A DNA stretch of 64,000 nt from an uncultured Gemmatimonadales bacterium (GTDB lineage: Bacteria; Gemmatimonadota; Gemmatimonadetes; Palauibacterales; Palauibacteraceae): the NCBI GenBank assembly GCA_963783385.1, contig CAWANJ010000009.1, forward strand, positions 896,410 to 960,409, in the 5' to 3' direction. Shown here one piece after another: positions 1 to 64,000 of this stretch. Within the stretch, counting starts at the first letter, position 1, and each line of letters begins with the position of its first letter. The position numbers and the translations under genes were made by a program. The notes under the pieces are model-generated. The model had not been told where the DNA came from, did no database searches, and saw only the letters and a program-made list of their open reading frames with translations.

Positions 1-844
1 CCTCCTCCAGCGACACCCCGCTCGGGATGTAGCCGATGCGGAGGTCGTGGGCGGAGGTCTGGTCGGTGAGGAAGTCGGGGACCACGTCGCGGCGGTCGAG
101 CTCGGGGATCACGTCGGCCGCGTTCCCCACGAGCCCCACGCTGAGCGCCTCGCCCTTCTCCTTCGCGTCGAGGACGAGCTCCAGCGCCTCGTCCAGGTCA
201 TGGGCCAGCCGGTCGCAGTAGCCCGTGTCCACGCGGCGCCGGATCCTGGCCTCGTCCACCTCGACGCCCAGCAAGGCGCCGCCGTTCATGGTGGCGGCCA
301 GCGGCTGCGCGCCCCCCATGCCGCCCAACCCCGAGGTCACCACCAGGCGCCCCGACAGGTCGCCGCCGAAGTGCTGCCGGGCCGCCTCGGCGAAGGTCTC
401 GTAGGTGCCCTGCAGGATGCCCTGCGTCCCGATGTAGATCCAGGAGCCGGCCGTCATCTGGCCGAACATGGTGAGGCCGAGGGCCTCCAGCCGCCGGAAC
501 TCGTCCCAGGTGGCCCAGCGCGGCACCAGGTGCGCGTTGGCGATGAGCACGCGCGGTGCCTCCTCGTGCGTGCGGAACACGCCCACCGGCTTCCCGCTCT
601 GCACGAGCATCGTCTCGTCGTTCTCGAGGCGGCGCAGGGTGTCGACGATGGCGTGGTAGCAGTCCCAGTTCCGCGCCGCCTTCCCCGCCCCGCCGTAGAC
701 GATGAGCTCCTCGGGCTTCTCGGCCACCTCGGGATCGAGGTTGTTCATGAGCATCCGGAGAGCCGCCTCCTGGTGCCAGCCCTTGCAGGAGAGCTCGGTG
801 CCGCGCGGGGCGCGGACCGTCTCGGGTGCGGCGGTGGTCGTCAT
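1..844 (-). CDS. hutU: urocanate hydratase, N-terminal ~280 aa (gene continues past window start)
   Basis: The reverse-complement of 1-844 translates from ATG (rc of 842-844) as [42 protein letters not shown]...[14 protein letters not shown]..., a classic HutU N-terminus. The ORF track lists no ORF here because there is no stop inside the window. Confidence 0.85.
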
Positions 845-1081
845 CGGTGCCTCCAGCGGTTGGTCGGATCCCGGGGCGTGCCGCCCCGCCTCATCGTAGA
901 TCCCGCGGCCGTTACGGGCCAGCGGGCCCGATCTCGAGCCCGGCCTGGAGGGCGCGGCCCGCCACCGGCTGGCCGAGGACGGCCGCGGGCCGACCCGGCT
1001 GTCGCGCGGGGCGGGCCCGACCGTAGCTTCGGCCGCGCCCGAGACCGATCCACACTGCGGCGGCCGGAGGACGATGCGAAC

Positions 1082-1990
1082 ATGCGACGGCGGACCGCGG
1101 GAGACGCGGTGAAGGGCCGCTTCCCTCCCGGGATCCGTTACATGGCGGGAGCCGCCTTCGGGTTCAGCCTCATGAGCCTGTTCGTGAAGATCGCCGGACA
1201 GAGGCTGCCCACGGCCGAGGTGGTCCTGGCCCGCGGCGTCGTCATCGTGCTGGTGACGCGCATCCTGCTGTGGCGGGCGGGGATCGCCCCGTGGGGGACC
1301 AGGAAGGGGCTCCTCCTCCTGCGCGGCCTGTTCGGCTTCGCGGCGGTCGGCTGCTTCTACTACGCCATCGCCCACATCCCGCTGGCCGATGCCACGGTCA
1401 TCCAGTACACGAACCCGGTGTGGACGGCGCTCCTCGCCGCCGCCGTGCTGGACGAGCATCTCCGCCCCGTGGAGGTCGTGGGCACGGCCGCCTGCCTGGC
1501 CGGCGTCCTGCTGGTGGCGCGCCCCTCCTTCCTGTTCGGGGCCGAGAGCGCCCACCTCGATCCCCTGGTGGCCGGCATCGCCCTCGCCGGCTCGATGCTG
1601 AGCGCGGCCGCCTACGTCACCGTCCGCAAGCTCGGGGAGAGCGAAGACGCCCTGGTGATCGTGTTCTACTTCGCCCTGGTCAGCACGGTCGGGTCCCTTC
1701 CCGTGGCCGCCACCGAGGCGGTGTGGCCCACGGGCGGGGAGTGGCTGGCGCTGCTCGGCGTGGGGGTGACGGCGCAGGCGGCCCAGCTCCTCATGACGCA
1801 TGGCCTCAAGCGGGAGCGGGCCGGCCGCGCCATGGCGGTCGGCTACCTGCAGATCGTGTTCGCCGGCCTGTGGGGGGCCCTGTTCTTCGCCGAGATCCCG
1901 GGCCTGTGGAGCTACGCGGGCGCCGCCCTCGTGGTCGCCGGCACCTGGATGATCGGCCGGCGGGGGACCTCGGGGGCGGCCCCAGCCTAG
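1082..1990 (+). CDS. EamA/DMT-family permease
   Basis: This is the C-terminal part of ORF 47..1990; upstream of 1082 the same frame is antisense hutU junk. The product has ten predicted TM helices in two EamA halves ([14 protein letters not shown]...; [12 protein letters not shown]...). ATG at 1082; an alternative ATG lies at 1142. Confidence 0.8.
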
Positions 1991-2856
1991 AGCTCCGCGC
2001 CCCCCGTCTCCGAGGGCGGCCGACCGCCCGGCTCCAGCCCCATCCACGCTCCGTACAGCTCCGGCCGCCGGTCGCGCCAGAACAGGCGCCTCGCGTGCGA
2101 GCGCTCGCACGCCGCCCGGTCCACGTCGGCGATCACCAGGTCCTCCTCGCCACTCGCGCCCCTCGCCGTGACCCGCCCCTCGGGGTCGACCACGAAGGAC
2201 TCCCCCGCGAAGGCCAGCTCGCCCTCCTCGCCCACGCGGTTGCACAGGGCGGCCCAGTAGCCGTTCTGGAAGGCCGCCGCGCGCACCTCGGCCTCGTACA
2301 GTCCCTCGGGCCACTCTCCCACCGTGCCGGCCTGCGGGATCACGACCAGCTCGGCGCCGGCCACGCCCAGGGCGCGCATGTACTCGGGGTAGTGGCGGTC
2401 GTAGCAGATGGCCACGCCGACCCGCCCCACGGCCGTGTCGTACACCGGCGCCCCCCGGTCGCCGGGATGGTAGTACGCCTGCTCGTGGAAGCCCGGGTAG
2501 TCGGTGATGTGGACCATGCGGGTCACGCCGAGGAGCGAGCCGTCGGCATCGATCACGGGCGAGCTGTCGAAGCGGCGGCCCCGCTGGTCCACCTCGTACA
2601 GGTTGAACACGACCACCAGGGAGAGCTCCGCCGCCCGCCGGGCGATCCGCCCGGTCGTCGGACCCGGCACGGGCTCGGCCAGTCCGTCGGAGCCCTCCCA
2701 GCACCGAAGTCTCGGGAAGAACGGCTCCAGGGCCAGCTCCGGGAACGCCACCAGCCCGGCGCCCGCCTCCGCCGCCCGCCCCATCGCCTCCAGCGCCGCC
2801 TCCAGGTTCCGCTCCCGGTCCGGACCCGCCCGACCCTGCACCAACGCGATCCTCAT
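1987..2856 (-). CDS. carbon-nitrogen hydrolase (nitrilase/amidase superfamily)
   Basis: Full ORF with a GGAGG RBS. It has nitrilase-superfamily features: E at FPEL, K in the R..K motif, and a Cys nucleophile at AICYD. It converges with the EamA gene with a 4-nt overlap. Confidence 0.8.
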
Positions 2857-3014
2857 CGGCTCCTCCGCGCGTGTCCGCTCCGTGTCACCCTCGAGGTGCG
2901 CATCCTACGTCTTGCCGCGCGCCGGGTCACGGTCCGAGATTGGCCCGCCGCTCCCGCGGCCGATCCGGTCCGGGAGCGCGGTGCGCACGAACAGTCTCAG
3001 CAGGGAGTCCTCAC

Positions 3015-5627
3015 ATGATCGACCTCGACCCCGTCCGACCCGGTCCGTCCCGGGTTCGCCGCCTCCTCCTCGCCGCCTGCACCCTCCTCCTCGGCCTCCT
3101 CCTCGCTCCGCCGGGCGCGGCCGCGGTCCGCGCGCAGGAGGCCGGACACGGCGGCGGCGAGGCCGAGGGTGCCAAGCCCCTGCCCACGATCGAGGTGAAG
3201 ACGAAGGGCATGGAGCCCATGCCCGGCTACTTCGACCTGTACTGGGACGGCCAGGCCGACAAGCTCTACCTGGAGGTCGACCGTTTCGACCACGAGTTCC
3301 TGTACCAGGAGTCACTGGCCACCGGGCTCGGCTCGAACCCGGTGGGCCTGGACCGGGGCCAGGAGGGCACGACCCGCGTCCTGGTGGCGAGGCGCGTGGG
3401 CCGCAGGATCCTGTTCGTCGAGCCCAACCTCGGCTACCGGGCGCGGAGCGGCAGCGAGGCCGAGAAGGCGGCCGTGCGCGAGGCGTTCGCGCCGGGCACC
3501 GTGTGGGGCTTCGACGCCGTGGCCCGCACGGGCGACCGGTGGCTGGTGGACGCGACGCCCTTCTTCATCCGCGACGCGCACGGGGTCGTCCAGACCCTGA
3601 AGCGCACGGACCAGGGCGACTTCAAGCTGGACGCGAGCCGCAGCACGATCTACCTGCCCCGCACGAAGGCGTTTCCGAAGAACACCGAGGTCGAGGCGTG
3701 GCTGACCTACACGAGTCCCCGGCCCGGGCCACTCGTGCGCCGAACGGCGGCCGACGCGGAGGCCGTGTCGCTGCGGGCCCACTATTCCCTCGTGCAGCTC
3801 CCCGACGACGGCTACCAGCCGCGCCGCGCGGACCCGCGCGTCGGGACCTTCGCGGTCGGCTTCCAGGACTACGCGGTGCCCATCGACCAGGACATCCACG
3901 TGCGCTGGGCCACCCGTCACCTCCTGGTGAAGAAGGACCCGAACGCGGCCGTGTCCGAACCGGTGAAGCCGCTCGTCTACTACGTGGATCCAGGGATCCC
4001 CGAGCCCATCCGCAGCGCGGTCATGGAGGGGATCTCGTGGTGGTCGAAGGCGTTCGAGGCCGCCGGCTTCAAGAACGCCTTCCAGGTGAAGGTGCTGCCC
4101 GACAGCGCCGATCCCATGGATCTGCGCTACAACATCGTGCACTGGACGCACCGCCGGACGCGCGGCTGGTCGTACGGCGCCTCGGTGGTCGACCCGCGCA
4201 CGGGCGAGATCCTCAAGGCCAACGTCAACCTGGGCAGCCTGCGCCTGCGCCAGGACCACCTCATCGGGCAGGGGCTCGTGCCGAGCTACGCGGGAGCGGC
4301 GGCCGACGGTGCCGGGATGGGCACCGACGCCCGGGGCGTGGGCGGCTGCGACTACGGCGAGGGGCCCTCATTCGGCTACCTGGCCGACCTGGACCCGAAC
4401 ACGACCCCGACCGGGATGGCGCTGGCCCGCGTCCGCCAGCTGGCGGCGCACGAGGTCGGCCACACGCTCGGCCTGGCCCACAACTTCATGGCCAGCACCT
4501 ACGGCCGGGCCAGCGTCATGGACTATCCGGCGCCGGCCGTGAACATCCGCGACGACGGCACGCTCGACCTGTCGGACGCGTACGGGGTGGGCGTGGGCGC
4601 CTACGACCTGTTCGCGATCAAGTGGCTGTACAGCCAGTTCCCGAAGGGCACCGACGAGGCCGCGGCCCTGGACTCGATCGTTCAGGACGGGCTGAGCAAG
4701 GGGTACGGCTTCATCACCGACGCCGACGCGCGGCCGGCCGGCGCGGCGCACCCGCTGGCCGCCCTGTGGGACAACGGCTCGAACCCCGTGGACTACCTGG
4801 AGCACGAGCTCCAGGTCCGGAAGGTGGGGCTCGAGCACTTCGGTCCGGCCATGATCCGGAAGGGCGAGCCAATGGCCTCGCTCGAGTACGTGCTCGTCCC
4901 GCTCTACCTGCACCACCGCTACCAGCTCAACGCCGCCGCCCACAGCCTGGGAGGGGACGACTACCGCTTCGCCATGCGGGGCGACGGCCAGACGCCGAAC
5001 ACGCCGGTGGCCCCGGCCGAGCAGGAGAAGGCGCTCCGGGAGATGCTCTCGACCCTGGAGCCCTCCTTCCTGGCGATCCCGAACCGCATCCTGGACCTGA
5101 TCCCGCCACCGGCCTACGGGATGGCGCCCGGCGAGAGCTTCGATTCGCGCACGGCGCCGGTGTTCGACCCCCTGGGCGTGGCCGGCTCCTCGGCGCGCTT
5201 CACGCTGGACCTCATCCTCCAGCCGCAGCGCATGGCGAGGCTGGTGGCGCAGCACGCCCGCGACCCGAAGGAGCCCGGCCTGGCGCAGGTGCTGGACCGG
5301 ACGCTGGACGCCACCTGGCGCGCCCCCGCCCCGGACGACGGTTACCGGCTCGCCATCCGCCGCACCGTGGACCGCGTCTTCCTGGACCGGCTCCTGGATC
5401 AGGCCGGTAGCGGCCAGAACACCGAGCTGGTGCGGGCCGAGCTCGACGCGGGGATCCGGTCCCTGCGCGACTGGCTGGCCGCGCGGCCCCACCCGGATCC
5501 CGTGCAGGCCAAGGCGCTCGAGGACATCCAGCGCTGGATGGCGCGCCCCCAGGGCACCACGCCCCCGGCGACCGTCGAGCAGCTCCCGCCGGGCGACCCG
5601 ATCGGCAGCGGTGGCGGCGGGCGCTGA
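3015..5627 (+). CDS. secreted zinc-dependent metalloprotease (HEVGHTLGLAHNF; DUF5117/DUF5118-type)
   Basis: ATG at 3015 after an AGGGAG RBS, followed by a signal peptide (RRLLLAACTLLLGLLLAPPGAAAVRAQ). It carries an HExxH zinc motif HEVGH followed by VMDYP, and is a large beta-rich protein. The ORF-track start at 2871 is upstream junk. Confidence 0.75.
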   Translation: MIDLDPVRPGPSRVRRLLLAACTLLLGLLLAPPGAAAVRAQEAGHGGGEAEGAKPLPTIEVKTKGMEPMPGYFDLYWDGQADKLYLEVDRFDHEFLYQESLATGLGSNPVGLDRGQEGTTRVLVARRVGRRILFVEPNLGYRARSGSEAEKAAVREAFAPGTVWGFDAVARTGDRWLVDATPFFIRDAHGVVQTLKRTDQGDFKLDASRSTIYLPRTKAFPKNTEVEAWLTYTSPRPGPLVRRTAADAEAVSLRAHYSLVQLPDDGYQPRRADPRVGTFAVGFQDYAVPIDQDIHVRWATRHLLVKKDPNAAVSEPVKPLVYYVDPGIPEPIRSAVMEGISWWSKAFEAAGFKNAFQVKVLPDSADPMDLRYNIVHWTHRRTRGWSYGASVVDPRTGEILKANVNLGSLRLRQDHLIGQGLVPSYAGAAADGAGMGTDARGVGGCDYGEGPSFGYLADLDPNTTPTGMALARVRQLAAHEVGHTLGLAHNFMASTYGRASVMDYPAPAVNIRDDGTLDLSDAYGVGVGAYDLFAIKWLYSQFPKGTDEAAALDSIVQDGLSKGYGFITDADARPAGAAHPLAALWDNGSNPVDYLEHELQVRKVGLEHFGPAMIRKGEPMASLEYVLVPLYLHHRYQLNAAAHSLGGDDYRFAMRGDGQTPNTPVAPAEQEKALREMLSTLEPSFLAIPNRILDLIPPPAYGMAPGESFDSRTAPVFDPLGVAGSSARFTLDLILQPQRMARLVAQHARDPKEPGLAQVLDRTLDATWRAPAPDDGYRLAIRRTVDRVFLDRLLDQAGSGQNTELVRAELDAGIRSLRDWLAARPHPDPVQAKALEDIQRWMARPQGTTPPATVEQLPPGDPIGSGGGGR

Positions 5628-5689
5628 GCGCGTCCTCGTGAGACTCCCGCGCTCGGGCCGGTGAGCCCGACGGCGGCTTGCCGCCCGCG

Positions 5690-5719
5690 CCGGGGCGGGC
5701 GAAGTTGTGCCCGCCCCGG
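5690..5719 (+). terminator. GC-rich hairpin after the metalloprotease (ccggggcgggc-gaagttgt-gcccgccccgg), no U-tract
   Basis: An 11-bp perfect stem with an 8-nt loop lies 63 nt after the stop. There is no T-run, which is common for high-GC terminators but weakens the call. Confidence 0.35.
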
Positions 5720-5798
5720 GGGCCGCCCGCTCGGCCCCTCGTCCGACCCGCCGCATCCCGCGCCGGAGCGCGCATTCCTCGAGGAGGCGGAGCACGCA

Positions 5799-7321
5799 TG
5801 AGCACCTCGACGTCCACGTCCGAAGTCACGGCGAGCTCGACCCGGCCCGGCGCGCCGCCCCGCGACGGCTTCTTCGGCCACCCGCGCGGGCTGGCGACGC
5901 TGTTCTTCACCGAGATGTGGGAGCGGTTCAGCTACTACGGCATGCGCGGCATCCTCATCCTGTTCATGGTCGACGCCGCGACCACGGGCGGCATGGGCCT
6001 CACCGACAAGCGGGCCGCGGCCATCTACGGCCTGTACACGGCGGGCGTCTACCTCCTGGCCCTGCCGGGGGGCTGGATCGCCGACCGCATCCTGGGCCAG
6101 CGCAGCGCCGTCTTCCTGGGCGGGGTCGTCATCGCCTGCGGGCACTTCAGCATGGCGATCCCCACCACCGGGACGTTCTTCCTGGGCCTGGCGCTCATCG
6201 TGATCGGCACCGGCCTCCTCAAGCCCAACGTGAGCTCCATCGTCGGGGACCTGTACCCCGAGGGCGGCGCCCGCCGCGACGCCGGCTTCTCGGTGTTCTA
6301 CATGGGGATCAACCTCGGCGCCTTCGTGGGACCGATCATCTGCGGCTTCCTGGGCGAGAAGATCAACTGGCACCTGGGCTTCAGCGCCGCCGGAATCGGC
6401 ATGGTGCTGGGCCTGATCCAGTACAAGCTCGGCGGCAAGTACCTGGGTGACTGCGGGTACATGGAGCCCGAGGAGGAGGCGCGACGACCGGCCGCGCTGC
6501 GCTGGCTCGTGGCCGGCCTGGCCGCGTTCGCCGCGATCGTCGTGGCGCTGGCGCTGCTCCAGGCCGGCGGCGCGATCCAGATCACCTTCGAGAAGGTGGC
6601 CGAGGGCGCGGCGTTCGTGATCATGGGCGTGGCGGTCCTCTACTTCGGCTCCGTGCTCGCCTTCGGCGAGCTCACGGGCGTACAGAAGAAGCGCGTGGTC
6701 GTGATCTTCCTCCTGTTCTTGGCGGCGGCGCTGTTCTGGTCGGGCTTCGAGCAGGCCGGCTCCTCCATGAACCTGTTCGCCGAACGGCTCACGAACCGGA
6801 CCGTGTTCGGGTGGCAGGCGCCGGCGAGCGCGCTCCAGGCCGTGAACCCCCTGTTCATCATCATATTCGCTCCCCTGTTCGGCTCCCTGTGGGTGTGGCT
6901 CAACGCCCGGAAGAGGGAGCCCTCGATCCCGGTCAAGTTCGGGATGGGACTCCTCCTCCTCGCGGTGAGCTTCCTGGTCATGACGTGGGCGGCCACCAAC
7001 GCCAGCGAGACACACCGGGTGACGCCCTTCTTCCTCATCGCCGCCTACTTCTTCCAGACGTGTGGCGAGCTGTCGCTCAGCCCGGTCGGTCTCTCCAGCG
7101 TGACGAAGCTGGCTCCGAAGCGGCTGGTGAGTCAGATGATGGGCACCTGGTTCATGGGCTCGGCGCTCGGGAACCTGATCGCGGGACTGGTGGCCGGGCA
7201 GTTCCAGAGCGTTCCGCTCCCCGAGCTGTTCGGGCGGGTCGCCCTGTGGGCGGCGGCCGGAGGCTTCCTCATGCTGCTGTTCTTCAAGCCGATCAAGAAG
7301 CTGATGGGCGGCGTGCGGTGA
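5799..7321 (+). CDS. POT/PTR2 proton-dependent oligopeptide transporter (DtpT-like)
   Basis: ATG at 5799 after GAGGAGG. It has the ExxERFxYYG signature (TEMWERFSYYGMRGILILFMV) and about 14 TM helices. It lies directly downstream of the metalloprotease. Confidence 0.85.
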
Positions 7322-7331
7322 GCCGGCGCTG

Positions 7332-7591
7332 ATGGACGCCCGTCCGCGCCTGATGCCCCCGGGGCTCACGCGGCGTCAGCGCCGCGTGTACGGCGCCGTG
7401 ACGCTGTTCTTCATCATCGTGTTCTTCGCGCTGATGTGGCCCGTCTACCCGCTGTTCTCGGGCATCCGGCCCGTCGTCCTCGGGATGCCCTTTTCGCTCG
7501 TCTACCTGGTCGTCATCCTGGCCGTCTCCTTCCTGGTGCTCCTCGGCCTGTTCGCGTGGGAGGGCCGCGCCGACCGGCGGGACCGCTCCTG

Positions 7592-7592
<1 letters not shown>
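7332..7592 (+). CDS. DUF3311 small membrane protein (typical partner of SSS symporters)
   Basis: An 86-aa protein with two TM helices. Its stop overlaps the symporter start (ATGA at 7590-7594). Confidence 0.6.
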
Positions 7593-9079
<1,487 letters not shown>

Positions 9080-9083
<4 letters not shown>

Positions 9084-10282
9084 CCGGCGGCGCTCTCGCC
9101 GCCGGCGGCTTTCCACGCGGCCGGCCACGCCCCGGCCAGCGCCTCGGCGATGTCGAGGGCCCGCTCCAGCTCCGACAGCTCCACCGACTCCCGGACGGTG
9201 TGGGCCAGGGCCTCTTCCCCGGGCCCGATTCCGATCACGGTGGAGCCGTGCGCCACGAAGTGGCCTCCGTCGGTGGCGAACTTCCACACGCCGACCGGCG
9301 GCCTCCGGCCCAGCGCCCGCTCGAGGACGTCGCCGGCCGTCACCACCGCGGGGTCGCCGGCGGCGCGCACCCAGGACGGGTTCACGGCCGGGACCTCCCG
9401 GACCAGCCCCGTCCACGTGGCGTGCTCGACCGCCGGCACGAGGATCTGGGCCGTGGCCCCCGGGACCGCCGCCGCCGCCTCCTCGAGCGCCGGGGCGAGC
9501 AGGGCACGGAGGATCTCGGGCGTCGTGTCGGGTCCGGTGCGCACGTCCAGGGTGAGCCACACCTCTCCCGGGACCACGTTGCGGCTCACCTGGTCGGTCC
9601 GGATCAGCGTCGGGGCCACCGACGTGGGGCCCAGCTCGGGGTCCTCGGGGAGGTCGACCGAAGGGAGCCGGTCGAGGAAGCCGGCCACCACGTACAGCGG
9701 GTTCACGCCGCGCTCGGGCGCGCTGGCGTGGACGCTCCGGCCGGTGGAGTGGAGCCGGAGCTCGGTCCGCCCCCGGTGGCCGCGCCGCAGCTCGTTCGAG
9801 CTCGGCTCTCCGATCACCACGAGGTCGGTGGCGAGGCGCTCCGCCAGGTAGCGGGCTCCGAGCCCCCCGATCTCCTCCTGGACGACCGCGCTCACGTACA
9901 CGTCGGACGGCGGGCGCGCCCCATTGGCCAGGAGGCGAGCGACGCCGTGCACCTGGGTCGCGAGCGGTCCCTTGATGTCCACGGCCCCTCGGCCCCACAC
10001 GCGACCATCGGCGATCTCCCCGCCGAAGGGCGGGTGCGGCCAGCGACCCGGGTCCCCGACGTCGACGTGGTCCAGGTGGGTGTTGAACATCAGCGAGGGA
10101 CGCCGCGCCTCGCCGCGCACCAGGCCGACCACGTTGCCGGCCTCGTCCACCGATACCTCGTCGTAGCCGAGCGCCTCCATCTCGTCCCGCACGACGGCCG
10201 CCGTCCCCTCCTCCTCGCCCGGCAGTCCGGGCGTCCGGATGAGCCGCTGCAGGAAGTCGACGGTCCGGTCCAGATCGATCAT
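9080..10282 (-). CDS. M20-family metallopeptidase (ArgE/DapE-like)
   Basis: ATG (rc 10280-10282) with GGAGG upstream. Motifs HLDHV, GAVDIKG and EEIGG match M20 metal ligands. The ORF-track start at 10324 is probably too long. Confidence 0.8.
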
Positions 10283-10420
10283 GGTCCTCCTCGCATGCGT
10301 GTCGGCGCCGTTTCCGGGGCTCAACCTACGCCCCGCCCCGCCCCGGCGCCTCGTTGCGCATCCCTCGGTCCGCGTCCTAGCATCCCGGACCCGCGAACCC
10401 CGGATGGAGAGTCTCCCTCG

Positions 10421-12331
10421 ATGCGATCCGAGAACAGCCGCCGCGCCGCGGTCCTATGCGCCCTGGCACTCGCCGGCCTGCCGGGCGCCGCCCTGGCGCG
10501 GTCGCCGGGCGGGTCGTCGCCGGCGAGCACGACGCGGCCCGCCGCCGCTCCGCCCGTTCGCTACGAAATCCGCTTCCCGAACGCCGCCCACCACGAGGCC
10601 GAGGTGAGCGTGACCTTCGCCGGCCTCGGGTCCGCACCGCTCGAGCTGCAGATGAGCCGTTCCTCGCCGGGCCGCTACGCGCTGCACGAGTTCGCCAAGA
10701 ACGTGTACGGGCTGGCCGCCGCCGGGCCGGACGGGGAGGCCCTCTCCGTCGAGAAGGTCACCCCCTCCCGCTGGAGGGTGGCACGACACGGGGCGTCCGT
10801 CACCGTGCGCTACACGCTGTTCGGGGACCACGCGGACGGCACCTACCCGGGCATCGACCGCACCCACGCCCACCTCAACATGCCGGCCGCCTTCCTGTAC
10901 GCGCGCGGGCTCGAGGACCGGCCCATCGTGATCACCTTCCGTCTCCCGGAGAGTTCGGGCTGGAAGGTGGGCACGCAGCTCGAGCCCACCTCGGACCCGG
11001 AGCGCTTCACCGCCCCCGACCTCCAGTACTTCATGGACAGCCCCACCGAGCTGTCCGACTTCGACGAGCGCGCCTGGCGGGAGCCCTCGGGGGACACCGC
11101 CTACACTATCCGACTGTTCGTCCACCACCGGGGCTCGAAACAGGACCTGGACCGCTACGAGTCCATGGTGAAGCGGATCGTCCGGGAGGAGAAGGCCGTG
11201 TTCGGGGAGCTGGCGCCGTACGACTACGGCACCTACACCTTCCTGGCCGGCTACCTGCCCTGGGTGTACGGGGACGGCATGGAGCACAGGAACTCCACCT
11301 TCCTCACCAGCACGCGGCCCCTGGCCGATTCCGCCGACGCCGTCCGGGACCTGGGCGCCCTCGCGCACGAGTTCTTCCACTCGTGGAACATGGAACGCAT
11401 CCGCGACCGGGCCATCGAGCCCTTCGACTTCGCGCACGTGGACATGTCGGGGCTGCTGTGGTTCGGGGAGGGCTTCACGCAGTACTACGGGCAGATCGCC
11501 ATGGAGCGGGCCGGATTCACCGGGCGGCGGGACTACCTGGACGGCCTGGCCCGCACGCTGGACTACGTGGTCGACTCCCCGGGGCGGAGGTTCCGGGGAC
11601 CGATCGGGATGAGCCGCTACTCGCCCTTCGTGGACGCGGCCCGCTGGGTGGACCGCACCAACGCGCCCAACACGTTCATCTCCTACTACAGCTACGGGGC
11701 GGTGCTGGCCGCGGGGCTCGACCTCGAGCTCCGCACCCGCTACCACCTCACCCTGGACGACTACATGCGGGCCATGTGGAAGCGTTACGGGCTCACGGGG
11801 ACCCCGTACACGCTGGAGGGCCTGCGCGCGACCCTGGGCCGGGTCACGGGCGACACGGCCTTCGCCCGTCACTTCTTCGCGGAGGAGATCGAGGGGCGCC
11901 GCCTCCCCGACTTCGCCGCGCTCCTCGGCCGGGCGGGGCTGCTGCTGCGCCCGGCGCACCCGGACCGGGCCACGCTCGGCGGCGCGCGGCTCGTGGTGGG
12001 AGACAGCGGCGTCCGGGTCGCCTCCGGCACCCTGATCGGCAGCCCCCTGTACGCCGCCGGGGTCGACATGGATGATGTGCTACTGGAAATGGACGGACGT
12101 AAGATACTGTATATACAGGATATCACCGGCGTCGTTTCCGCCCACGCGCCTGGCGACAGCGTCACCCTCATCTACGCCGCGCGCGACGGCCGGCACCGGG
12201 CCCGGGTGGCCCTCGCGGCCGACCCGTCGCGGGAGATCGTCCCCTTCGAGAAAGCCGGGCGGCCGGTCACGGACGCCATGCGCCGCCTGCGTGAGGCGTG
12301 GCTGGGGTCCGAGGTCTCCAGGGGCCCGTGA
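10421..12331 (+). CDS. M61 glycyl aminopeptidase with C-terminal PDZ domain
   Basis: ATG at 10421 with a signal peptide (AVLCALALAGLPGAALA). It has HEFFHSWN (HExxH) plus a downstream E, and a PDZ-like C-terminus (GVDMDDVLLEMDGRKI). It is the in-frame tail of long ORF 8954..12331. Confidence 0.8.
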   Translation: MRSENSRRAAVLCALALAGLPGAALARSPGGSSPASTTRPAAAPPVRYEIRFPNAAHHEAEVSVTFAGLGSAPLELQMSRSSPGRYALHEFAKNVYGLAAAGPDGEALSVEKVTPSRWRVARHGASVTVRYTLFGDHADGTYPGIDRTHAHLNMPAAFLYARGLEDRPIVITFRLPESSGWKVGTQLEPTSDPERFTAPDLQYFMDSPTELSDFDERAWREPSGDTAYTIRLFVHHRGSKQDLDRYESMVKRIVREEKAVFGELAPYDYGTYTFLAGYLPWVYGDGMEHRNSTFLTSTRPLADSADAVRDLGALAHEFFHSWNMERIRDRAIEPFDFAHVDMSGLLWFGEGFTQYYGQIAMERAGFTGRRDYLDGLARTLDYVVDSPGRRFRGPIGMSRYSPFVDAARWVDRTNAPNTFISYYSYGAVLAAGLDLELRTRYHLTLDDYMRAMWKRYGLTGTPYTLEGLRATLGRVTGDTAFARHFFAEEIEGRRLPDFAALLGRAGLLLRPAHPDRATLGGARLVVGDSGVRVASGTLIGSPLYAAGVDMDDVLLEMDGRKILYIQDITGVVSAHAPGDSVTLIYAARDGRHRARVALAADPSREIVPFEKAGRPVTDAMRRLREAWLGSEVSRGP

Positions 12332-13425
12332 GCTTCGACCTCCGGCACGATGTCCCGCTGGCGCCGCTCACCACCCTGGGGCTGGGCGGTCCGGCCTCGC
12401 ACCTGGCCGACGCCGGGGACGCCGCTGGCGTGCGGGAGGCCCTCGATTGGAGCCGGGAGCGGGACGTCCCCGTCCTCATACTGGGGGGCGGCAGCAACGT
12501 GATCCTGCCCGACGCCGGCTTCGAGGGGCTCGTGCTCCGCGCCCGGGCGCCCGGCGTGTCCTTCGAAGAGGGAGCGGGGCGCGGGGAGGCGGCGGGACGG
12601 GTCGTGGTCAGGGCGGGAGCCGGCGTCTCGTGGGACGAGGTCGTCCGGGCCTCCGTCGAGCGCGGCCTCGTGGGCATCGAGTGCCTGTCCGGGATCCCGG
12701 GATGGTGCGGGGCGGCGCCCATGCAGAACATCGGGGCCTACGGCCAGGAGCTGGCCGAGACCCTGGTGGCCGTGACGGCCTACGACCGGGACGACGGCGA
12801 GGTCGTGCGCCTTCCATCCGACGCCTGCGGCTTCGGCTACCGGACCAGCTGCTTCAAGGCCGCCGACCGCGACCGTTTCGTGATCCTCTCCCTCGAGCTC
12901 GCCCTCGCCCCGGACGCCCGGCCGCGACCGCGCTACCCGGAGCTGGCCGAGGCCGTGGCTCGCGAGGCTGACCTCGCCACCCTGTCGCCCGGGGAGGCCG
13001 TGCGGCTGGTGCGGGAGCGCGTCCTGGCCCTTCGGCGCGCCAAGTCCATGGTGATCGACCCGGACGACCCCGACACTCGCTCGGCCGGCTCCTTCTTCCT
13101 CAACCCGGTGCTCAGCGCCCGCGCCTTCGACGGCCTGGTCGAGAGGCTCGCGGAGCACGGCATCGCGGCCCCGGTCCCGTCCTACCCCTCCCCCGGCGGC
13201 GTGAAGGTCCCGGCGGCGTGGCTCGTCGAGCGCGCGGGTTTCCGCAAGGGCGAGCGCCGCGGGGGCGTCGGGATCTCGTCGGTGCACGCCCTGGCGCTGG
13301 TGAACCGGGACGGCACCGCCGCGGAGCTGCTCGAGCTCGCGGCGTCCATCCAGGACGCGGTAGAACGCATCTCCGGTCTGAGGCTGGAGATCGAGCCCAC
13401 CATCGTGGAGAATCCACCCGCCTGA
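12298..13425 (+). CDS. murB: UDP-N-acetylenolpyruvoylglucosamine reductase
   Basis: MurB FAD-binding N-terminus (FDLRHDVPLAPLTTLGLGGPA...ILGGGSNV) and C-terminal domain. The start is ATG 12298 or, more likely, GTG 12328 overlapping the M61 stop (GTGA). Confidence 0.85.
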   Translation: MAGVRGLQGPVSFDLRHDVPLAPLTTLGLGGPASHLADAGDAAGVREALDWSRERDVPVLILGGGSNVILPDAGFEGLVLRARAPGVSFEEGAGRGEAAGRVVVRAGAGVSWDEVVRASVERGLVGIECLSGIPGWCGAAPMQNIGAYGQELAETLVAVTAYDRDDGEVVRLPSDACGFGYRTSCFKAADRDRFVILSLELALAPDARPRPRYPELAEAVAREADLATLSPGEAVRLVRERVLALRRAKSMVIDPDDPDTRSAGSFFLNPVLSARAFDGLVERLAEHGIAAPVPSYPSPGGVKVPAAWLVERAGFRKGERRGGVGISSVHALALVNRDGTAAELLELAASIQDAVERISGLRLEIEPTIVENPPA

Positions 13426-13560
13426 TCGGACCGACCGGGAGCCCGGGCTGTACAGACGGTGCTGGCCCCTGTTCACTTGTGGCCGGATCAGACCCGCCGC
13501 GGTGGCGGCGAAGCACGCCGCGCGGCGGACAGACGTTCCATCACACAGCGGCCACGAGCC

Positions 13561-15714
13561 ATGAGCGACCACAACCCAGACCTCCCTCGACTCCCGGAGC
13601 CGATCTCCGGCCTCCGGGAGATCGCCATGAACCTCTCGTGGCGCTGGAATCCGCGCGCCCGATATCTGTTCCGGAGGCTGGACCGGCCGCTGTGGCACCG
13701 GACCCGACACAATCCGGTCGCCATCCTCCGCGAGGTCGATCCGGCGCGCCTCGCGCGCCTGGCCGAGGACGTCGACTTCCGCCGCCTGCACGACGAGGTG
13801 CTGGCCGACTGCCGACAGGAGGACTCCCGCGCGGGCACCTGGATGGCGGCCGAGCACCCCGACTTCGGGGACCGCCCGGTGGCCTATTTCTGCGCCGAGT
13901 TCGGGCTCCACAACTCGGTCCCGATCTACTCCGGCGGCCTCGGCGTGCTGGCGGGCGACCACTGCAAGACCGCCTCGGACCTCGGCCTGCCCCTCGTGGG
14001 CGTGGGGCTGCTGTACGTGAAGGGGTACTTCGACCAGACCATCCGGCTGGACGGGTGGCAGGAGGACACGGAGGCGGCCTTCGACCCGGCCTCCACCCCG
14101 CTCGTGCCGGTCCCCGGCCGTGACGGCGACCGGAGGGTGGCGCGGCTCGAGATCAACGGCCACGACCTCGCCATCGGGGCCTGGAAGCTGCGGGTCGGCC
14201 GGGTGCCGATCTACCTCCTGGACACGGACCTGGAGGAGAACCGGCCGGAGGACCGCCAGCTGGCCAGTCGGCTGTACCCGGGCGGCCGCCTGGAGCGACT
14301 CCAGCAGGAGTGGATTCTGGGCGCGGGCGGGGTCCGGGTGCTGCGTGCCGTGGGCGTGGAGCCCGTGGCGTGGCACGCGAACGAGGGCCACGCGGCGTTC
14401 ATGCTGCTGGAGCGCGTGCGCGAGCGCATGGAGCGTGGCTCCACCTGGGAGGAGGCCGTCGCGCACGTGCGCGCTTCGAGCGTGTTCACCACCCACACCC
14501 CCGTGCCGGCGGGCCACGACATCTTCCCCCTCGAGCAGGTCGAGGCCTGCGCCGCCCGGCTCCTGGACGCGCCGGGCATGAGCACATCCCGCCTGGCCGA
14601 GGTGGGCCGCGGCCTGGAGGGCCCTGCGGGCTTCCACATGACGGCCCTCGCCATCCGCCTCTCCGGCGGCCTCAACGGGGTGTCGGAAACGCACGGACGG
14701 GTGACACGCCGGATGTGGCACGCCCTGTGGCCCGACCGCGCCGTGGAGGACGTCCCTGTCGGGCACATCACGAACGGCGTGCACCTGTCGACCTGGATGT
14801 CCCATTCCCTCATGTCGCTCCTGGACGGACACCTCGGCGCGGGATGGGTGCACCGGATCGCCGACCCGCGGCTGTGGGAGGCGATCCGCGACCTGGACGA
14901 CGAGGGGCTGTGGCGCGTGCACCGGCGGCGCAAGGAGACTCTGCTCGCCTTCGTGCGCGAGCGGGCCCGCCACCGGTGGGCCGAGCACTGGGGCGACAGC
15001 GGCCACCTCGTCGGCGCCGGCACCCTCCTCGCCCCCGACGCGCTCACGATCGGCTTCGCGCGTCGCTTCGCGGAGTACAAGCGCGCCGACCTCCTCTTCC
15101 GGGACGCGGACCGGCTGCGCCGGCTGGTGACCGACCCGCACCGGCCCGTTCAGGTGGTGTTCGCGGGCAAGGCCCACCCGGCGGACGACCAGGGGAAGCG
15201 CATCCTGCAGCGCGTGTACGAGGCGGCCCGCGATCCCGGGTTCGAGGGACGCATCGCCTTCCTCGAGGACTACGAGCTCCACATGGCGCACCGGCTCGTG
15301 CAGGGGGTGGACCTGTGGCTCAACCTCCCCCGCCCTCCCCTCGAGGCCTGCGGAACGAGCGGCATGAAGGCTGCGCTGAACGCAGTGCCCCAGCTCGGCA
15401 CGTGCGACGGATGGTGGGCCGAGGGCTACGAGGGCTCGAACGGCTGGCAGATCCCCCCCGCACCGGAGGAGGAGGACGTCGACGCGTGGGACGCACGGCA
15501 CCTGTACGAGATCCTCGAAGAGAGGGTCGTGCCGCTGTACTACGAGGGCGAGCGCCATGCCGCGCCCCGCGGCTGGGTCGCGGTCATGAAGGAGGCCCTC
15601 CGCATCGGCGGGAGCCGGTTCACCGCGCGCCGGATGCTGCGCGAGTACGTGTCGGACTACTATCTCCCCGCCCGCAGAGGGGCGCTCTCGGGCGCCCCGG
15701 TCGAAGCCGGGTGA
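13561..15714 (+). CDS. glgP: alpha-glucan (glycogen) phosphorylase, GT35
   Basis: ATG at 13561. N-terminus LPEPISGLREIAMNLSWRWN plus EFGLHNSVPIYSGGLGVLAGDH..., and the PLP-site region TSGMKAALNA (K = pyridoxal-phosphate lysine). The ORF-track start at 13459 is too far upstream. Confidence 0.85.
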   Translation: MSDHNPDLPRLPEPISGLREIAMNLSWRWNPRARYLFRRLDRPLWHRTRHNPVAILREVDPARLARLAEDVDFRRLHDEVLADCRQEDSRAGTWMAAEHPDFGDRPVAYFCAEFGLHNSVPIYSGGLGVLAGDHCKTASDLGLPLVGVGLLYVKGYFDQTIRLDGWQEDTEAAFDPASTPLVPVPGRDGDRRVARLEINGHDLAIGAWKLRVGRVPIYLLDTDLEENRPEDRQLASRLYPGGRLERLQQEWILGAGGVRVLRAVGVEPVAWHANEGHAAFMLLERVRERMERGSTWEEAVAHVRASSVFTTHTPVPAGHDIFPLEQVEACAARLLDAPGMSTSRLAEVGRGLEGPAGFHMTALAIRLSGGLNGVSETHGRVTRRMWHALWPDRAVEDVPVGHITNGVHLSTWMSHSLMSLLDGHLGAGWVHRIADPRLWEAIRDLDDEGLWRVHRRRKETLLAFVRERARHRWAEHWGDSGHLVGAGTLLAPDALTIGFARRFAEYKRADLLFRDADRLRRLVTDPHRPVQVVFAGKAHPADDQGKRILQRVYEAARDPGFEGRIAFLEDYELHMAHRLVQGVDLWLNLPRPPLEACGTSGMKAALNAVPQLGTCDGWWAEGYEGSNGWQIPPAPEEEDVDAWDARHLYEILEERVVPLYYEGERHAAPRGWVAVMKEALRIGGSRFTARRMLREYVSDYYLPARRGALSGAPVEAG

Positions 15715-15718
15715 CCGC

Positions 15719-17182
15719 GTGAGGCCGGCTCCGCGCGTCGTCCACCTGGTCGCGGAGTACTGGCCCTACGCTCAGACGGGCGGCCTGGCCGAGGCGGTGC
15801 GCGGCCTCGCCGTCCACCAGGCCCGGTCGGGGATGGAGGTCACCGTCGTCCTGCCCCTGTACCGCGGAGTGCGCGAGGGGCCGGCCACCCTGGAGCCGGT
15901 GGGCCCGGCCGCCGAGCTCTCCCTCGGCGGCGAACAGCGGACCGTCCGGGTGTGGCACGCCTCGGGCGCCTCGGTCGAGCCCGGCCCGGAGGTCCTGTTC
16001 GTCGAGCACGACCCCTTCTTCGATCGCGACGGGCTGTACGGGGACGGAGGCGCGGACTACCCCGACAACCCGCTCCGCTTCGCGCTGTTCGGACGCGCCG
16101 TCGCCGAGCGCATCGTCGCCCCGAAGGCGGCGGAGCCGGGCCGGGAGCCGGTAGTCGTCCACATCCACGACTGGCACGCCGCCCCGGCCCTGCTCTACCT
16201 GCCCGCCGGCACGGGGCCGGGCCGCGCGGCCCGCGTGCTGACCGTCCACAACGCCGCCTTCCAGGGCCGCTTCGGCATCGACCTCGAGCCGGAGCTCTCC
16301 CTCCCCGGGGACGGCGACGTCCACGGGACCCTGGAGTGGGACGGCGAGCTCAACTTCCTCAAGGCCGCCCTCGTCCTGGCCGACGTGGTCACGACGGTGA
16401 GCCCCACGCACGCCACCGAGCTGTGCACCGAGGAGGGGGGCTTCGGACTCGATCCGATGTTCCGCGAGCTGGGGGACCGGCTGATCGGGATCCTCAACGG
16501 GATCGACACCGAGCTGTGGGACCCCGCCGACGACGAGTTCGTCCCGCCACCCTTCGTCTTCGACGCGGACGACCCTTCGGGGAAGCTCCGGGCCAAGGAG
16601 GCGCTGCAGCGAGCGGCGGGGCTCCCCGTCCGGCCGGAGGTCCCGCTGTTCGGCATGGCGGCCCGACTGGCGCGCCAGAAGGGCATCGACCTCCTGCTCG
16701 AGGGTCGTTGCCTGGAGCGGGCTCCTGCCCAGTTCATCCTCCTCGGGAGCGGCGACCGGTGGTACGAGGAGAACCTGGTGGCCCGCGCCCGGCCCGACCG
16801 GGTGGTCGTGGACGCTCTGTTCAGCGAACGCAAGGAGCACGAGCTGCTCGCCGCCGCCGATTCGCTCCTCATGCCATCCCTGTACGAGCCCTGCGGCCTC
16901 ACGCAGATGCGCGCCCAGCGCTACGGCGCCCTGCCGGTGGCGCGCCGGGTCGGAGGGCTGGCCGACACGATCGAGGACGGCGTGACGGGCTTCCTGTTCG
17001 GGGCCTTCGAGCCCGGGGCCCTGGACGACGCCGTGGACCGGGCCATCCAGGCTTACGGCGACGCGGCCGGGTGGGCTGCCATGCGCCGGACGGCCATGCA
17101 CCGGCCGTTCGGTTGGTCGGAACCGGCGGCCGCCTACGCGGCGTTGTACGGTCGGGCGCTGGCACGACGCGGAGGCGCCTGA
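15719..17182 (+). CDS. glgA: glycogen synthase (ADP-glucose type, GT5)
   Basis: GTG start 4 nt after the glgP stop. Motifs HLVAEYWPYAQTGGLAE (KxGGL variant), HIHDWHAA and LYEPCGL. Confidence 0.85.
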   Translation: MRPAPRVVHLVAEYWPYAQTGGLAEAVRGLAVHQARSGMEVTVVLPLYRGVREGPATLEPVGPAAELSLGGEQRTVRVWHASGASVEPGPEVLFVEHDPFFDRDGLYGDGGADYPDNPLRFALFGRAVAERIVAPKAAEPGREPVVVHIHDWHAAPALLYLPAGTGPGRAARVLTVHNAAFQGRFGIDLEPELSLPGDGDVHGTLEWDGELNFLKAALVLADVVTTVSPTHATELCTEEGGFGLDPMFRELGDRLIGILNGIDTELWDPADDEFVPPPFVFDADDPSGKLRAKEALQRAAGLPVRPEVPLFGMAARLARQKGIDLLLEGRCLERAPAQFILLGSGDRWYEENLVARARPDRVVVDALFSERKEHELLAAADSLLMPSLYEPCGLTQMRAQRYGALPVARRVGGLADTIEDGVTGFLFGAFEPGALDDAVDRAIQAYGDAAGWAAMRRTAMHRPFGWSEPAAAYAALYGRALARRGGA

Positions 17183-17300
17183 GCCGACCGAGGCGAGAGC
17201 GGGAGCTTGGTCCCCGTCTGGCCCGGACGCGGCGCCCCGCATAGTTTTCTGGTCGGAATCTGTAACCAGTGTCGTTCGGCGTCTCCAGAGAGGGGTTCGG

Positions 17301-17954
17301 ATGGCCCGGCACGACGCGCGCACCCAGTATCGTGTGGCCCTGGCGGCCGGCCTCGTCGGCTCGGTCGTCATCCACGGGCTGCTGCTCCTGTTTGCCCCGG
17401 CCTTGCCCATCGGCAACGCCGTCGCGCGGGCGAGCGCCCTGCAGGTGGTCGACATCCCGCCGGCCCCCACCCCCGCCCCGCCGGAGGCGCAGGTCCCCGA
17501 GGAGCCGGCCCCCATCCCCACGCCGGCCATGCCGGTGGCCGCGGCCCTGGACGAGCCGCCCGACGCGCCCCAGCTGATCCCCTACGAGATCGCCCCCAAG
17601 CTCGAGAACCCCGCCGAGGTCCAGCGCATCCTCCAGGACCTGTATCCGGCCGAGTACCGGGACCAGAGGATCGGGGGCGTGGTCGTCCTGTGGCTGTACA
17701 TCGACACGGAGGGGAACGTGGCCCGCGTGCTGGTGCGGGCCCCCAGCGGCCACGCGGGCTTCGACGAGGCCGCCCAGGCGGTCGCGCACCGGATGGCGTT
17801 CCGCCCCGCCTACATCCACGGCCATCCCGTCGGCGTGTGGGTCTCCCAGGGGATCCGCTTCACCGTGCGTCAGACGGCCGACACCAACGCCCTCCGGTCC
17901 GTCCCGCACCAGAGCCCGGTGGCCTCGAACCGGACCGGAGGTCACGGGCCCTAG
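17301..17954 (+). CDS. TonB C-terminal-domain protein (energy transducer TonB-like)
   Basis: One N-terminal TM helix, a Pro-rich linker (PPAPTPAPPEAQVPEEPAPIPTP) and a TonB-C-like domain (YPAEYRDQRIGGVVVLWLYIDTEGNV...). Confidence 0.65.
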   Translation: MARHDARTQYRVALAAGLVGSVVIHGLLLLFAPALPIGNAVARASALQVVDIPPAPTPAPPEAQVPEEPAPIPTPAMPVAAALDEPPDAPQLIPYEIAPKLENPAEVQRILQDLYPAEYRDQRIGGVVVLWLYIDTEGNVARVLVRAPSGHAGFDEAAQAVAHRMAFRPAYIHGHPVGVWVSQGIRFTVRQTADTNALRSVPHQSPVASNRTGGHGP

Positions 17955-18400
17955 CCTTCCGCCCGCGCCTCGACCTCCTGTCGGCGGCGGCGGTCGAGCC
18001 GCCTCCAGCGGGACAGCCGCACGGCCACGTGCCACCCGAACAGGGCGGCGCCTACCACCTCCAGGACCCTTCCGGCGAGCACCGCCCACCCGGCTCCGGC
18101 CAGGGCACCGGCGGCCGCGCAGGCGACCCCGGACGCCACCCCGGCCGCCCCCGCACCGGCGGCCCGGGGCGCGGGACGCCGCCCGCCGGCGCGCGGCAGG
18201 ATCCAGTAGGCCACGCCCAGGGCCAGCTGCACCAGCCAGCCCACGGCGAGCAGCTCCACGTGGACCGGGACGAGACGGACGAGGCCTCCGGTCGCCGACG
18301 GGTCCAGCGGGGGGACGGCCAGGAGCGCCGCCCCCAGGAGCGCGCCCAGGACGAGACACACGAGCGACGCGCGCACGGCCCACACGGTCAGCCTGGGCAC
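17951..18400 (-). CDS. small polytopic membrane protein, paralog of 18402..18797 (family uncertain)
   Basis: 149 aa with about four TM helices. Carries the motif VHVELLAVGWLVQLALGVAYWILP, which is shared with the neighbouring small protein and appears twice in the large membrane protein 19880..21166. Confidence 0.5.
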   Translation of the reverse strand: MPRLTVWAVRASLVCLVLGALLGAALLAVPPLDPSATGGLVRLVPVHVELLAVGWLVQLALGVAYWILPRAGGRRPAPRAAGAGAAGVASGVACAAAGALAGAGWAVLAGRVLEVVGAALFGWHVAVRLSRWRRLDRRRRQEVEARAEG

Positions 18401-18401
18401 G

Positions 18402-18797
18402 TCAGCTCCCGCGAACGCGCGGCCACAGGACGGCGGCGAAGGTGAAGAGCGCGGCCGCCTGCGTCACGGCCGACAGGACGAGCAGCGTTCCCCACGGCGC
18501 ACCGCCCCACGCGGCCCGGGAGGGCTCCGCGACCACCCGCATCCCCAGCCCGCCGTACAGCAGCGCGTACACGATCCACAGGGGCGCGTCGCGCCCCCGC
18601 GAGGGGAACAGCCAGTGGGCCACCCCCACGACCAGGCCCGTGAGCCAGCCCACGACCAGGAGATGCATCCTCACCGGCTCCAGGGCCGGAATGCGCGGGC
18701 CGACGCCTCCGGGCAGCGCGCCCAGGACGCCGGCCAGCAGGCCCGCGGCCAGGCAGGCGAGCGCCGTGCGCACGAAGGCCCGGCTGACGCGCGGCAC
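18402..18797 (-). CDS. small polytopic membrane protein, paralog of 17951..18400
   Basis: 131 aa carrying MHLLVVGWLTGLVVGVAHWLFP. It lies immediately downstream of the DUF2249 gene. Confidence 0.5.
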   Translation of the reverse strand: MPRVSRAFVRTALACLAAGLLAGVLGALPGGVGPRIPALEPVRMHLLVVGWLTGLVVGVAHWLFPSRGRDAPLWIVYALLYGGLGMRVVAEPSRAAWGGAPWGTLLVLSAVTQAAALFTFAAVLWPRVRGS

Positions 18798-18803
18798 GGC
18801 CGA

Positions 18804-19499
18804 CTAGGAGGCCGGGAGCACGGGGAGGACGGCGACCCAGACCCGCTCGTCCGCCCGGTAGGAGCGGTAGGACGACGCGTCGAAGCGATCCGCCCGCTCG
18901 GCGCACATCTCGTAGTACAGGGGCTTCGGGTCGTGGTCGTTCACGATCGTGAGGGCCTGGCCGGGCCCGAGCGCGGCGAAGCGCTCGTGGATGGTGGCAT
19001 GCTTGGCCGGCCCGTCCAGCCTGCGCACGTCCAGCAGATAGGGCCCCTGCAGCGCGCCTTCCTCCTGGACCGGGCGGTCGGGCCGTCCGCTCGGCTCCCG
19101 CGTCGCGCGCGCGGAGGCCGGCTCCCGGAAGGCCCCGCCGCAGCGATCGTCGGTGCCGCGAGCCTCTCCCTCGTCGGTCTCGAGCTCCGCCGCCGCGCCC
19201 TCCTCGTCGCCCGCTCGATGGAACCACACCCGCCAGTCGTCCGGCGCCAGCCGCTCCGCCCGGGCGCTGAACCCGCGCTCGGCCAGTACGGCGTACAGCG
19301 GCACGGGCTCGAACGGAGCGCGCAGGCACAGCACGTGGCCCGCGGGCACGCGGCCGGCGTGCTCGAGGATGGTGGCCAGGGGCTCCTCGCCGCGGGCCAG
19401 GATCGGTCGCACGTCCAGGTCGTGGACGAGCGCCTCGGGGACCGCCTCCGGCGCGGAGCGGCCCTCCGGGTCGGCGTTACGGATCGAGAACAGCTTCAT
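18804..19499 (-). CDS. DUF2249 domain protein (two repeats)
   Basis: Two DUF2249-like halves (LDVRPILARGEEP...HVLCLRAPFEPVPLY; LDVRRLDGP...ALTIVNDHDPKPLYY) joined by an acidic linker. Confidence 0.7.
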   Translation of the reverse strand: MKLFSIRNADPEGRSAPEAVPEALVHDLDVRPILARGEEPLATILEHAGRVPAGHVLCLRAPFEPVPLYAVLAERGFSARAERLAPDDWRVWFHRAGDEEGAAAELETDEGEARGTDDRCGGAFREPASARATREPSGRPDRPVQEEGALQGPYLLDVRRLDGPAKHATIHERFAALGPGQALTIVNDHDPKPLYYEMCAERADRFDASSYRSYRADERVWVAVLPVLPAS

Positions 19500-19571
19500 G
19501 GTGCACCTCGGTCTTCGGAGTCGCGTTCGGAGTCGTGGTTCGGACTCGTGGGTCCGCCGGGCCGGTGGCGC

Positions 19572-19883
19572 TCAGCCCCAGCCACGGATCATGTCGGGGT
19601 GCCAGGCCGGCTCGGCCGTGTAGCACAGCTCCACCCGGCCCACCTGGGGCAGGGCCTCGAGCGTGGCCCGCATGGCCCGCTCCAGGTGCGCGGCCAGGGG
19701 GCATCCCGGCGTGGTGAACGTGTGGACGACGCGCACCCCTTCGCCGGTCCACTCGATGCCGTACACGAGCCCCAGCCGCACGACGTCCAGCCCCACCTCG
19801 GGGTCCACCACCCGCCGCAGGGCCGCCGCGATCCCGGCCGCGCCGGGGTGCACGACGAAGGCCGGCCCCGCCGGCCCGTTCAC
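19572..19883 (-). CDS. DUF59/MIP18-family Fe-S assembly-related protein
   Basis: GTG start (rc 19881-19883) overlapping the upstream stop. Contains VVDPEVGLDVVRLGLVY...TTPGCP, typical of DUF59. Confidence 0.7.
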   Translation of the reverse strand: MNGPAGPAFVVHPGAAGIAAALRRVVDPEVGLDVVRLGLVYGIEWTGEGVRVVHTFTTPGCPLAAHLERAMRATLEALPQVGRVELCYTAEPAWHPDMIRGWG

Positions 19884-21166
19884 GCCGGCCTCCGCCGCGC
19901 CACGCCGGCGAGCTGCACGGCCTGGAGGAGGGCGCCGCACGCCAGGCTCGCCGCCGCGGCGCGCGTGACGGCGGCCGAACCGGCCAGGATCGCCCCCACG
20001 AGAGCGGCGGCGCCCGCCGCCTGGAGCCCGGCGGCCACGAGGGCCGGGCCGCGCGCGAACAGCTCGGCCACCATCGGCACCGGCCGCTCCGAGGCCACCG
20101 GGCCGAACCGGTGATGCCAGACCAGGAACGGCAGGATCTTGTACTGGTGCCCCGCCACGAACAGGCCGAGGCCTCCCACCACCAGGGCCGCCACGTACGC
20201 GGTGGCCAGGCGCGGTGAGGTGCCGGGCACCAGCATGGCGGGCACCCCCAGGACGAGCGCCACGGCCAGCAGGGCCAGGGCCACCGCCACCAGCCGCATG
20301 CCCGGATCGAGGGAGGGCCGGCGCCGGGCCCGGAAGTGGAGGGCGGCCTGCCACAGGAAGGCGGCGGCGCCCGCGGCCAGCAGACCGCCGCCCGCCGGCA
20401 TGGCGGCCAGGGGGAGCACGTGGTGCGCGAGCGCCAGGACGCCCGCCCCCAGCGCCAGCAGCCAGGCCGCCGCCCGGCCGGGCCCCTCCGTGACCCCGTG
20501 GCTGAGCAGGAACATGGGCAGCAGCCTCCGGGAGACGCCCACGATCACCAGGAGCACCCAGCCCGCCGCGGCCACGTGCAGGTGGAGCGCGATGAGCAGG
20601 AAGCGGCCCGGGCCCAGGAAGCCGGTGCGCAGGTTGAGCGCCAGGAGCGCCCCCAGCGACACGGCCACGACCAGGAACCCGTCCGCCGCGGCCAGGCAGC
20701 CCCACGTGGTGTCCCGGCGGGCGGTGCTCCGCAAGGCGGCGGCCAGGTGCGCGGCGAACAGCAGGAGCCCGGTCCCGAGCGTCCCCGCTCCGATCACGAC
20801 CAGCGCCGTCCTGCCGGCCGCGAGCCCGAAGACGAACAGGCCGACCCCGACCACGTGCAGCGCGAAGGTCACGTGCGCCAGGCGCGGCCACGGGAACCGT
20901 CCGCCGAGCGCCACGGGCAGCAGCTGGTAGAGGGCCCCCATGATCGAGGTCGTGATCCAGCCCAGCGTGAACAGGTGGGCCACCGCCGCCACCCGCGGGT
21001 CGGCGTAGCCGCCGCGGGCCAGCGACGGCGCCACCACCCACAGCCCGATCCCGCCGGCCGCGTAGAACCCGAGGGCGGCCAGCAGGTGCTCGGCCGGGAC
21101 CCGGAGCGGAACCCCGGGCGCCGGGGCCGCGACGGCCTCCGGGGCGGGGGCCGCGATGGGGTCCAT
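19880..21166 (-). CDS. NnrS-like / heme-copper-oxidase-like polytopic membrane protein (family assignment tentative)
   Basis: ATG (rc 21164-21166). About 428 aa with at least ten TM helices and conserved His-containing helices (AHLFTLGWITTSIMGALYQLLP; LHLHVAAAGWVLLVIVGVSRRLLP; VWHHRFGP). The upstream part of ORF 19880..21466 is non-proteinaceous. Confidence 0.55.
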   Translation of the reverse strand: MDPIAAPAPEAVAAPAPGVPLRVPAEHLLAALGFYAAGGIGLWVVAPSLARGGYADPRVAAVAHLFTLGWITTSIMGALYQLLPVALGGRFPWPRLAHVTFALHVVGVGLFVFGLAAGRTALVVIGAGTLGTGLLLFAAHLAAALRSTARRDTTWGCLAAADGFLVVAVSLGALLALNLRTGFLGPGRFLLIALHLHVAAAGWVLLVIVGVSRRLLPMFLLSHGVTEGPGRAAAWLLALGAGVLALAHHVLPLAAMPAGGGLLAAGAAAFLWQAALHFRARRRPSLDPGMRLVAVALALLAVALVLGVPAMLVPGTSPRLATAYVAALVVGGLGLFVAGHQYKILPFLVWHHRFGPVASERPVPMVAELFARGPALVAAGLQAAGAAALVGAILAGSAAVTRAAAASLACGALLQAVQLAGVARRRPA

Positions 21167-21490
21167 CTCAGGCGCCGGCGTCACCGGGACGCAGGGCCCG
21201 GAGCAGCGCCTCGAGATCGAGGTCGTGCAGGCGGGCGGCCTCCCGCAGCGGCAGATCGCCGCCACAGCACAGGTCGAGACCGTGCCCGAGGAGGACCTCC
21301 CGGGCGCCGGGGAGTCGCCGCACGAGCTCGTGCAGGGTGAGCCCCGAGAGCTCGGTGCCGGAAGTCGAGACGGGTTGCATGGCGGATCTCCTCGTCGCCG
21401 GGCATGTGACCTCGGGCCGCCCGGTGGTGCCCGGCCTGCTCGCCGGTCGGTCCCTGCCTCCGACACCTACGATGGGACGGGCGGGAGGAG

Positions 21491-21525
21491 TTGTCAAGAT
21501 TGTCATCATGTTTATATTGTAAAAT
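21491..21525 (+). promoter_or_regulatory. AT-rich promoter/operator between divergent operons (TTGTCA-aga-TTGTCA; TATATT / TGtAAAAT)
   Basis: This is the only AT-rich stretch in a roughly 10-kb span. There is a direct repeat TTGTCA (21491-96, 21500-05). The -35 TTGTCA plus 16 nt plus -10 TATATT (21513-18) fit sigma70. An extended -10-like TGTAAAAT sits at 21518-25. Confidence 0.35.
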
Positions 21526-21644
21526 GCGGCTGGCCCCGTCGCCGTGCTATCGTTGGCGGGTATCACGAGCACCTTCAGCAACGGGCAGGCACGAACGTGG
21601 ACGAAGCCGACACTCAGCGACCCGAGGAGCTCCTGGCTCCCGGC

Positions 21645-22301
21645 ATGAGCGATACGCGCCGCCGGCTCCTCCTGCGGCTCAAGCGGCACGGGGCCATGAC
21701 GCTGGCCACGATCTCGGAGGCGTTCGACCTCTCTCCCGAGACGCTGCGCAGCCACCTGCGCGACCTCGAAGCGGAGGGGTTGGTGGAGCGGGCCGGGGTC
21801 CGGAGGCACGGGCGGGGCCGGCCCGAGGTGATCTACCAGCTGGCCCCCGCCGCCGAACCGCTGTTCCCGCAGCGCGAGGGCGAGGTGCTGGGCGAGCTCG
21901 CCGCCTTCCTGGTCCGCAGCGGCCGTCAGGACCTCATCCAGGGCTTCTTCGACGAGCGCATGGCCACGCGCCGCACCGAGGCGCTGCGGCGCGTGGAGGG
22001 GCTCGAGGGACGGGCCCGCATGGAGGAGATCGCCGACCTCCTCACCGAAGAGGGCTTCATGGCGGAGGTGGAGACCTCCGCCGACGGAGAAGCCGAGCTC
22101 CGCCTGTGTCACTGCCCGATCCGGGAGCTGGTGGACGTGTCGTCCGTCCCGTGCCGGGCCGAGATCGGCCTGGTCCGCGAGCTCCTGGGCGAGCGCTTGG
22201 CCCGGAACAGCTACATCCCGAACGGCGAGCCCGCCTGCAGCTACTCGCCCGGGCCCCGGGATGGAGCGAGGAACGAGCCGGCCGCGGAGGCCGCCGGCTA
22301 G
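21645..22301 (+). CDS. winged-HTH (ArsR-like) transcriptional regulator with Cys-rich C-terminal sensor region
   Basis: HTH region RRLLLRLKRHGAMTLATISEAFDLSPETLRSHLRDLEAEGLVER. The C-terminus has four Cys (LCHCPI...PCRAE...ACSY), suggesting a metal or redox sensor. GTG 21596 is a possible alternative start. Confidence 0.65.
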   Translation: MSDTRRRLLLRLKRHGAMTLATISEAFDLSPETLRSHLRDLEAEGLVERAGVRRHGRGRPEVIYQLAPAAEPLFPQREGEVLGELAAFLVRSGRQDLIQGFFDERMATRRTEALRRVEGLEGRARMEEIADLLTEEGFMAEVETSADGEAELRLCHCPIRELVDVSSVPCRAEIGLVRELLGERLARNSYIPNGEPACSYSPGPRDGARNEPAAEAAG

Positions 22302-22423
22302 CGGCCGGCTCCCCGCGTCGGGCACGGGTCCCCCCCTCCGGCGGCGCGTGGCAGGCATCCTGCTGAGCGTGACGGGGCGACCGATCCGAGGACCCTTCCC
22401 CCCGTTGCGGCGGAGTCTCGCTC

Positions 22424-23569
22424 GTGGACATCCCGACGGCCCTGGCGGCCATCCTCCGGCACACGGTCGGCATGGCCTGGAAGATCGCGTGGGGCCTGGC
22501 GCTCGGCTTCATGATCTCCGGAGCGATCCAGGCGTTCGTGTCTCGGGAGGAGATCGCCCGCCACCTGGGCCGGCCGACGCTCCGGGCCCTCGCCCTGGCC
22601 AGCTTCTTCGGGTTCGCGTCCTCCTCCTGCTCCTACGCCGCCGCGGCCATGAGCAAGACCCTGTTCCAGAAGGGGTCGCACATCGTCAACGCCACGGCCT
22701 TCCTGTTCGCCTCCACCAACCTCGTGATCGAGATCGGCCTCATCATCTGGGTGCTGCTGGGATGGCAGTTCGTCCTCGCCGAGTTCGTCGGGGGGATCCT
22801 GCTCATCGTGGTGATGGCCGTCCTCCTGCGCTGGTTCGCGCCGGCCGGGGTGTTCGAGGAGGCCCGCCGGCACCTGGACGAGGCCGGAGGCGGAGGCCAC
22901 GAGCATCACCGCCACGGCGGGACGCTGCCGGCCTCCGCGCTCCTCACCCGGCGAGGGCTGGCGGCCACGGGACGCTACCTGTCGACGGACGTGCGCATGG
23001 TGGGCAGGGACATCGTCCTCGGGCTGGTCATCGCGGGCACCCTGGCGGCGCTGGTCCCGCAGGAGTGGTGGCGGTCCCTGTTCCTGACGGCGGGATCGGG
23101 CGGCGCCGTCCACCCGGGATTCTGGGTGAGCGTGGAGAACGCGGTGGTGGGACCGGTAATCGCCATCGTCTCGTTCGTGTGCTCGGTGGGCAACATCCCG
23201 ATGGCGTCGGTGCTGTGGGCGGGAGGGATCTCCTTCGGCGGGGTCGTGGCGTTCATCTTCGCCGACCTGGTCACGATCCCGATGGTGCTGGTGTACCGGC
23301 GCTACTACGGCTGGAAGCCGGCGCTTGTGTATGCCGGCTACCTCCTGGCGACCATGGTGGTCACGGCGCTGATCGTGGACGGCCTGTTCCGGCTCACGGG
23401 GATGGCGCCCGAGGTGCCGGTCGCGGCCCGCAGGGGCCTCCAGCACGTGGACTACTTCGCGTGGGACTACACGGCGTGGCTGAACCTGGTGTTCGTGCCG
23501 CTGGCCGCGGGCCTGTGGTGGCTGGGGTCACGCCGCGCCGAGGTGGGAGAGCACCGGCACGGCGGGTAG
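22424..23569 (+). CDS. DUF318/UPF0718-type permease (ArsP-like), operonic with the regulator
   Basis: GTG start. About eight TM helices, with an SSCSY motif in a TM helix as in ArsP/DUF318 permeases, and a His-rich loop (GGGGHEHHRHGG). Confidence 0.7.
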   Translation: MDIPTALAAILRHTVGMAWKIAWGLALGFMISGAIQAFVSREEIARHLGRPTLRALALASFFGFASSSCSYAAAAMSKTLFQKGSHIVNATAFLFASTNLVIEIGLIIWVLLGWQFVLAEFVGGILLIVVMAVLLRWFAPAGVFEEARRHLDEAGGGGHEHHRHGGTLPASALLTRRGLAATGRYLSTDVRMVGRDIVLGLVIAGTLAALVPQEWWRSLFLTAGSGGAVHPGFWVSVENAVVGPVIAIVSFVCSVGNIPMASVLWAGGISFGGVVAFIFADLVTIPMVLVYRRYYGWKPALVYAGYLLATMVVTALIVDGLFRLTGMAPEVPVAARRGLQHVDYFAWDYTAWLNLVFVPLAAGLWWLGSRRAEVGEHRHGG

Positions 23570-23581
23570 TCGGCCCGGCTC

Positions 23582-24142
23582 CTAGCCCGCCACGCCGTAC
23601 TGGGCCACCGCCTTGACCATGTCGGTGGTGCTGAGCAGGCCGACCAGGCTCCCATCCTCCATCACGAGCACCCGGTGGACGCCCGTGCGCAGCATGTAGC
23701 GGGCGGCGTCCCGGATGCTGTCGTCGGGGCCGACCGAGGACACCTTCCGGGTCATGATCTCCTCGACGGTGTGGTCGTCGAACACGTTCCACTCCGGCGC
23801 GTCGGGGCTGGCGAGTCGCTCGACCACGTCCACCCCAGCGTCGGCCCAGTAGGCCAGGAAGTAGGCGGCCGTGGGATCGTCGGGCGCCTCCGCGGCCCGT
23901 TCTTCCTCCTCCGAGAGGCCATCGGGCTCGGAGGGAAAGTCCCGTTCCGTCGGCGAGCCCGGCGCGTCGGCGGCGAACATGGCCAGGTCCGAGGCGCTCA
24001 CCACGCCGACCACCTCGTGGCCGGCGAGCACGGGTAGGCCCGTCACTCCCGACGTGACCAGCGTCTCGGCGGCTTCCCGCAGCGTAAGGTCCGGCGACAC
24101 GGTCACCACGTCCAGCGTCATGACGTCCCGTACGCGCAGCAT
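23582..24142 (-). CDS. CBS-domain pair protein
   Basis: ATG (rc 24140-24142) with a GAGGAG RBS. Two CBS motifs (MTLDVVTVSPDLTLREAAETL; GLPVL...VVGVVSASDL; second pair ...GVHRVLVMEDGSLVGLLSTTDM). Confidence 0.75.
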   Translation of the reverse strand: MLRVRDVMTLDVVTVSPDLTLREAAETLVTSGVTGLPVLAGHEVVGVVSASDLAMFAADAPGSPTERDFPSEPDGLSEEEERAAEAPDDPTAAYFLAYWADAGVDVVERLASPDAPEWNVFDDHTVEEIMTRKVSSVGPDDSIRDAARYMLRTGVHRVLVMEDGSLVGLLSTTDMVKAVAQYGVAG

Positions 24143-24398
24143 CTTGCGACTCCTCGGACTCGTGTCTCGCGTCCCCGGCATCCCCTGCCCTCGCGCCGGC
24201 CGCCGGAGCCATCCGGCCCCGTTGCGCGGAAGCTAGGGCAGGCCGTCCCGAGCGGCTGTCCTGCACTTCCCGTTTCGAAGTGTGGGGGGATTCTCGCGGC
24301 GCGCCGGCCGCATCGTGGAGCGGGCCCGGCGCCGCTGGCAGCCAGCGCCCGCGACGCCGGCCGCGTCCCCCGCGACGGCCGGCCGCGTCCTTCGCGCT

Positions 24399-24434
24399 GA
24401 CGTCCGCGTCGACGTCCGCGTTGACGTCCGCGCC
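24399..24434. repeat. tandem 12-mer x3 (GACGTCCGCGTC / GACGTCCGCGTT / GACGTCCGCGCC) upstream of the BNR gene
   Basis: Seen directly in the sequence. Each unit contains GACGTC. It lies 55 nt upstream of the ATG at 24489. Confidence 0.5.
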
Positions 24435-24488
24435 GCCGGCCGGCATCGTGCGGCCGCGAAGGATGATCAACCCCACCAGGAGCCGAGC

Positions 24489-27400
24489 ATGTCCCGTCCC
24501 GTCGACGCCGCCCCGGGCCGCGCGCCCCGCCGTCCGCTGGCCCTCGCCGCGGCGCTCGCGGCGGTACTGGCCGTGCCCGCCGCCCTCGCCGCGGCGGCCC
24601 CGCTCCTCGCCGCTCCGCCCGCGGCGGCCGACACGACCTTCGGCGCCCTGCGCTGGCGCTCGATCGGTCCGTTCGAGGGAGGACGCGTCGAGGCGGTCAC
24701 CGGCGTGCCGGGCCAGCCGAGCACCTTCTACTTCGGCGCCGTGGTCGGGGGCGTGTGGAAGACGACCGACGCGGGCGGCCACTGGCGGCCGGTGTTCGAC
24801 GGGCAGCCGATCGCCTCGATCGGCGCCATCGCGGTGGCGCCCTCCGACCCCAACGTGATCTACGTGGGCACCGGCGAGCCCGACCCGCGCGGCGACATCT
24901 CGTTCGGCGACGGCGTCTACAAGTCCACCGACGGCGGCAAGACGTGGACGAACGTCGGCCTGCGCGACACGCGCCACATCGGCGACATCGTGGTCGATCC
25001 GCGCGACCCCGACGTGGTCTACGTGGCGGCGCTCGGCCACATGTTCGGCCCCAACGAGCAGCGCGGCGTGTTCCGCTCCACCGACGGCGGGAAGACGTGG
25101 GAGAAGGTCCTGTACCGGGACGAAAACACGGGCGCGGTCGACCTGTCGATCGACCCGAACAACCCGCGCGTCCTGTTCGCGGCGCTGTGGCAGGTTCGGC
25201 GCCGCCCGTGGCAGCTGGCGAACGGCGGGCCGGGCAGCGGCCTGTACGAGTCCACCGACGGCGGCTCCACCTGGACGCAGGTCCAGGGGCGCGGCCTCCC
25301 CTCGGGCACCCTGGGGCGGCTGTCCGTGTCGGTGTCGGGCGCCGACGGCGAGGTCGTCTACCTGCTGGTCAACCACAAGACGAAGGGCGGCCTGTACCGC
25401 TCCGACGACGGCGGGGCCACCTGGACGCTGGTGAACGACAGCCAGACGATCCAGCAGCGGCCGTGGTACTACTTCCGGGTGTACGCCGACCCGAAGGACC
25501 CGAACACGGTCTACGTGTGCAACTTCCTCTTCCACCGCTCGACCGACGGGGGCCGCACGTTCGGCACGATCCGGCTCCCGCACGTCGACAACCACGCCCT
25601 GTGGATCGACCCGTCGGACCCGAGCCGCATGATCGAGGGGAACGACGGCGGCGCCACGGTCACCCTGAACGGCGGCCGCGACTGGAGCTCGGAGTCCAAC
25701 CAGCCCACCGGCCAGTTCTACCACGTGAACGTCGACGACCGCTTCCCCTACTGGCTGTACGGGGCCCAGCAGGACCGCGGCACCATCGCCATCGCCAGCG
25801 CCTCCTACCGCGGCGGGATCACCGACAAGGACTGGTACAACGTGGGCGGCGGGGAGAGCAGCTACGTGCTGCCCCGGCCGGGCGACCCGAGCGTCGTGTA
25901 CGCGGGCTCCTACTTCGGCTACACCACCCGCATGGACGTGAGCACGGGGCAGACCCGGAACGTGAGCCCCTGGCCCCTGAACCCCGAGGGCGCGCCCGCC
26001 AAGGCGGTCAAGTACCGGTTCAGCTGGGTGTCGCCCACGGCGGTCGACCCGCGCCACCCGAACGTGGTGTACGCCGGCTCGCAGAAGCTGCTGAAGTCGA
26101 CCGATGAGGGGGCGAGCTGGACGGAGATCAGCCCCGACCTCACCCGGAACGACACCACGAAGCAGGTACGCTCGGGCGGGCCCGGTCACCTGGGACAACG
26201 TGGGGGCCGAGTACTACGACGTGATCTACACGATCGCCCTGTCGCCGAAGGCCGAGGGCGAGATCTGGGTGGGCTCGGACGACGGGCTGGTGCACCTGAC
26301 GCGCGACGGCGGGCAGCACTGGACGGACGTGACCCCGAAGGGCATGCCGACCTGGGCCAAGGTGAGCCTCATCGAGGCCTCGCCGCACGACCCGGCCACC
26401 GCGTACGCGGCCGTGGACGCCCACAAGGCGGACGACTTCACCCCGTACTTCTACCGCACGCACGACTACGGGCAGCACTGGACCCTGATCACCAGCGGGA
26501 TCCAGGCGCCCTCGTTCGCGCGCGCCATCCGCGAGGACCCGGTCCGCAAGGGCCTCCTGTACGCGGCCACCGAGCTGGGCGTGTACGTGTCCTTCGACGA
26601 CGGCGACCACTGGCGCTCGCTGCAGACCAACCTGCCCACGACCTCGGTGCGCGACCTGGCCGTCAAGGACGGCGACCTGGCCATCGCGACCCACGGCCGC
26701 GGCTTCTGGATCCTGGACGACCTGGCGCCGCTCCGGGGCTGGACGCCCGAGGTGGCCTCGGCGCCGCTGCACCTGTTCACCCCCGACACGGCCTACCGCA
26801 CCGAGGCGGCGGGCGGCCGCGTGTCGCCCGGCGAGGCGGCGGGCCAGAACCCGCCGCGCGGAGCCATCCTGGACTGGTCGCTGGCCTCGGCCGCGACCGA
26901 CTCGGTGCGGCTCGACATTGTGGACGGGAGCGGCGCGGTGATCCGGAGCTTCCGGCGCCCGCTGGAAGGTTCGGGCGGCTCCGCGGCGGGGTCGAGCGCC
27001 GGACGCGGCGGCGCGTCCGGCGGCCTCCCCGCCCACGCCGGCGTGAACCGCTTCGTGTGGAACCTGCGCTACGCCGGCGCCCCGCCTCTCCGGGTGCCGG
27101 GCGGCGCGGTGTTCGAGGCGGGCGGTCCGGCGGCGCCCCGCGCCTTGCCGGGCACCTACACGGTGCGGCTCACGGTGGACGGCCGCACCGAGACCGCGCC
27201 GCTGCAGGTGGCGCTCGACCCGCGCGTCGAGGCGAGCCCGGAGGACCTGCAGGCCCAGCTCGACCTCATGCTGAAGCTGCGCCAGGCGATGACGGACGAC
27301 CACGTCGCCTTCAACCGGATCGCCGGGGTGCGCGAGCAGCTGGGCGTGCTGGAGCGGCAGCTGGGGAGCGACGCGTCCCACGCCTCCGTGGTCGCCGCCG

Positions 27401-27717
27401 TGAAGAAGCTGGACGAGCGTGCCGACTCGACCGCGACGCAGCTGTTCCAGTTCCGGGCGAAGGTGCCCAAGGAGCTGTTCATGAACCACCCGGCCACCCT
27501 GAACGTGAAGCTGGCCTCGTTGCAGGGCTCGGTGGACGCGGCCGACGCGGCCCCCACCGCGCAGCAGGTGGACGTGTACGACCTGCTGCGGAAACGGCTG
27601 GACGACGTGCTGACCGAGTGGAACGAGATCCGCACCAAGGAGATCCCGGCGCTCAACGAGCAGCTGCGCGCGGCCGGGATCGGACCGGTGTTCGTGCCGG
27701 GGGGCGGCGGGGAGTAG
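24489..27717 (+). CDS. BNR/Asp-box repeat (sortilin/VPS10-like) secreted glycosidase-like protein, one frameshift near 26165-26180
   Basis: Signal peptide, then many S-x-D-x-G-x-T-W Asp-box repeats (STDGGKTW x5 and more). The N-terminal 560 aa are in frame 0. The C-terminal 515 aa (VTWDNVGAEYYDV...) continue in frame 1 (ORF 26104..27717). Confidence 0.7.
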
Positions 27718-27781
27718 GAGGCCGAGCGGGCGGAGGCTGGCCCGGGCCTCGGGTCGCGGCGACGCCTCCCTTCCCCGGCCC

Positions 27782-27811
27782 TTGACCGTGCGGCGAGATC
27801 GGGCGTAGATC
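27782..27811 (+). promoter_or_regulatory. candidate sigma70 promoter for the PD40 lipoprotein tandem (TTGACC-18-TAGATC)
   Basis: -35 TTGACC (27782-87) and -10 TAGATC (27806-11), about 105 nt upstream of ATG 27918. Confidence 0.3.
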
Positions 27812-27917
27812 GTTTCTTGGAAGTTCGAGGCCCCATCCGGACCCGGACCGGCGGCACCGCCGACTCCGGAGGTCGCGCTCCTCCCTGCCTCCTCACCCCG
27901 GTGCAAGGAATCCTACC

Positions 27918-29132
27918 ATGCCCGCGACGGCCCACACGCGCCCTCTCTCCCCCCGGCTCCGGGCCTCCCCCCCGATCCGGGCGGCGCTTCTCCGCACGAC
28001 GCTCCTCGTGGGCCCGCTGAGCCTGCTCGCCTGCGGCGGCGGCGGCGCGAGCTCGACCGGACCCGACACGGGCAGCCTGTCGGTGACCACCAAGACGAGC
28101 GGCCAGAGCCTGGACCCGGACGGCTACACGGTGACGGTGGACGGCGGGCAGGCGACCTCGATCGGAACCAACGACTCGAAGGCGTTCGCGAGCCTGTCCC
28201 CGGGGAGCCACGAGGTCGAGCTGTCCGACGTTCGGGCCAACTGCGCGGTGGGCGGCGACAACCCGCGATCCGTGTCGATCGACGCGGGAGCCAGATCCGG
28301 CGCGCTGTTCGACGTCACCTGCCAGCAGGCGCTCGTCGACCGGATCGCGTTCTCGACGACGCGGGATGGCAACATTGAGGTCTACGTCATGAACCCGGAC
28401 GGCTCGGAGCCGGTCGACCTCAGCAACGATCCGTCGAGCGACGGGAGTCCCGCCATCTCCCCGGACGGAACGAAGGTCGCGTTCGTGACCTACCGGGACG
28501 GCAACAACGAGATCTACGTCATGAACGCCGACGGGTCCGACCCGGTGGACCTTACCAACGACGTGGCCGATGACGGGGGTCCCGCCTGGTCTCCCGACGG
28601 CTCGCAGATCGCATTCTGGACCGACCGGGACGGCAACGCCGAGATCTACGTCATGAACGCGGACGGCTCGAACCCCATTCGCCTCACCAACAACCCGGCC
28701 GTCGACTCGAAGCCCGCGTGGTCGCCCGACGGATCGCAGATCGCGTTCGTGTCGAGCCGCCCGGGCAACGACGACGTCTACGTCATGGACGCCGCCGGCT
28801 CCGACCCCGCCGACCTCACCAACGACCCGGCGACCGACACCGATCCCGCCTGGTCTCCCGACGGATCGCAGATCGCCTTCGCGACGAACCGGGACGGCAA
28901 CCTCGAGGTCTACGTCATGGGCGCCGATGGCTCGAGTCCCCTCCGGCTCACCCACGGCTCGGGCGTCGAGGTGGGTCCGACCTGGTCGCCCGACGGATCG
29001 AAGATCGCGTTCCAGGGGGACAAGAACGCGGTGGCCGACATCTGGGTCATGGACGCCGACGGCTCCAACCAGGTCGACGTCACCCTGACCCCGGCCAGCG
29101 AGGGCGAGCCCGCGTGGAGCCCGCTCCAGTAG
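27918..29132 (+). CDS. lipoprotein with N-terminal beta-sandwich-like domain and TolB-like PD40 beta-propeller
   Basis: Lipobox LSLLAC. About seven PD40 repeats (EIYVMNADGS..LTN....PAWSPDGS.IAF). Confidence 0.75.
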   Translation: MPATAHTRPLSPRLRASPPIRAALLRTTLLVGPLSLLACGGGGASSTGPDTGSLSVTTKTSGQSLDPDGYTVTVDGGQATSIGTNDSKAFASLSPGSHEVELSDVRANCAVGGDNPRSVSIDAGARSGALFDVTCQQALVDRIAFSTTRDGNIEVYVMNPDGSEPVDLSNDPSSDGSPAISPDGTKVAFVTYRDGNNEIYVMNADGSDPVDLTNDVADDGGPAWSPDGSQIAFWTDRDGNAEIYVMNADGSNPIRLTNNPAVDSKPAWSPDGSQIAFVSSRPGNDDVYVMDAAGSDPADLTNDPATDTDPAWSPDGSQIAFATNRDGNLEVYVMGADGSSPLRLTHGSGVEVGPTWSPDGSKIAFQGDKNAVADIWVMDADGSNQVDVTLTPASEGEPAWSPLQ

Positions 29133-29164
29133 GGCCCCGGACCGGGAAGACGAGGAGCACGATC

Positions 29165-30367
29165 ATGCGCCCGACGGCCCACGCACGACACCTTTCCACG
29201 CTGCTCGGCGCGGCGACTCTTCGCTCGACGCTGCTCGCCGGGACGCTGGGTCTGCTGGCCTGCGGCGGTGGCGGAGGCGCCACCGGCCCGGCGACGGGCA
29301 GCCTGACCGTGACCACCTCGACGACGGGACAGGACCCGGACCCGGACGGCTACACGCTGACCCTGGACGGCGGGCAGGCGACCCCCATCGGGACGAGCGA
29401 CACGCACACGTTCCCCGGCCTCTCCACCGGGAGCCACGAGATCGAGCTGGCCGACGTCCGGGCCAACTGCGGCGTGGGCGCCGACGACCCCCGGTCGGTG
29501 TCGGTGGACGCGGGGGCCACGGCCAGCACGACGTTCGACGTCACCTGCAAGCAGGCGCTCATCGGCCAGATCGCGTTCGTGGCCTTGCGGCAGTTCACGC
29601 CGCAGGTCTACGTCATGAACGCCGACGGCTCCGACCAGGTCAGCCTCGTGAACTGGCCGGCCCAGGAAGCGGCCATCTCACCCGGCGGGACCCGGGTCGC
29701 GTTCAGCGGCCCCTCGGCCACGGCGGGCGGCCTGGACATCCACCTGGTGAACGCCGACGGCTCCAGCCGCGTCGACATCACCAACGACTCCGCCGGCCAG
29801 GACGACCATCCCGCCTGGTCGCCGGACGGGTCAAGGATCGCCTACGATCGGTACCGGAATGGCGACACCGAGATCTACGTCATGAACGCCGACGGCTCGG
29901 ATACGGCGAACCTCACGAACGACCCGGGAGCCGAGGACCGAGAGCCCACCTGGTCGCCCGACGGATCGCAGATCGCGTTCTCCACGAACCGGGACGGGAA
30001 TTTCGAGATCTACGTCATGAACGCCGATGGCTCGAATCCTGTCCGCCTCACCCACGAATCCGGAGCCGTCGATTCCCATCCCGCGTGGTCGCCCGACGGG
30101 ACGAAGATCGCGTTCGCGACGGACCGGGACGGGAACCTCGAGGTCTACGTGATGGACGCCGACGGCTCGAATCCGGTTCGCCTCACCCACGGCACCGGAA
30201 CCGAGACGGAGCCCACCTGGTCGCCCGACGGATCACAGATCGCGTTCACGGGCGACAGGAACGCCGTGGCCGACATTTGGGTGATGGACGCCGACGGCTC
30301 CAACCAGGTCGACGTCACGATGACCCAGACCATCGAGGGCGGTGCCTCCTGGAGCCCGGTCCAGTAG
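29165..30367 (+). CDS. PD40 beta-propeller lipoprotein, tandem paralog of 27918..29132
   Basis: ATG 29165 after GAGGAG, with lipobox LGLLAC. Same architecture as the upstream gene and roughly 60-70% identity by eye. It is the tail of ORF 28718..30367. Confidence 0.75.
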   Translation: MRPTAHARHLSTLLGAATLRSTLLAGTLGLLACGGGGGATGPATGSLTVTTSTTGQDPDPDGYTLTLDGGQATPIGTSDTHTFPGLSTGSHEIELADVRANCGVGADDPRSVSVDAGATASTTFDVTCKQALIGQIAFVALRQFTPQVYVMNADGSDQVSLVNWPAQEAAISPGGTRVAFSGPSATAGGLDIHLVNADGSSRVDITNDSAGQDDHPAWSPDGSRIAYDRYRNGDTEIYVMNADGSDTANLTNDPGAEDREPTWSPDGSQIAFSTNRDGNFEIYVMNADGSNPVRLTHESGAVDSHPAWSPDGTKIAFATDRDGNLEVYVMDADGSNPVRLTHGTGTETEPTWSPDGSQIAFTGDRNAVADIWVMDADGSNQVDVTMTQTIEGGASWSPVQ

Positions 30368-30369
30368 GC

Positions 30370-31945
30370 TCAGCGCCAGGTGCGCCGCAGCGGGTGCGCC
30401 TCGGTGTTGAACACGACCGCGAGGGTGTCGCGGGCGCCGGCGCTCGTCCCCGACGCCCCGGTCGAGTCCGCCGCGGCCGTGTCCGCCCCGGCCACCCTAT
30501 CGGTCCCCGCCCACGTCCTCAATTTCAGCGCCGAGTCGGGCGAGAACAGCAGCCACGCGTACTTGAGGGTCTCGGCCAGGAAGTAGGAGGGCATGCGGTC
30601 GGCGCGCTCCCCGGTGCGCACGTCCTTCAGGGCGGCGAAGCCCGCGTCGGTGCGGCAGCGCTCGACGATCGCCTCGAACATCCTGCGGCCCATCTCCCGG
30701 TAGCGGACGTCGCCGGTGGCGCGCCACAGGTAGAAGGCCGACTCGAGCGCCTCGGGGCGGAGCTCGTAGCCGGGGCTCACGATCTTCATGGTCCGGTAGT
30801 CCATGACCTCGGGCTCGATCCCCCACCGCTCCCACATCGTGTCGACCGAGGCCATGAGCGGGACCGCGCGGCCGAGGAGCGTGTCCGCGAGGACGGGCAT
30901 CGAGTCGGCGCGTAGGGCCTCCGAGCCCAGGGTCAGGGCGCCCGGGAAGAAGGCGTCCAGGGCCCCGAAGTGGGCGGCGCCGCGCTTCCCGGTCCGCATG
31001 TCGGCGTGGCCGTACCAGGCGCCGGTCGGACCGCGGTCCGCCAGGTAGCGACCCGCGGCCGACACGCTGGTGCTCCACATGTCCAGGAAGTCGGGGTCGC
31101 CGAACAGGAGCCACGCCTTGAGCAGGTACTCGTAGTAGGAGTCGATCCCGCCGCTCACGTGGCTGTCCGAGGTCGGTCCACTTCCCCGTCCGCACGTCGA
31201 TCCCGCTCCCCACCAGCCCGATGTTCGAGCGCCGCTCGTACAGGGCGGTCACGGCGCGCTTGGCGTCGTGGTAGTAGATCGTGTCGCCCGTCAGCTTCGA
31301 GAGGGTCCCGAACTCGAGCATCAGGGTGCCGACCTCGGCCGGGTTCGACACCGGGCCGGAGACGGCGCCGGTGCGCAGGTTCACGAACCTGTAGGGCATC
31401 CCGGTGGGCGAGCCGAACGCGGGCAGGAGCCGGTGGCCCAGGTCCTCGGCCAGGGCCAGGAAGCGCGGATCGCCGTCCATTTGGTAGGCGGACAGGAGCC
31501 CGCCCAGCATCCGGATGGTGATCTCGAACACTTGCACCCGCTGGCTCCGGTCGAAGGACAGGCTGTCCAGGATCATCGACTTCGCCCGGGCGGCGTCGCT
31601 CTTCAGGCCGAGCAGGAGCATGGTGTCGAAGCCGTCGACCGGGGTCATGAGGAGGGAGCCCCCCTCGTACCAGTCGCGGGCGGTGTGGCTCAGGGGCCGG
31701 AGCTCGTCGTGGCCGGCCGCGTAGCGCGCGTAGCCGTCCCAGGCGTGGGCGAGCTGGCCGCGGGCGGCCGCGGCGAGGGGCGCCCACACGGTGTCGCGCG
31801 GGGCGGAGGCGGCGGCCGTCCCACCCGCGGCCCCACGATCGGGGCGCGAGGGCGCGCCGTATAACACGTACAGGACGGCGAGGAGCGCGGCGAACACGAA
31901 CAGCGGCCCGAGCACTCGCGCCGCCTGGCGGCCGCCGCCCTTCAC
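30370..31945 (-). CDS. glycoside hydrolase family 47 (class I alpha-1,2-mannosidase-like), one frameshift near 31160-31180
   Basis: GH47 motifs: IRMLGGLLSAY, LMLEFGTLS, GIDSYYEYLLK, and C-terminal FYLWRATGD...ETLKYAWLLF. N-terminal signal/anchor. Two overlapping ORFs (30497..31945 and 30370..31158) in different frames. Confidence 0.7.
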
Positions 31946-31958
31946 CGCGAGACTCGAC

Positions 31959-33137
31959 TCACCGCGAGCCGCCCGCCCCCTCGCCGTGTGCCTCCTCGCC
32001 CTCCATCTCCATGCCCATCGTGCCCTTGAGGGGGCCTTCCATGATGAAGGCGGCGTCCTTCCGGTAGACCGCGTTCGTCGTGTCGGCCGGGAGGAGGTGC
32101 CAGCCGCCGTCCAGGATGACGGCGCCGGCCACCGAGGCCATGGCGTGGTGGTGGATCGTGTCCCCGGTCGGGTTCTCGTAGATCCCGGTCACCCGGTAGA
32201 GGTGGTCGGCGTAGATGCGCTTGCCGAGCCCGGTCCACCCGTAGAACGCCTTCACCGGGACGTGGTCGAGGGTGCCGTCGGGCTTCGTCACCGGATTCAC
32301 GTCGAACAGCACCTTCCCCGCGGTCACGTCCTCGAGCTTCAGCTCGACGGCGTGCGGGTGGAGGTGGCCGCTCATCCCGATGATCCGGCCGCCCACCTCG
32401 GGCCTGGCCTCCCACGTCTTCACCGTGCGGCCGGGGGGCAGGTCGAAGGCCATGCTCCCGTCGCCCTTCTCGCCGAACGGGTACTCCACGTCCATGGAGA
32501 AGGGCTCGACCTTCCACAGCGGGAAGAATCGACTACGAGTGTAGTCGAGGATCAGCCGCACGCGCACGCCGTGGTAGTCGGCGCCCGTGGGGTTCCAGAG
32601 CATGGTCATGAACAGGAAGGGCGAGCCCTTGCGGACCGGGATCCCGAACAGCCACCCCGGCACGTGGATGGAGGGCGTCTCGGAGCCGGCGGCCAGGATG
32701 CGGCGCATGATGGGCGAGAACAGGGTGCGCGCGTCCGGCTCGAACAGGTTGGTGTGGTGGAGGACGGCGTGCGGCACCGGCCGCCCCTGTCCGTCCACGA
32801 TCTCCACCCGGTAGGCGTGGATGGTCGCGTCGAACGGAAAGGTGCCCCGCTGGACGGGGATCTGGGTCACCTGGTACGGCGACGAATGCGCCGGGAGGTC
32901 GGTCGGGCCGGCCACCAGGACGAGCTCGTGCCGGTCGGGCCGGTCGATCACCTGGGCCTGATCGGCCTGGACGGCCGCGGTAGGGCGCGAGCCGGGCACG
33001 GCCTGGGCCCGGGCCGCGGACGGAGCCGCAATGGCCGCCATGGCGGCGAAGGCCGCGCCGAGCGACGCGGCGGCGGTCACGAGGAGCGTGGACGGTTGCT
33101 GGCCGTTCAGGGGTCCCCCGGGGCTTCGGGTGGTCAC
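31959..33137 (-). CDS. secreted hypothetical protein (His-rich C-terminus)
   Basis: Tat/Sec-like signal (LLVTAAASLGAAFAAMAAIAAPSAARAQA). No family recognised. It is upstream of and co-directional with GH47. Confidence 0.5.
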   Translation of the reverse strand: MTTRSPGGPLNGQQPSTLLVTAAASLGAAFAAMAAIAAPSAARAQAVPGSRPTAAVQADQAQVIDRPDRHELVLVAGPTDLPAHSSPYQVTQIPVQRGTFPFDATIHAYRVEIVDGQGRPVPHAVLHHTNLFEPDARTLFSPIMRRILAAGSETPSIHVPGWLFGIPVRKGSPFLFMTMLWNPTGADYHGVRVRLILDYTRSRFFPLWKVEPFSMDVEYPFGEKGDGSMAFDLPPGRTVKTWEARPEVGGRIIGMSGHLHPHAVELKLEDVTAGKVLFDVNPVTKPDGTLDHVPVKAFYGWTGLGKRIYADHLYRVTGIYENPTGDTIHHHAMASVAGAVILDGGWHLLPADTTNAVYRKDAAFIMEGPLKGTMGMEMEGEEAHGEGAGGSR

Positions 33138-33343
33138 GATCTGGAGCCCAGTTTATGGGGACGAGGCCCCGGAGGACAGGCTCGGCGCGCGGAGCGGAGT
33201 GGAGAAGCCGCGACGGCTGAATCCTCCGGGAGCCGGGATGCGTTGGGGATGGGGGCGGCCCTGTCGATCGGGGCCACCTCGGCCGAAGTTGGGCCCGGAT
33301 CCGGGACCGCCCGAAGCGTACCACCGAAGGAGAAGAGAGAGCC

Positions 33344-35318
33344 GTGATGAGCCACGCGCACCACTCGAGCACGCCGCGCCCGTCGACCGCCGCCCGGACC
33401 GCGGCGGTCCCGGCCTTCCTGGCGGCCCTGGCCTGCCTGGCCGCCCCCGCGGCCGCCCACGCCCAGCAGGCGTCGGCCGGCTCGGGGCCCCTGTACGAGC
33501 CCCGCAACGTGAAGGCGGCCTACGCGGCCGGCACCCGCTCGCGGGACGGCAACCCGGGGCCCGAACTACTGGGAGAACCACGCCAGCTACCGGATCACGA
33601 TCGACGGCCGACCCGCCCGACCGCACGATCCGCGGCTCCGAGGACATCGTGTACCGGAACGTCGAGCCCCGACTCGCTCCCCGAGCCTGATCATCAAGCT
33701 GTTCATGAACGTCCACCAGCCCGGCGCGCCGCGGTTCCGCGGCGTCTCGAAGGACTTCATGACCTCGGGCGTCCACATCGACAGCTTCGCCGTGAACGGC
33801 GCGCGCGCAGGAGTGGAAGGACGTGCCGGTTCGCGTTCACGTGGCAGCCCGTGAAGCTCCCCGAGGGGCTCGCCCCGGGCGACTCGGTGCGGCTGCACTT
33901 CGACTGGCACTACGACCTGGCCGAGCGTGCCAGCCGCGAGGGCGTCATCGACTCGACCACCTACTACATCGCCTACTTCTATCCGCGCGTGGCGGTCTAC
34001 GACGACTACGAGGGCTGGGACACGATGGAGCACACGCCCAGCCACGAGTTCTACTCGGACTTCAACGACTACGACGTGACCGTGAACGTGCCGGCGGGCT
34101 ACGTGGTGTGGGGCACGGGGACGATCGAGAACATGGACTCCCTGCTGCAGCCCGGTCCGCTGGCGCGCTTCAAGAAGTCGTTCACCTCGGACTCGACCAT
34201 CCACGTGGCCACTCGCGAGCAGATGCTGGCCGGCAAGGTGACGACCGGGAGCGGCACGAACGCCTGGCACTTCACGGCGAAGTACGTCCCCGACATGGCG
34301 TTCGGGCTCTCGAACCACTACGACTGGGACGCGGCCAGCGTGCTGGTGGACGATGCCGCCGGGCGCCGGGCCAGCGTGCAGGCGGCCTACAACGACACCG
34401 CCTCCGACTTCCACCACATGGTCCAGTTCGGGCGGCACTCCCTGGACCTGCTCTCGCACGACTGGCCGGGCGTCCCCTACCCGTACGAGAAGACGACCGA
34501 GTTCCAGGGCGGCGCGGGCATGGAGTATCCGATGATGGCCAACGACCAGGCCTACGAGGACTCCACCATGTCGCGCTTCGTGGCCGAGCACGAGATCGCC
34601 CACACCTACATGCCCTTCTACATGGGGATCGACGAGACCCGCTACGGCTTCATGGACGAGGGGTGGGCGACCACGTTCGAGTACCTGCTCGGCGTCGAGG
34701 ACATGGGCAAGGCCCGGGAGACGAAGTTCTTCGACCGGTTCCGCGTGAACCGCTGGGCGCACGACAACGCGGCGGCCGAGGATCTGGCGATCACCAACCC
34801 CGGCGACATCCTGGGCGGCGCCGCCCTCGGCATCAACGAGTACGGGAAGGCCGCCATCGGCTACCTGGCCATGAGGGACCTGCTCGGCGACGCGCTCGTT
34901 CAAGAAGTGCCTGCAGGCCTACATCGCCCGCTGGCACGGCAAGCACCCGAGCCCGTGGGACTTCTTCTACACCTTCGATGACGTGGCCGGCAGGCCGCTC
35001 GACTGGTTCTGGTCCAACTGGTTCTTCAGCCACAACTACATCGACCTGGCCGTGGCCGACGTCGACCGGGCCGGGGACGGCTACGACATCACGCTCGACA
35101 ACATCGGCGGCATGGACGCGCCCGTGGACCTGGTCCTGGGCTTCGCCGACGGCAGCTCGAAGACCGTCCACGAGACGCCGGCCATCTGGGAGAAGGACCA
35201 GGAGCGCGCCGTCGTGCACGTGCCGGCGGACGGCACGCTGACTTCGGTCGGCATGGACCACCAGATCTGGGTGGACGCCGACACCTCGAACGACGGGTGG
35301 AAGGCGAAGGGGAGCTAG
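33344..35318 (+). pseudogene. M1-family zinc aminopeptidase, at least 6 frameshifts
   Basis: Signal peptide. M1 motifs HEIAHTYMPFY (HExxH) and DEGWATTFE (zinc-binding E). There are frame changes at about 33570, 33600, 33690, 33740 and 33830, and an extra G near 34898. The C-terminal 110 aa are in ORF 34983..35318. Confidence 0.7.
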
Positions 35319-35358
35319 CGGTCCGCGGGCGCGGCAGCGAGGCGGTCGCGGACGTCGC

Positions 35359-38098
35359 TCATCCGCCCCTGCTTCCTCGCATCTTCCGCCCGAGCTCCTC
35401 GAACCAGTGGTCCACCACCACCAGCCGGTTCGGCGCGGCCGCCACGGAGTCCGAGACCGGGCTCAGCATGAGGAAGCGTCGGTCGTCCGGAGACACGTCG
35501 TAGGCGCGGTACGAGGGACCCGTCGCGTACTTCCCGGCCGGGAAGAGGGCGTGCGGCGTCCCGGGAGCGAACGTCGGGGTCGTGGTCACGGGCACGGCCA
35601 TCATCTCCCCGGAGTGCGGCGCGGTAGAAGATCTCCCGCCCGCTGTGGCCCCACAGCGGCTCGGCGCCCCCGGCCGTCGGAAACCTGCCACCGGCGGCCG
35701 CTTTCGGCCTTCGGGAACGGACGGACGTAGATCTCGTCCCGTCCTGACTCGTCGGATTGATACGCGATCCACCGCCCGTCCGGCGACAGGGTCGCCGCCC
35801 GCTCGTCGAACTGCGGCGACGTCACGATGGGCGTCAGGGTCGTATCCACACCCGGCTGGAAGGCGTACAGGTCCCGCGTGGGCAGAGTCGTGCGCACCAC
35901 CATCCAGTGACCGTCGGGTGCCCACAGGGCCTCCGCCAGCGCCCTGTCGGATCCGAGCATCCTCTTCGCCTTACCGCTGAAGTCGGCGGACCTCTCGTAG
36001 ATGGACGCGTTGTTGTTTCCCGGGTCGACGATGTAGGCCACCCTCTTGCCGTCCGGACTCCAGGTCGGACGATACTTGAGGAACTCCCCGAAGGTCAGCC
36101 GGGAAAGCGGACCGTGATCCCGGTCCAGCTGCTTGATCCAGATGTCGGAGGTCGGCCGGCCCGCGATGGCGACGGCCAGTCGCCGGCCGTCCGGTGACAG
36201 GCTCATCCCGCCGTTGAAGGGCCGGTCGAAGGTCCAGCCCGAATCGACGGGCGTGGCGACGCCCTCCCGGCTGACCCAGACCGGGCGGACCGTCTCCCTG
36301 ACGTCTCGGGGCTCCCCGGCGTAGTAGACCAGCGTGCCCGCGTTGGAGACGTCGTAATTCGCCACGTACCCGACGTTCGTCGCGACGCCGTTGATCACGG
36401 GAACCGCCGGACCGGTCACCTCCAGCTTGTCCGGATCGAACGGTACCGCCACGAGCGACCCGTTCGCCCGCGCGATGAGGAGGTTCCCCGTGGGGAGGTA
36501 CTCCGCTCGCCGTCCGGCCTGGAGGAGGCGGTACCTGTCCGTCTTCAGGTCGAGGACCGCGATCCTGGTGTCGTTGGGCCGGGTCGGCCCGTACCAGACG
36601 GAGAACAGCAGCCCGCGACCGTTCGGCAGCGCGGCCGGGTCGACCTGGGCGAACTCGTGCTGGGCGGTGTCGATCCGGGTGCGGACCCTCGCCGCGCCCC
36701 CGGTCACCGGGTATCCGACGATCCCCGGCCCTCCCGGAGTGCCGAAGCCGCCGGACGAATAGATGACCCCGTCCGGTCCCCACGCGGTGCCGCCTCCGGC
36801 GGCCGAGAGTGAATCGGTCACGACGGTCGGGGGGGCGCCATCCAGCCCGACGACCTTGAGCACTCCGGGGGCGATCTCGAAGGCCAGCTGACGGCCGTCC
36901 GGCGACCACGAAATGAACCGCGCGCCCTCGGTGCCGGGGATCGGGATGGCCGTGGAGCTGGTCGCGGTTCCGGATCCAGATCTGCCGTCGGACCGGCCTT
37001 CCCGCCGCCGATGTAGGCGATCCGGCTCCCGTCGGGGCTGATGGCCAGGACGCCGACACGGTCGGTCGTGAGGGACTCGGGCTCGGACAGCTGGAGCGCG
37101 TAGCGTGTCACGGACTCCTGGGGGGCGCTCCGGGTCCGGGACCAGACCCACCCGCCCGCGGCGAGGGTGAGGCCCCAGAGCACCCACCCGGCCAGGGTGA
37201 TGCGCGTCCCCCACCGGCGGGCACCGAAGACCGACGCTTCCGTCGAGGCGGCCGTGGAACGGTACCCCGGGTCGGCCAGCGCGTCCGCGAACTCCCTCGC
37301 CGAATCGAACCGATCGGCCGGCAGCTTCTCCAGCGCCTTCCCGATCGCCGCCGCCACGTTCGGCGGCACGCTCTTCCGCAGCTTCGTGACCGGCGCCGGC
37401 TCCTCGGTCACGATCTTCATGATGATCTGCTGCGCCGACCCGCCCAGGTGCGGCGGCTCCCCCGTCAGCATCTCGTACAGCACGCTGGCCAGTGAATAGA
37501 CGTCCGAGCGGCCCGTGATATCGGGCTCCGCCGTCGCCTGCTCCGGGCTCATGTAGTGCGGCGTGCCGAGACTGAGCCCCGTCTCCGTCATGCGCCCGCC
37601 GGCCGCCGCGCTCACCGCCAGCGCGATCCCGAAGTCCGCCACCATCGGACGGCCGGCGTGGATCAGGATGTTCTCCGGCTTGATGTCGCGGTGGACGACC
37701 CCGTGCTCGTGGGCGTACTGGAGGGCGTCGGCCACCTCGGTCGTGAGGTCCACAGCCTCCTGCACCGGGAGCTGCTTCTCCCGGTTCAGCCGGTCCCGCA
37801 GCGACTCGCCCTCGACGTAGGGCATCACGTAGTAGAGGAAGCCGTCCGCGGTGCCCGAGTCGAACAGGGGCAGGATGTTGGGGTGCTGCAGAGAGGCGGT
37901 GGTCGTGATCTCCTGGACGAACCGGTCGGCGCCCAGGACGGCGGCCAGCTCGGGCTTGAGGACCTTGATCGCGACCCGCCGGTGGTGCTTCAGGTCCTCG
38001 GCCAGGTAGACCGTGGCCATGCCACCCTCGCCGAGCTCGCGCTCGATGCGGTAACGGTCCGCAAGGGCAGCGGCCAGGCGGTCGGGGGCGTCACTCAC
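35359..38098 (-). pseudogene. Ser/Thr protein kinase - TM - PD40/TolB-like beta-propeller (paralog 1), at least 3 frameshifts
   Basis: GTG start (rc 38096-98). Hanks kinase motifs (GEGGMATVYLAEDLKHHRRVAIKVLKP; HRDIKPENIL; DFGIA; GTPHYMSPEQ). The propeller part is split between ORF 35601..37214 and ORF 35359..35925 (tail ...RLVVVDHWFEELGRKM). Confidence 0.7.
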
Positions 38099-40696
38099 CG
38101 CAAACCATCCACGGTATAGAGCCGAGACGTGTACAGGAACTGGTTGTAGGCGTACACGTGGGGATCATCCGCCAGCGTCGGCCGGTCGAAGCCGCGCACC
38201 CCACGCAGCTCACGGGGCACGACGCTCAGAAGCGTCGCGCGCGCGCCGGTGACGGGATCGACGCGAGCGAAGTCCAGGCTCGAGGCGGAGCTCCTATTCG
38301 TCCACACCCACACCTCGCGTCCCTCCGGGCTCCACCGGATCAGGACATCGCCTGGACGGACTCCGAGCGCACGTCGGGGCGCGCCCCCGTCCAGGGGGTA
38401 GATGGCCACGCTGTCCCCGACCCGGGCCAGCACGCGCCGGCCGTCCGGCGAGATGACTGCCTGAGACGTTCCCGGGGGAGTCACAGGGATCGGGGCGGCG
38501 TGCGACAGCGAATCGACGTAGCAACGCTCGGATCGCTGCGGCTCCGTTCCGCAGAAGAAGACGATGGTGTCACGCCCGGCCACCCGGACGTCCCCGCTCG
38601 TCCCGAGGTCCAACGTCTGGAACTGGCCGGAGTCGATCCGCCGCGCCGAGCCCGGACCGGTGGGATAGAGCATGAGCTTTGCCGGAGTGGTGGGCAGGCC
38701 CGCCAGGACGAGGCCGTCGCCGCGGGCCACGGCCATCGGAGTCCCCGCGCCGAGGCGGACCAGCTGAGAACCGTCCGACTTCCGCCACAGCAAGGAGTAG
38801 TCGGTACCGCCCATCGAGCCCGCATCGCTGTACGCCAGGTGGCGGCCGTCCCCGCTGAGCACCGGCCTCTGCGACCAATTGCGCACGCCCATGTCCGTCT
38901 CCTCGGCGGCGCCCGGCCCGCGCCCGACGACACGCTCTATCTGGCGATCTTCGGTCAGCAGAACACGACCCTCGCGGGAGACGTTCTGGACCGTCAGGTC
39001 GCCCGGACCGGAAAGGGCCCATCCGTCCCGTCCAGACCGGTCCATTCTCGCGCAACGCGAAGCTGACAACCCCGGTACCTCCTCCCCCGGCGGCCGAGTA
39101 GAAGATGCCCTTCCCGTCCGGCCACCACGCGACACCCTCGGTCCCCTGAAAGTCCACCGACCTGGCCAGGGTGCGGCCCGTGCGATCGGCGATGATGGCG
39201 GAGCCGCGATCGTCGAACTTCGCGGGGTGCTCGAGGTACGCGATCGCGTCGCCCGAGGGCGAGACCCTGGGATCCGAGAGGTAGCCCTGGGAGCGCACGA
39301 GGACCGTCCCCACCGGGTACTCGAGGAGGTCCGTTCCGCTGCTGTCGCGGATCACGGCCATGGTCTTTCCGTCCGGGCCCCAGGCGGCCTCTCGCACACC
39401 CGTTGTCACCTCGCGCGGCGCCTCGCCCCCGAGCGAGACCGTCGCCAGCGTGCCCGAGAACAGGCGATGGCCACCGAGGTAGCTCGCGTGCGTGAGGATG
39501 GCGAGCTGGCCCGTGCTCGAAACGTCCAGCAGGTGCGCCGAGTCCGGGCCAAACGGGACGGGATCCGGGTGGTCGGGCCGGATGACGTACAGGCGCGACA
39601 CGATCCCGACATCGGGCATGCCGCTGAACACGATCGTCTGCCCGTCGGGCATGAAGCGCGCGTTGAAGATCGAACGGGAGTCGAACGTCCGGGCCGTGAA
39701 CCACGGCGGCGAGGCGGGTGCCGCGCCACGCATCAGGAGGACCGACAGCACCACCCCGGCCACGGCTACCGTGACCGTCCCCCACGACCAGGGGCTGCGA
39801 ATCCACCCCCGGAAACCACGCGCACCGGGCGCGCCGGCCACCGCGCCCCCGGTGACCCGGAACGCAGGATTCTGCAGTGCCTCCGCGAATGCCGTGGCCG
39901 TCTCGAACCGGTCCGCCGGCAGCTTCTCCAGCGCCTTGGCCACCGCCGCCGCCACGTTGGGCGGCACCGCCTTGCGCAGCTTCGTGACCGGCGCCGCCTC
40001 CTCGGTCACGATCTTCATGATGATCTGCTGCGCCGAAGACCCGGTGTGCGGAGGGTCCCCCGTCAGCATCTCGTACAGCACGCTGGCCAGCGAGTAGACG
40101 TCGCTCCGGCCCGTGATGTCCTTCTCCGCGGTGGCCTGCTCCGGGCTCATGTAGTGCGGCGTGCCCAGGGAGAGCCCCGTCTCCGTCATGCGCCCGCCCG
40201 CCGCCGCCGAGACCGCCAGCGCGATCCCGAAGTCCGCCACCATGGGCCGCCCGCCGTGGAGGAGGATGTTCTCGGGCTTGATGTCCCGGTGCACGACGCC
40301 GTGCTCGTGCGCGTATTGGAGCGCGTCGGCCACCTCGCTCACCAGCTTCACGGACTCCTCGACCCCGAGCTGCGTCTCGCGGTCGAGCCTGGCGCGCAGT
40401 GTCTCCCCTTCCACGTACGGCATCACGTAGAAGAGGAAGCCGTCGGCTTCGCCCGAGTCGAAGAGCGGCAGGATGTTGGGATGCTGCAGTGCCGCCGTCG
40501 TCGCGATCTCCTGCACGAAGCGGTCGGCGCCCAGCACCGCGGCCAGCTCGGGCTTCAGCACCTTGATCGCGACCTGCCGGTGGTGCTTCAGGTCCTCGGC
40601 CAGGTAGACCGTGGCCATGCCGCCCTCGCCCAGCTCCCGCTCGATCCGGTAGCGATCGGACAGGGCGGCGGCGAGGCGGTCGGGGACGTCAGCCAT
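38095..40696 (-). pseudogene. Ser/Thr protein kinase - beta-propeller (paralog 2), frameshift(s) near 39050-39140
   Basis: ATG (rc 40694-96) with an AGGTGA RBS. The kinase domain is near-identical to paralog 1. The C-terminal propeller is in ORF 38095..39135. Its stop overlaps the paralog 1 start. Confidence 0.7.
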
Positions 40697-40716
40697 AGGC
40701 ACTCACCTGCATGCGC

Positions 40717-43389
40717 TCAACTCCCCCCGGCGCCGCGCATGCGCGCTCGAAGCTCGCTGCGCCACCCGTACACGACGTCGTAGTCCGGTGTCTGCTCGCT
40801 CCGGATCATCAGCAGCCGGGTGCCGTCCGGCGACACGTCGTAGTCGGCGTGGGGCGCCTGCGCGAACACGTAGCGGTCGGCGAACAGCTCGGTGCGGCCA
40901 GTGACGGAGAAACCGCCGGTCGTGCTCACGGAGGCGGCGATGACGTATCGACCGTCGCGGTAGAAGATCGTCTTTCCGTCGCGGGCCCACACGGGCTCCG
41001 CGCCGCCCGAGACCGAGACCTGAACCTGCCCGCCCGGTCCCGGGAACGGCTGCACGACGACCTGCCCCGCGCCCGACCGGTCGGTGACGTACGCGACCCA
41101 CTTCCCATCCGGGGAGACCCGCGCCTGGGTCTCCACGAACCGCGTGGCCGCCACGGGCCGGGACGCCGTGTCGCCGGTGAGCGCCCGGACCATGATGTCG
41201 GCCTGGGTCGCGCCGCCATTGTCCATTCTGGTAGACCAACGACCGGCCGTCTGGCGTGATCACCCCCTCGAAGACGTTGTGCTGGTCGCTCACCTGCAAC
41301 GGCGTCGCCGGCGCACTCTGGTCGGCCGGTTGCCACCAGATGCCCGGCCGGCCGCTGCGGTCGGAACGGTACAGGACTCGGCGCCCATTGGGGCTCCACT
41401 CCGGGCGGTCGTTCTGGGTCCCGGAGCTGGTGATCCGGGTCAGCGTGCCCGAGGCGATGTCGTAGAGCCAGATGTCCGAGCGCCCGGCGGCGCCGATCGA
41501 CATCGCGATCCGCTTCCCGTCCGGCGAGAGCCTCGGGTAGGCATAGGCCTGGGGCCTCGACAACAGCGGCGTGAACCGGCCGTGCAGGTCGACCCATCCC
41601 AGCGCGGCTTCGCCGGCGGCCGGCTGGTACACCAGCGTCCCCGTGGGGGACAGGGCCGCCAGGCTGGTCCCCTGCACCGCGATCGCGACGATGGGACCGA
41701 GACCGACAGGATTCCCGGTGACGCCACCGCTCTCGAGATCGAAGGGCACGCCCGTGAGGGCGCCCGAGGGCGAGACGTACACCAGGGTCCCGTCCACGTA
41801 CCCGAGCACGTCCGTCAGCGGGAGTGCGAGCCGCCGCACCGCGCCGGTCTTCAGCGAGACCGCGCCGAGTCGGGCCTGGACACTTCCGGAGACCGGATGA
41901 ATCGAGAACAGGACCGTCTTTCCGTCGGGAAGCGCGCGGGGCTGGCTGAAGTAGAAGTCACCCGCGGCGGTGTCCGGGGCGGCCAGCCGCCGCGGCGTAC
42001 CCCCGTCCTGCGGATAAGCGACGAGGTCATCCTCGGTCGCCAGGACGATGACGCCGGAGCGGCTCCACGTCACCCCGGTCGGTACCGATCCGACGTCACC
42101 GACGCGCACGGGTGTCCCGCCCGAGACCCGGACCTTCCAGAGGGTCGTGCCGACCAGGTACGCGATCCACTCCCCGTCGGGCGAGAAACAGGGCTGCTGA
42201 GCCCCGTTCGTGCCGGCGAACACGCGGGCCGAGCCCTGGCGGAGCGGTCGGACGTAGAGGCGCGCCGTCCCCGTCGAGTCGGGCAGCGCGTAGGCAACGG
42301 CGAGGCCATCCGGCGAGACGGCCACGTCCGTGGCCGGGGCTGCGTTGGCCGAGAGCATCGTCGACGGCAACTCGAGCTTGAACCGAACGACCGCGCCCGG
42401 TGCCTCGCGATGCGCGGAACGCCAACCCCACGCCGCGAGGGCGGAGGTGAGGACGAGCGCCGCCCCGAGGCCGAGGACGAGCGGGTGGCGGGCCATCGCG
42501 CGGGCCGACGTGGCGGCGCCGGAGAATCCGGCCGCCGCCGTGCCGGCCCGGAAGTGCACGTCCGCCAGCGCGTCCGCGAACGCCTTCGCCGAGTCGAACC
42601 GGTCCGCCGGCAGCTTCTCCAGCGCCTTCCCGATCGCCGCCGCCACATTGGGCGGCACCGAGCTTCCGCAGCTTCGTGACCGGCGCCGGCTCCTCGGTCA
42701 CGATCTTCATGATGATCTGCTGCGCCGACCCGCCCAGGTGCGGCGGCTCCCCCGTCAGCATCTCGTACAGCACGCTCGCCAGCGAGTAGATGTCCGAGCG
42801 CCCCGTGATGTCGGGCTCCGCCGTCGCCTGCTCCGGCGACATGTAGTGCGGCGTCCCAGAGCTGAAGCCCCGTCTCCGTCATGCGCCCGCCGGCCGCCGC
42901 GCTCACCGCCAGCGCGATTCCGAAGTCGGCCACCATGGGCCGACCCTCGTGCAGGAGGATGTTCTCCGGCTTGATGTCGCGGTGGACGACCCCGTGCCGG
43001 TGCGCGTAATCCAGCGCGTCGGCGACCTCCGAGGTCAGATCCACCGCCTCCTGCACGGGGAGCTGCTTCTCGCGGTTCAGCCGGTCCCGGAGCGACTCCC
43101 CCTCGACGAAGGGCATGACGTAGAACAGGAAGCTGTCCGCCGAGCCCGAGTCGAACAGGGGGAGGATGTTCGGGTGCTGGAGCGAGGCGGTGGTGGTGAT
43201 CTCCTGGATGAACCGGTCGGCGCCCAGGACGGCGGCCAGCTCGGGCTTGAGGACCTTGATGGCCACCTTGCGGTGGTGCTTCAGGTCCTCGGCCAGGTAG
43301 ACGGTGGCCATGCCCCCTTCACCGAGCTCGCGCTCGATGCGGTAGCGATCCGCCAGGGCGGCGGCCAGGCGCGGGGGGAGGTCGGGCAT
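40717..43389 (-). pseudogene. Ser/Thr protein kinase - beta-propeller (paralog 3), about 4 frameshifts
   Basis: ATG (rc 43387-89), MPDLPPRLAAALADRYRIEREL... The kinase domain is split across ORFs 42070..43467 and 42096..42842. The propeller is in ORFs 40703..42658 and 40717..41226. Confidence 0.7.
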
Positions 43390-43575
43390 GGCGCCCAAGA
43401 TGGGAACGGACCGTGAATTGCGCCAGAATCGCACTACGACGCTCGCTCGGGCCGTCCAGCGAACCACGTGAGCTGCAGCCCACGGTGCATCCCACCGTTT
43501 GCCGGGCCGATCCAGGCCGATCTACGTTCGGGACGTCGGGCGGGCTTTTCGGAACCTCACACCCGGGAAGGCGTC

Positions 43576-44163
43576 ATGCGCGCAACGTCGATAGCAGCAT
43601 CGGTGGCCCTGTGGACCGCGGTCGCGATCGCGGCCGGCGGGTGCGGCGGCGGGAAGGCCGACACCTCGTCCAGCTCCTCGTCGGCATCCGCGAGCGAGAC
43701 CGGGGGCTCTTTCCCGAACGCGTCGCTGGACCCCTGCTCCCTGCTCACCGCCGACCAGGTGGCCGCGGTCCTCGGGATGAAGGTGGACCCGGCCAAGGCG
43801 GACTCGAGCGCGGGAGAGGGGTCCCGGGGCTGCAGTTGGACCACCGCGGCCTACGACGCCGGCGGCTCGGCCCTGATGGGCCACGTGGGCATCGTGACGC
43901 TGATCGTCGTCGGGCCCAACCCGGCGCTCGCCAGCCGCTTCCCCACCGCCAGGTCCTTCTTCGCGTTCCAGAAGCAGATCGTGCCCAACCAGCAGCCCGT
44001 GTCCGGAGTCGGCGACGAGGCCATGATCGCCGGCAAGCAGCAGGATCTGTGGGCGCGCAAGGGCGACGTGGTACTCCGGCTGTTCGTCACCGGAGGCCTG
44101 GGCGACACCTCGGAGCTGAAGCCGCTCAAGCAGCTGATGACCGAGGCGCTGTCCCGGACCTGA
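43576..44163 (+). CDS. putative lipoprotein (DUF3558-like DPCSLLT motif), hypothetical
   Basis: ATG 43576. Lipobox AIAAGGC, a Ser-rich linker, then LDPCSLLTADQV. Confidence 0.55.
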   Translation: MRATSIAASVALWTAVAIAAGGCGGGKADTSSSSSSASASETGGSFPNASLDPCSLLTADQVAAVLGMKVDPAKADSSAGEGSRGCSWTTAAYDAGGSALMGHVGIVTLIVVGPNPALASRFPTARSFFAFQKQIVPNQQPVSGVGDEAMIAGKQQDLWARKGDVVLRLFVTGGLGDTSELKPLKQLMTEALSRT

Positions 44164-44235
44164 TGCGTCGTCCCGGGCGGCGGTCCGGGCGTCGGCCGGC
44201 GGCGGGCGCGAGGCCGGCCGCGCCCCGGCCGCAGG

Positions 44236-45195
44236 TCAGGAAGCCCTGGCCCCCAGGGACCGGGTCAGGCTCTTGAGGTCCAGCTTCCCGGCGCGGTCGT
44301 GGATGGCCTCCTCGACCCTGGGATAGATCGTGTGGGCCTCCTGCTGGAACCGGGTGAACTGCGTCCTCAGGTCCTCGGCGCTCAGCTTCCTGCCCTGCGC
44401 GTAGTACTGGTCCGCGACATGCCCCAGCGCGTAGGTGGCCGCGAAGGTGATGGCCGCGCCGGTCGCCACCCGGGCCGCCCCGCCGATGAGGCCGCCGAGC
44501 AGGCCGCCGGCGACCCCGCCCAGCAGCTTGATCGCCACCCCCTCGATGGACTGTGCGGCCGCGCCCAGCCCCAGCGTCGCGGCCAGGTCTTTCACCTGGG
44601 ACAGGTCCAGCTTCTGGCCGTGGCGCTGGCCGATCTCGTAGACCATGCGGAGCTGCAGCGGGAGGATGGCGATGTTGGCCAGGTGGTCCGGGAGGATCTC
44701 GAGGGCGCCGGTGAGGATCGCCTGGTCGAGGATGTAGTCCTCGAGCTCCCCGTCGGGCGCGCCCGCGGCGCCCGCCTCCGCGCCCGGAGCGCTCGCCTCC
44801 GTGACCTTCCCGCCCTTCCCGGCCGCGGCCCCGGCGGACAGCCCGCTCGCCGTCTTGTCCAGCTCGGCCACGGTGGTGGCGTCCAGCCCGAGGGCATCCT
44901 GGAGGTGGTCGAGGAACTGTTCCTCCGCAGGGTTGGCGGGGCCGTCGGCGTGGCACACGGCCAGCGCCGAGGTATAGGCGGCGCGCCGCGCCTCCTCGCC
45001 TGAGAGACGTCCCGCCACGTCGGCGACCCGGAGCGTCCCGTCGCTCACCTGTTTGGCGAGCCGGCTGATGTCGGGGTTTCCGATGCGCTCGACGGCCTCG
45101 TGGACGGCCGCCTGCTCGGCGGCGTCGGTCTCGCCGTCCGCCTTGGCGGCCAGCATGGCGAGGGCGATCAGGGGTGCGTGGTCGGACTGGTTCAT
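44236..45195 (-). CDS. hypothetical protein: TerB-like N-terminal domain + Gly-rich membrane-associated C-terminal domain (DUF697-like)
   Basis: ATG (rc 45193-95), MNQSDHAPLIALAMLAAKADGETDAAEQ... The C-terminus has GLGAAAQSIEGVAIKLLGGVAGGLLGGLIGG. The longer ORF-track N-terminus (to 45471) is non-proteinaceous. Confidence 0.5.
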   Translation of the reverse strand: MNQSDHAPLIALAMLAAKADGETDAAEQAAVHEAVERIGNPDISRLAKQVSDGTLRVADVAGRLSGEEARRAAYTSALAVCHADGPANPAEEQFLDHLQDALGLDATTVAELDKTASGLSAGAAAGKGGKVTEASAPGAEAGAAGAPDGELEDYILDQAILTGALEILPDHLANIAILPLQLRMVYEIGQRHGQKLDLSQVKDLAATLGLGAAAQSIEGVAIKLLGGVAGGLLGGLIGGAARVATGAAITFAATYALGHVADQYYAQGRKLSAEDLRTQFTRFQQEAHTIYPRVEEAIHDRAGKLDLKSLTRSLGARAS

Positions 45196-45294
45196 GGCAC
45201 TGGCACTCGGCTTCGAAGGTGGACGGTCGGCTGCTGGCGATCTTTCAATATACGGGGCGGCGACCTCACCCACCTGCCCGCAGGGAGCGGACCG

Positions 45295-45312
45295 ACGTTT
45301 CAGCTGAAACGT
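45295..45312. promoter_or_regulatory. perfect 18-bp palindrome ACGTTTCAG|CTGAAACGT
   Basis: Seen in the sequence, in the 148-nt gap between the 3' end of 45344..45861 and the start of 44236..45195. The zero-loop symmetry suggests a dimeric DNA-binding-protein site rather than a terminator. Confidence 0.4.
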
Positions 45313-45343
45313 GCGGAAGGCAGCGCCGGGACGAACGAACCGC

Positions 45344-45861
45344 TCACCCCGAGCAGGTCGGCCCGGCCTCCTTCTTCGGCCGGAAGTCCCTGTCCCTGAC
45401 CGCCTCGCTGGCGTGGCCGCTGCGGCCGTAGATGGCCGACAGGGTGCCGAGCTGCTGCACGCCGAAGTCATCCAGGCACCCGTCGATGAAGGCCAGGAAG
45501 TAGCCGTAGCTGCCGCTCAGGGAGATCGCGTACGTCCAGATCGTGATCCGGTGACCGTAGCGCACGTCCCTGAACGACAGGGGCGGCTGGTAGCGGTCCG
45601 GCGGGGCCCCCAGGACCGTCCGCACCCGCTCGATCGACAGGTTCCGCTCGAGCACGGCCTTCCCCAGCGAGTCGAGGACGCTGAATACGCGCGCCTCGAC
45701 GTCGTGGTCGCAGGGGCCCCCGGAGCACTGTTCCTTGTAGCTGATGGTGGGCAGGCCCCGGAGGACGTCGCGGGGAGAACTCTGCGCGAGGCCCGTGGAC
45801 GAACCGCCCACGAGCGCGGCGACGACTAGCGCGGCCGCGGCGAGCGTCCGGATCGCTTGCA
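45344..45861 (-). CDS. secreted Cys-containing hypothetical protein
   Basis: ATG (rc 45859-61) with a GGAGG RBS and signal peptide (LAAAALVVAALVGGSSTGLAQS). The ORF-track start at 46111 is too long. Confidence 0.5.
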
Positions 45862-45900
45862 TTCGCCCTCCTCGAGGGTACAGGTCACGCATGCGCCCCC

Positions 45901-46459
45901 CTACGACGGTCGCTGCACCGACAGGCGCATCTCCGTCAGGCCGCCGGCGCTCGACCTCACCTCCACCACCCTGAGCGGGGGCGAGACGATCTGTCCCGTG
46001 AACAGGGGGGCGCCCTCCGCCAGGATCACGGGCGCGATCGTCACGACGATCTCGTCCAGCAAGCCCCGCTCGTGGAACTGGGCCGCGAGGTCTCCGCCTC
46101 CCGCCAGCCACACGTCCCTTCCCGACGCCGCCTCACGCATGTCCTCGAACACGGGCGCCACGTCGCCGGACACGAACCGGATGTTCGCCCCCGGGACCTC
46201 GCGCAGCGAGCGAGACGTGAACACCCACGTCGGCTGCTCGTGCGGCCAGGCCCTGGGGTTCTCCGGATCCTCGTAGACGTGGTTTAGGAGGAGCCACTCG
46301 TACGTATGCGAGCCCATGGCGATCGCGCCCACGTCGCGGATGAAGGACCCGAAGCCCGCGCGTCCCCGTCATGTCGAATTGGAACAGCCAGTCCAGCGAG
46401 TGCTCGGGGTCCGCAATGTAGCCGTCCAGGCTCGCCGCCGTACAGTAGATGGTCTTCAT
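45901..46459 (-). CDS. dihydrofolate-reductase-family protein (RibD C-terminal-like, YwjB-type), one frameshift near 46330-46370
   Basis: N-terminus MKTIYCTAASLDGYIADPEHSLDWLFQFD (tail of ORF 46133..47125), then a frame switch into ORF 45901..46332 (IAMGSHTYEWLL...DVWLAGGGDLA...). GGAGG RBS. Confidence 0.65.
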
Positions 46460-46515
46460 CGTCCTCCGGCTCGTCGTCATGGAGCCATGGCCCGGGCTCG
46501 ACGGGATGCGTCCGC

Positions 46516-47514
46516 TCAGCCGGCGTTGTCCGGAAGCCGATCGAACAGCGTGCAGCGCCGGACGATGATCGCCGTGTCCGCCCGCCCCAGGGCCCGGGCC
46601 TCGTTGAGGGCGACCTGGCCCGCCAGGGCGAAACGATCCACGGCCGTCAGGTAGCTGATCCCCGGGACCGTGGGATCGTACTTCTTCGGGGGCGGCGCCC
46701 CCTCGATGGGCTCGAAGCGGGCCGCCCCGTGTCCGGCCTCGAACCGGGCTCGCTGGCTCCTGTCGCGGACATCCATGGAGAAGAGCCGGGCGTGCGCCTC
46801 CCGCGCCAGCTCCTGGCACACGGGATCGGGCGAGCGGCCCAGGTGCTCGATGGCCACCTCGAGGTCGTCGAGCGGGGCGCGCGCGACGCACTGGACCTCG
46901 AGCGTGGAGGGCCCCGCGTCCGCCGGGGAGTCCTTTGGCTCGTCCTCGTCCGGCACGGGCCAGGTGGACCGCACCCGGCAGTACGTGTCCCGGCTCTCGA
47001 GGCCGTAGGAAGTCGAGCCGCCGCTGTCGGCCTGGTCGTACTTCAGGTACACCCAGCCGGCCCGGAGGAAGAGCGAGTCCGCGAGCGACCCCTCGGCGTC
47101 CCGGTACTCGGTCCGCAGCGTGCATCCCGGGCGGCCCTCGTAGGCGGCGCCCTCCTCCCGCCGGGGCGTGGTCCCCGTGGCCCGCTCCACCCAGGCGGCC
47201 GCGCTGTCGCAGGCGGTCCGGAGATCCGCGTAGGAGGCCGTGGGCCGGGGCGGCTCCGGACCGGGCGGCGGCGACCAGGGCATCTCCCTGGCGTGCATGG
47301 CCGGGAGCCCTCCGCGCGAGCCGATGGCCCCGGCCACCACCGCGCCGGTGTCAGCCGGCCGGGCCGCCGCCCCCGCGGCCGGGACCGAGTCGGCGGGCCC
47401 GTTCCCCGCGCGCCGCTCCTCCCCGCCCCGTCCAGCGCAGGCCGGCGCCAGGACCGCGCAGGCGGCGAGGGCCGCGCACAGGGCGCGTCGAGGACTCCTG
47501 TCGCGAACGCTCAT
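46516..47514 (-). CDS. hypothetical lipoprotein
   Basis: ATG (rc 47512-14) with a GGAGG RBS and lipobox LAACAVLAPAC. The start overlaps the upstream gene's stop by 4 nt. Confidence 0.5.
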   Translation of the reverse strand: MSVRDRSPRRALCAALAACAVLAPACAGRGGEERRAGNGPADSVPAAGAAARPADTGAVVAGAIGSRGGLPAMHAREMPWSPPPGPEPPRPTASYADLRTACDSAAAWVERATGTTPRREEGAAYEGRPGCTLRTEYRDAEGSLADSLFLRAGWVYLKYDQADSGGSTSYGLESRDTYCRVRSTWPVPDEDEPKDSPADAGPSTLEVQCVARAPLDDLEVAIEHLGRSPDPVCQELAREAHARLFSMDVRDRSQRARFEAGHGAARFEPIEGAPPPKKYDPTVPGISYLTAVDRFALAGQVALNEARALGRADTAIIVRRCTLFDRLPDNAG

Positions 47515-48812
47515 GGTTCTCCGCCGCCTCCCCTCAGCTCCAGCGCCATGTCCTCGTAGTCGATCACGTATTCCTTGAACCCATGAAGGGCGTCCCTTCC
47601 CAGCAGGCACATCAGGTGGGGGTCCTGCCAGGACGGGAGGCTCGTGCGGACGTCGAGGCGGTCGAGCTCGACGGGCGCTCCGGCGACGCCCAGGGTGAGC
47701 CGGGGCAGCACCACCACGGGCAGCCTGCGAATTCCGCCGCTGCCCCCGACCTTCACGGTGTCGACGCGACCCACGCTGTTGACCCAGGACCGGTGAACCC
47801 GGTAGTAGGGCTCGAACAGGATCGTGGTGCCGGATCCGGTGTCGAGCTGGCAGGCCAGCGTGTCGAACCGGAAGGTGACGGAGACGAACGGCGTGTACTG
47901 GTGGAACGCCAGCGTGCCGGCCGCCTCCGACCCGAAGCTGGCCGGCACCGTGATCGTCCCGTCCGCACGGTAGGCCAGCGCGCCGAGCGCTCTCTGGACC
48001 GGAAATCCCAGGAGCCCGGTGATCCGGAGCCCGGGAAAGGTGAGCGCCGAGTCGGGCAGCACCAGGAAGACCACGTGACGGAGCATCGCCCCGCCCACCT
48101 CCACCCGGTCCGCCACGGCGACGTCCGCCCGCACCCGGAGGTCCGTCGAGGACCCGACCTGGAGGTTCGCGGGCCGGATCGCGAGCCCGAGGCCCTCGGC
48201 CTCCGACCGCATGAGCACGGAGAAGTTGGCGCCGCTGTCGAAGGCGTAGCGCCGGGGCGTCGAGTCAATGGACACGGCCACACCGCCGTGGTCGTCCGGA
48301 TGCAGCGTCCCGCCCCGGCGGGCCTCCACGCTCTGGGGCGGCACGTCGCGCAGGGCCTCGAGGAGGCGAGCCGTGTTCGCGAGGTCGCTCTTCCGGGCCG
48401 AGTCGGCGAAGGGCGACGCCATGAGCGCCCGGGCGTCCCTGAGGGCGTCGGCCCACCGGTAGAAGCGCAGGTCGTTCTGGTAGCGAAGCCGCCCCGCCAG
48501 ATAGCCGAGCGAATCCGGAAGGGTCGCCCCGGAGGCCTCCAGGCGGTCCAGGAGCGAGTCCGCGGCGGCCTCCCGGCCGAAGGCGTTGGCCACCACGGCC
48601 CGCAGGTAGAGCGCGTAGGGGCCCTCCCGGTTCCGCTCCGCCTTCAGATGGTCGCGGAGCCGGAAGTAGTCGTGCTCCTGCTCCAGGCGCAGGAGCGCGG
48701 AGCGGGCCGAGTCCGGCAGCGCCGGGGCCGGGCGGGAGCGCTGGCCGCAGCCGGCTCCGGCGCCGGTCAGCAGGACCGCCACCCCCAGCGCCAGGCCGCG
48801 ACGCCCCTCCAT
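47511..48812 (-). CDS. lipoprotein with retropepsin-like (clan AA) aspartic-protease domain; TPR-like N-terminal region
   Basis: Lipobox LLTGAGAGCG. Two Asp-Ser/Thr-Gly motifs (FDSGANFSVL and LDTGSGTTIL), consistent with a pseudo-dimeric or single retropepsin-like fold. The start overlaps the MT stop (ATGA). Confidence 0.55.
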   Translation of the reverse strand: MEGRRGLALGVAVLLTGAGAGCGQRSRPAPALPDSARSALLRLEQEHDYFRLRDHLKAERNREGPYALYLRAVVANAFGREAAADSLLDRLEASGATLPDSLGYLAGRLRYQNDLRFYRWADALRDARALMASPFADSARKSDLANTARLLEALRDVPPQSVEARRGGTLHPDDHGGVAVSIDSTPRRYAFDSGANFSVLMRSEAEGLGLAIRPANLQVGSSTDLRVRADVAVADRVEVGGAMLRHVVFLVLPDSALTFPGLRITGLLGFPVQRALGALAYRADGTITVPASFGSEAAGTLAFHQYTPFVSVTFRFDTLACQLDTGSGTTILFEPYYRVHRSWVNSVGRVDTVKVGGSGGIRRLPVVVLPRLTLGVAGAPVELDRLDVRTSLPSWQDPHLMCLLGRDALHGFKEYVIDYEDMALELRGGGGEP

Positions 48813-49530
48813 CAGGCGGGCCCTCCGGCTCGCGCCGTGAACAGTCCGCGGCCGATGAGTCCCTCCGGGTCGTAGTCGACCTCCGTGAACCCGGCCGCTT
48901 CGAAGCAGCGCTCCAGCTCCTCCCGGGTGAACAGCCCGAGCTCGTGCGTCTCCGTCATGTGCTCGATCCCCTCGCCGCGTCCGACCAGGTAGTGGAACTC
49001 GATCATCGAGAGCCGCCCGCGCCGCCCGGAGAGGCCATCCGGCACACCGTCACCTCCTCGGACTCGGCCGTGTGCAGGAAGACCCGGCCGGTGTGCCACG
49101 CGTCCGGCTCGATCCAGGGCTCGAGCACGACCACCCCGCCGCCGGCCAGGTGCGCGCGAAACCGGCGGAGCGCCCGCTCGACGTTCTCCAGCGTCTTCAC
49201 GTATCCGATGGAGCTGAACAGGCAGAGCACGGCGTCGTACCTCCTGCCCAGGTCGAAGTCCGTCATGTCCCCGCGGGTGAACGTGCGGTCCGGGTGCTTG
49301 CGCCGCGCCAGGCGCACGAAGTCCGGCTCGACATCCAGGCCGTCGACGTCGTAGTCGTGGTCTCGCGCCAGGAGCCGCCCGTGCTCTCCGGTGCCGCACC
49401 CGACGTCCAGCAGGGTGCGGGCGCCGGTATGGAGACGCCCGAGCAGCTCGGCGACCCGCCGGCTCTCGTCGGCGTAGTCCTTGATCTGCCCGTAGATCTG
49501 GTCGTACAGCTCCGCGGATCTCGAGAACAT
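48812..49530 (-). CDS. class I SAM-dependent methyltransferase, one frameshift near 49020-49040
   Basis: ATG (rc 49528-30). Motif I LLDVGCGTGEH. The C-terminal 60 aa (...IEFHYLVGRGEGIEHMTE...) are in ORF 48812..49399. Confidence 0.65.
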
Positions 49531-49582
49531 CGGGCGCTCCGGGGCAGGTGTGCGGTCCGTTCGGCGGCGCTCCGGGCGCCGC

Positions 49583-50787
49583 TCAGGGCTCCGCGGACGC
49601 CGGGCGTCCCGCCTCGCAGGCCCCGCGGGCCCTGGCCAGCCACGCTCCCTGCATGGCATCCATCGCCATCCCGTACCGCTCGGCGAGGCGGCCCCGGTTC
49701 CAGGCCGCCGACGAGTCGGCGTCCAGGGTCCGGTAGGCCGCTTGGAACCGGTCCAGCCCCCGGGCCTCCACCAGGTACTTCACGAAGGACCCGACTCCGC
49801 GTACTCGCTGGGGGCACGCTCGGCGCTCGAGCCAATGTTGTCCAGAGCGAGGAGCTCCTCCAACGGGATGAGCCGCGGCGTGCCCTCCAGGGCGCACACG
49901 GCCTGGTCGACCGACTTCCCGGGGGCGTTCAGGAAGGCGAGGGCGTCGCCGCCGAGCTGCTCGGTCACGTACACGGCGAGCCCCTCGCCGAGCGCCGGCG
50001 GCGGCGATCCGGCCGCGGCCGCCACGATGTGGGTGAGCTCGTGATAGGAGTCGAGCCGGACCGAGTCGTTGTAGACCTCGACCAGCGTGTGCCCGAAGGC
50101 CCAGCCCACCCCCTGGTGGCCGGTCTGCCGGAGCTTGGTGGCCCCGTCCGGATAGAAGACGAGCCGCACGCGGGCGGGAGGCTCCACCCCCACGAGCGCC
50201 GCAATGTCCTTCAGCGCCTCCAGGCGCGCCGCCGCGATGGAGTCCACGCGGCCCGCGGCCAGCGACCCTTTCCACGCGTAAATCTCCAGGGGCCCGCGCC
50301 TCGTCACCGTGAAGTCGCGCGCGGGATCGAACGCGTCCGGACTCGTCTCCCCCACGGGGAACGTCCGCCGGTAGTCCACCCGGTCGAAGGCGAACAGCCC
50401 CTGCTGGATCGGATGGCCCGGCCCGACCTCGACCCGCAGGGTGCCCTCGCGGCTCAACCGCCGGAACTCGTAGCGTCCCTCCAGCACCTTCTGCTCGCCG
50501 GGGGCGAGCTGGACCGTGAAGCGCGCCTGCATGTTCGGGAGCATCCACAGGCCCGGCACGGCCCGGAGGTCCATCACCGCCAGGACCGCCGAGTCGGACC
50601 GGTTGCGGACCGTCGCCCGCAGCGGGTTCTCTCCCAGGCGCGCCGTGTCGAAGGAGAGGGAGACCACCGACAAGGTCGTGTCGGCCCGGGCGGCCCGGCG
50701 AGTGACACCGGTTCGTGCCACCGGGAGAGCCGGAAACAGGGCCACGAGAGGCAGGAGCATCGCGGTCCTCGCGCTGGTCTTCGCCAT
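49583..50787 (-). CDS. secreted HExxH-motif protein (putative zinc peptidase), one frameshift near 49830-49860
   Basis: ATG (rc 50785-87) with a signal peptide (MLLPLVALFPALPVA). HELTH motif at ...RLDSYHELTHIVAA. The C-terminal roughly 80 aa are in ORF 49583..50548. Confidence 0.5.
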
Positions 50788-51002
50788 GGTCGGAGACCCC
50801 ATCGGTACGTGGCCGGGTTTTCGGATACGTCCCACGCGCGCAACGCGAACGGGCCGGTAAGAGGTTCCGGGGCCGGCCCGTTCGCCACGGGCAGGGCCCG
50901 GTTCACCGTACCGATCGCCTCATCGGCCCCGGCGCCGTTGTCGGCCGCCGCGGGGTGGCCTAGGGTCCATCCCACCGTGGACTCCCACACATCAGGGGCA
51001 TC

Positions 51003-53443
51003 ATGCGGCGATCGGCACGACAGGCCACGCGGCGACTCTCCCGGGCCATGATCCTCCTGCTCCCGGCCTGGGCCGGCTCGGCCTCGGGGGCGGTCGGCCG
51101 AGGCCCGGCGCAGCGGCCGCACGGACACCCGAATCCGCCCCCCTCGACGTCACCTACTACCGGATCCACCTGGCGGTCGACCCCGCCCGCCAGCACATCG
51201 CCGGACAGGTGACCATCGCGCTCCGCGGCGCCCCGGCCGCGCCCGACAGCGTGCGGCTCGACCTCTCCGACTCCCTGCGGGTGGCCGCGGTTCGCCGGGA
51301 CGGGCGGCCCGTCCCGTTCACGCACCGCGGCGGCGTCCTGGCCGTCCCCTCGGAGACGTCCGGCGGCGCCCGCGAGGTCCTCGAGGTCATCTACGACGGC
51401 CGCCCCTCCGGGAACGGCTTCACCTTCGCGCGGGGCCCGGACGGCCCGCGGGTCGCCAGCTATGGCATGCCCTACCACGCGCGGCAGTGGTGGCCCAGCC
51501 ACGACGTGACGGCGGACAAGGCCGACTCGGCGGACATCCTGGTCACGGTGCCGGACGGCCTCCTCGCCGTTTCCAACGGCCGGCTGGTGGGACGCAGCCG
51601 GGGGCCGGCGAGGACGTCGACCTTCCACTGGGCGGAGCGACACCCGATCTACCCGGACGTGGTGTCGGTGGCCATCGCCCCGTACGCCACCTTCTCGCTC
51701 TCGCACGTGGAGGCCGACGGGGACACCCTGCCCCTCCGGTTCTACGTGTTCCGGGAGGACTCGGCCAAGGCCCGCGAGGACTTCTCGATCCTCCCCGACC
51801 TCCTCGCCTTCTATGAGCGGCTGTACGGGCCCTACCCGTTCGCGGACGAGAAGTACGGGCTCGCCGAGTTCACCCTCCCGAGCTTCCGCGAGCACCAGAC
51901 GATCCCGAGCCTGGGCGCCGCGCGGATCACGGGGACGCACCGGTACGACTGGATCCTGGCGCACGACCTGGCGCACCAGTGGTTCGGGAACTCGCTGACG
52001 CCCGCCTCCTGGAAGAACGTGTGGCTGAACGAGAGCTTCGCGCAGTACTCCTCGCTCCTGTGGCTCGCGCACACGCGGGGCCGCGCCGCCTTCGACAGCG
52101 CGATCCAGAGCCTGGCCTCGCGCGACGTCCCCGGGCCGCTCGAGATCGCCGACACCACCAACATCCGGTCCATGTTCTCGGGGCTCACCTTCGGGAAGGG
52201 TCCGGTGGTCCTGGACCGGCTGCGGCGGGCCATGGGGGACAGCGCCTTCTTCCTGGCCCTCCGTCGCTACACCGCCCGCTTCGCCTACGGCACCGTGACC
52301 ACGCGGGACTTCCAGGAGGTGGCCGAGCGCGCCGCGGGCTGTTCCCTGGACGGCTTCTTCCGCGAGTGGGTGTACGGGCGCGGCACGCCCGACGACTCGG
52401 AGAGTCCCGAATCCTCAGCCGGACGACGGAGCAATGCGTTTTTTCGGGCCCACGCCGGAGAGCGCCCCCGCCTGCCGGACTCGTCCTACCACCAGTTCGA
52501 CTTCTGGATCGGCGACTGGGACGTGGTGAACCGCCAGCGCCGCCCGCAGGGAACCCAGTGGGGGGTCACCGGGCAGGCCACCGACCGCGTGCACGCGGTG
52601 GCGGGCGGGTGCGGAATCGTCGAGCACTGGCGAGGGACGACCGCCATGGGCCGGGTCCTGGGCTACAGCCTCCGGGCCTGGAACGCCGCCAGGAAGAAGT
52701 GGGACCTGGTCCTCCTGTGGCCCCAGCCGAACCAGCCCAGCTTCTTCACCCTGGAGGGGGCGTTCGGGACGGCCGCGGCGAGTTCTTCCGCACCGCCACC
52801 AACCCGGCCGGGAACGAGGTCCGGGTCCGCTTCACCTTCTCCGACATCACCCCCAACTCCCTCCAGTGGAGCAACGGCACCTCCCGGGACGGCGGGCAGA
52901 GCTGGTCCTCGACCTGGATCATGGAGTTCACCCGCAGGGACTCCGCGGCCGGCCCGCTCCCCAACGGCCCCACCACGGCCCGCGACCGCTGCACCTTCCC
53001 GAGATGCGCCAGATGGACGGGTGGCTCGGCGAGTGGGAGGGAGAGGCGGTCCTGGCCTCCGGCGACACCGTGCCCGCCCGGGCCCGGAGCTACGAGATCC
53101 TGGACGGCTGCGGCCAGGTGGACCGGATCGAGCTGGGCCGAGGTGCCGGTGCCGTGCGGGTCTACCGGGTGCGGACATACGAGCCCGATCCGGGGCGGTG
53201 GGTGGAGTACCGGCTGGACAGCCGGGACGGGGTGATCGACAGGCTGGAGGGCTCGGTGGAGGGCGACGCGGCGCTAATGGAGACGCCGGACGGCGCCGAG
53301 GGCGTGGGGAGCGCCGGGCCGTCCGCACGCGCTGGACCCGGATCGGGCCGGACGGCGTCGAGTTCGAGACGGCGGTTCGGCGCGGGGCGGGAGCGTGGAC
53401 GCCTCTGTGGAGGGTGACCCTGCGGCCGACGGAGGGCCAGTAG
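51003..53443 (+). pseudogene. M1-family peptidase (signal peptide; HDLAH variant of HExxH) fused or read through into tandem DUF1579-like domains; multiple frameshifts
   Basis: Signal peptide ORF 51003..51212, with a frame switch near the C6 run at 51140. M1 core GMPYHARQWWP, LAHDLAHQWFGNS and WLNESFAQY lie in ORF 51209... From about 52440 there are DUF1579-like signatures FDFWIGDW and WLGEWEG, spread over three frames. The P/S/T/G/R-rich middle of ORF 51209..53443 is a frame artefact. Confidence 0.6.
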
Positions 53444-53786
53444 GCCGCCGGTCCGACCCGCGCTGCGGCGGCCAGCCGCGACCCGCCCCCTCTCGATCCG
53501 TGACCCGCAGAGGGGCAGCGGATGCCGACCGCCACCCTCGCAATCGAGCCCGGCACCTGGCGTACGCTCGGCACTCTTGCCTCGACGACCCGGCCCCCAT
53601 CAGCTCCGACCCTCCCGTTCGCCTTGCCCGGCATCCGAGCGGGACTCTAGCTTTCGATTCCGCTTCCTGCTCGGCAGACAGGGGCGTCGAGATGCTCCCC
53701 ATCCTTCGACCTCTGCTCGTCCATTACGTGGCGCGCTGATACCCGAGCTCGCGGCCGAACCTCACCCAAGCCCGTGACGGTCAGCC

Positions 53787-56631
53787 ATGGCAAACTCGCA
53801 AGAGCTGTTTCGCTTTCAGGTGATTCGACCGCCACGCCCGGGTCTGGCCTCGAGCGCGCCTGACGAGCCCGAACCGAAGAGTGAGCTGGCACCCGAGATC
53901 GAGGGCTCGGAGACACAAGACGAGGCGCTGCGATCCGCGGAAACCTACCGGTCCTCGTCCAGCTACGTGAGTGGGCTCTCCGACATCCCGGAGAGTATCG
54001 AGACCTCTCGAACTGGATCGACCAGCACCCGGGGGCGGACGACGCCGAAGTGAGTGCGGCGGTCGCCACGCACCTCGACGTCGATCCGAAGGAGGTCGTC
54101 GCATCATCGGAGTTCGCCGAGCTCCAGGTCCGTGTAGCGGACAGCGAGATCGCGGACCTGCTCAGCGGCGAGGCAGGAGCGGCCCGTGCCGTGGGCCGCA
54201 TGCTCCTGCGTATCCGACAGGCCGCCGGCGAATCCACGGTCGGTGCGGGACTTCCGATCGACGTGCGACTTCCAGGCCCGCCCGCACCGACGGACGGCGG
54301 GAAGACCGTCCCCGACGTCTCACCCGGCTCCACGCTGGAGGAGTTCCGCGCTCTGGTCGATCTGCGGGCCAGACTCCACCGCGGCGCCGTGGAAGCTCTG
54401 GCGACCGGCCGGCCGGGCACGGGGGCGATCAGCGCTCATGTACGCTTGGATCCAGCGGCGCCGGCAGCCGGGGGCGGCGACCGTCGGTTCCGGGACCTCA
54501 CGCTCGAGGATCTGCCGCTCGATGAGTCGGACCGGACCCGACTTCGGGACTTGCAGCTCGAGTCGGGAACGGGGGTGCTGGAGGCCCTGCGGTCCGTGCA
54601 GGAGCGAATGGACCGCGCGCTCGAGGACGGCGTGGGCCCCGCCGGGAGCGACCCGGCGAGCGCGAGGACCAGAAGCCTGGCCATGACCTCGGAGCTGCCG
54701 CGGTTTCTCTTCGAGATCGGAGCCGGATACGCCCAGGGCTTCAAGGTCATGGATCTCGAAGTGGGCGAGCGCACGCTCAAGCGGTACGAAATGGCGGAGA
54801 TCGCCCACATTGAGAATGCGCTCCGGGGCGAGCTGCGCGTTCGAGATCACGTCCGCGGCACGGTGCGCGAGGACATCACGATCGTCGACGATTCGACGCT
54901 GAGGTCGACCGAAGAGGACCTGCAGAGCGACGAGCGCTTCAGCCTTTCGAGACAGGCGCAAGACGTTCAGAGAGCGGAAACGGAGCTCCAGGCCGGGCTC
55001 AAGGTCAATGCGAGCTACGGTCCCGCGGTGCGGGTGGAGATCACGGGAAGCGCGAGCCAGAACCGATTCAACGAGACGGTCCAGAACGCGGCTAGCGAGT
55101 ACGCACGCAACGTCACGAGCCGGGCCGTCAGCCAGAATGCAGACCACCCATCGAGAGCAGAGGATCACCCGGCAGGTCGAGTCCGTGGAGGAGAGGAACC
55201 ACCACGAGATCGACAACAGGGGTCAGGCGGATCATGTCATCGGGGTGTACCGCTATATCGACAAGACCTACGAGGTCGCGGTGCGCAACTACGGGGTCCG
55301 ACTCGTGCTGGAGTTCATCGTCCCCGAGCCGGGAGCGAATCTCCTGCACGCGGCGGCGGCGAGCGGATCGGCGGCGCAGGTCGAGAAGCCCGAGGAACCG
55401 ACGTTCTTCGATCGACCGCTTCGACTGACGGACATCCGCGACGACAATGCCTACCGGGTGATCGCCAGTCGGTACGGGGTGGAGGTGGAGCCGCCCCCGC
55501 GTCCGCTCGTCGCCCTGACGGAGGTGCAGTTCGACCACGACTCGGCCAAGGAGGTGCAGCCGGCCGGGACCGTCGCGATTGCGAAGGGTTCGATCCCGGT
55601 GCCGGACACGCATTATCCGTCCAGCGTATGGGGTCGATTCGCGGGCTTTCAGACGGAGGTCGGTCTGTCGCTCTACACGCCCGACGACACGGCCGGGGCC
55701 GGGTACTCCGACCCGCCACCCGACAGCCTGGTGGGGAAGGAGTACGCCGTCTTGGTGCAAGAGGGCGAGATGTCGGGGAGGGGCCCCATCCTCGTCGACC
55801 TCGAGCAGATCACGGAGCAGGCGGCCGGACCCGTCGACTTCGCCGCCGTCTCGCGAGAGAACCCGATCACCGGCGGCGTGCACGGCGGCGGTGTGGTCGA
55901 AGCCTTCTGCCTGCCCACGGCGGCCGCGTTCCAGGCGTGGCAGGTCAAGACGTTCAACGCCATCATGGACGCGTATCGACGGGAGCTGGACAAGTCCAGG
56001 AAGCACTGGCGGCCGCCGACATCGGCGCGGGTGTCCGGATACAGGGCCGCAGCCCGGACATCAACCGTGAGTACGAGCGCAACGAGCTGAAGCGCGGCGT
56101 GATCACGTTGCTCGAGGGATCGCCGCCCGACACGCCGGCGATCGCCGGGGACGGCTTCAGCCCGGTGCCGGCGATGGCCGCCTCCCACGGCCCGAAGATC
56201 TCCTTCTTCGAGACCGCCTTCGAGTGGGAGCACATGACGTACGAGACGCTCCCGTACTACTGGGCGCGCCACGATCAATGGGATGCCTTGCTGTCGATCG
56301 ACGATCCCGATCCCGAGCATCGCAGATTCCTGCAGGCGGGGGCTGCGCGCGCGCTGATCCCGGTCCGCCCGGATCACGAATGGTACGTAGCCGGCGTGCT
56401 GACCGCGATCGTCCTCCACGGTGGCACCATCGCCCCCAGCCTGTTCGAGCCATCGCGGGGCCGGCCGTGATCGTTCGGTCCTTCTACGAGGCGGTCACCG
56501 ACGTGCTCGACGCACGGTCCCGGGAGAGCGATGATGAGCCGAGGACCGTGGGCCAGCCGTTCGAGGTGACCGTGCCTACGAATCTGGTGATCCTGCAGAA
56601 GGACTCTGCGCTCAATCCCCACGACGCCTGA
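53787..56631 (+). pseudogene. very large hypothetical protein 'ORF B' (about 948 aa), no recognisable family; at least 4 frameshifts
   Basis: A protein-like reading requires frame switches at about 53990 (…SDIPE|YRDLSNWIDQHPGADDAEVSAAV…), 55140, 56010 and 56450 (…SLFEP|IAGPAVIVRSFYEAVTDVLDARS…NPHDA*). GC is about 60-62% against roughly 70% in the flanks. Confidence 0.5.
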
Positions 56632-56639
56632 GCTCCACC

Positions 56640-58862
56640 TTGGGCTCACCTCTCTCCGTCCACCCGGCACCGCGCGCGGTGCTGGAGCTGGCGGCGTGGC
56701 CAGTCCCGGATCCGGCGATACGAACTCCCCTGGCCGACGAGGACCGGTATTCAGGCGACCCGGGCTTCTTCGCGGTTCCGTCCGACTCCGAGGTTCCGGA
56801 ACGCTGGCTGCATTCCGACACGACCCGCCTTGCGGTACGCTCCGTCAACGACACCGACCCTTCGCTCCGTCGAGGGGCGAGGGAGTCGCTGGCGACTGGC
56901 GTCAGCCGCCAGGTCCCCGATTTCGATCTCTTCCGCGAAGCGATGAGCCGCGAGAAGGCCATCAATGTGATCCTCCTTCTCGTCTTTCCGGGCAGCACGG
57001 CCGACAACACGGGCACGAAGGACCTGAATGACAAGGTCCTCGGCTATTCACTGACCTCCGAGTACATAAGGAAGAGAAACGCGGCCATCGACGCCGTGTT
57101 CGAGGCCGAGGGCTTCGTGATGATCGATCAGGACTTCAAGTCGAGCGGCTTCGTGCCGACCGCGGAGGCGTCCAGGCACCTTCTCGACGCCGGGCAGGCG
57201 CAGAAGAAGCGCTCGCGGGAGTATCGCGAGCGCTTCGACCGGGGACTGTCCGCCCTGGACGGGCGACTGCGCGACCTCCTGCTGGACATCCTGCAGAATC
57301 GATTCGACGAGATCGATGAGACGCACCGGGAAGCGGCGCGGACGTTACGGGATCGCCTCCTGGAGGACGCGGACCATCGGTTCGACGTGACCTACGGCAT
57401 GGCCAACCCTGCGGGGAGAGGGGCGACCTCCCAGGACATCTACCCCCCACTGCTCCTTGCGAAGCTGAATGCTTCCAAGGCCTCGTACACGGCGCGGCGT
57501 CGGGACCTGATCGACTCCCTGCTGCCAGGCTGGCACGGCTCCGACTTCGACCGGCGCGGGTACGCGTTCGACCCGGCCACGTACCAGCGCCTGTCCGTGA
57601 AAGCCGGGGAGATCAGAGACGAGATTCGGCGACACCTCGATGGCCAGATCACGGTGGACGGAGTCCGCGCCAGGGTCTTCGTTCGGGTCCGGGGAAAGCT
57701 GACCCCCAACCGCCACGTGATGCGGGACGCCCGGAAGGGGAAGATCAAGCCGCCGGATCCCTCACCGGAGAAGGACCAGCTCGAGCGCATCGAGGGATAC
57801 CGAGCCATCGTCAACACGATGGACGTGTTCGAGAGCTTCCTCTCTGGCGAGCTGGACGGCGAGAAGGCCGGGCAGCTCCGACGCGCCACGCGGCTCCACG
57901 AGAAGCTGGGGAGGATGGACACCGATATCGGGCGAGGCGAGCTCTCGCGGGTGCTCGACGTCGATGTCCGCATGGAGAGGATCGCGCTGGCAAACCGGAC
58001 CTCCGAGTACCTGTTCTTCACGGAGGCGGCCGATCATCGACATCGAGTCATCGTCGGTCTCGACATCCGCGATCTCGGAGTGGACGCGCTGATCGAGTAT
58101 GCCCGGGCGGTGGACCGGGTGGCCGAGAAACCCGGCACGAGCCTGCTGGCGGTCACGCTCGAAGCGAACGATCCGATCCTGGCCATGAAGCGCCACGCCG
58201 TCGACCTGATCGTCGACGCCTATGGCAAGATGGCGTCGAAGCTGCTGGCGGCCGACGTGGGCTGGTTGCATGACGCCGCCGAACCGTACAACCGTGCCTG
58301 GGCGGAGGCCTACGGCTATGCCGGAGGCTTCGACATCCTCGCCGACCCTCTCGACCGCTCGGAGTCCCCCAACTACCTCATCGGCGGCGACGAGGTGATT
58401 CTCGCGCTCCCGCCCGCGTTTCTGCCGCTGATCCCCGAATTCCTGGGGCGGGTCTGCCCGCCGTCGGCCACGAACACTCGCGGCGCCGTGGTCTTCTCCG
58501 ACGCCGGTCACCCGCCCGACGCGGATCCCGCGGTTCAACGTCGGCTGAATCAGCACGCCCACGCGACCGCGCTGACGGCGGCCGACAAGGGGCCCGACAT
58601 CCTGAAGGACCTGGAGCGAGATCACTGGCGGCTCGGACGGAAGATCGAGAAGATCGACGACGATGCGGAAAGGCGGGAGAAGCAGCGCCGCCTTGCCGGC
58701 CTGGGGCTTCTCCGATTGTACGTCGAGATTCCATCGCTCTACGGCATTCCCGACCTTCTCCCCAGTCGTGTCTTCATCAAGGACTTCTCCGGGACGAAGA
58801 GGAGCTTCTTCGACCTGAAGCGTCGCATCGCCGAGCTCGAGAAGGAGCTTCCGGCCACCTGA
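56640..58862 (+). CDS. large hypothetical protein 'ORF C' (740 aa) with C-terminal GGDEF/palm-like signature
   Basis: The ORF is intact, with a TTG start 9 nt after the ORF B stop and lower GC. The C-terminal region has VIVGLDIRDLG (58050-58080) and RSESPNYLIGGDEVILALPPAF (GGDEV at 58383-58397). This matches the GG(D/E)EF plus hydrophobic run plus P pattern of diguanylate-cyclase and mCpol palm domains. The N-terminal 500 aa are unrecognised. Confidence 0.55.
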   Translation: MGSPLSVHPAPRAVLELAAWPVPDPAIRTPLADEDRYSGDPGFFAVPSDSEVPERWLHSDTTRLAVRSVNDTDPSLRRGARESLATGVSRQVPDFDLFREAMSREKAINVILLLVFPGSTADNTGTKDLNDKVLGYSLTSEYIRKRNAAIDAVFEAEGFVMIDQDFKSSGFVPTAEASRHLLDAGQAQKKRSREYRERFDRGLSALDGRLRDLLLDILQNRFDEIDETHREAARTLRDRLLEDADHRFDVTYGMANPAGRGATSQDIYPPLLLAKLNASKASYTARRRDLIDSLLPGWHGSDFDRRGYAFDPATYQRLSVKAGEIRDEIRRHLDGQITVDGVRARVFVRVRGKLTPNRHVMRDARKGKIKPPDPSPEKDQLERIEGYRAIVNTMDVFESFLSGELDGEKAGQLRRATRLHEKLGRMDTDIGRGELSRVLDVDVRMERIALANRTSEYLFFTEAADHRHRVIVGLDIRDLGVDALIEYARAVDRVAEKPGTSLLAVTLEANDPILAMKRHAVDLIVDAYGKMASKLLAADVGWLHDAAEPYNRAWAEAYGYAGGFDILADPLDRSESPNYLIGGDEVILALPPAFLPLIPEFLGRVCPPSATNTRGAVVFSDAGHPPDADPAVQRRLNQHAHATALTAADKGPDILKDLERDHWRLGRKIEKIDDDAERREKQRRLAGLGLLRLYVEIPSLYGIPDLLPSRVFIKDFSGTKRSFFDLKRRIAELEKELPAT

Positions 58863-58937
58863 CCTTGGCCCTCCCGCCGCCCCGGCTACGGCCCGCAGGG
58901 CGGCGTCGAGAGGTCGCGGACGGCCACCTTCGCGTCG

Positions 58938-59177
58938 TCACAATCGGAGCCGTAGAGCGAGCAGTAGCGAGATGTCGACGCCCACCCGGTCTGCAATGCT
59001 GTCGAGCGAAGCCAACGCCCCGGCCGAGCCGGCGGCCACCCTGGCCTCCAGCAGCACCGCCTTCCGGCCCGCCGGGAAGTAGTAGCCGACCGCGAACCGG
59101 TGCACCCGTCCCTTCATTCCTCGCGACAGGATCGCGTCGAGGACGGGCTTCCATCCACCGAAGATCGCCGACGGCAA
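58938..59177 (-). CDS. small hypothetical ORF (79 aa, TTG start)
   Basis: GC3-rich codon usage and a protein-like sequence (…GRVHRFAVGYYFPAGRKAVLLEARVAAG…). It could equally be a gene remnant. Confidence 0.25.
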   Translation of the reverse strand: MPSAIFGGWKPVLDAILSRGMKGRVHRFAVGYYFPAGRKAVLLEARVAAGSAGALASLDSIADRVGVDISLLLALRLRL

Positions 59178-59344
59178 GGGTCCGGAGTCGGGCCGGATCC
59201 ACGAGAGCAGAACAGGGCGAGCGAGTCCGAAAGCTGCGCCATCCCGCGCGTCGAGGTCAACGGCGTGCGACGTGCGGCCGGCCGAGAGCGGTGGGCGGGG
59301 AGCGTCCGACGCGGGGAGCCGCCCGCGCTGACCGGCGGTTCGAC

Positions 59345-59471
59345 TCAGGTCTCTTCCTGGATCGGAGACGAGCGCAGACGGCGATCGAACTCGCGGGCAT
59401 CGAGCGCGCGGTGCAGATCGGTCTCGAGGCCCCCGACCCGCTCCCGCAGGTCCGCGGTCTCACGGGCCATT
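59345..59471 (-). CDS. small ORF (41 aa, coiled-coil-like MARETADLRERVGGLETDLHRALDAREFDRRLRSSPIQEET)
   Basis: Below the ORF-track size cut-off. The ATG overlaps the stop of the upstream small membrane ORF (ATGGcccgTGA). GC3-rich. Confidence 0.25.
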
Positions 59472-59639
59472 CTGGTCGACCCGCCTCTGCGTGTCTTCGG
59501 CCGCGAGGCCACGCAGACGCGCGAAACGGTCGATCAGGGGCCCGATCGTGAAACGGGCCGTCAGACCGACCACGGGAACGAGCACGACGACGATCATCGC
59601 ACCGAGGCCTATGAGGTCCTTGACCTGGTACCACTCCAT
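59461..59639 (-). CDS. small single-TM protein (59 aa, MEWYQVKDLIGLGAMIVVVLVPVVGLTARFTIGPLIDRFARL...)
   Basis: It is the in-frame tail of ORF 59460..60587, whose upstream part is junk. ATG rc 59637-39. One hydrophobic helix. Confidence 0.3.
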
Positions 59640-59975
59640 GGGTCCGGCTCCGCTCGCAATGACGTGACGAAGGCCCCGATCCGAGGCGGGGCGTACGCCC
59701 TTCCTGACGGGGCCCGGGGGATCGGAGTTTCGGACGTCCCGAACCTGGCGTCGATCGCCAACACGAGCCAGGGCGATAGCATCCTGGGCGAAGCCGCCTG
59801 AGTCCAGCGTCCGGAACCGGCGGAACGGCCCGCCCGCGGTCCGGGTTGTGCCGGATGGCCCGCCGACCGACACATTTCCGAGCGAGTGAAGAAGGGAGCC
59901 CGAGATGCATCGTCCGAGCATGGCCGCCGGGCCGGCGACCCGGCGGCACGCGAGCCGCTTCGTCCGGTTCCGCCC

Positions 59976-60470
59976 ATGGTGACCGACGCGTCGCCCGATC
60001 CCCGGACCGAGCTCATCCGGCACACGCTGGCGACCGTCGCGTATCGCGGCGCCAAGGCCCTGCGCGGGGCGCCCGCGGGCTTCGGCGCCTACCGGGTGGG
60101 ACCCACCTCCCGGACCCCCGCGGAGATCCTGGCCCACGTCGGGGACCTCCTGGAGTGGTCCGCCTGGCTCCTGCGCGGCGAGCATCGGTGGAGCGACTCG
60201 GACCCCCTCGCATGGGAGGAGGAGGTCGAGCGGTTCTTCGGCCTGGCCGACCGCCTCGACAAGACCCTCCTCACCGTGCGTCCCACGGAATGGACCCTGG
60301 AGCAGATCTTCCAGGGGCCGATCGCGGACGCGCTGACCCACATCGGGCAGCTCACCATGCTCCGCCGCCTGGCCGGGGGCCCCGTGCGCGGGGAGAACTA
60401 CGCGAAGGCCGAGATCCTGAGCGGGCGGGTGGGACCGCGGCAGGCCGAGCCCCGCTTCGAGTTCGACTGA
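59976..60470 (+). CDS. DinB/YfiT-like (DUF664) family protein
   Basis: ATG 59976. Contains LIRHTLATVAYRGAKAL...PAEILAHVGDLLEW...HIGQLTMLRRLAG. Confidence 0.7.
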   Translation: MVTDASPDPRTELIRHTLATVAYRGAKALRGAPAGFGAYRVGPTSRTPAEILAHVGDLLEWSAWLLRGEHRWSDSDPLAWEEEVERFFGLADRLDKTLLTVRPTEWTLEQIFQGPIADALTHIGQLTMLRRLAGGPVRGENYAKAEILSGRVGPRQAEPRFEFD

Positions 60471-60585
60471 GCGGAGCGCCCCGCGCAACGCGCGCCGTCG
60501 CTCGCCCCGCTCCGCGGCGGCCCGCTCGCGTCTCCCATACGGCAAGAGGGAACGGCCATGGTCCCGATACGTACCATGAGCCCGC

Positions 60586-61839
60586 ATGAAGACCGAGCGA
60601 ACGAGACTGAACCGTCAGGAGTGGTGGGCCGTCGGCACCTTGAGCGGCGTGTTCTTCCTGCGCATGCTCGGGATCTTCCTCGTGCTGCCGGTGCTGGGCC
60701 CGTACGCGAGCAAGCTGCAGGGAGCGACGCCCCTGCTGGTCGGGCTGGCCTACGGCGCGTTCCCCCTGCTGCAGACGGTGTTCCAGGTGCCGTTCGGCTG
60801 GATGAGCGACCACCTCGGGCGCAAGCCGATGATCGCCCTGGCGCTGGGCCTGTTCACCGCCGGCAGCGTGTGGGCGGCCTTCGCGCACTCCATCTGGATG
60901 CTCATCGGTGCGATGGCGCTGCAGGGCTCCGGGGCCGTCGCCGCCGTGATCCTCGCGCTCGTGGCCGATCTGACGCGACCGGAAGTCCGGACGCGCTCCA
61001 TGGCCATGATCGGGAGCAGCATCGGGCTCGCCTTCGGCGTGGGCTTCGTGGGCGGCCCGCTCCTGGCCGGCCACCTGGGCGTCGCGTCGATCTTCGGGCT
61101 ATTGGCCGTGGTCACGCCCCTCGCGCTGCTCGTCGTCCTGTTCGTGGTGCCGACCCCCGACGAGCTGCCGCAGCGCGACGAGGTCGGGGGCTCGGCCGGC
61201 GGGTTCAGGCACGTGATCACGGACCCCGACCTGCTGCGGATGGACAGCGGGATCTTCATGCTCAACGGCACCCTGCGCGGGCTGTTCCTGGTGGCTCCGT
61301 TTCTCCTGTCCACCCTGGTGGAGCAGCAGCACGAGTGGCTGGTCTACCTGGGCGCGCTGCTGATCGCCGGCGTCGTGATGGTGCCGACGATCATCTTCGC
61401 CGAACGCGACGGGTACATGAAGGAGGCGCTGTACTTCTCGCTGCTGTCGCTGGGCGCGGGGCTGCTCCTGTTCACGGGCGGCGGCCGGAGCCTCACGTGG
61501 TTCTTCGTGGCCATCTCGCTGTACTTCATCGGCTTCAGCCTGCTCGAAGCCATCATGCCCTCGCTGTTGACGCGGCTGGCCCCGTCCAACGACCGCGGCA
61601 AGGCCACCGGCGTGTACAACATGAGCCAGTACCTCGGCTCGTTCGGCGGAGCCCTGCTCGGCGCCGCCTTCCTCAGCGGCGACAAGGCCGAGGCCATCGC
61701 CGTGGGCTCCCACTACGGGCTCCTGTTCCTGCTGCTGACCGGCGTCGTCGCGATCTGGGCCTGGGTCGCGTGGAAGCTTCCCATGCCCACGCGCCAGCAG
61801 GCCGCCGCCCACGGTTCGGCCGCCGGGGAGAAGACCTAG
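60586..61839 (+). CDS. MFS transporter
   Basis: Twelve TM helices. MFS motif A-like GWMSDHLGRKPMIALA and the second-half repeat. Intact ORF. Confidence 0.8.
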   Translation: MKTERTRLNRQEWWAVGTLSGVFFLRMLGIFLVLPVLGPYASKLQGATPLLVGLAYGAFPLLQTVFQVPFGWMSDHLGRKPMIALALGLFTAGSVWAAFAHSIWMLIGAMALQGSGAVAAVILALVADLTRPEVRTRSMAMIGSSIGLAFGVGFVGGPLLAGHLGVASIFGLLAVVTPLALLVVLFVVPTPDELPQRDEVGGSAGGFRHVITDPDLLRMDSGIFMLNGTLRGLFLVAPFLLSTLVEQQHEWLVYLGALLIAGVVMVPTIIFAERDGYMKEALYFSLLSLGAGLLLFTGGGRSLTWFFVAISLYFIGFSLLEAIMPSLLTRLAPSNDRGKATGVYNMSQYLGSFGGALLGAAFLSGDKAEAIAVGSHYGLLFLLLTGVVAIWAWVAWKLPMPTRQQAAAHGSAAGEKT

Positions 61840-61916
61840 AGGGCTGGGGCGCCCACCTGTGGGCGCAGCGGCCGCCAACCAGACGGCCCCCGCGCGTCAC
61901 GCGCCCCCTCAGCCCC

Positions 61917-62398
61917 CTACTCGCCCCCCTCCGCGGCGGCCCGCTTGGCGCGTGACAGGTAGCCGGGCTTGAGGTCCAGCAGGTTCGCGATCTTGCGGGT
62001 GAGGTACTGCTCTTCCCTGGCGATCTTCCCATCCGCCAGCACCAGCCCCCACATCACCTCGGCCAGCACCATCTTCTGCCCCAGGTCGTAGCTCTTCCGG
62101 ATGATCGAGGTGGCGTGGTAGTAGTCCACGGACTCGCGCCGCTCCTTCTCGGCCAGCTCCAGGAGGTGCTCGCCCGAGTCGGCCGGCAGGTCGAAGTGGC
62201 GCTCCAGCACCCCCTGCAGGTGGGCCCGCTCGTCCCCCGTGAACGCCCCGTCGGCGTACGCGACCTCCAGGAGGAGGGCGCACGCGGCCACGTGCGCCGG
62301 GTCGGTCTCCGGGGAATCGGCCTCGGGGGCGTCGTCGGATTCGGACGAATGCGAGCCGAGGAGAGTGCTTGATCGCGTCGAGCAGCATGGCAGTCCGG
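61917..62398 (-). CDS. TerB-family (tellurite-resistance-like) protein, one frameshift near 62370
   Basis: N-terminus MLLDAIKHS... (frame of ORF 61909..62808), then ORF 61917..62453 frame (…DPAHVAACALLLEVAYADGAFTGDERAHLQGVL…MVLAEVMWGLVLADGKIAREEQYLTRKIANLL…). Confidence 0.6.
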
Positions 62399-62553
62399 GT
62401 GAAAGGGAAACGGTGTCGGCGGGAAGGTGCCGCGGGCGGCTCGTCCGGCGCAACGAGCGTTCGTCCCCCCGCTCGAACGTGGCGCCGGGCGCGCGTCACC
62501 GCGGATTGCAGATCCTTCGGCCGCGTCGCCGCCCCACGAGGCAGGGAGCCCGA

Positions 62554-62582
62554 TTGCCATGTATAACGTGATGCGTTATACT
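62554..62582 (+). promoter_or_regulatory. higBA promoter with overlapping inverted-repeat operator (GTATAACG-tgatg-CGTTATAC)
   Basis: -35 TTGCCA (62554-59), a 17-nt spacer and -10 TATACT (62577-82), 6 nt before the higB ATG. A perfect 8-bp inverted repeat at 62561..62581 overlaps the spacer and -10. Confidence 0.5.
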
Positions 62583-62587
62583 GAGCC

Positions 62588-62881
62588 ATGATCGAGTCCT
62601 TCGGGAACCCCGGGACGGAAGACATCTTCGACAATCGGAATACGAAGGCGGCACGGCGGACGTGCCCCGGGACGCTGTGGCGCGTGGCCCGGAGGAAGCT
62701 CGACCAGCTGAACCAGGCGGAGATCCTGGAGGACCTGAGGGCACCCCCGAGCAATCGGCTCGAGAAGCTTCGAGGCGATCGGACGGGGCAGCACAGCATT
62801 CGGATCAACGAGCAGTACCGGGTCTGCTTCCGGTGGACGGAGCACGGCCCGGAAGACGTGGAGATCGTCGACTATCACTGA
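62588..62881 (+). CDS. higB: type II toxin HigB (RelE/ParE superfamily, plasmid-maintenance killer type)
   Basis: 97 aa, MIESFGNPGTEDIFDNRNTKAARR...QHSIRINEQYRVCFRWTEHGPEDVEIVDYH, a classic HigB end. Confidence 0.8.
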   Translation: MIESFGNPGTEDIFDNRNTKAARRTCPGTLWRVARRKLDQLNQAEILEDLRAPPSNRLEKLRGDRTGQHSIRINEQYRVCFRWTEHGPEDVEIVDYH

Positions 62882-62900
62882 TGCCGGGGAGAAACGAGCC

Positions 62901-63206
62901 GTGACGCGCCTGCCGGCCAACCGCCCTCCCACCCATCCGGGAGAGATGCTGCGGGAGGAGTTCCTCATCCCGCTGGAGATGACTCAGACCGAGCTCGCCC
63001 GGCGGATCGATGTCTCCTATCCGCGGGTGAACGAGATCGTCAACGGGAAACGAGGGATCACGCCCGACACGGCCCTCCGCCTGTCGCGCCTGTTCGGCAC
63101 GACGCCGGAGTTCTGGCTGAACGGCCAGAGGAACTGGGACCTGTGGCACGCGCTGCACAGCCCGGAGGCGGAAGACATCGAGAAGATCGAGCCGGTCGGC
63201 GTGTAG
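62901..63206 (+). CDS. higA: antitoxin HigA (XRE-family HTH)
   Basis: 101 aa, HPGEMLREEFLIPLEMTQTELARRIDVSYPRVNEIVNGKRGITPDTALRLSRLFGTTPEFWLN. Confidence 0.8.
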   Translation: MTRLPANRPPTHPGEMLREEFLIPLEMTQTELARRIDVSYPRVNEIVNGKRGITPDTALRLSRLFGTTPEFWLNGQRNWDLWHALHSPEAEDIEKIEPVGV

Positions 63207-63229
63207 CGGCGGAGGAAGGGCAGCCCCTT

Positions 63230-63553
63230 CCCCGCTATGCGACATTCGCTTCAGATCGGCCAGCGCCGCCTTCGACGAGCGGCATGACGTAGTACAGGAA
63301 GCCGGCCGCCTCCCCCGAGTCGTAGAGCGGCAGGATGTGCGGATGCCGGAGGCTCGCCGTGGTCTTGATCTCGGCCAGGAACCGCTCGGCGCCGAGAGCC
63401 GCGGCCAGGTCGGGGCGCAGCACCTTGATCGCGACCCTGCGGGAGTGCTTGAGATCATCGGCCATAAAGACTGTGGCCATACCGCCTTCAGCGACCTTGC
63501 GCTCGATGGCGTAGCGGTCGGAGAGGGCGGCGGTCAGGCGGTCCGCGAGGCCC
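63230..63553 (-). pseudogene. 5' remnant (about 100 aa) of a Ser/Thr kinase gene, start lost, truncated next to higBA
   Basis: After the upstream stop (…KGAGRP*) the same frame reads AGLADRLTAALSDRYAIERKVAEGGMATVFMADDLKHSRRVAIKVLRPDLAAALGAERFLAEIKTTASLRHPHILPLYDSGEAAGFLYYVMPLVEG. It then shifts and ends near a GGAAGGGcagcCCCTTCC hairpin (63211-28) abutting the higA stop. Confidence 0.55.
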
Positions 63554-63555
63554 GC

Positions 63556-64000
63556 TCACGGGCGCCCCGCCCCCTTCAGCTTCGCCCGCAGCTCCGGCAA
63601 CCAGTGGCGCACGAGCACGAGCCTGGGCGCCGAGGCGGCACTCGCCCCTTCGGACGCGACGGGGCGGACCATGATGAACCGACGGTCGTCGGGCGCGACC
63701 GCGTAGAAGTGGCTCTGGAAGTTGGCCAGGTACCCGCGCGCGTCGAACAGCCGGTGGTGGGCCCCCGCGGAGAAGGTGGAGCCGGTGGTCACGTCGACGG
63801 CGATCATCTCCCCGGCGCCGTTCCGGTAGAAGAGCTGGCGCCCGTCGTGCGACCACTCGGCCTCCGTGCCGCCGTCGCTCGAGATCGGATAGAGCCCGTC
63901 CCCCGCGTCGGGGAACGGACACACGTAGATCTCCATCCGCCCCGAGGACGAGGACGTGTAGGCGAGCCAGCGGCCGTCGGGCGACAGGGCCGGACCGTAC
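63556..64000 (-). CDS. C-terminal beta-propeller end of another Ser/Thr-kinase/TolB-like protein (gene starts beyond window end)
   Basis: rc of 63556-64000 reads …SPDGRWLAYTSSSSGRMEIYVCPFPDAGDGLYPISSDGGTEAEWSHDGRQLFYRNG…RLVLVRHWLPELRAKLKGAGRP*, the same tail architecture as kinases 1-3. Confidence 0.6.
   Translation of the reverse strand, partial: YGPALSPDGRWLAYTSSSSGRMEIYVCPFPDAGDGLYPISSDGGTEAEWSHDGRQLFYRNGAGEMIAVDVTTGSTFSAGAHHRLFDARGYLANFQSHFYAVAPDDRRFIMVRPVASEGASAASAPRLVLVRHWLPELRAKLKGAGRP

Follow-up and report, generated by a model that had tools for sequence, protein, structure and literature searches.

What do the three membrane proteins of this operon, one long and two short, have to do with one another, and with the DUF59 and DUF2249 proteins encoded between them? 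Open reading frames and independent gene calls place six closely spaced genes on the minus strand of the window, by which we mean the whole 64,000-nucleotide stretch of DNA analysed (Table 1). The preliminary description had recognized their packing and common direction but counted five, missing the ScdA_N/DUF542 gene, which is the first of the operon and lies 1 nt upstream of the large gene; the presence of DUF59 and DUF2249 domains is borne out by Pfam. The junctions comprise one 4-nt overlap (GTGA), where the GTG start of the DUF59 gene meets the stop of the large gene, gaps of 1, 6 and 1 nt, and one gap of 72 nt. The ScdA_N protein also weakly matches the N-terminus of RIC/YtfE models.

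Table 1. Features of the operon and its upstream region, in window coordinates.
Feature	Position	Strand	Description
SufR-like winged-helix regulator	21597..22301	+	divergent from operon; HTH_20 and related Pfam matches
AT-rich island	21489..21526		divergent intergenic region; TTGTCA-AGA-TTGTCA...TATATT; probable promoter or operator
ScdA_N/DUF542	21168..21380	-	70 aa, small, cytoplasmic, CCGG motif; Pfam ScdA_N E 2.7e-12; independent gene call
Large protein	19880..21166	-	428 aa, 12-TM, three evolutionary units; HCO subunit I homolog
Unit 1 motif	20915..20977	-	TM2, H64-LFTL-GW-x6-G-x5-LP; His in 'second' (i+2) register
Unit 2 motif	20516..20584	-	TM6, H195-L-H197-VAAA-GW-x6-G-x5-LP; H-x-H like oxidase helix X
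Unit 3 degenerate motif	20129..20197	-	TM10, Y324-x6-GG-x6-G-H340-QYKI-LP346; Tyr in place of His
DUF59/FeS_assembly_P	19572..19883	-	103 aa, TTPGCP cysteine; Pfam E 5.1e-17
Double DUF2249	18804..19499	-	231 aa; Pfam DUF2249 E 1.6e-35, two stretches
Small1	18402..18797	-	131 aa, 4-TM, single-unit oxidase homolog
Small2	17951..18400	-	149 aa, 4-TM, single-unit oxidase homolog

The large protein is a homolog of heme-copper oxidase (HCO) subunit I, built from three homologous four-helix units. Its AF2 model (pLDDT 91.8, pTM 0.91) has 12 TM helices, and the top Foldseek matches are cbb3 CcoN, aa3, bo3 and cNOR subunit I (with E-values as low as 1e-6), confirming the oxidase-like fold suspected at first reading; the best of them, cbb3 CcoN (COX1, PF00115), shares the 12-TM fold and pseudo-threefold symmetry with a TM-score of 0.75. 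The protein is about 40-100 residues shorter than HCO subunit I, to which it is 13-14% identical. The window protein has no Pfam or NCBIfam family match, the family profile recovers no PDB sequence, and each of its 775 homologs is annotated 'hypothetical'. Similarity between the units is weak (E 0.006 to 1.6e-4), with unit 3 barely detectable.

A motif, H-x4-GW-x6-G-x5-LP, had been ascribed once to each small protein and at least twice to the large one. It is real, and its strict form occurs twice in the large protein, at residues 64 and 197, where a third, degenerate copy (Y324...LP346) had escaped notice and brings the units to three. The spacing, however, was imprecise, and neither small protein carries an exact match: in small1 the motif closes with FP instead of LP, and in small2 the His lies two residues further upstream (H-x6-GW), a Glu filling the x4 position. 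When each protein is shuffled with its composition kept, the core GW-x6-G-x5-[LFI]P arises in about 0.1% of cases. Pairwise as well as profile alignments reach significance, unlike the reversed-sequence controls, and BLASTP sets Y324 of the large protein opposite H47 of small2. As first written, the spacing masks the different His registers of the two paralogs.

Among 60 members of the large family, H64, H195 and H197 are invariant (60/60), as are Y324, Y342 and H352, and H340, kept in 57, joins H27, H223 and H248/249 as near-invariant. The conserved His of each unit sit near the periplasmic end of its second helix and HH248/249 at the periplasmic end of TM7, positions that are shared, for TM2, TM6 and the TM7 end, with cbb3 CcoN and other HCO or NOR subunit I proteins, as is the helix motif H-x-H-x4-GW. 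The conserved residues H27, H98, H223, H340 and H352 form another His cluster, on the cytoplasmic side.

Profile comparisons indicate that small1 and small2 are paralogs, each equivalent to one third of the large-protein fold. Their families align with an hhalign E-value of 1.6e-31, in keeping with the paralogy first proposed, and alignments of the small families to the large family or its units cover full-length units at E 1e-5 to 2.5e-7, against E >= 0.015 for reversed-sequence controls, so that the reading of the small genes as single repeat units stands. On the large protein, the small1 profile covers residues 30-141 (E 1.5e-6 against unit 1 alone) and the small2 profile residues 152-279 (E 2.5e-7 against unit 2 alone), while the hhalign match to unit 3 is weak (E 0.002), yet in register. 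Searches with the small-family HMMs pick up the large protein at the majority of related loci. COX1 is the only Pfam match that recurs across all three families, being found in small2 itself at E 4.9e-7 and weakly in 9 of 21 small1 relatives. Aligned with cbb3 CcoN, the small2 profile falls on TM9-12 and pairs H47 with the first His of HvH, at the position of the heme b3 ligand. Every unit of a natural three-unit fusion, P0288, has H-x-H.

The two small proteins divide this H-x-H between them: small1 has its His in the second register only (R43-M-H45-LLVV-GW) and small2 in the first only (H47-V-E49-LLAV-GW). The same division is seen in all seven tandem pairs examined, which combine x-x-H with a following H-x-E/D/A across gaps of 0-10 nt, the upstream gene retaining the second His only and the downstream gene the first. 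Singleton small genes have H-x-H, as does HCO helix X; near the large gene it occurs in 18 of 25 motif-bearing small ORFs, and these 18 have no tandem partner. The splitting of the registers suggests a hetero-oligomer with heme held between unlike subunits, and the complementarity is possibly a new detail. Small1 and small2 would most likely form a trimer-like hetero-oligomer in which the His of small1 and that of small2, on the opposite helix face, meet at the interface of unlike subunits and sandwich a heme, a placing of the facing histidines derived from helix register and topology only; the pair would thus share between two genes the task of the H-x-H of singletons and of oxidase helix X. 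A symmetric trimer cannot be evenly filled by a two-gene set, so that any stoichiometry is tentative.

Four-helix subunits that form trimers are known elsewhere. The small2 model (pLDDT 90.6) superposes best on trimeric MAPEG MGST2 (TM about 0.6), although neither the sequence nor the Foldseek E-value is significant, and in styrene oxide isomerase, likewise a trimer of 4-TM subunits, a single His attaches heme b at the interfaces between subunits (PMC11374702). Both systems differ in chemistry and are homotrimers, in contrast to the pairing of two specialised paralogs here.

Proteins of this general kind were reportedly described by Pei, Li, Kinch and Grishin in 2014 (Protein Sci 23:1220) as HCO homology (HCOH) proteins, built from either one or three evolutionary units of four helices and having links to DUF2249 and to denitrification or NO-detoxification genes. 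In that account, 4-TM HCOHs are said to be most similar to oxidase TM9-12, and 12-TM HCOHs to consist of three units without the full oxidase ligand set, most of the three-unit proteins having two conserved His; homo- or heterotrimers were reportedly proposed, together with a resemblance to the MAPEG trimer. We take the large protein, small1 and small2 to be HCOH proteins in this sense. The core finding, of whole and single-unit HCO homologs, is then a rediscovery of a kind described in 2014, and this member is uncharacterised; the large family differs in its four invariant and five near-invariant His and its invariant Tyr. PMC11218638 cites the 2014 work for the DUF2249 link and PMC4602095 for the trimer analogy.

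Across 80 related loci of the large gene, the order large, DUF59, DUF2249 is kept in about 75, with DUF59 following the large gene in 76 and a DUF2249 gene downstream in 75. A SufR-like regulator adjoins the large gene in 51/80, Mrp/ApbC is present in 26/80 and RIC in 12/80, and NirK-like, NirV-like and Crp/Fnr genes are, like RIC, neighbours in some loci. DUF2249 proteins have published links to denitrification, through induction or through activity (PMC6282519, PMC11218638), which together with the related loci bearing RIC, Crp/Fnr and NirK-like genes upholds the proposed tie of DUF2249 to nitrogen-oxide loci. Among the genes examined around the operon, at about 13.5-27.8 kb of the window, there are no nir or nor genes. 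Three tandem small pairs (L085, L087, L088) have no NO-related neighbours and another lies beside ccoGHIS; the context of such pairs thus varies, a point against the NO-related reading.

The regulator matches the SufR model TIGR02702 over its full length (E 5.9e-19), although its 68.6 bits lie far under the equivalog cut-off of 178.8, and it carries the motif C-H-C-x12-C-x27-C, whose four Cys are each retained by 49-51 of the 51 sequences. SufR detects NO via its 4Fe-4S cluster (PMC8371249), and the DUF59 protein SufT matures Fe-S proteins (PMC9045647). With its ScdA_N, DUF59, DUF2249 and SufR-like Cys4 proteins, the locus has components in common with RIC/YtfE/ScdA, SufT (DUF59), SufR and DrpA/DrpB (DUF2249), systems that are all connected with damage by NO, the repair of Fe-S centres and the control of denitrification; unlike in RIC/YtfE/ScdA, however, ScdA_N stands alone here, without a hemerythrin domain, and an oxidase-like membrane partner is known for none of these systems.

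Three proteins of the operon thus belong to the HCO structural superfamily without being oxidases of the usual sort, and we infer for them a heme-based role in NO or redox stress or in Fe-S upkeep. All three are likely b-type heme proteins, because their conserved His occupy oxidase heme-binding sites. The large protein would bind one or two hemes through H64 (TM2) and H195-x-H197 (TM6), close to which Y324 (TM10) and HH248/249 (TM7 end) might provide a further ligand or a metal site. ScdA_N, DUF59 and DUF2249, elsewhere joined by Mrp/ApbC and RIC, would serve with the Cys4 regulator in coping with NO or redox damage to iron centres, and the module may sense or turn over NO at a membrane heme, coupled to the upkeep of Fe-S or other iron centres. 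Taken as a whole, this account of three likely heme-bearing superfamily members acting against NO or redox damage is fairly probable.

It is doubtful that the module instead serves metal trafficking or cofactor maturation (iron, copper, Fe-S) rather than NO, its His binding metal ions or heme in transit. The five conserved His on the cytoplasmic side of the large protein would suit such a task, as would DUF59 and the neighbouring Mrp/ApbC Fe-S carrier ATPase, FTR1 iron permease, CopD/DUF4149 and SCO1 genes, an ArsP_1 permease with weak Cu/Zn-efflux similarity in the window, a tandem small pair that comes after ccoGHIS, the genes for copper and heme maturation of cbb3, and a regulator whose SufR-like class controls Fe-S biogenesis (PMC8371249). 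However, FTR1, CopD and SCO1 occur in a minority of loci only, the most conserved residues are heme-ligand positions of the oxidase fold, and the RIC, Crp/Fnr and NirK-like neighbours indicate nitrogen oxides.

A distinctly improbable reading makes the large protein the catalytic subunit of a novel respiratory O2 or NO reductase with a heme/non-heme-metal binuclear centre. The complete oxidase fold, the invariant H-x-H, the near-invariant HH at the oxidase site of two CuB ligands and the invariant Tyr nearby all recall such an enzyme, as does the spacing of 51 residues from H197 to H248, close to that in cbb3 CcoN, presumably 50 residues. Yet, unlike in HCO subunit I, the H-x-H lies in TM6 and not in TM10, where a Tyr takes the place of the catalytic heme ligand; the operon encodes neither a subunit II nor a cytochrome c or quinol-site partner, the partners being small cytoplasmic proteins of Fe-S and RIC type; and Pfam matches are sub-threshold or absent, the window protein never attaining the COX1 gathering score.

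The label 'NnrS-like', given to the large protein at first, finds no support as a family assignment, and a reading of the protein as an NnrS ortholog in a standard nitrosative-stress locus of the NnrS type is very unlikely. NnrS is likewise a 12-TM heme protein, tied to NO stress and reportedly placed among the three-unit HCO homologs by Pei et al.; one of the 21 small1 relatives matches its Pfam model PF05940 (E 5e-6), and a singleton small protein matches the last third of NnrS (E 0.099). Even at E <= 1, however, PF05940 matches 0/60 large-family and 0/43 small2-family members, against 41/60 (sub-threshold) and 43/43 for COX1; NCBIfam gives no NnrS match, and the structural neighbours of the large protein are oxidase/NOR subunits, with no NnrS structure among the matches. 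Within the superfamily, NnrS is a distant relative at best.

Lying side by side in one orientation, and homologous to the units of a 12-TM protein, the small genes might be taken for 'split fragments' decaying from a broken gene. This notion is effectively refuted by their own start codons, complete 4-TM units and high-confidence folds, by the separate conservation of both families (public data contain 1744 representative clusters of small2-type proteins, nearly all of 130-150 aa), by the recurrence of the same ordered pair in 7/7 unrelated contexts from different lineages, and by the absence of a third fragment.

Upstream of the operon, the AT-rich island is the sole sigma-70-like match in 17800-21700 (0.0 expected from shuffles) and probably a promoter or operator; it is nearly unchanged in the two closest genomes, and its flanks diverge.

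The minus strand from 17951 to 21380 carries six genes, and the list of ORFs is concordant with an independent gene call on the identical public contig. The preliminary description had recognized five of these genes, all of which are present, but had overlooked the sixth, a ScdA_N/DUF542 gene at the head of the operon; its DUF2249 and DUF59 assignments hold, each protein scoring above the Pfam gathering score. From the ScdA_N gene to small2, which with small1 encodes the paralogous four-helix membrane proteins at the end of the operon, the spacing between neighbours is 1 nt, then a GTGA overlap, then 72, 6 and 1 nt, and small2 is convergent with a TonB_C gene. The window has a G+C content of 73% and is most closely related to Gemmatimonadota MAGs (Candidatus Palauibacterales, Longimicrobiales); Rfam and tRNA scans of it returned no RNA genes. 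As read by eye from translations, the flanks appear housekeeping-like, with glycogen-phosphorylase-like, glycogen-synthase-like and large BNR/sortilin-repeat-like ORFs. The ArsP_1 family permease, weakly similar to SO_0444 Cu/Zn efflux and SaoE, occurs with the cluster in 1 of 80 related loci and therefore probably lies outside the conserved module.

Table. Genes and other features of the operon and its surroundings in the window
Feature	Position	Strand	Size	Match or remark
ScdA_N/DUF542	21168-21380	-	70 aa	Pfam E 2.7e-12; head of operon
Large membrane protein	19880-21166	-	428 aa	no Pfam or NCBIfam match
DUF59/FeS_assembly_P (PF01883)	19572-19883	-	103 aa	E 5e-17; 62.3 bits vs gathering score 23.5
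Double DUF2249 (PF10006)	18804-19499	-	231 aa	E 1.6e-35; 121.2 bits vs gathering score 29.5; two domains
small1	18402-18797	-	131 aa	no family match
small2	17951-18400	-	149 aa	COX1 E 4.9e-7, sub-threshold
AT-rich island	21489-21526		35-40 bp	between operon and SufR-like gene
SufR-like regulator	21597-22301	+		divergent from operon; ArsP_1 permease next
ArsP_1 family permease	22424-23569	+		E 4.8e-65
Flank	13459-17182	+		housekeeping-like
Flank	24282-27785	+		housekeeping-like

The membrane proteins of this operon are, with high probability, structural and evolutionary relatives of the heme-copper oxidases (HCOs); their fold, homology and repeat structure, like the conserved ligands and the conserved operon, are established. 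The profile of the large family, comprising the 428-aa protein and its relatives, found no match among PDB sequences even at E ≤ 10, so a fold comparison was needed. The AlphaFold (AF2) model built from 60 homologs (pLDDT 91.8, pTM 0.91) shows 12 TM helices in the subunit I fold with its pseudo-threefold symmetry, and heme-copper oxidases or NO reductases supply all 38 top matches in the PDB (Foldseek), in every case with their subunit I. CcoN, subunit I of the cbb3 oxidase, ranks first (E 1e-6, TM 0.75/0.69, 13% identity), and values for CcoN, CoxA, CyoB and NorB range over E 1e-6 to 1e-4 and TM 0.6-0.75. The window's large protein has no match to COX1 at the Pfam gathering score; at E ≤ 1 the family is matched by 41/60 large-family relatives, the best of eight scored reaching 31.7 bits against a cut-off of 34.8, and weak matches extend to 43/43 small2 and 9/21 small1 relatives. 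Of eight large-family proteins checked, seven match COX1, and six of these have their N-terminal unit (the first of the four-helix thirds, units 1, 2 and 3) on COX1 positions 312-402, the TM9-11 region, so that each unit looks most like the last unit of the oxidases.

For small2, the family profile matches residues 322-415 of cbb3 CcoN (TM9-12) in the PDB with E 0.014 and 0.029, and the invariant His of the family (H47) is aligned with the first His of the 'HvH' of CcoN helix X. The small2 model (pLDDT 90.6) has a basic helix at its C-terminus in addition to four TM helices. As a monomer it superposes best on the MAPEG protein MGST2 (TM 0.57-0.66), and styrene oxide isomerase is also among the superpositions, but the MGST2 Foldseek E-values are 1.4 to 2.9 and the monomer search gave no significant E-value, leaving trends in TM-score alone; Pfam MAPEG had no match among the small2 relatives. 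NnrS (PF05940) was sought by hmmscan in the window protein and 124 relatives, and was matched by 0/60 large-family, 0/43 small2 and 1/21 small1 relatives. The earlier label 'NnrS-like' is thus correct at the superfamily level alone and does not stand as a family assignment.

Proteins of this class were reportedly defined in 2014 by Pei et al. as 'HCO homology' (HCOH) proteins. Several 4-TM families are said to represent one 'evolutionary unit', closest to TM9-12, for which homo- or heterotrimers were proposed, and 12-TM families, NnrS included, are said to have three units. The gene contexts reportedly pointed to denitrification and NO detoxification, and the oxidase core was reported to resemble MAPEG trimers. 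Since proteins of this kind had already been described, the repeat-unit inferences of the preliminary description are a rediscovery; the class is published and not of a new kind, and the operon is an unannotated addition to it. Ovchinnikov et al. (2015) refer to this analogy between oxidase core and MAPEG trimer.

The motif H-x4-GW-x6-G-x5-LP, previously said to occur once in each small protein and at least twice in the large one, occurs literally at two sites of the large protein, residues 64 and 197, but has no exact match in either small protein: the small1 motif ends in FP, and small2 has a Glu in the x4 position, its His being displaced upstream by two residues. The core GW-x6-G-x5-[LFI]P nevertheless exceeds chance, since shuffling each protein reproduces it about 0.1% of the time. 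By BLASTP, small1 matches small2 with E 6e-8, and small2 aligns with the large protein three times, at intervals of about 128 residues (E 6e-5, 0.015 and a non-significant third, E 1.0). Family alignments compared with hhalign (21 small1, 43 small2 and 60 large sequences) relate small1 to small2 over their full length (99.9%, E 1.6e-31), small2 to large residues 152-279 (89%, E 2e-6) and small1 to large residues 30-141 (82%, E 1e-5). With the thirds of the large family separated, the best pairings are small1 with unit 1 (E 1.5e-6) and small2 with unit 2 (E 2.5e-7), unit 3 being weak yet in register (E 0.002-0.02 against the small families); reversed-sequence controls gave E ≥ 0.015 and probability ≤ 3%. 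Directly compared units of the large family are only weakly similar (E 0.006, 0.004 and 1.6e-4), so it is the small families, as intermediates, that establish the repeat; their HMMs also detect the large protein in most related loci. The repeat proposed earlier is therefore upheld by alignment, with three units instead of two. Small1 and small2 are independent genes, the latter modelled with four TM helices and the former aligning to it over its full length; the suggestion that they are 'split fragments' is rejected, as the small genes are conserved.

Six residues are invariant in 60/60 large-family sequences: H64 (TM2, second register), H195 and H197 (TM6, both registers), Y324 (TM10, first register), Y342 and H352, where the first His of an H-x-H motif defines the first register and the His at i+2 the second. 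H27, H223 and H249 are kept in 59/60, H340 in 57/60, H98 in 52/60 and H248 in at least 90%. Placed by helix boundaries and the positive-inside rule, not by coordinates, H64, H195/197, HH248/249 and Y324 are close to the periplasmic side, the location of the hemes and CuB in oxidases, and H27, H98, H223, H340 and H352 lie on the cytoplasmic face. Set against the six canonical His of HCOs by helix boundaries, the large protein shares the TM2 His, the TM6 His and the HH at the end of TM7, but has H-x-H in TM6 and Y324 at the TM10 position and lacks the full six-His set. Thus the H-x-H belongs to the middle rather than the last unit, and a Tyr replaces the TM10 catalytic-heme ligand. Around TM6 the large protein may bind one or two hemes and have a Tyr/HH site close by.

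In the hhalign alignment, small1 H45 (H-x4-GW) falls two residues downstream of small2 H47 (H-x6-GW, then E49). This offset recurs in 7/7 tandem pairs examined (the window and six unrelated contigs), in which the upstream protein carries x-x-H and the downstream one H-x-E/D/A, at gaps of 0-10 nt; 102 of the 144 top small2-type representatives have H-x-E and 12 have H-x-D. Both His (A-H-A-H-A...) are present in 18/25 motif-bearing small ORFs near a large gene, and these 18 have no tandem partner. Oxidase helix X is likewise H-x-H, its two His lying on opposite faces and binding two different hemes. The complementary registers of tandem pairs are one regularity that is possibly new, and their simplest reading is that each pair would form a hetero-oligomer in which the unlike His meet across the interface on one heme. 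This provides a simple, testable prediction for a heme site between four-helix subunits and bears on the evolution of the oxidase/NO-reductase core by triplication. Styrene oxide isomerase, a 4-TM trimer, holds heme b at its subunit interfaces via a single His (PMC11374702).

A metagenomic 12-TM protein of 413 aa (P0288) is a natural fusion whose units, each with H-x-H-INLLGW, are close copies of a single-unit small protein; it looks like a recent triple fusion, and with H-x-H in all three units it connects single units and 12-TM proteins directly. The MAPEG-like topology, the complementary tandem pairs and this fusion point indirectly to homo- or heterotrimers that would mimic the 12-TM core. 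All three membrane proteins of the operon would be b-heme proteins, and small1 and small2 may assemble as a hetero-oligomer that mimics the oxidase core.

Gene context was counted in 80 loci from the genome collection; most belong to Gemmatimonadota and some to Myxococcota, Gaiellales and Thermoleophilia. The order large-DUF59-DUF2249 is nearly universal among them (DUF59 in 76/80, DUF2249 in 75/80). Further neighbours are the SufR-like regulator (51/80), a protein of about 253 aa with no Pfam match (44/80), an Fe-S carrier ATPase of the Mrp/ApbC type that itself bears a DUF59 domain (26/80), small single-unit genes (about 25 of 80), ScdA_N (17/80), cupin (16/80), RIC, that is, ScdA_N plus hemerythrin (12/80), CopD/DUF4149 (10/80) and Crp/Fnr (6/80). 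The ~253-aa protein (L082:10881-11642) lies between DUF2249 genes in longer operon versions, and in many Longimicrobiales and Gemmatimonadales the ATPase (L083:4268-5620; N-terminal DUF59, ParA E 2e-89) directly precedes the large gene, overlapping its start; both are absent from the window.

Some tandem small pairs have other neighbours, and the rest stand alone. On one contig (L086:1-6405) a pair adjoins a NirK-like multicopper gene, an FGE-sulfatase (NirV-like), SCO1 and cupredoxin genes, together with a RIC-DUF2249 fusion, DUF59 and a 365-aa membrane protein with the motif HAVFVGF...GHAPIIFP. Another (L090:1681-5408) adjoins a NirK-like multicopper gene, Crp/Fnr and DUF423 (YgdD), itself a proposed oxidase relative. 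A third (L089:1-5411) lies directly downstream of ccoG-ccoH-ccoI-ccoS-like genes, whose namesakes mature the cbb3 oxidase, a hint that some pairs serve oxidase cofactor assembly rather than NO stress.

The DUF59 protein SufT acts in Fe-S protein maturation (PMC9045647), and nitrate respiration and denitrification involve or induce DUF2249 proteins (PMC6282519, PMC11218638). The module would be linked, by its cytoplasmic partners and its Cys4 regulator, to NO or redox damage at iron centres, and we tentatively favour a function in NO or redox stress, at somewhat below an even chance. The main rival, trafficking of a metal or cofactor, is doubtful. Less likely still is that the operon encodes a genuine new oxidase or NO reductase, since no electron-entry subunit (subunit II, CcoO/P, NorC) was found in the operon or the flanks examined and the canonical six-His set is incomplete. 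NnrS orthology is very improbable given the PF05940 results for the large-family and small2 relatives, and gene decay can be set aside, the small genes being conserved.

A bolder elaboration of the NO/redox-stress reading is unlikely to hold in all its parts. Under it, tandem pairs would be a living 'unfused' oxidase core, two specialised subunits with a bis-His heme across their interface and the ligand roles of helix X split over two genes. The large protein would be a three-unit relative with a rearranged heme/metal centre (H-x-H in the middle unit, invariant Tyr, HH) unlike that of every known oxidase or NO reductase, acting on NO or iron centres with the DUF59, DUF2249 and ScdA_N proteins as partners. 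If true, the stepwise origin of the oxidase active site would be open to experiment, and DUF2249 and the operon's DUF59 branch would gain a function. At least 775 large-family proteins and more than 1700 small-type representative clusters form a large set without annotation or experimental function, neither the large protein nor small1 having a Pfam or NCBIfam model. The operon under its Cys4 SufR-like regulator is conserved across Gemmatimonadota and occurs also in Myxococcota and Actinomycetota, which makes it a good target for the roles of DUF2249 and oxidase relatives in NO or redox stress.

The regulator matches SufR (TIGR02702) over its full length at 68.6 bits, against an equivalog cut-off of 178.8, and 49-51 of 51 relatives keep C-H-C-x12-C-x27-C; in mycobacteria, SufR uses its cluster to sense NO (PMC8371249). 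The divergent intergenic region contains no inverted repeat, and k-mer enrichment upstream of 50 regulator genes yielded a TTGACA-like −35 element alone. The AT-rich island in this region (TTGTCAAGATTGTCATCATGTTTATATTGTAAAAT) is nearly invariant in the two closest genomes, its flanks having diverged; a sigma-70-like −35/−10 for the regulator gene lies within the island, which is probably promoter and operator.

Follow-up and report, generated by a model that had tools for sequence, protein, structure and literature searches.

The window analyzed here, a stretch of 64,000 nucleotides, was found to contain an island of two large co-oriented genes, ORF B and ORF C, which we consider, at a probability of roughly 45%, to represent a mobile effector cassette of two genes; C would be a nucleotide-cyclase toxin and B its conserved carrier or activator. 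Evidence for this comes from the recurrence of the B-C pair in other genomes, from the swapping of partner genes downstream of B and from the predicted fold and wider occurrence of the C module.

The island was the lowest-GC 5.1-kb stretch of the window (66.9% GC compared to a window mean of 71.6%, with a standard deviation of 1.8% among 5.1-kb windows), and its GC3 was 82–85% compared to 93–96% in neighbouring genes. The original prediction, made from the letters of the DNA, had given 58–62% GC for the island; the dip is real, but the local values measured across it were 63–69%. This composition indicates that the B and C pair is of foreign origin and horizontally acquired. When mobile-element boundaries were sought around the island, neither tRNA genes nor flanking repeats were detected. 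A terminator-like hairpin had been suggested to bound the island upstream of B. This was shown to be a plain inverted repeat (CCCCTCT...AGAGGGG; 53486..53516, forward strand) and no convincing terminator, as it has no U-tract, its folding energy compared to shuffled sequence gave z = -0.2 and a terminator scan was empty. The higBA module and the truncated Ser/Thr kinase gene predicted downstream were both located, at 62588-63206 and 63244-63618, respectively.

ORF B extends from an ATG at 53787 to a TGA at 56631 on the forward strand (53787..56631), as determined by six-frame translation, tblastn of intact homologues and the family HMM, and encodes a protein of approximately 950 aa after frame correction. 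It begins with the N-terminal family signature MANSQELFRFQVIRPP (53787..53834, forward strand; family consensus M-x-E-L-F-R-F-x-L-x-R-P), which was found at the start of 76 of the 82 B homologues examined and was near-invariant in alignment A4. A variable, helical part precedes a conserved core of approximately 640 aa that was delimited by BLASTP and HMM matches (residues ~312 to the end) and reaches from KVMDLEVGERTLKRYEMAEIAHIENAL to PFEVTVPTNLVIL (54743..56631, forward strand). Proteins of the family are approximately 950–1100 aa long. The B-family HMM matched 84 loci, and relatives of B were present in archaea and in bacteria of different phyla, in at least 416 species genomes altogether, with every envelope type represented.

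Scans of the B fragments from the window, C and nine intact B homologues against Pfam, NCBIfam, PHROGs and PADLOC recognized no family, and PDB sequence searches with the B and C profiles returned coiled-coil noise only, in agreement with the earlier claim that neither protein has a recognizable family. PADLOC-DB v2 gave no match for the window B fragments and the nine intact homologues, and the PHROGs matches of the B fragments were at chance level (E 0.25–0.3). The sequence-family scans showed no NTPase, nuclease or sensor domain in B, and a signal peptide was absent from B and from the partners inspected. A phage structural or tail-like role for B was also considered and was ruled out because of the absence of phage homologues; a tblastn search of 50,697 phage genomes with a Streptomyces B protein as query gave zero matches. 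A full-text literature search turned up no account of the B family or of a toxin domain of the Cas10 type; as its coverage was incomplete, this argues only weakly that none exists.

As given, ORF B changes frame four times, and all of its frame pieces were covered by intact homologues in tblastn. Near 53987 (frame 0 to 2) a C-run is short by one C compared to the sister contig L090, near 55137 (frame 2 to 0) L090 is also out of frame, this being the sole site of the four where it is, near 55996 (frame 0 to 2) the window lacks an A and L090 is in frame, reading LDKYQEAL, and near 56454 (frame 2 to 1) the window lacks a C and L090 is in frame through the site (all forward strand). L090, an independent contig with 97.9% identity, contains one extra base at all four sites, and the frame is restored at three of them; its own B gene is broken at other sites, through all of which the window is in frame. 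Such a pattern is typical of long-read consensus errors, and the ORF B frameshifts may be long-read assembly errors. The contrast between a disrupted B and an intact C was described correctly in the original prediction as far as the letters go, with four frameshifts in B and none in C, but in the light of the L090 comparison it is not confidently biological. Neither are frame breaks peculiar to ORF B, as the upstream M1 peptidase gene and one kinase paralogue break frame too. Merging the window with L090 did not yield an intact B, frameshift 2 being out of frame in both contigs. Since B is frameshifted in the window, the cassette may be inactive in this genome.

B and C are separated by 8 nt, not 9 nt as stated previously, and the proposed coupling of the two genes held, as they form a co-oriented, tightly coupled and recurrent pair. 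A comparison of homologues showed B and C to be adjacent in approximately 14 independent loci (L001, L002, L065, L080, L093, L095–L101, L108 and the window), and the pair is thus conserved. In these C loci, B was the only conserved neighbour. Apart from B and its partner, no conserved genes were found within 10 kb on each side, and secretion or injection machinery was likewise not conserved nearby. No B-C fusions were found. An immunity gene was sought after C, and no ORF was conserved in the 2.5 kb downstream among distinct B-C loci; a missing immunity gene in this place is unusual for antibacterial polymorphic toxins. One C-B locus was observed to adjoin a CBASS system.

In approximately 78 of the 84 B loci, a co-oriented gene starts between a few and a few hundred nucleotides after B, and these partners belong to many unrelated families, at least a dozen, C being one of them. 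Domain scanning of 75 partners revealed PT-TG (nine), patatin (seven), LodA (five), amine oxidase and PLD (three each) and PAD, an arginine deiminase domain, and OmpA (two each), besides one case each of Amidase_3 with SPOR, PhoD and a T9SS sorting tail. A further cluster of approximately 10 partners was Het-C-like, and approximately half of the partners contained no known domain. An N-terminal adaptor common to the partner families was not detected by BLAST. The partner family was found to vary even among close B relatives, and a single B-core clade was associated with Het-C-like, PT-TG, PLD, patatin, LodA and other partners, showing that partners are swapped downstream of B. An undescribed two-gene system had been predicted, and the recurrence of a pair without a named family supports this; a fixed unit of B and C is contradicted, as B is combined with an interchangeable partner.

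ORF C (56640-58862, forward strand) is uninterrupted and encodes 740 aa from a TTG start, with an alternative in-frame GTG start at 56679. Its residues 1–39 are disordered in the predicted model, and the remainder was predicted from model secondary structure and conservation to contain two palm-type domains. The first beta-alpha-beta-beta-alpha-beta unit (residues ~108–256; 56961..57407, forward strand) carries the motif FPGxxxDNTGTKDLNDKVLGY, in which G118, G125, K127 and N130 are invariant and D131 and G135 occur in at least 90% of members. As its beta-hairpin contains no acidic catalytic motif, this palm is probably degenerate and nucleotide-binding. The second, putatively catalytic unit (residues ~464–625; 58029..58514, forward strand) contains MDIRDLGVD (D475, D478) on strand 1, a GGDE hairpin and LNxRxGV (R614). 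The codons of G582-G583-D584-E585, the counterpart of GGDEF/GGDD, are located at 58383..58394 (forward strand). These four residues and D475/D478 were invariant in 37 members of the C family, the fifth residue being V, I or L and not F, and C from the window keeps every family-invariant residue.

The palm of the predicted model (beta-alpha-alpha-beta-beta-alpha-beta) was superposable on solved GGDEF domains, and the nearest structural relatives found by Foldseek included the defence cyclases Cas10, mCpol (Panoptes OptS) and Pycsar cyclases, the match to Cas10 being weak (E 1.7e-3, TM about 0.17). A model built from a 3-sequence alignment was unusable (pLDDT 47.6). On sequence level, C had no Pfam match at E ≤ 1, PF00990 included, PADLOC-DB v2 gave one chance-level match (E 0.074), and profile comparison with a GGDEF-EAL protein by hhalign gave a probability of 0.4%, with the GGDE hairpin alone aligned. 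A fold search in the BFVD viral library gave nothing. Judged from the predicted palm fold and the invariant catalytic-type residues, C is a new Cas10/GGDEF-like palm-domain putative nucleotide cyclase, and the previous statement that no enzymatic signature is present was wrong for this protein.

A word-index search gave only three relatives of C, and the extreme rarity this implied was disproved by an exhaustive HMMER search, in which the C family comprised 223 clusters. Outside the B cassette, the C module was found as the C-terminus of proteins of 900 to 4138 aa. Among 10 of these large proteins that were scanned, five contained an N-terminal eCIS_core/DUF4157 domain (P0044, P0054, P0058, P0071, and P0074); Peptidase_S8 was found in P0030 and VanY in P0036. 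No similarity between B and the N-terminal parts of the giant proteins was found. DUF4157 has been described as N-terminal and the toxin domain as C-terminal, with linkers often >1000 aa, and an immunity gene is frequently missing for eCIS toxins (PMC8213781). By its domain order, the C module occupies the toxin position of eCIS_core proteins.

In the mechanism we propose, B would be the constant part of the cassette, a soluble protein of approximately 1000 aa in which the unchanging N-terminal motif is followed by the variable helical part and the conserved core, and the second gene would be an exchangeable toxin-type enzyme, swapped in and out after B by recombination. C would be a single-chain tandem of two palms with an architecture similar to that of Cas10 or of a pseudo-heterodimeric cyclase, in which the second palm, with its putative metal-binding aspartates and GGDE hairpin kept, would perform catalysis and the first would be degenerate. 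It would condense or cyclize NTPs, and the target cell would be harmed by a rogue nucleotide or by drained NTP pools, by analogy with ExoY, CyaA, EF, and Tas1. B would act in one and the same way on all partners, by carrying, releasing or activating them, and one B clade could therefore serve lipases, oxidases, deiminases and cyclases. We infer the enzymatic activity and toxicity of C, any export and all of B's action, and the role of B as carrier or activator is a guess. A bolder version, which we regard as rather doubtful, would be a so far unrecognized, envelope-independent effector system in which B delivers, releases or switches on at least 12 unrelated neighbour enzymes in more than 400 bacterial and archaeal species and C is the first Cas10-like two-palm cyclase to serve as a weapon and not as a generator of immune signals. 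Offensive, as a toxin-delivery route, or defensive, as an abortive-infection family, this would be a new machine on a fold that no database names.

A possible but less probable reading is abortive infection or anti-phage defence, where B would sense infection and free or activate an effector by which the host cell is killed or arrested. Such an effector could be a lipase or an oxidase; in the window it would be a Cas10-like cyclase depleting NTPs or making a toxic or signalling nucleotide. A large conserved protein with swappable effectors is the architecture of many defence systems, and patatin and PLD are both classic abortive-infection effectors. The lack of an immunity gene downstream of C, of signal peptides and of secretion genes is also consistent with defence, and so are the presence of the B family in every envelope type, archaea included, the C-B locus beside CBASS, the higBA module near the window island and the defence cyclases among the structural relatives of C. 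However, PADLOC models matched neither B nor C, and B has no recognizable NTPase, nuclease or sensor domain. Besides, the PT-TG, LodA, amine oxidase, SPOR-amidase, OmpA-domain and T9SS-tail partners are typical of exported antagonists and not of intracellular suicide effectors. Together with the arginine deiminase partners and the position of the C module in eCIS_core proteins, this partner set points more to exported toxins than to the anti-phage module suggested in the original prediction.

That the island is a decayed remnant in this genome, with B a true pseudogene and C an orphan drifting or co-opted, appears unlikely, although four uncompensated frameshifts lie within 2.85 kb, B of the sister strain is broken too, and the B relative in L008 is also fragmented. 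Between the window and the sister strain, pN/pS was 0.61 for B, no better than the wrong-frame control (0.48), compared to 0.19 for the neighbouring M1 peptidase. These observations have to be weighed against the complementary reading frames of the window and L090, the breaks in other window genes, the invariant residues kept in C and the ratio of indels to substitutions between the window and L090 (82:204), which exceeds by far what evolution would be expected to produce and is typical of consensus errors in long-read data; compared to the JGI contig L003 the ratio was 5:59. B in this window is either decayed or mis-assembled. Very improbable, finally, is a housekeeping second-messenger module, in which C would serve signalling within its own cell as a cyclase of the diguanylate or oligoadenylate type and B would be its regulator or receptor. 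The GGDEF-like fold and GGDE motif would suit such a role, but C has no Pfam GGDEF match, its module occurs in fusions with eCIS_core, S8 protease and VanY modules, and its family is rare and patchy, with foreign composition. The exchange of C with lipases, oxidases and deiminases in the B cassette makes the housekeeping form of the predicted signalling module unlikely as well.

If the effector-cassette reading is true, a family of approximately 1000 residues that occurs in hundreds of species without a Pfam, NCBIfam or PADLOC model would gain a testable role from its conserved gene neighbourhood, and the genes after B would be a ready catalogue of candidate toxins or effectors. Besides its known roles in signalling and in CRISPR immunity, the Cas10/GGDEF palm would then have a third one, that of an effector module traded among carriers, eCIS toxins included. 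For the window, the island would be a horizontally acquired cassette with a decayed or mis-assembled constant gene.

C may resemble Cas10 (Csm1/Cmr2) in having two palm units in one chain, with a GGDE (not GGDD) hairpin in the second and marginal Foldseek E-values; it differs in having no HD domain, present as an N-terminal nuclease in most Cas10 proteins, and no detectable sequence similarity, and the Csm/Cmr genes and CRISPR array that form the context of Cas10 were not near C, of which B is the sole conserved neighbour. The predicted fold is common to C and to the PF00990 GGDEF and class III nucleotidyl cyclases, with no Pfam match and an insignificant profile comparison. Unlike GGDEF enzymes, C has V, I or L after GGDE, and the window protein has no upstream RxxD inhibitory site. 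GGDEF cyclases form homodimers whereas C has two palms per chain, and these modelled tandem palms argue for an intramolecular pseudo-dimer over a homodimer. mCpol (Panoptes OptS) is a minimal single palm of ~120 aa beside the OptE membrane effector, which C does not fit.

ExoY, CyaA, anthrax EF (with its partner PA) and Tas1 are nucleotide-making or NTP-draining toxins with class II cyclase or RelA/SpoT folds. The logic proposed for the cassette, an enzyme with a separate helper, would be the same, and the folds are unrelated to that of C. Lamassu, CBASS, and Panoptes mCpol resemble the B cassette in combining a large conserved component with a variable effector, in patatin partners and in structurally related cyclases; unlike these systems, B matches no PADLOC model and several of its partner types look extracellular. 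The cassette differs from polymorphic and eCIS-associated toxins in that the constant element is a separate gene, unrelated to eCIS_core or known trafficking domains, and in that genes for contractile injection or any other secretion route are not linked to it. It resembles them in that the C module is found behind varied N-terminal carrier modules, eCIS_core included, in the hypervariable effectors after a constant element, in the PT-TG pre-toxin partners and, as described for eCIS toxins (PMC8213781), in an immunity gene that is often missing.

ORF B (+) extends from an ATG at 53787 to a TGA at 56631 with four reading-frame changes, and ORF C (56640–58862, +) is an uninterrupted ORF of 740 aa with a TTG start; the two genes lie on the same strand within 53.4–58.9 kb of the window. 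They are separated by 8 nt, in which no ribosome-binding site is evident. As stated in the original prediction, neither protein belongs to a family recognisable by sequence: Pfam, NCBIfam, PHROGs and PADLOC gave no match for the B fragments or C, nine intact B homologues scanned against family libraries were likewise without match, and B-family and C-family profiles showed no match to PDB sequences.

With each species represented by a single genome, at least 416 genomes were found to encode a B relative. The carriers include Actinomycetota, Chloroflexota, Bacteroidota, Cyanobacteriota, Pseudomonadota, Myxococcota, Bacillota and Acidobacteriota among the bacteria, and Methanoperedens and Methanosaeta among the archaea. 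B relatives were also present on 15 plasmids, among them a haloarchaeal Natronorubrum plasmid and Bacillus thuringiensis HD-771 p01, and were annotated as 'hypothetical' in every case; none was found in 50,697 phage genomes. Members are soluble proteins of 950–1100 aa with a near-universal start motif (M-x-E-L-F-R-F-x-L-x-R-P), a variable helical region of 130–470 aa and a core of ~640 aa opening with GDLxVVKQxLxRYExGE(I/V)AHIENV. At three loci (L057, L062 and L075), which come from a Flavivirga genome and from MAGs of Saprospiraceae and Thioalkalispiraceae, the core is an ORF of its own beginning at the GDLxVVKQ motif, and a separate conserved ORF of 355–413 aa lies just upstream in the place of the N-terminal region; the N-terminal region and core may be separable modules. 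Two other loci (L005, 552–9741, and L006) contain tandem cassettes: first a B gene of 850 aa with a partner of 359 aa, then a B-like protein of 980 aa that is only very distantly related (HMM E 5e-7), together with a protein of 699 aa. The family as defined here probably covers only part of the B superfamily.

In about 78 of 84 loci, B is followed by a co-oriented partner gene at a distance of a few to a few hundred nt, and these partners are spread over many unrelated families. A census covering 75 partners, combined with scans of representatives, revealed PT-TG pre-toxin proteins (9), patatin phospholipases (7), LodA lysine oxidases (5), flavin amine oxidases and phospholipase D (3 each), protein-arginine deiminase and OmpA-domain proteins (2 each), and a SPOR-amidase, a PhoD and a protein with a T9SS sorting tail (1 each), besides a Het-C-like cluster of about 10; roughly half of the partners contained no known domain. 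Different partners were found beside closely related B cores, and no further conserved genes were detected within 10 kb on either side of B; the unit is therefore a constant B combined with an exchangeable enzyme.

C is one such partner. The two genes adjoin each other in the window, in L002, L065, L080, L093 and L095–L101, and, in the order C-B, in L001; in L108 they are divergently oriented. There is no conserved gene downstream of C in the B-C loci. In L001 (5029–10525), B overlaps at its end with a Mur-ligase-like gene; 2.7 kb past it, genes for a SMODS nucleotidyltransferase and a patatin form a CBASS-type pair, which gives the locus a defence-island flavour. A word-index search had suggested that C was almost unique, which was overturned by an exhaustive HMMER search yielding 223 clusters. 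About 30 of these are stand-alone proteins of 750–830 aa, and many others are large proteins (900–4138 aa) with the module at the C-terminus; among 10 large proteins scanned, five carried an N-terminal eCIS_core domain (PF13699/DUF4157), one a subtilase domain (Peptidase_S8; P0030) and one a VanY D-Ala-D-Ala carboxypeptidase domain (P0036) ahead of the module.

An AlphaFold model of C built on a 37-sequence alignment was confident (pLDDT 87.6, pTM 0.88) and contained two beta-alpha-beta-beta-alpha-beta units. The first (residues ~108–256) carries FPGxxxDNTG(T/I)KDLNDKVLGY, in which K-x-x-N-D is reminiscent of the FKxxND motif in GGDEF domains, and a hairpin without acidic motif; the second (residues ~464–625) carries MD(I/V)RDLGV(D/E), an invariant G-G-D-E hairpin and LNxRxGV. 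Residues D475, D478, G582–E585, R614, H641, K656 and E659 were invariant over 37 diverse members. The top 13 Foldseek matches were full-length Cas10 structures, with marginal scores (best E 1.7e-3), followed by GGDEF and a two-domain soluble adenylyl cyclase. We assign to C a palm fold of the cyclase/GGDEF type whose predicted catalytic residues are intact, the palms probably being in a Cas10-like tandem arrangement, and we infer enzymatic activity. C is not a member of PF00990, as it showed no profile match, and not a Cas10, since both the HD domain and a CRISPR context are absent.

One conserved protein, B, is paired with lipases, H2O2-producing oxidases, a deiminase, cell-wall enzymes, pre-toxin proteins and the cyclase-like C. 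This neighbourhood rule is the strongest constraint on function and points to B as a generic effector handler: B would handle whichever effector adjoins it, C being the putative effector in this window. We favour, at a probability of roughly 45%, that B and its partner form an antagonistic toxin cassette, because PT-TG proteins, LodA, amine oxidases, the SPOR-amidase and the T9SS-tailed protein are typical of exported weapons and because the C module occupies the toxin position in eCIS_core proteins. By analogy, C might then act in the manner of known nucleotide-synthesising toxins. The main rival, an abortive-infection defence system, is a less probable reading that accounts for the missing signal peptides, secretion genes and immunity genes and for the occurrence of B across all envelope types; it also accounts for the partners of patatin and phospholipase D type, for the CBASS genes near B in L001 and for the relatedness of C to defence cyclases. 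Immunity genes are missing for many DUF4157-type toxins as well (Geller et al., PMC8213781).

The island is the lowest-GC 5.1-kb stretch of the whole window (66.9% compared to 71.6%), and its GC3 is 82–85% compared to 93–96% in adjoining genes; the predicted GC dip was therefore real, and about half of the size first estimated. The hairpin proposed as an upstream terminator was shown to be an inverted repeat without a U-tract, with a fold energy no better than that of shuffled sequence. No tRNA genes or flanking repeats were found around the island. The ORFs in 58865–60500, downstream of C, gave no match in Pfam, and three related contigs, the window, a JGI contig (L003) and an independent metagenome contig (L090), differ by several indels in this region, which may be non-coding or decayed. 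Both accessory features predicted farther downstream were present: higBA (62588–63206, +), encoding a RelE-like toxin (97 aa) and an HTH antitoxin (101 aa) and likewise low in GC (64–67%), and an N-terminal kinase fragment (63244–63618, −; residues ~2–130, 71% identical). Three tandem Ser/Thr kinase paralogues (36800–43500, −) share an identical HRDIKPEN motif, located at 37693, 40291 and 42984.

The predicted contrast between a frame-disrupted B and an intact C is present in the sequence as assembled. Six-frame translation placed the switches in B near 53987, 55137, 55996 and 56454; intact homologues aligned in pieces across the B frames (tblastn), and a GC3 frame plot traced the same path. 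L090, 97.9% identical to 46621–60590 of the window, carries one additional base at all four sites and reads through frameshifts 1, 3 (LDKYQEAL) and 4 in frame; frameshift 2 is the only one out of frame in both. L090 in turn leaves the frame in at least seven places at which the window does not, and the two differ by 82 indels and 204 substitutions, a ratio far above what evolution would give and of the kind that long-read consensus errors produce. Compared to L003, the window showed 5 indels, none of them within C, and 59 substitutions. Two further window genes appeared frame-broken. The M1 peptidase gene (51209–53443, +) switches coding frame at about 52.7–52.9 kb, the tail of its 744-aa ORF appears out of frame, and the L090 version is an uninterrupted 877 aa, possibly reflecting another assembly frameshift; the kinase paralogue at 41.9–43.4 kb matches its siblings in three pieces that abut or overlap near 42860 and near 42660, suggestive of breaks in the frame. 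Between the strains of the window and L090, pN/pS was 0.61 for B, no better than a wrong-frame control (0.48), and 0.19 for the M1 peptidase. True pseudogenisation and assembly artefact are about equally likely explanations of the frameshifts in B, and this copy of the B-C pair may be defective.

Divergence from L090 was 1.4% for ORF B and the peptidase gene and about 3.4% for the 48–50 kb region. ORF C showed only 3 substitutions and 0 indels in 1.86 kb (56640–58500) compared to this sister strain; recent transfer, gene conversion or unusually strong constraint could be the cause. Another broken copy is found on a long-read-style metagenome contig (L008, 1349–6305), where a B-like gene is split into at least four ORF fragments that correspond in turn to consecutive stretches of the B profile; upstream of it lies the gene of a 652-aa Het-C/VWA7_N protein.

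A full-text literature search of incomplete coverage found no description of the B family, nor any case of a two-palm, Cas10/GGDEF-like enzyme serving as an exchangeable effector. B is less likely than not to define a new kind of effector machine. The logic of a constant element with polymorphic effectors is already known. Five of the C-module proteins share with eCIS_core/DUF4157 toxins the N-terminal marker and the C-terminal module layout, the arrangement of N-terminal DUF4157, long linkers and C-terminal toxin domain described by Geller et al. (PMC8213781).

Follow-up and report, generated by a model that had tools for sequence, protein, structure and literature searches.

The last kilobases of the window (by which we mean the whole stretch of 64,000 nucleotides analysed, from an uncultured Gemmatimonadales bacterium) carry a higBA toxin-antitoxin pair next to a truncated Ser/Thr kinase gene. 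This arrangement raises the question of which partner was there first. The initial annotation had taken the pair for a mobile cassette that was inserted into a kinase paralog and replaced most of it, and it located the features themselves correctly; as described below, the insertion or replacement was only partly supported, the pair looking instead like the resident of the site. An assembly chimera was rejected as the origin of the arrangement because the junctions between higBA and the kinase stub were found in nine independent contigs from ENA, NCBI, JGI and Logan, with 98-99.9% identity. The features are collected in Table 1.

Table 1. Features at the right end of the window, with positions counted from its first nucleotide
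Feature	Position	Strand	Remarks
TerB-family gene	61917-62388	-	Left neighbour of higBA; PF05099, 96.7 bits
TerB upstream region	62389-62498		Common to relatives to varying extents
higBA module	62515-63207	+	Bounded by homology to higBA loci in unrelated contexts
Sigma-70-like promoter	62554-62582	+	TTGCCA-17-TATACT; promoter scan, layout kept in homologous loci
Operator-like palindrome	62561-62581		GTATAACG-TGATG-CGTTATAC; over promoter spacer and -10
higB	62588-62881	+	97-aa RelE-superfamily toxin
higA	62901-63206	+	101-aa HTH-XRE antitoxin
GC-rich hairpin	63206-63236		Between convergent stop codons; core GGAAGGG-CAGC-CCCTTCC
Junction filler	63234-63267		34 nt; source of the non-kinase tail GAGRSEANVA* in the stub ORF
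Ser/Thr kinase 5' stub	63268-63555	-	Codons 1-96, N-lobe only; profile match and paralog homology
Extra base	63548		Window-specific; absent in L001, L002 and L008
propA, C-terminal end of the preceding kinase-propeller gene	63556-64000	-	PD40; continues beyond the window edge

The higBA operon and its promoter

The toxin gene comes first and is followed on the same strand, after a gap of 19 nt, by the antitoxin gene, as expected for a higBA operon. HigB matched the PF05015 profile over its full length (58.9 bits against a cutoff of 27, residues 23-97 aligning to positions 18-91 of 91), and its closest solved structure was GraT (PDB 6f8s_B, E = 9e-26 over residues 3-97). HigA matched the equivalog TIGR02607 (113.1 bits against a cutoff of 47.7) and carries an HTH-XRE domain (PF01381, 47 bits), with structure matches to 3trb, PaHigA (7csv/6jpi) and GraA (6f8s_A). 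Proteins of the HigB family are RelE-fold ribosome-dependent mRNA endonucleases, and those of the HigA family are HTH-XRE dimers that neutralise HigB and repress their own operon. Going by family membership, the HigB of this locus would be an mRNA-cleaving toxin, and its HigA would both neutralise HigB and repress the operon. PADLOC returned no defence-system matches for higBA and the large neighbouring ORFs except weak generic HTH ones to HigA, and Rfam gave no known RNA in the region at E ≤ 1. As judged from sequence, higBA is here a chromosomal operon of type II, apparently intact and ordinary, that belongs with GraTA and PaHigBA.

The initial annotation had assigned the pair its own promoter, with a perfect 8-bp inverted repeat over the -10 box, and both elements were confirmed at 62554-62582. 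The TTGCCA-17-TATACT sequence was the sole promoter-like site in a scan of 61.8-64 kb, shuffled sequences giving 0.1, and its -10 box ends only 5 nt before the higB ATG, so that the higB mRNA is probably leaderless and the toxin probably translated from it in that form. The two arms of the repeat, GTATAACG at 62561-68 and CGTTATAC at 62574-81, overlap the -10 box, and the inverted-repeat pattern occurs once in the 64-kb window against an expectation of 0.02. Within the palindrome, at 62564-62571, lies a GraA-type core, TAACGTGA, whose position corresponds to that of the operator core bound by GraA, TAACGTTA (PMC6393540), and of the operator bound by PaHigA, TTAACGTTAA (PMC6987408). The layout of promoter and operator is kept in L050, L048, L051 and L053, and the two elements are conserved across five loci, one of them on a Rubrobacter plasmid. 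At the sequence level, the predicted operator thus overlaps the operon's own promoter, and HigA would repress by occupying the TAAC/GTTA palindrome, situated between the -35 and -10 boxes and over them. The suggestion of HigA autoregulation is well supported by this homology to the GraA and PaHigA operators.

The kinase stub and its junction with higBA

In agreement with the initial annotation, a kinase N-terminal fragment directly follows the stop codon of the preceding gene. The stub starts at 63555 on the minus strand, right after the TGA (63556-58) of propA, just as array genes follow one another near 38.1 and 40.7 kb, and it matches positions 1-83 of the 263 of the Pkinase profile (PF00069). 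The counterpart of propA continues in L001 (10655-12412 and beyond), and its intact relatives of 898 aa are P0242 and P0244. The stub opens at the GTGA overlap and is homologous to every paralog as far as 63268, the DNA homology to six paralogs stopping at 63267-63269. The HRD catalytic loop, the DFG motif, the activation segment and the propeller are all missing. The rest of the kinase was described as absent, and indeed no trace of it was found, nor did the region to the left of higB (62441-62545) give any match to a kinase or propeller 3' remnant. The breakpoint near the higA stop codon also exists, but the distance is 61 nt, about 20 codons, and not the few codons first indicated. These data support, at the sequence level, that the stub is what remains, at the 5' end, of a kinase-propeller gene that used to be complete; this gene would have been the last in a tandem array linked through GTGA stop/start overlaps.

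The stub evolves under relaxed constraint. Its dN to nine intact paralogs is 0.18-0.21, four to five times that among the intact ones (0.016-0.087 in the 26 pairs listed), its dN/dS is 0.21-0.36 compared with 0.03-0.22 for intact pairs (one pair at 0.33), and the alignment places its substitutions at sites that do not vary among the intact paralogs. Because the catalytic and activation loops are missing and the sequence is decaying, the stub is best classed as a pseudogene remnant, and the difference in dN indicates that the truncation is old rather than recent.

The frame of the stub spans 106 codons between two stops, from 63555 to 63238. The start codon had been reported as lost, which is true of this sequence but specific to this assembly: because of the extra base at 63548, the GTG start (63557-63559), which overlaps the TGA, is not in frame with the stub, whereas in L001, L002 and L008 the GTG overlaps the TGA as GTGA and opens an ORF of 107 aa. 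The stub ORF remains open in most strains. A second 1-nt insertion confined to the window, near 62365-62367, frameshifts the N-terminus of the TerB-family gene, whose product has 156 aa in L001-L004. Such apparent frameshifts and lost starts in the window are probably single-base insertion errors, which matters for other findings made from this sequence.

The hairpin reported beside the higA stop codon is present (folding energy -35.6 kcal/mol, z about -2). It is not followed by a T-run on either strand, and the terminator scan returned 0 sites, so that it does not have the full form of an intrinsic terminator; it is nevertheless probably the terminator of higBA. In a related species, designated P, positions 63207-63233 accompany higA (L055 1090-1234 matches window 63233-63089 at 88%). 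The 34-nt filler between hairpin and stub had no match elsewhere.

Comparative loci and the history of the site

Homology delimits higBA as a discrete module. L050 matches 62515-63207 at 91.5% nucleotide identity, L048/49 match 62544-63207 at 81.7% and L046/47 match 62686-63210; altogether the module was found in at least four other contexts, where homology ends 1-4 nt past the higA stop codon. Its GC content is 63-66%, compared with 70-74% in the flanks. Around it in the window lie TerB, MFS and the kinase array. On the left side, homology in the TerB upstream region reaches 62459-62498 in species Q, R and T and only 62438-62440 in species P; the form contiguous with higBA is common to four of the five species, and only P has the short form, which lies beside the intact kinase. 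A scan of metagenome contigs with TerB returned two close loci.

In species P (L055/L056), the order is an 898-aa gene, an 887-aa kinase-propeller gene, 42 nt, TerB and MFS, with no higBA there. The comparison with relatives proposed in the initial annotation thus did reveal an intact kinase at this position, 887 aa long, between the propA homolog and TerB; in L054, the propA homolog is likewise followed by a kinase start. The same species carries elsewhere a higA 3' end with the hairpin (window 63089-63233, 88% identity), and beyond its array it has MacB-OmpW-HNH. In species Q (L017/L023), the TerB upstream region is kept to about 62498 and is followed by a higB remnant of 44-60 nt, which corresponds to window 62690/62707-62750 and has kept its place and orientation (alignment score 63 against 19.5 +/- 3 for shuffles), and no kinase lies beside this left junction. 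Q and P share a collinear segment formed by a 110-nt leader, a DUF222/HNH gene, a 290-aa gene and gene X. In Q the left end of this segment adjoins the higB remnant, and in P the right end adjoins that of higA; the Q contigs end before the right junction, and the split of higBA is pieced together from the two species. The stub is absent from both, except for about 30 nt of its start in L009. This locus also belongs to species P (its MFS-TerB is 98.3% identical to that of L056, from which it differs by 2667 nt, about one array unit), and its stub start, the first 22 nt of which equal the L001 stub, is joined to the TerB upstream region at 62440. L009 was dropped as proof of a clean deletion of higBA and stub, since it comes from the same species as L056 and is ambiguous: it represents either a 1084-bp deletion of a window-like arrangement or the loss of one array unit. 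The 7-nt GGGCGGC repeat (62434-40 and 63525-31) is only an alignment overlap with L009 in GC-rich DNA.

In three species-level lineages the toxin-antitoxin pair shows synteny with TerB-MFS, beside which it appears to be ancestral; this is largely what the initial annotation had itself named as speaking against its reading. From these comparisons we infer, with a probability of roughly 0.6, that an intact GraTA-like higBA was resident and that the kinase array was broken against it by an old rearrangement. As to order and direction, the common ancestor of three or more species-level lineages would already have had higBA, with its hairpin, upstream of TerB-MFS. A single old illegitimate-recombination event in the window lineage would then have fused kinase codon 96/97 to a point some 34 nt beyond the hairpin, most simply as a deletion of at least 2.4 kb that took the rest of the terminal kinase gene and whatever lay between. 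In the sister lineages, the same locus may have been destroyed by insertion of the HNH/DUF222 segment and, later, of a kinase-array segment. Because TerB/MFS identities among the species are star-like (87-94%), parsimony over the three lineages is weak and the polarity unproven. The P arrangement, with an intact kinase beside TerB, could itself be ancestral, and in that case higBA and the distal TerB upstream region would have replaced the kinase by homology-facilitated recombination.

The opposite order of events, in which a mobile higBA cassette entered a complete kinase-propeller gene beside TerB and everything from codon 97 onward was lost through the insertion or an associated deletion, seems unlikely, its most plausible route being homology-facilitated illegitimate recombination anchored in TerB-MFS. 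In its favour are the intact 887-aa gene that occupies the slot in L055/L056, the sharp bounds of the module and its presence in several unrelated contexts and on plasmids, a GC content 5-8 points under that of the flanks, and a block (60540-64000) of 98.8% identity between the window and L001, which suggests recent exchange, adjoining DNA being only 91-93% identical. Against it, the left junction is common to species Q, where no kinase adjoins, the higA remnant of P, together with the same hairpin, is found across the HNH-containing segment, at its opposite end, the TerB upstream form contiguous with higBA is found in four of the five species and the short form only in P, and the decay of the stub, which is 74% identical in nucleotides to the L056 kinase gene and resembles it no more than it does other paralogs, points to an old event. 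Moreover, the search for target-site duplications or terminal inverted repeats flanking higBA gave nothing beyond chance matches, no transposase or integrase gene lies by the module and no tRNA gene was found in 50-64 kb. A transposon-like insertion was rejected on these grounds, and higBA shows none of these attributes of an IS, transposon, integron cassette or integrative island. The look at mobility context suggested in the initial annotation showed a module that is discrete and recurs in other contexts and on plasmids, with no mobility genes at this site.

A further proposal, that the 0.7-kb module is a recurrent rearrangement hot-spot or landing pad, is prompted by three different breakpoints in three lineages, each lying in the module or at most about 60 nt away, namely the fusion to the kinase array in the window, the HNH/DUF222 segment splitting higB from higA in Q and P, and the further array insertion in P. 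The intact pair might also stabilise the kinase array, through post-segregational killing of deletion derivatives of this deletion-prone array. We regard this proposal as rather improbable.

Still less credit can be given to the idea that the stub arose by internal deletion of the last kinase-propeller gene, whose own 3' end and terminator were left beside higBA, a chance neighbour. The hairpin does lie exactly between the two convergent stop codons, and LADLKRM, read from the filler in one frame, bears a vague likeness to the C-terminal W..ELR..M motif of the family, but the filler aligned to six kinase-propeller 3' ends no better than shuffles did (at best, 20 of 500 shuffles equalled the observed score), for which reason it was discarded as an original 3' end, and in species P the stretch 63207-63233 and its hairpin go with higA and not with a kinase. 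Equally hard to credit is a functional small protein, a decoy or regulator consisting of the N-lobe alone and translationally coupled to propA, despite an ORF open in L001, L002 and L008 from a GTGA-coupled GTG and free of internal stops under heavy divergence, since residues invariant in intact paralogs are substituted, dN is four to five times higher, the last codons of the ORF come from the junction filler, the window sequence breaks the frame, P and Q lack the stub, and stops are rare in GC-rich DNA, which leaves an open frame of 107 codons with little weight.

Relation to known systems

The kinase stub has its counterparts in the tandem arrays of Ser/Thr kinases with TolB-like propellers of Gemmatimonadota, with which it shares the GTGA start context and the first 96 codons. 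The intact array proteins have about 890 aa (P0242-P0246 and the 889-aa gene of L037); in contrast to them, the stub is cut within the N-lobe, has neither catalytic loop nor DFG motif nor propeller, and is under relaxed constraint. The comparative loci reverse the intuitive reading of a mobile toxin-antitoxin pair entering a gene, in that the pair looks resident and the paralog array looks broken against it. Beyond annotation the significance is small, the locus being an ordinary finding, of low novelty, of a known toxin-antitoxin kind.

Among higBA loci, that of plasmid 3 of Rubrobacter radiotolerans (NZ_CP007517) has the same promoter/operator layout, with 71% (HigB) and 62% (HigA) amino acid identity, and differs from the window copy in that the latter lies on the chromosome and has neither plasmid nor conjugation genes around it. 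The antitoxin also matches that of Pseudomonas aeruginosa HigBA (PaHigA; PDB 6JPI, 7CSV) at E about 2e-19. PaHigA autoregulates through TTAAC GTTAA palindromes in its own promoter (PMC6987408); compared with that system, the palindrome here occurs only once in the 64-kb window, and there is no sign of additional regulon targets. The likeness to Pseudomonas putida GraTA (PDB 6F8S, 6F8H; PMC6393540) comprises the toxin (E = 9e-26), the antitoxin (E = 6e-17), the toxin-first gene order, and the core, TAACGTGA here and TAACGTTA for GraA, with further TAAC/GTTA-like half-sites over the promoter. In GraT, the N-terminus of the toxin acts as a derepressor. The differences are that the host is a high-GC Gemmatimonadota genome, that the core palindrome has one mismatch in the window (it is perfect in L050 and L053), and that the -10 box abuts the start codon, the mRNA being probably leaderless. 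The locus thus offers a clean Gemmatimonadota case of a GraTA-like higBA with a conserved promoter/operator, probably of the leaderless type.

Gene content around the higBA module

The limits of the higBA module were set independently by three other loci whose neighbours differ at each (see the table), and its GC content is 63-66% as against 70-74% in the surroundings. An MFS transporter lies, together with TerB, to the left of higBA. At one of the three loci (L046 335-860, and L047) higA is intact and the first 33 codons and the promoter of higB are missing, leaving an orphan antitoxin locus. The gap between module and kinase remnant spans about 60 nt. A GC-rich hairpin that lacks a T-run takes up its first 27 nt (63207-63233); judged by its presence with a higA remnant in another species (P), the hairpin is part of the TA locus. 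For the remaining 34 nt (63234-63267) no match was found.

Features of the higBA region and matching loci of other assemblies
Feature	Window position	Strand	Remarks
806-aa ORF	54050-56470		in 7.1-kb segment
740-aa ORF	56640-58862		in 7.1-kb segment
TerB	61917-62388	-	left of higBA
higB	62588-62881	+	97 aa
higA	62901-63206	+	101 aa, 19 nt 3' of higB
Kinase stub reading frame	63555 to 63238	-	106 codons
PD40 propeller gene	TGA at 63556-58	-	upstream of stub
Match to L050	62515-63207		91.5% nt identity
Match to L048/49	62544-63207		81.7% nt identity
Match to L046/47	62686-63210		82.5% nt identity

The stub frame opens with a kinase N-lobe (Pkinase profile positions 1-83 of 263), and its DNA homology ends at 63267-63269, after '...YYVMPLVEG', in all six paralogs compared (three in the window array, at 37.8, 40.4 and 43.1 kb, and three in contig L001 of a related assembly), so the fragment is a genuine truncated paralog, as the initial annotation had proposed. 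When aligned over the stub codons, the intact paralogs are highly alike, and the stub departs from them at many invariant positions. The dN values between the stub and nine intact paralogs were 0.18-0.21, compared with 0.016-0.087 among intact paralogs, and the dN/dS values were 0.21-0.36, compared with 0.03-0.22 and one pair at 0.33 (intact ranges from the 26 pairs listed), with similar dS in both comparisons. Nucleotide identity of the stub to every paralog was 74-80%, with no clear closest partner. The higher dN and the divergence at invariant positions indicate prolonged relaxed constraint, and by this substitution pattern the stub is a pseudogene of long standing. That its frame stays open over about 100 codons is, in GC-rich DNA, no evidence of function.

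Nine other contigs show the TerB-higB-higA-stub-propeller arrangement as well, with 98-99.9% identity. Gene calling in L001, L002 and L008 gives the stub a 107-aa ORF, with a GTG start that shares bases with the preceding TGA (GTGA) in the manner of the intact-array junctions. Relative to these three contigs, the window carries one extra base at 63548 and three nearby substitutions, and the GTG is out of frame. TerB is frameshifted by another extra base found only in the window, near 62365-67, and the kinase-propeller gene at 43.4-40.7 kb is broken up by a further three +1 insertions when compared with its intact ortholog in L037. All five window differences (62365-67, 63548 and three within 40700-43405) are single-base insertions with respect to every near-identical or orthologous assembly and look like consensus errors; therefore, the reported loss of the start codon should not be treated as biology. 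Such insertions probably explain why the kinase-array genes at 35-43 kb are each split into two or three ORFs. Past the window end, the array runs on in L001 (10655-20306) with at least another four kinase-propeller units, which are heavily frameshifted; the naming of this contig points to a long-read assembly. In short-read relatives the encoded kinase-propellers are intact, at about 890-900 aa (P0242-P0246).

History of the locus

Species-representative genomes were scanned with the MFS protein, TerB homologs and homologs of the upstream propeller gene, which yielded four informative states, one of them that of the window species itself. In species P (L055/L056), an 898-aa kinase-propeller overlaps by 4 nt an intact 887-aa kinase-propeller, followed after 42 nt by TerB-MFS with no higBA between them, and thus the comparison with relatives that the initial annotation had proposed finds an intact kinase at the stub position. 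Three contigs of the same species (L009, L041 and L043; 98.3% in MFS-TerB) lack that 887-aa unit and keep only about 30 nt of a kinase start, joined to the TerB upstream region at 62440; the evidence of L009 on the history is ambiguous. In species Q (L017/L023), the TerB upstream region matches that of the window as far as about 62498; next to it lies a degraded higB remnant, oriented as in the window and carrying an indel of 1 nt (window 62690/62707-62750; alignment score 63 versus 19.5 +/- 3 for shuffles), which is followed by a DUF222/HNH gene. Species R and T (L037-40, L044/45) have TerB in other contexts and keep a long upstream region, to 62472 and 62459, respectively.

The kinase-array contig of species P also holds a higA 3' end (residues 64-101) with the hairpin, 88% identical to window 63089-63233 and adjoining DUF2442/DUF4160. 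A collinear segment shared by Q and P (110-nt leader, DUF222/HNH gene, further genes, a 290-aa gene and gene X) abuts the higB remnant at its left end in Q and the higA remnant at its right end in P. Because the two remnants lie at opposite ends of this segment, one ancestral higBA next to TerB can be reconstructed, which would have been split by an insertion replacing roughly window 62751-63088; this split is pieced together from Q and P, the right junction of Q being off contig. In a second step in species P, a segment with the kinase array, MacB and OmpW would have taken the place of the higB remnant and of the distal part of the TerB upstream region; this is suggested by a 110-nt repeat (L055 5365-5474 and 9242-9351) and by the restriction of the short TerB upstream form to P.

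The evidence thus leans toward higBA being an ancestral resident, intact only in the window lineage, with polarity set by parsimony because the species are about equidistant (87-94% nt). The derived feature of the window would then most simply be the right-hand junction of higBA with the kinase array, which may have been made by one old deletion with its ends about 34 nt past the hairpin and at kinase codon 96/97.

In L055 1-1716, DUF4160-DUF2442 and the higA 3' remnant lie between two copies, about 85% identical, of the 3' part of one gene (50-490 and about 1298-1716), a layout that suggests TA genes were carried along in a duplicative rearrangement. The sequence of about 110 nt upstream of the DUF222/HNH gene, found also at L017 1788-1899, has its second L055 copy just upstream of the first kinase gene; the two copies bracket OmpW-MacB, and the repeat is a possible recombination substrate or shared promoter.

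If the arrangement of species P were ancestral, TA-bearing DNA could have replaced the kinase by homology-facilitated illegitimate recombination, along the lines of the initial annotation. Block exchange between related genomes does occur, since window 60540-64000 is 98.8% identical to L001 and the left flank (45893-53432) only 91-93%, a difference that indicates a different history of the block. The jump in identity falls across a 7.1-kb indel, and the MFS-TerB-higBA-stub-propeller block appears to have been shared or recombined recently between genomes that are otherwise diverged. The 7.1-kb segment (53433-60539) is absent from L001 and L009, where Peptidase_M1 stands almost directly before MFS, and only its right end (59893-60472) is common with species Q; its two long ORFs have no Pfam or PADLOC match. 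Insertion of a mobile TA cassette into the kinase is not supported, since no direct or inverted repeats, tRNA or mobility genes were found in the higBA flanks and the evidence leans the other way.

Promoter, operator and relation to known HigBA systems

The identification of higBA proved sound in profile searches, with HigB matching PF05015 at 58.9 bits (cutoff 27) and HigA matching the equivalog TIGR02607 at 113 bits (cutoff 47.7). TTGCCA-17-TATACT (62554-62582) is the sole promoter-like site within 61.8-64 kb, and a perfect inverted repeat, GTATAACG/CGTTATAC (62561-68 / 62574-81), overlaps its spacer and -10; this pattern occurs once in 64 kb versus 0.02 expected. The -35, palindrome region and -10 are common to five homologous modules, namely those of the window, L050, L048, L051 (a Gemmatimonadota MAG locus) and L053 (a Rubrobacter plasmid locus), and the perfect core is present in L050 and L053. 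In four of the five, 5 nt lie between the end of the -10 and the higB start codon, and in the Rubrobacter plasmid locus there are 7 nt, which points to a conserved leaderless higB mRNA. This spacing (window 62577-62590) is kept in loci from different phyla.

The window higBA adds a new member to a well-known family, from a phylum that has received little study. Among solved structures, P. putida GraT (6f8s_B, E = 9e-26) comes nearest to the toxin, and C. burnetii VapI, P. aeruginosa HigA and GraA come nearest to the antitoxin. The window core TAACGTGA (62564-71) is one mismatch from TAACGTTA, the central palindrome bound by GraA as two cooperative dimers (PMC6393540), and also resembles the PaHigA site TTAAC GTTAA (PMC6987408). 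Taken together, the operator layout kept in the five modules and the likeness to the GraA and PaHigA sites make autoregulation by HigA, as the initial annotation suggested, a well-founded expectation for the predicted operator.
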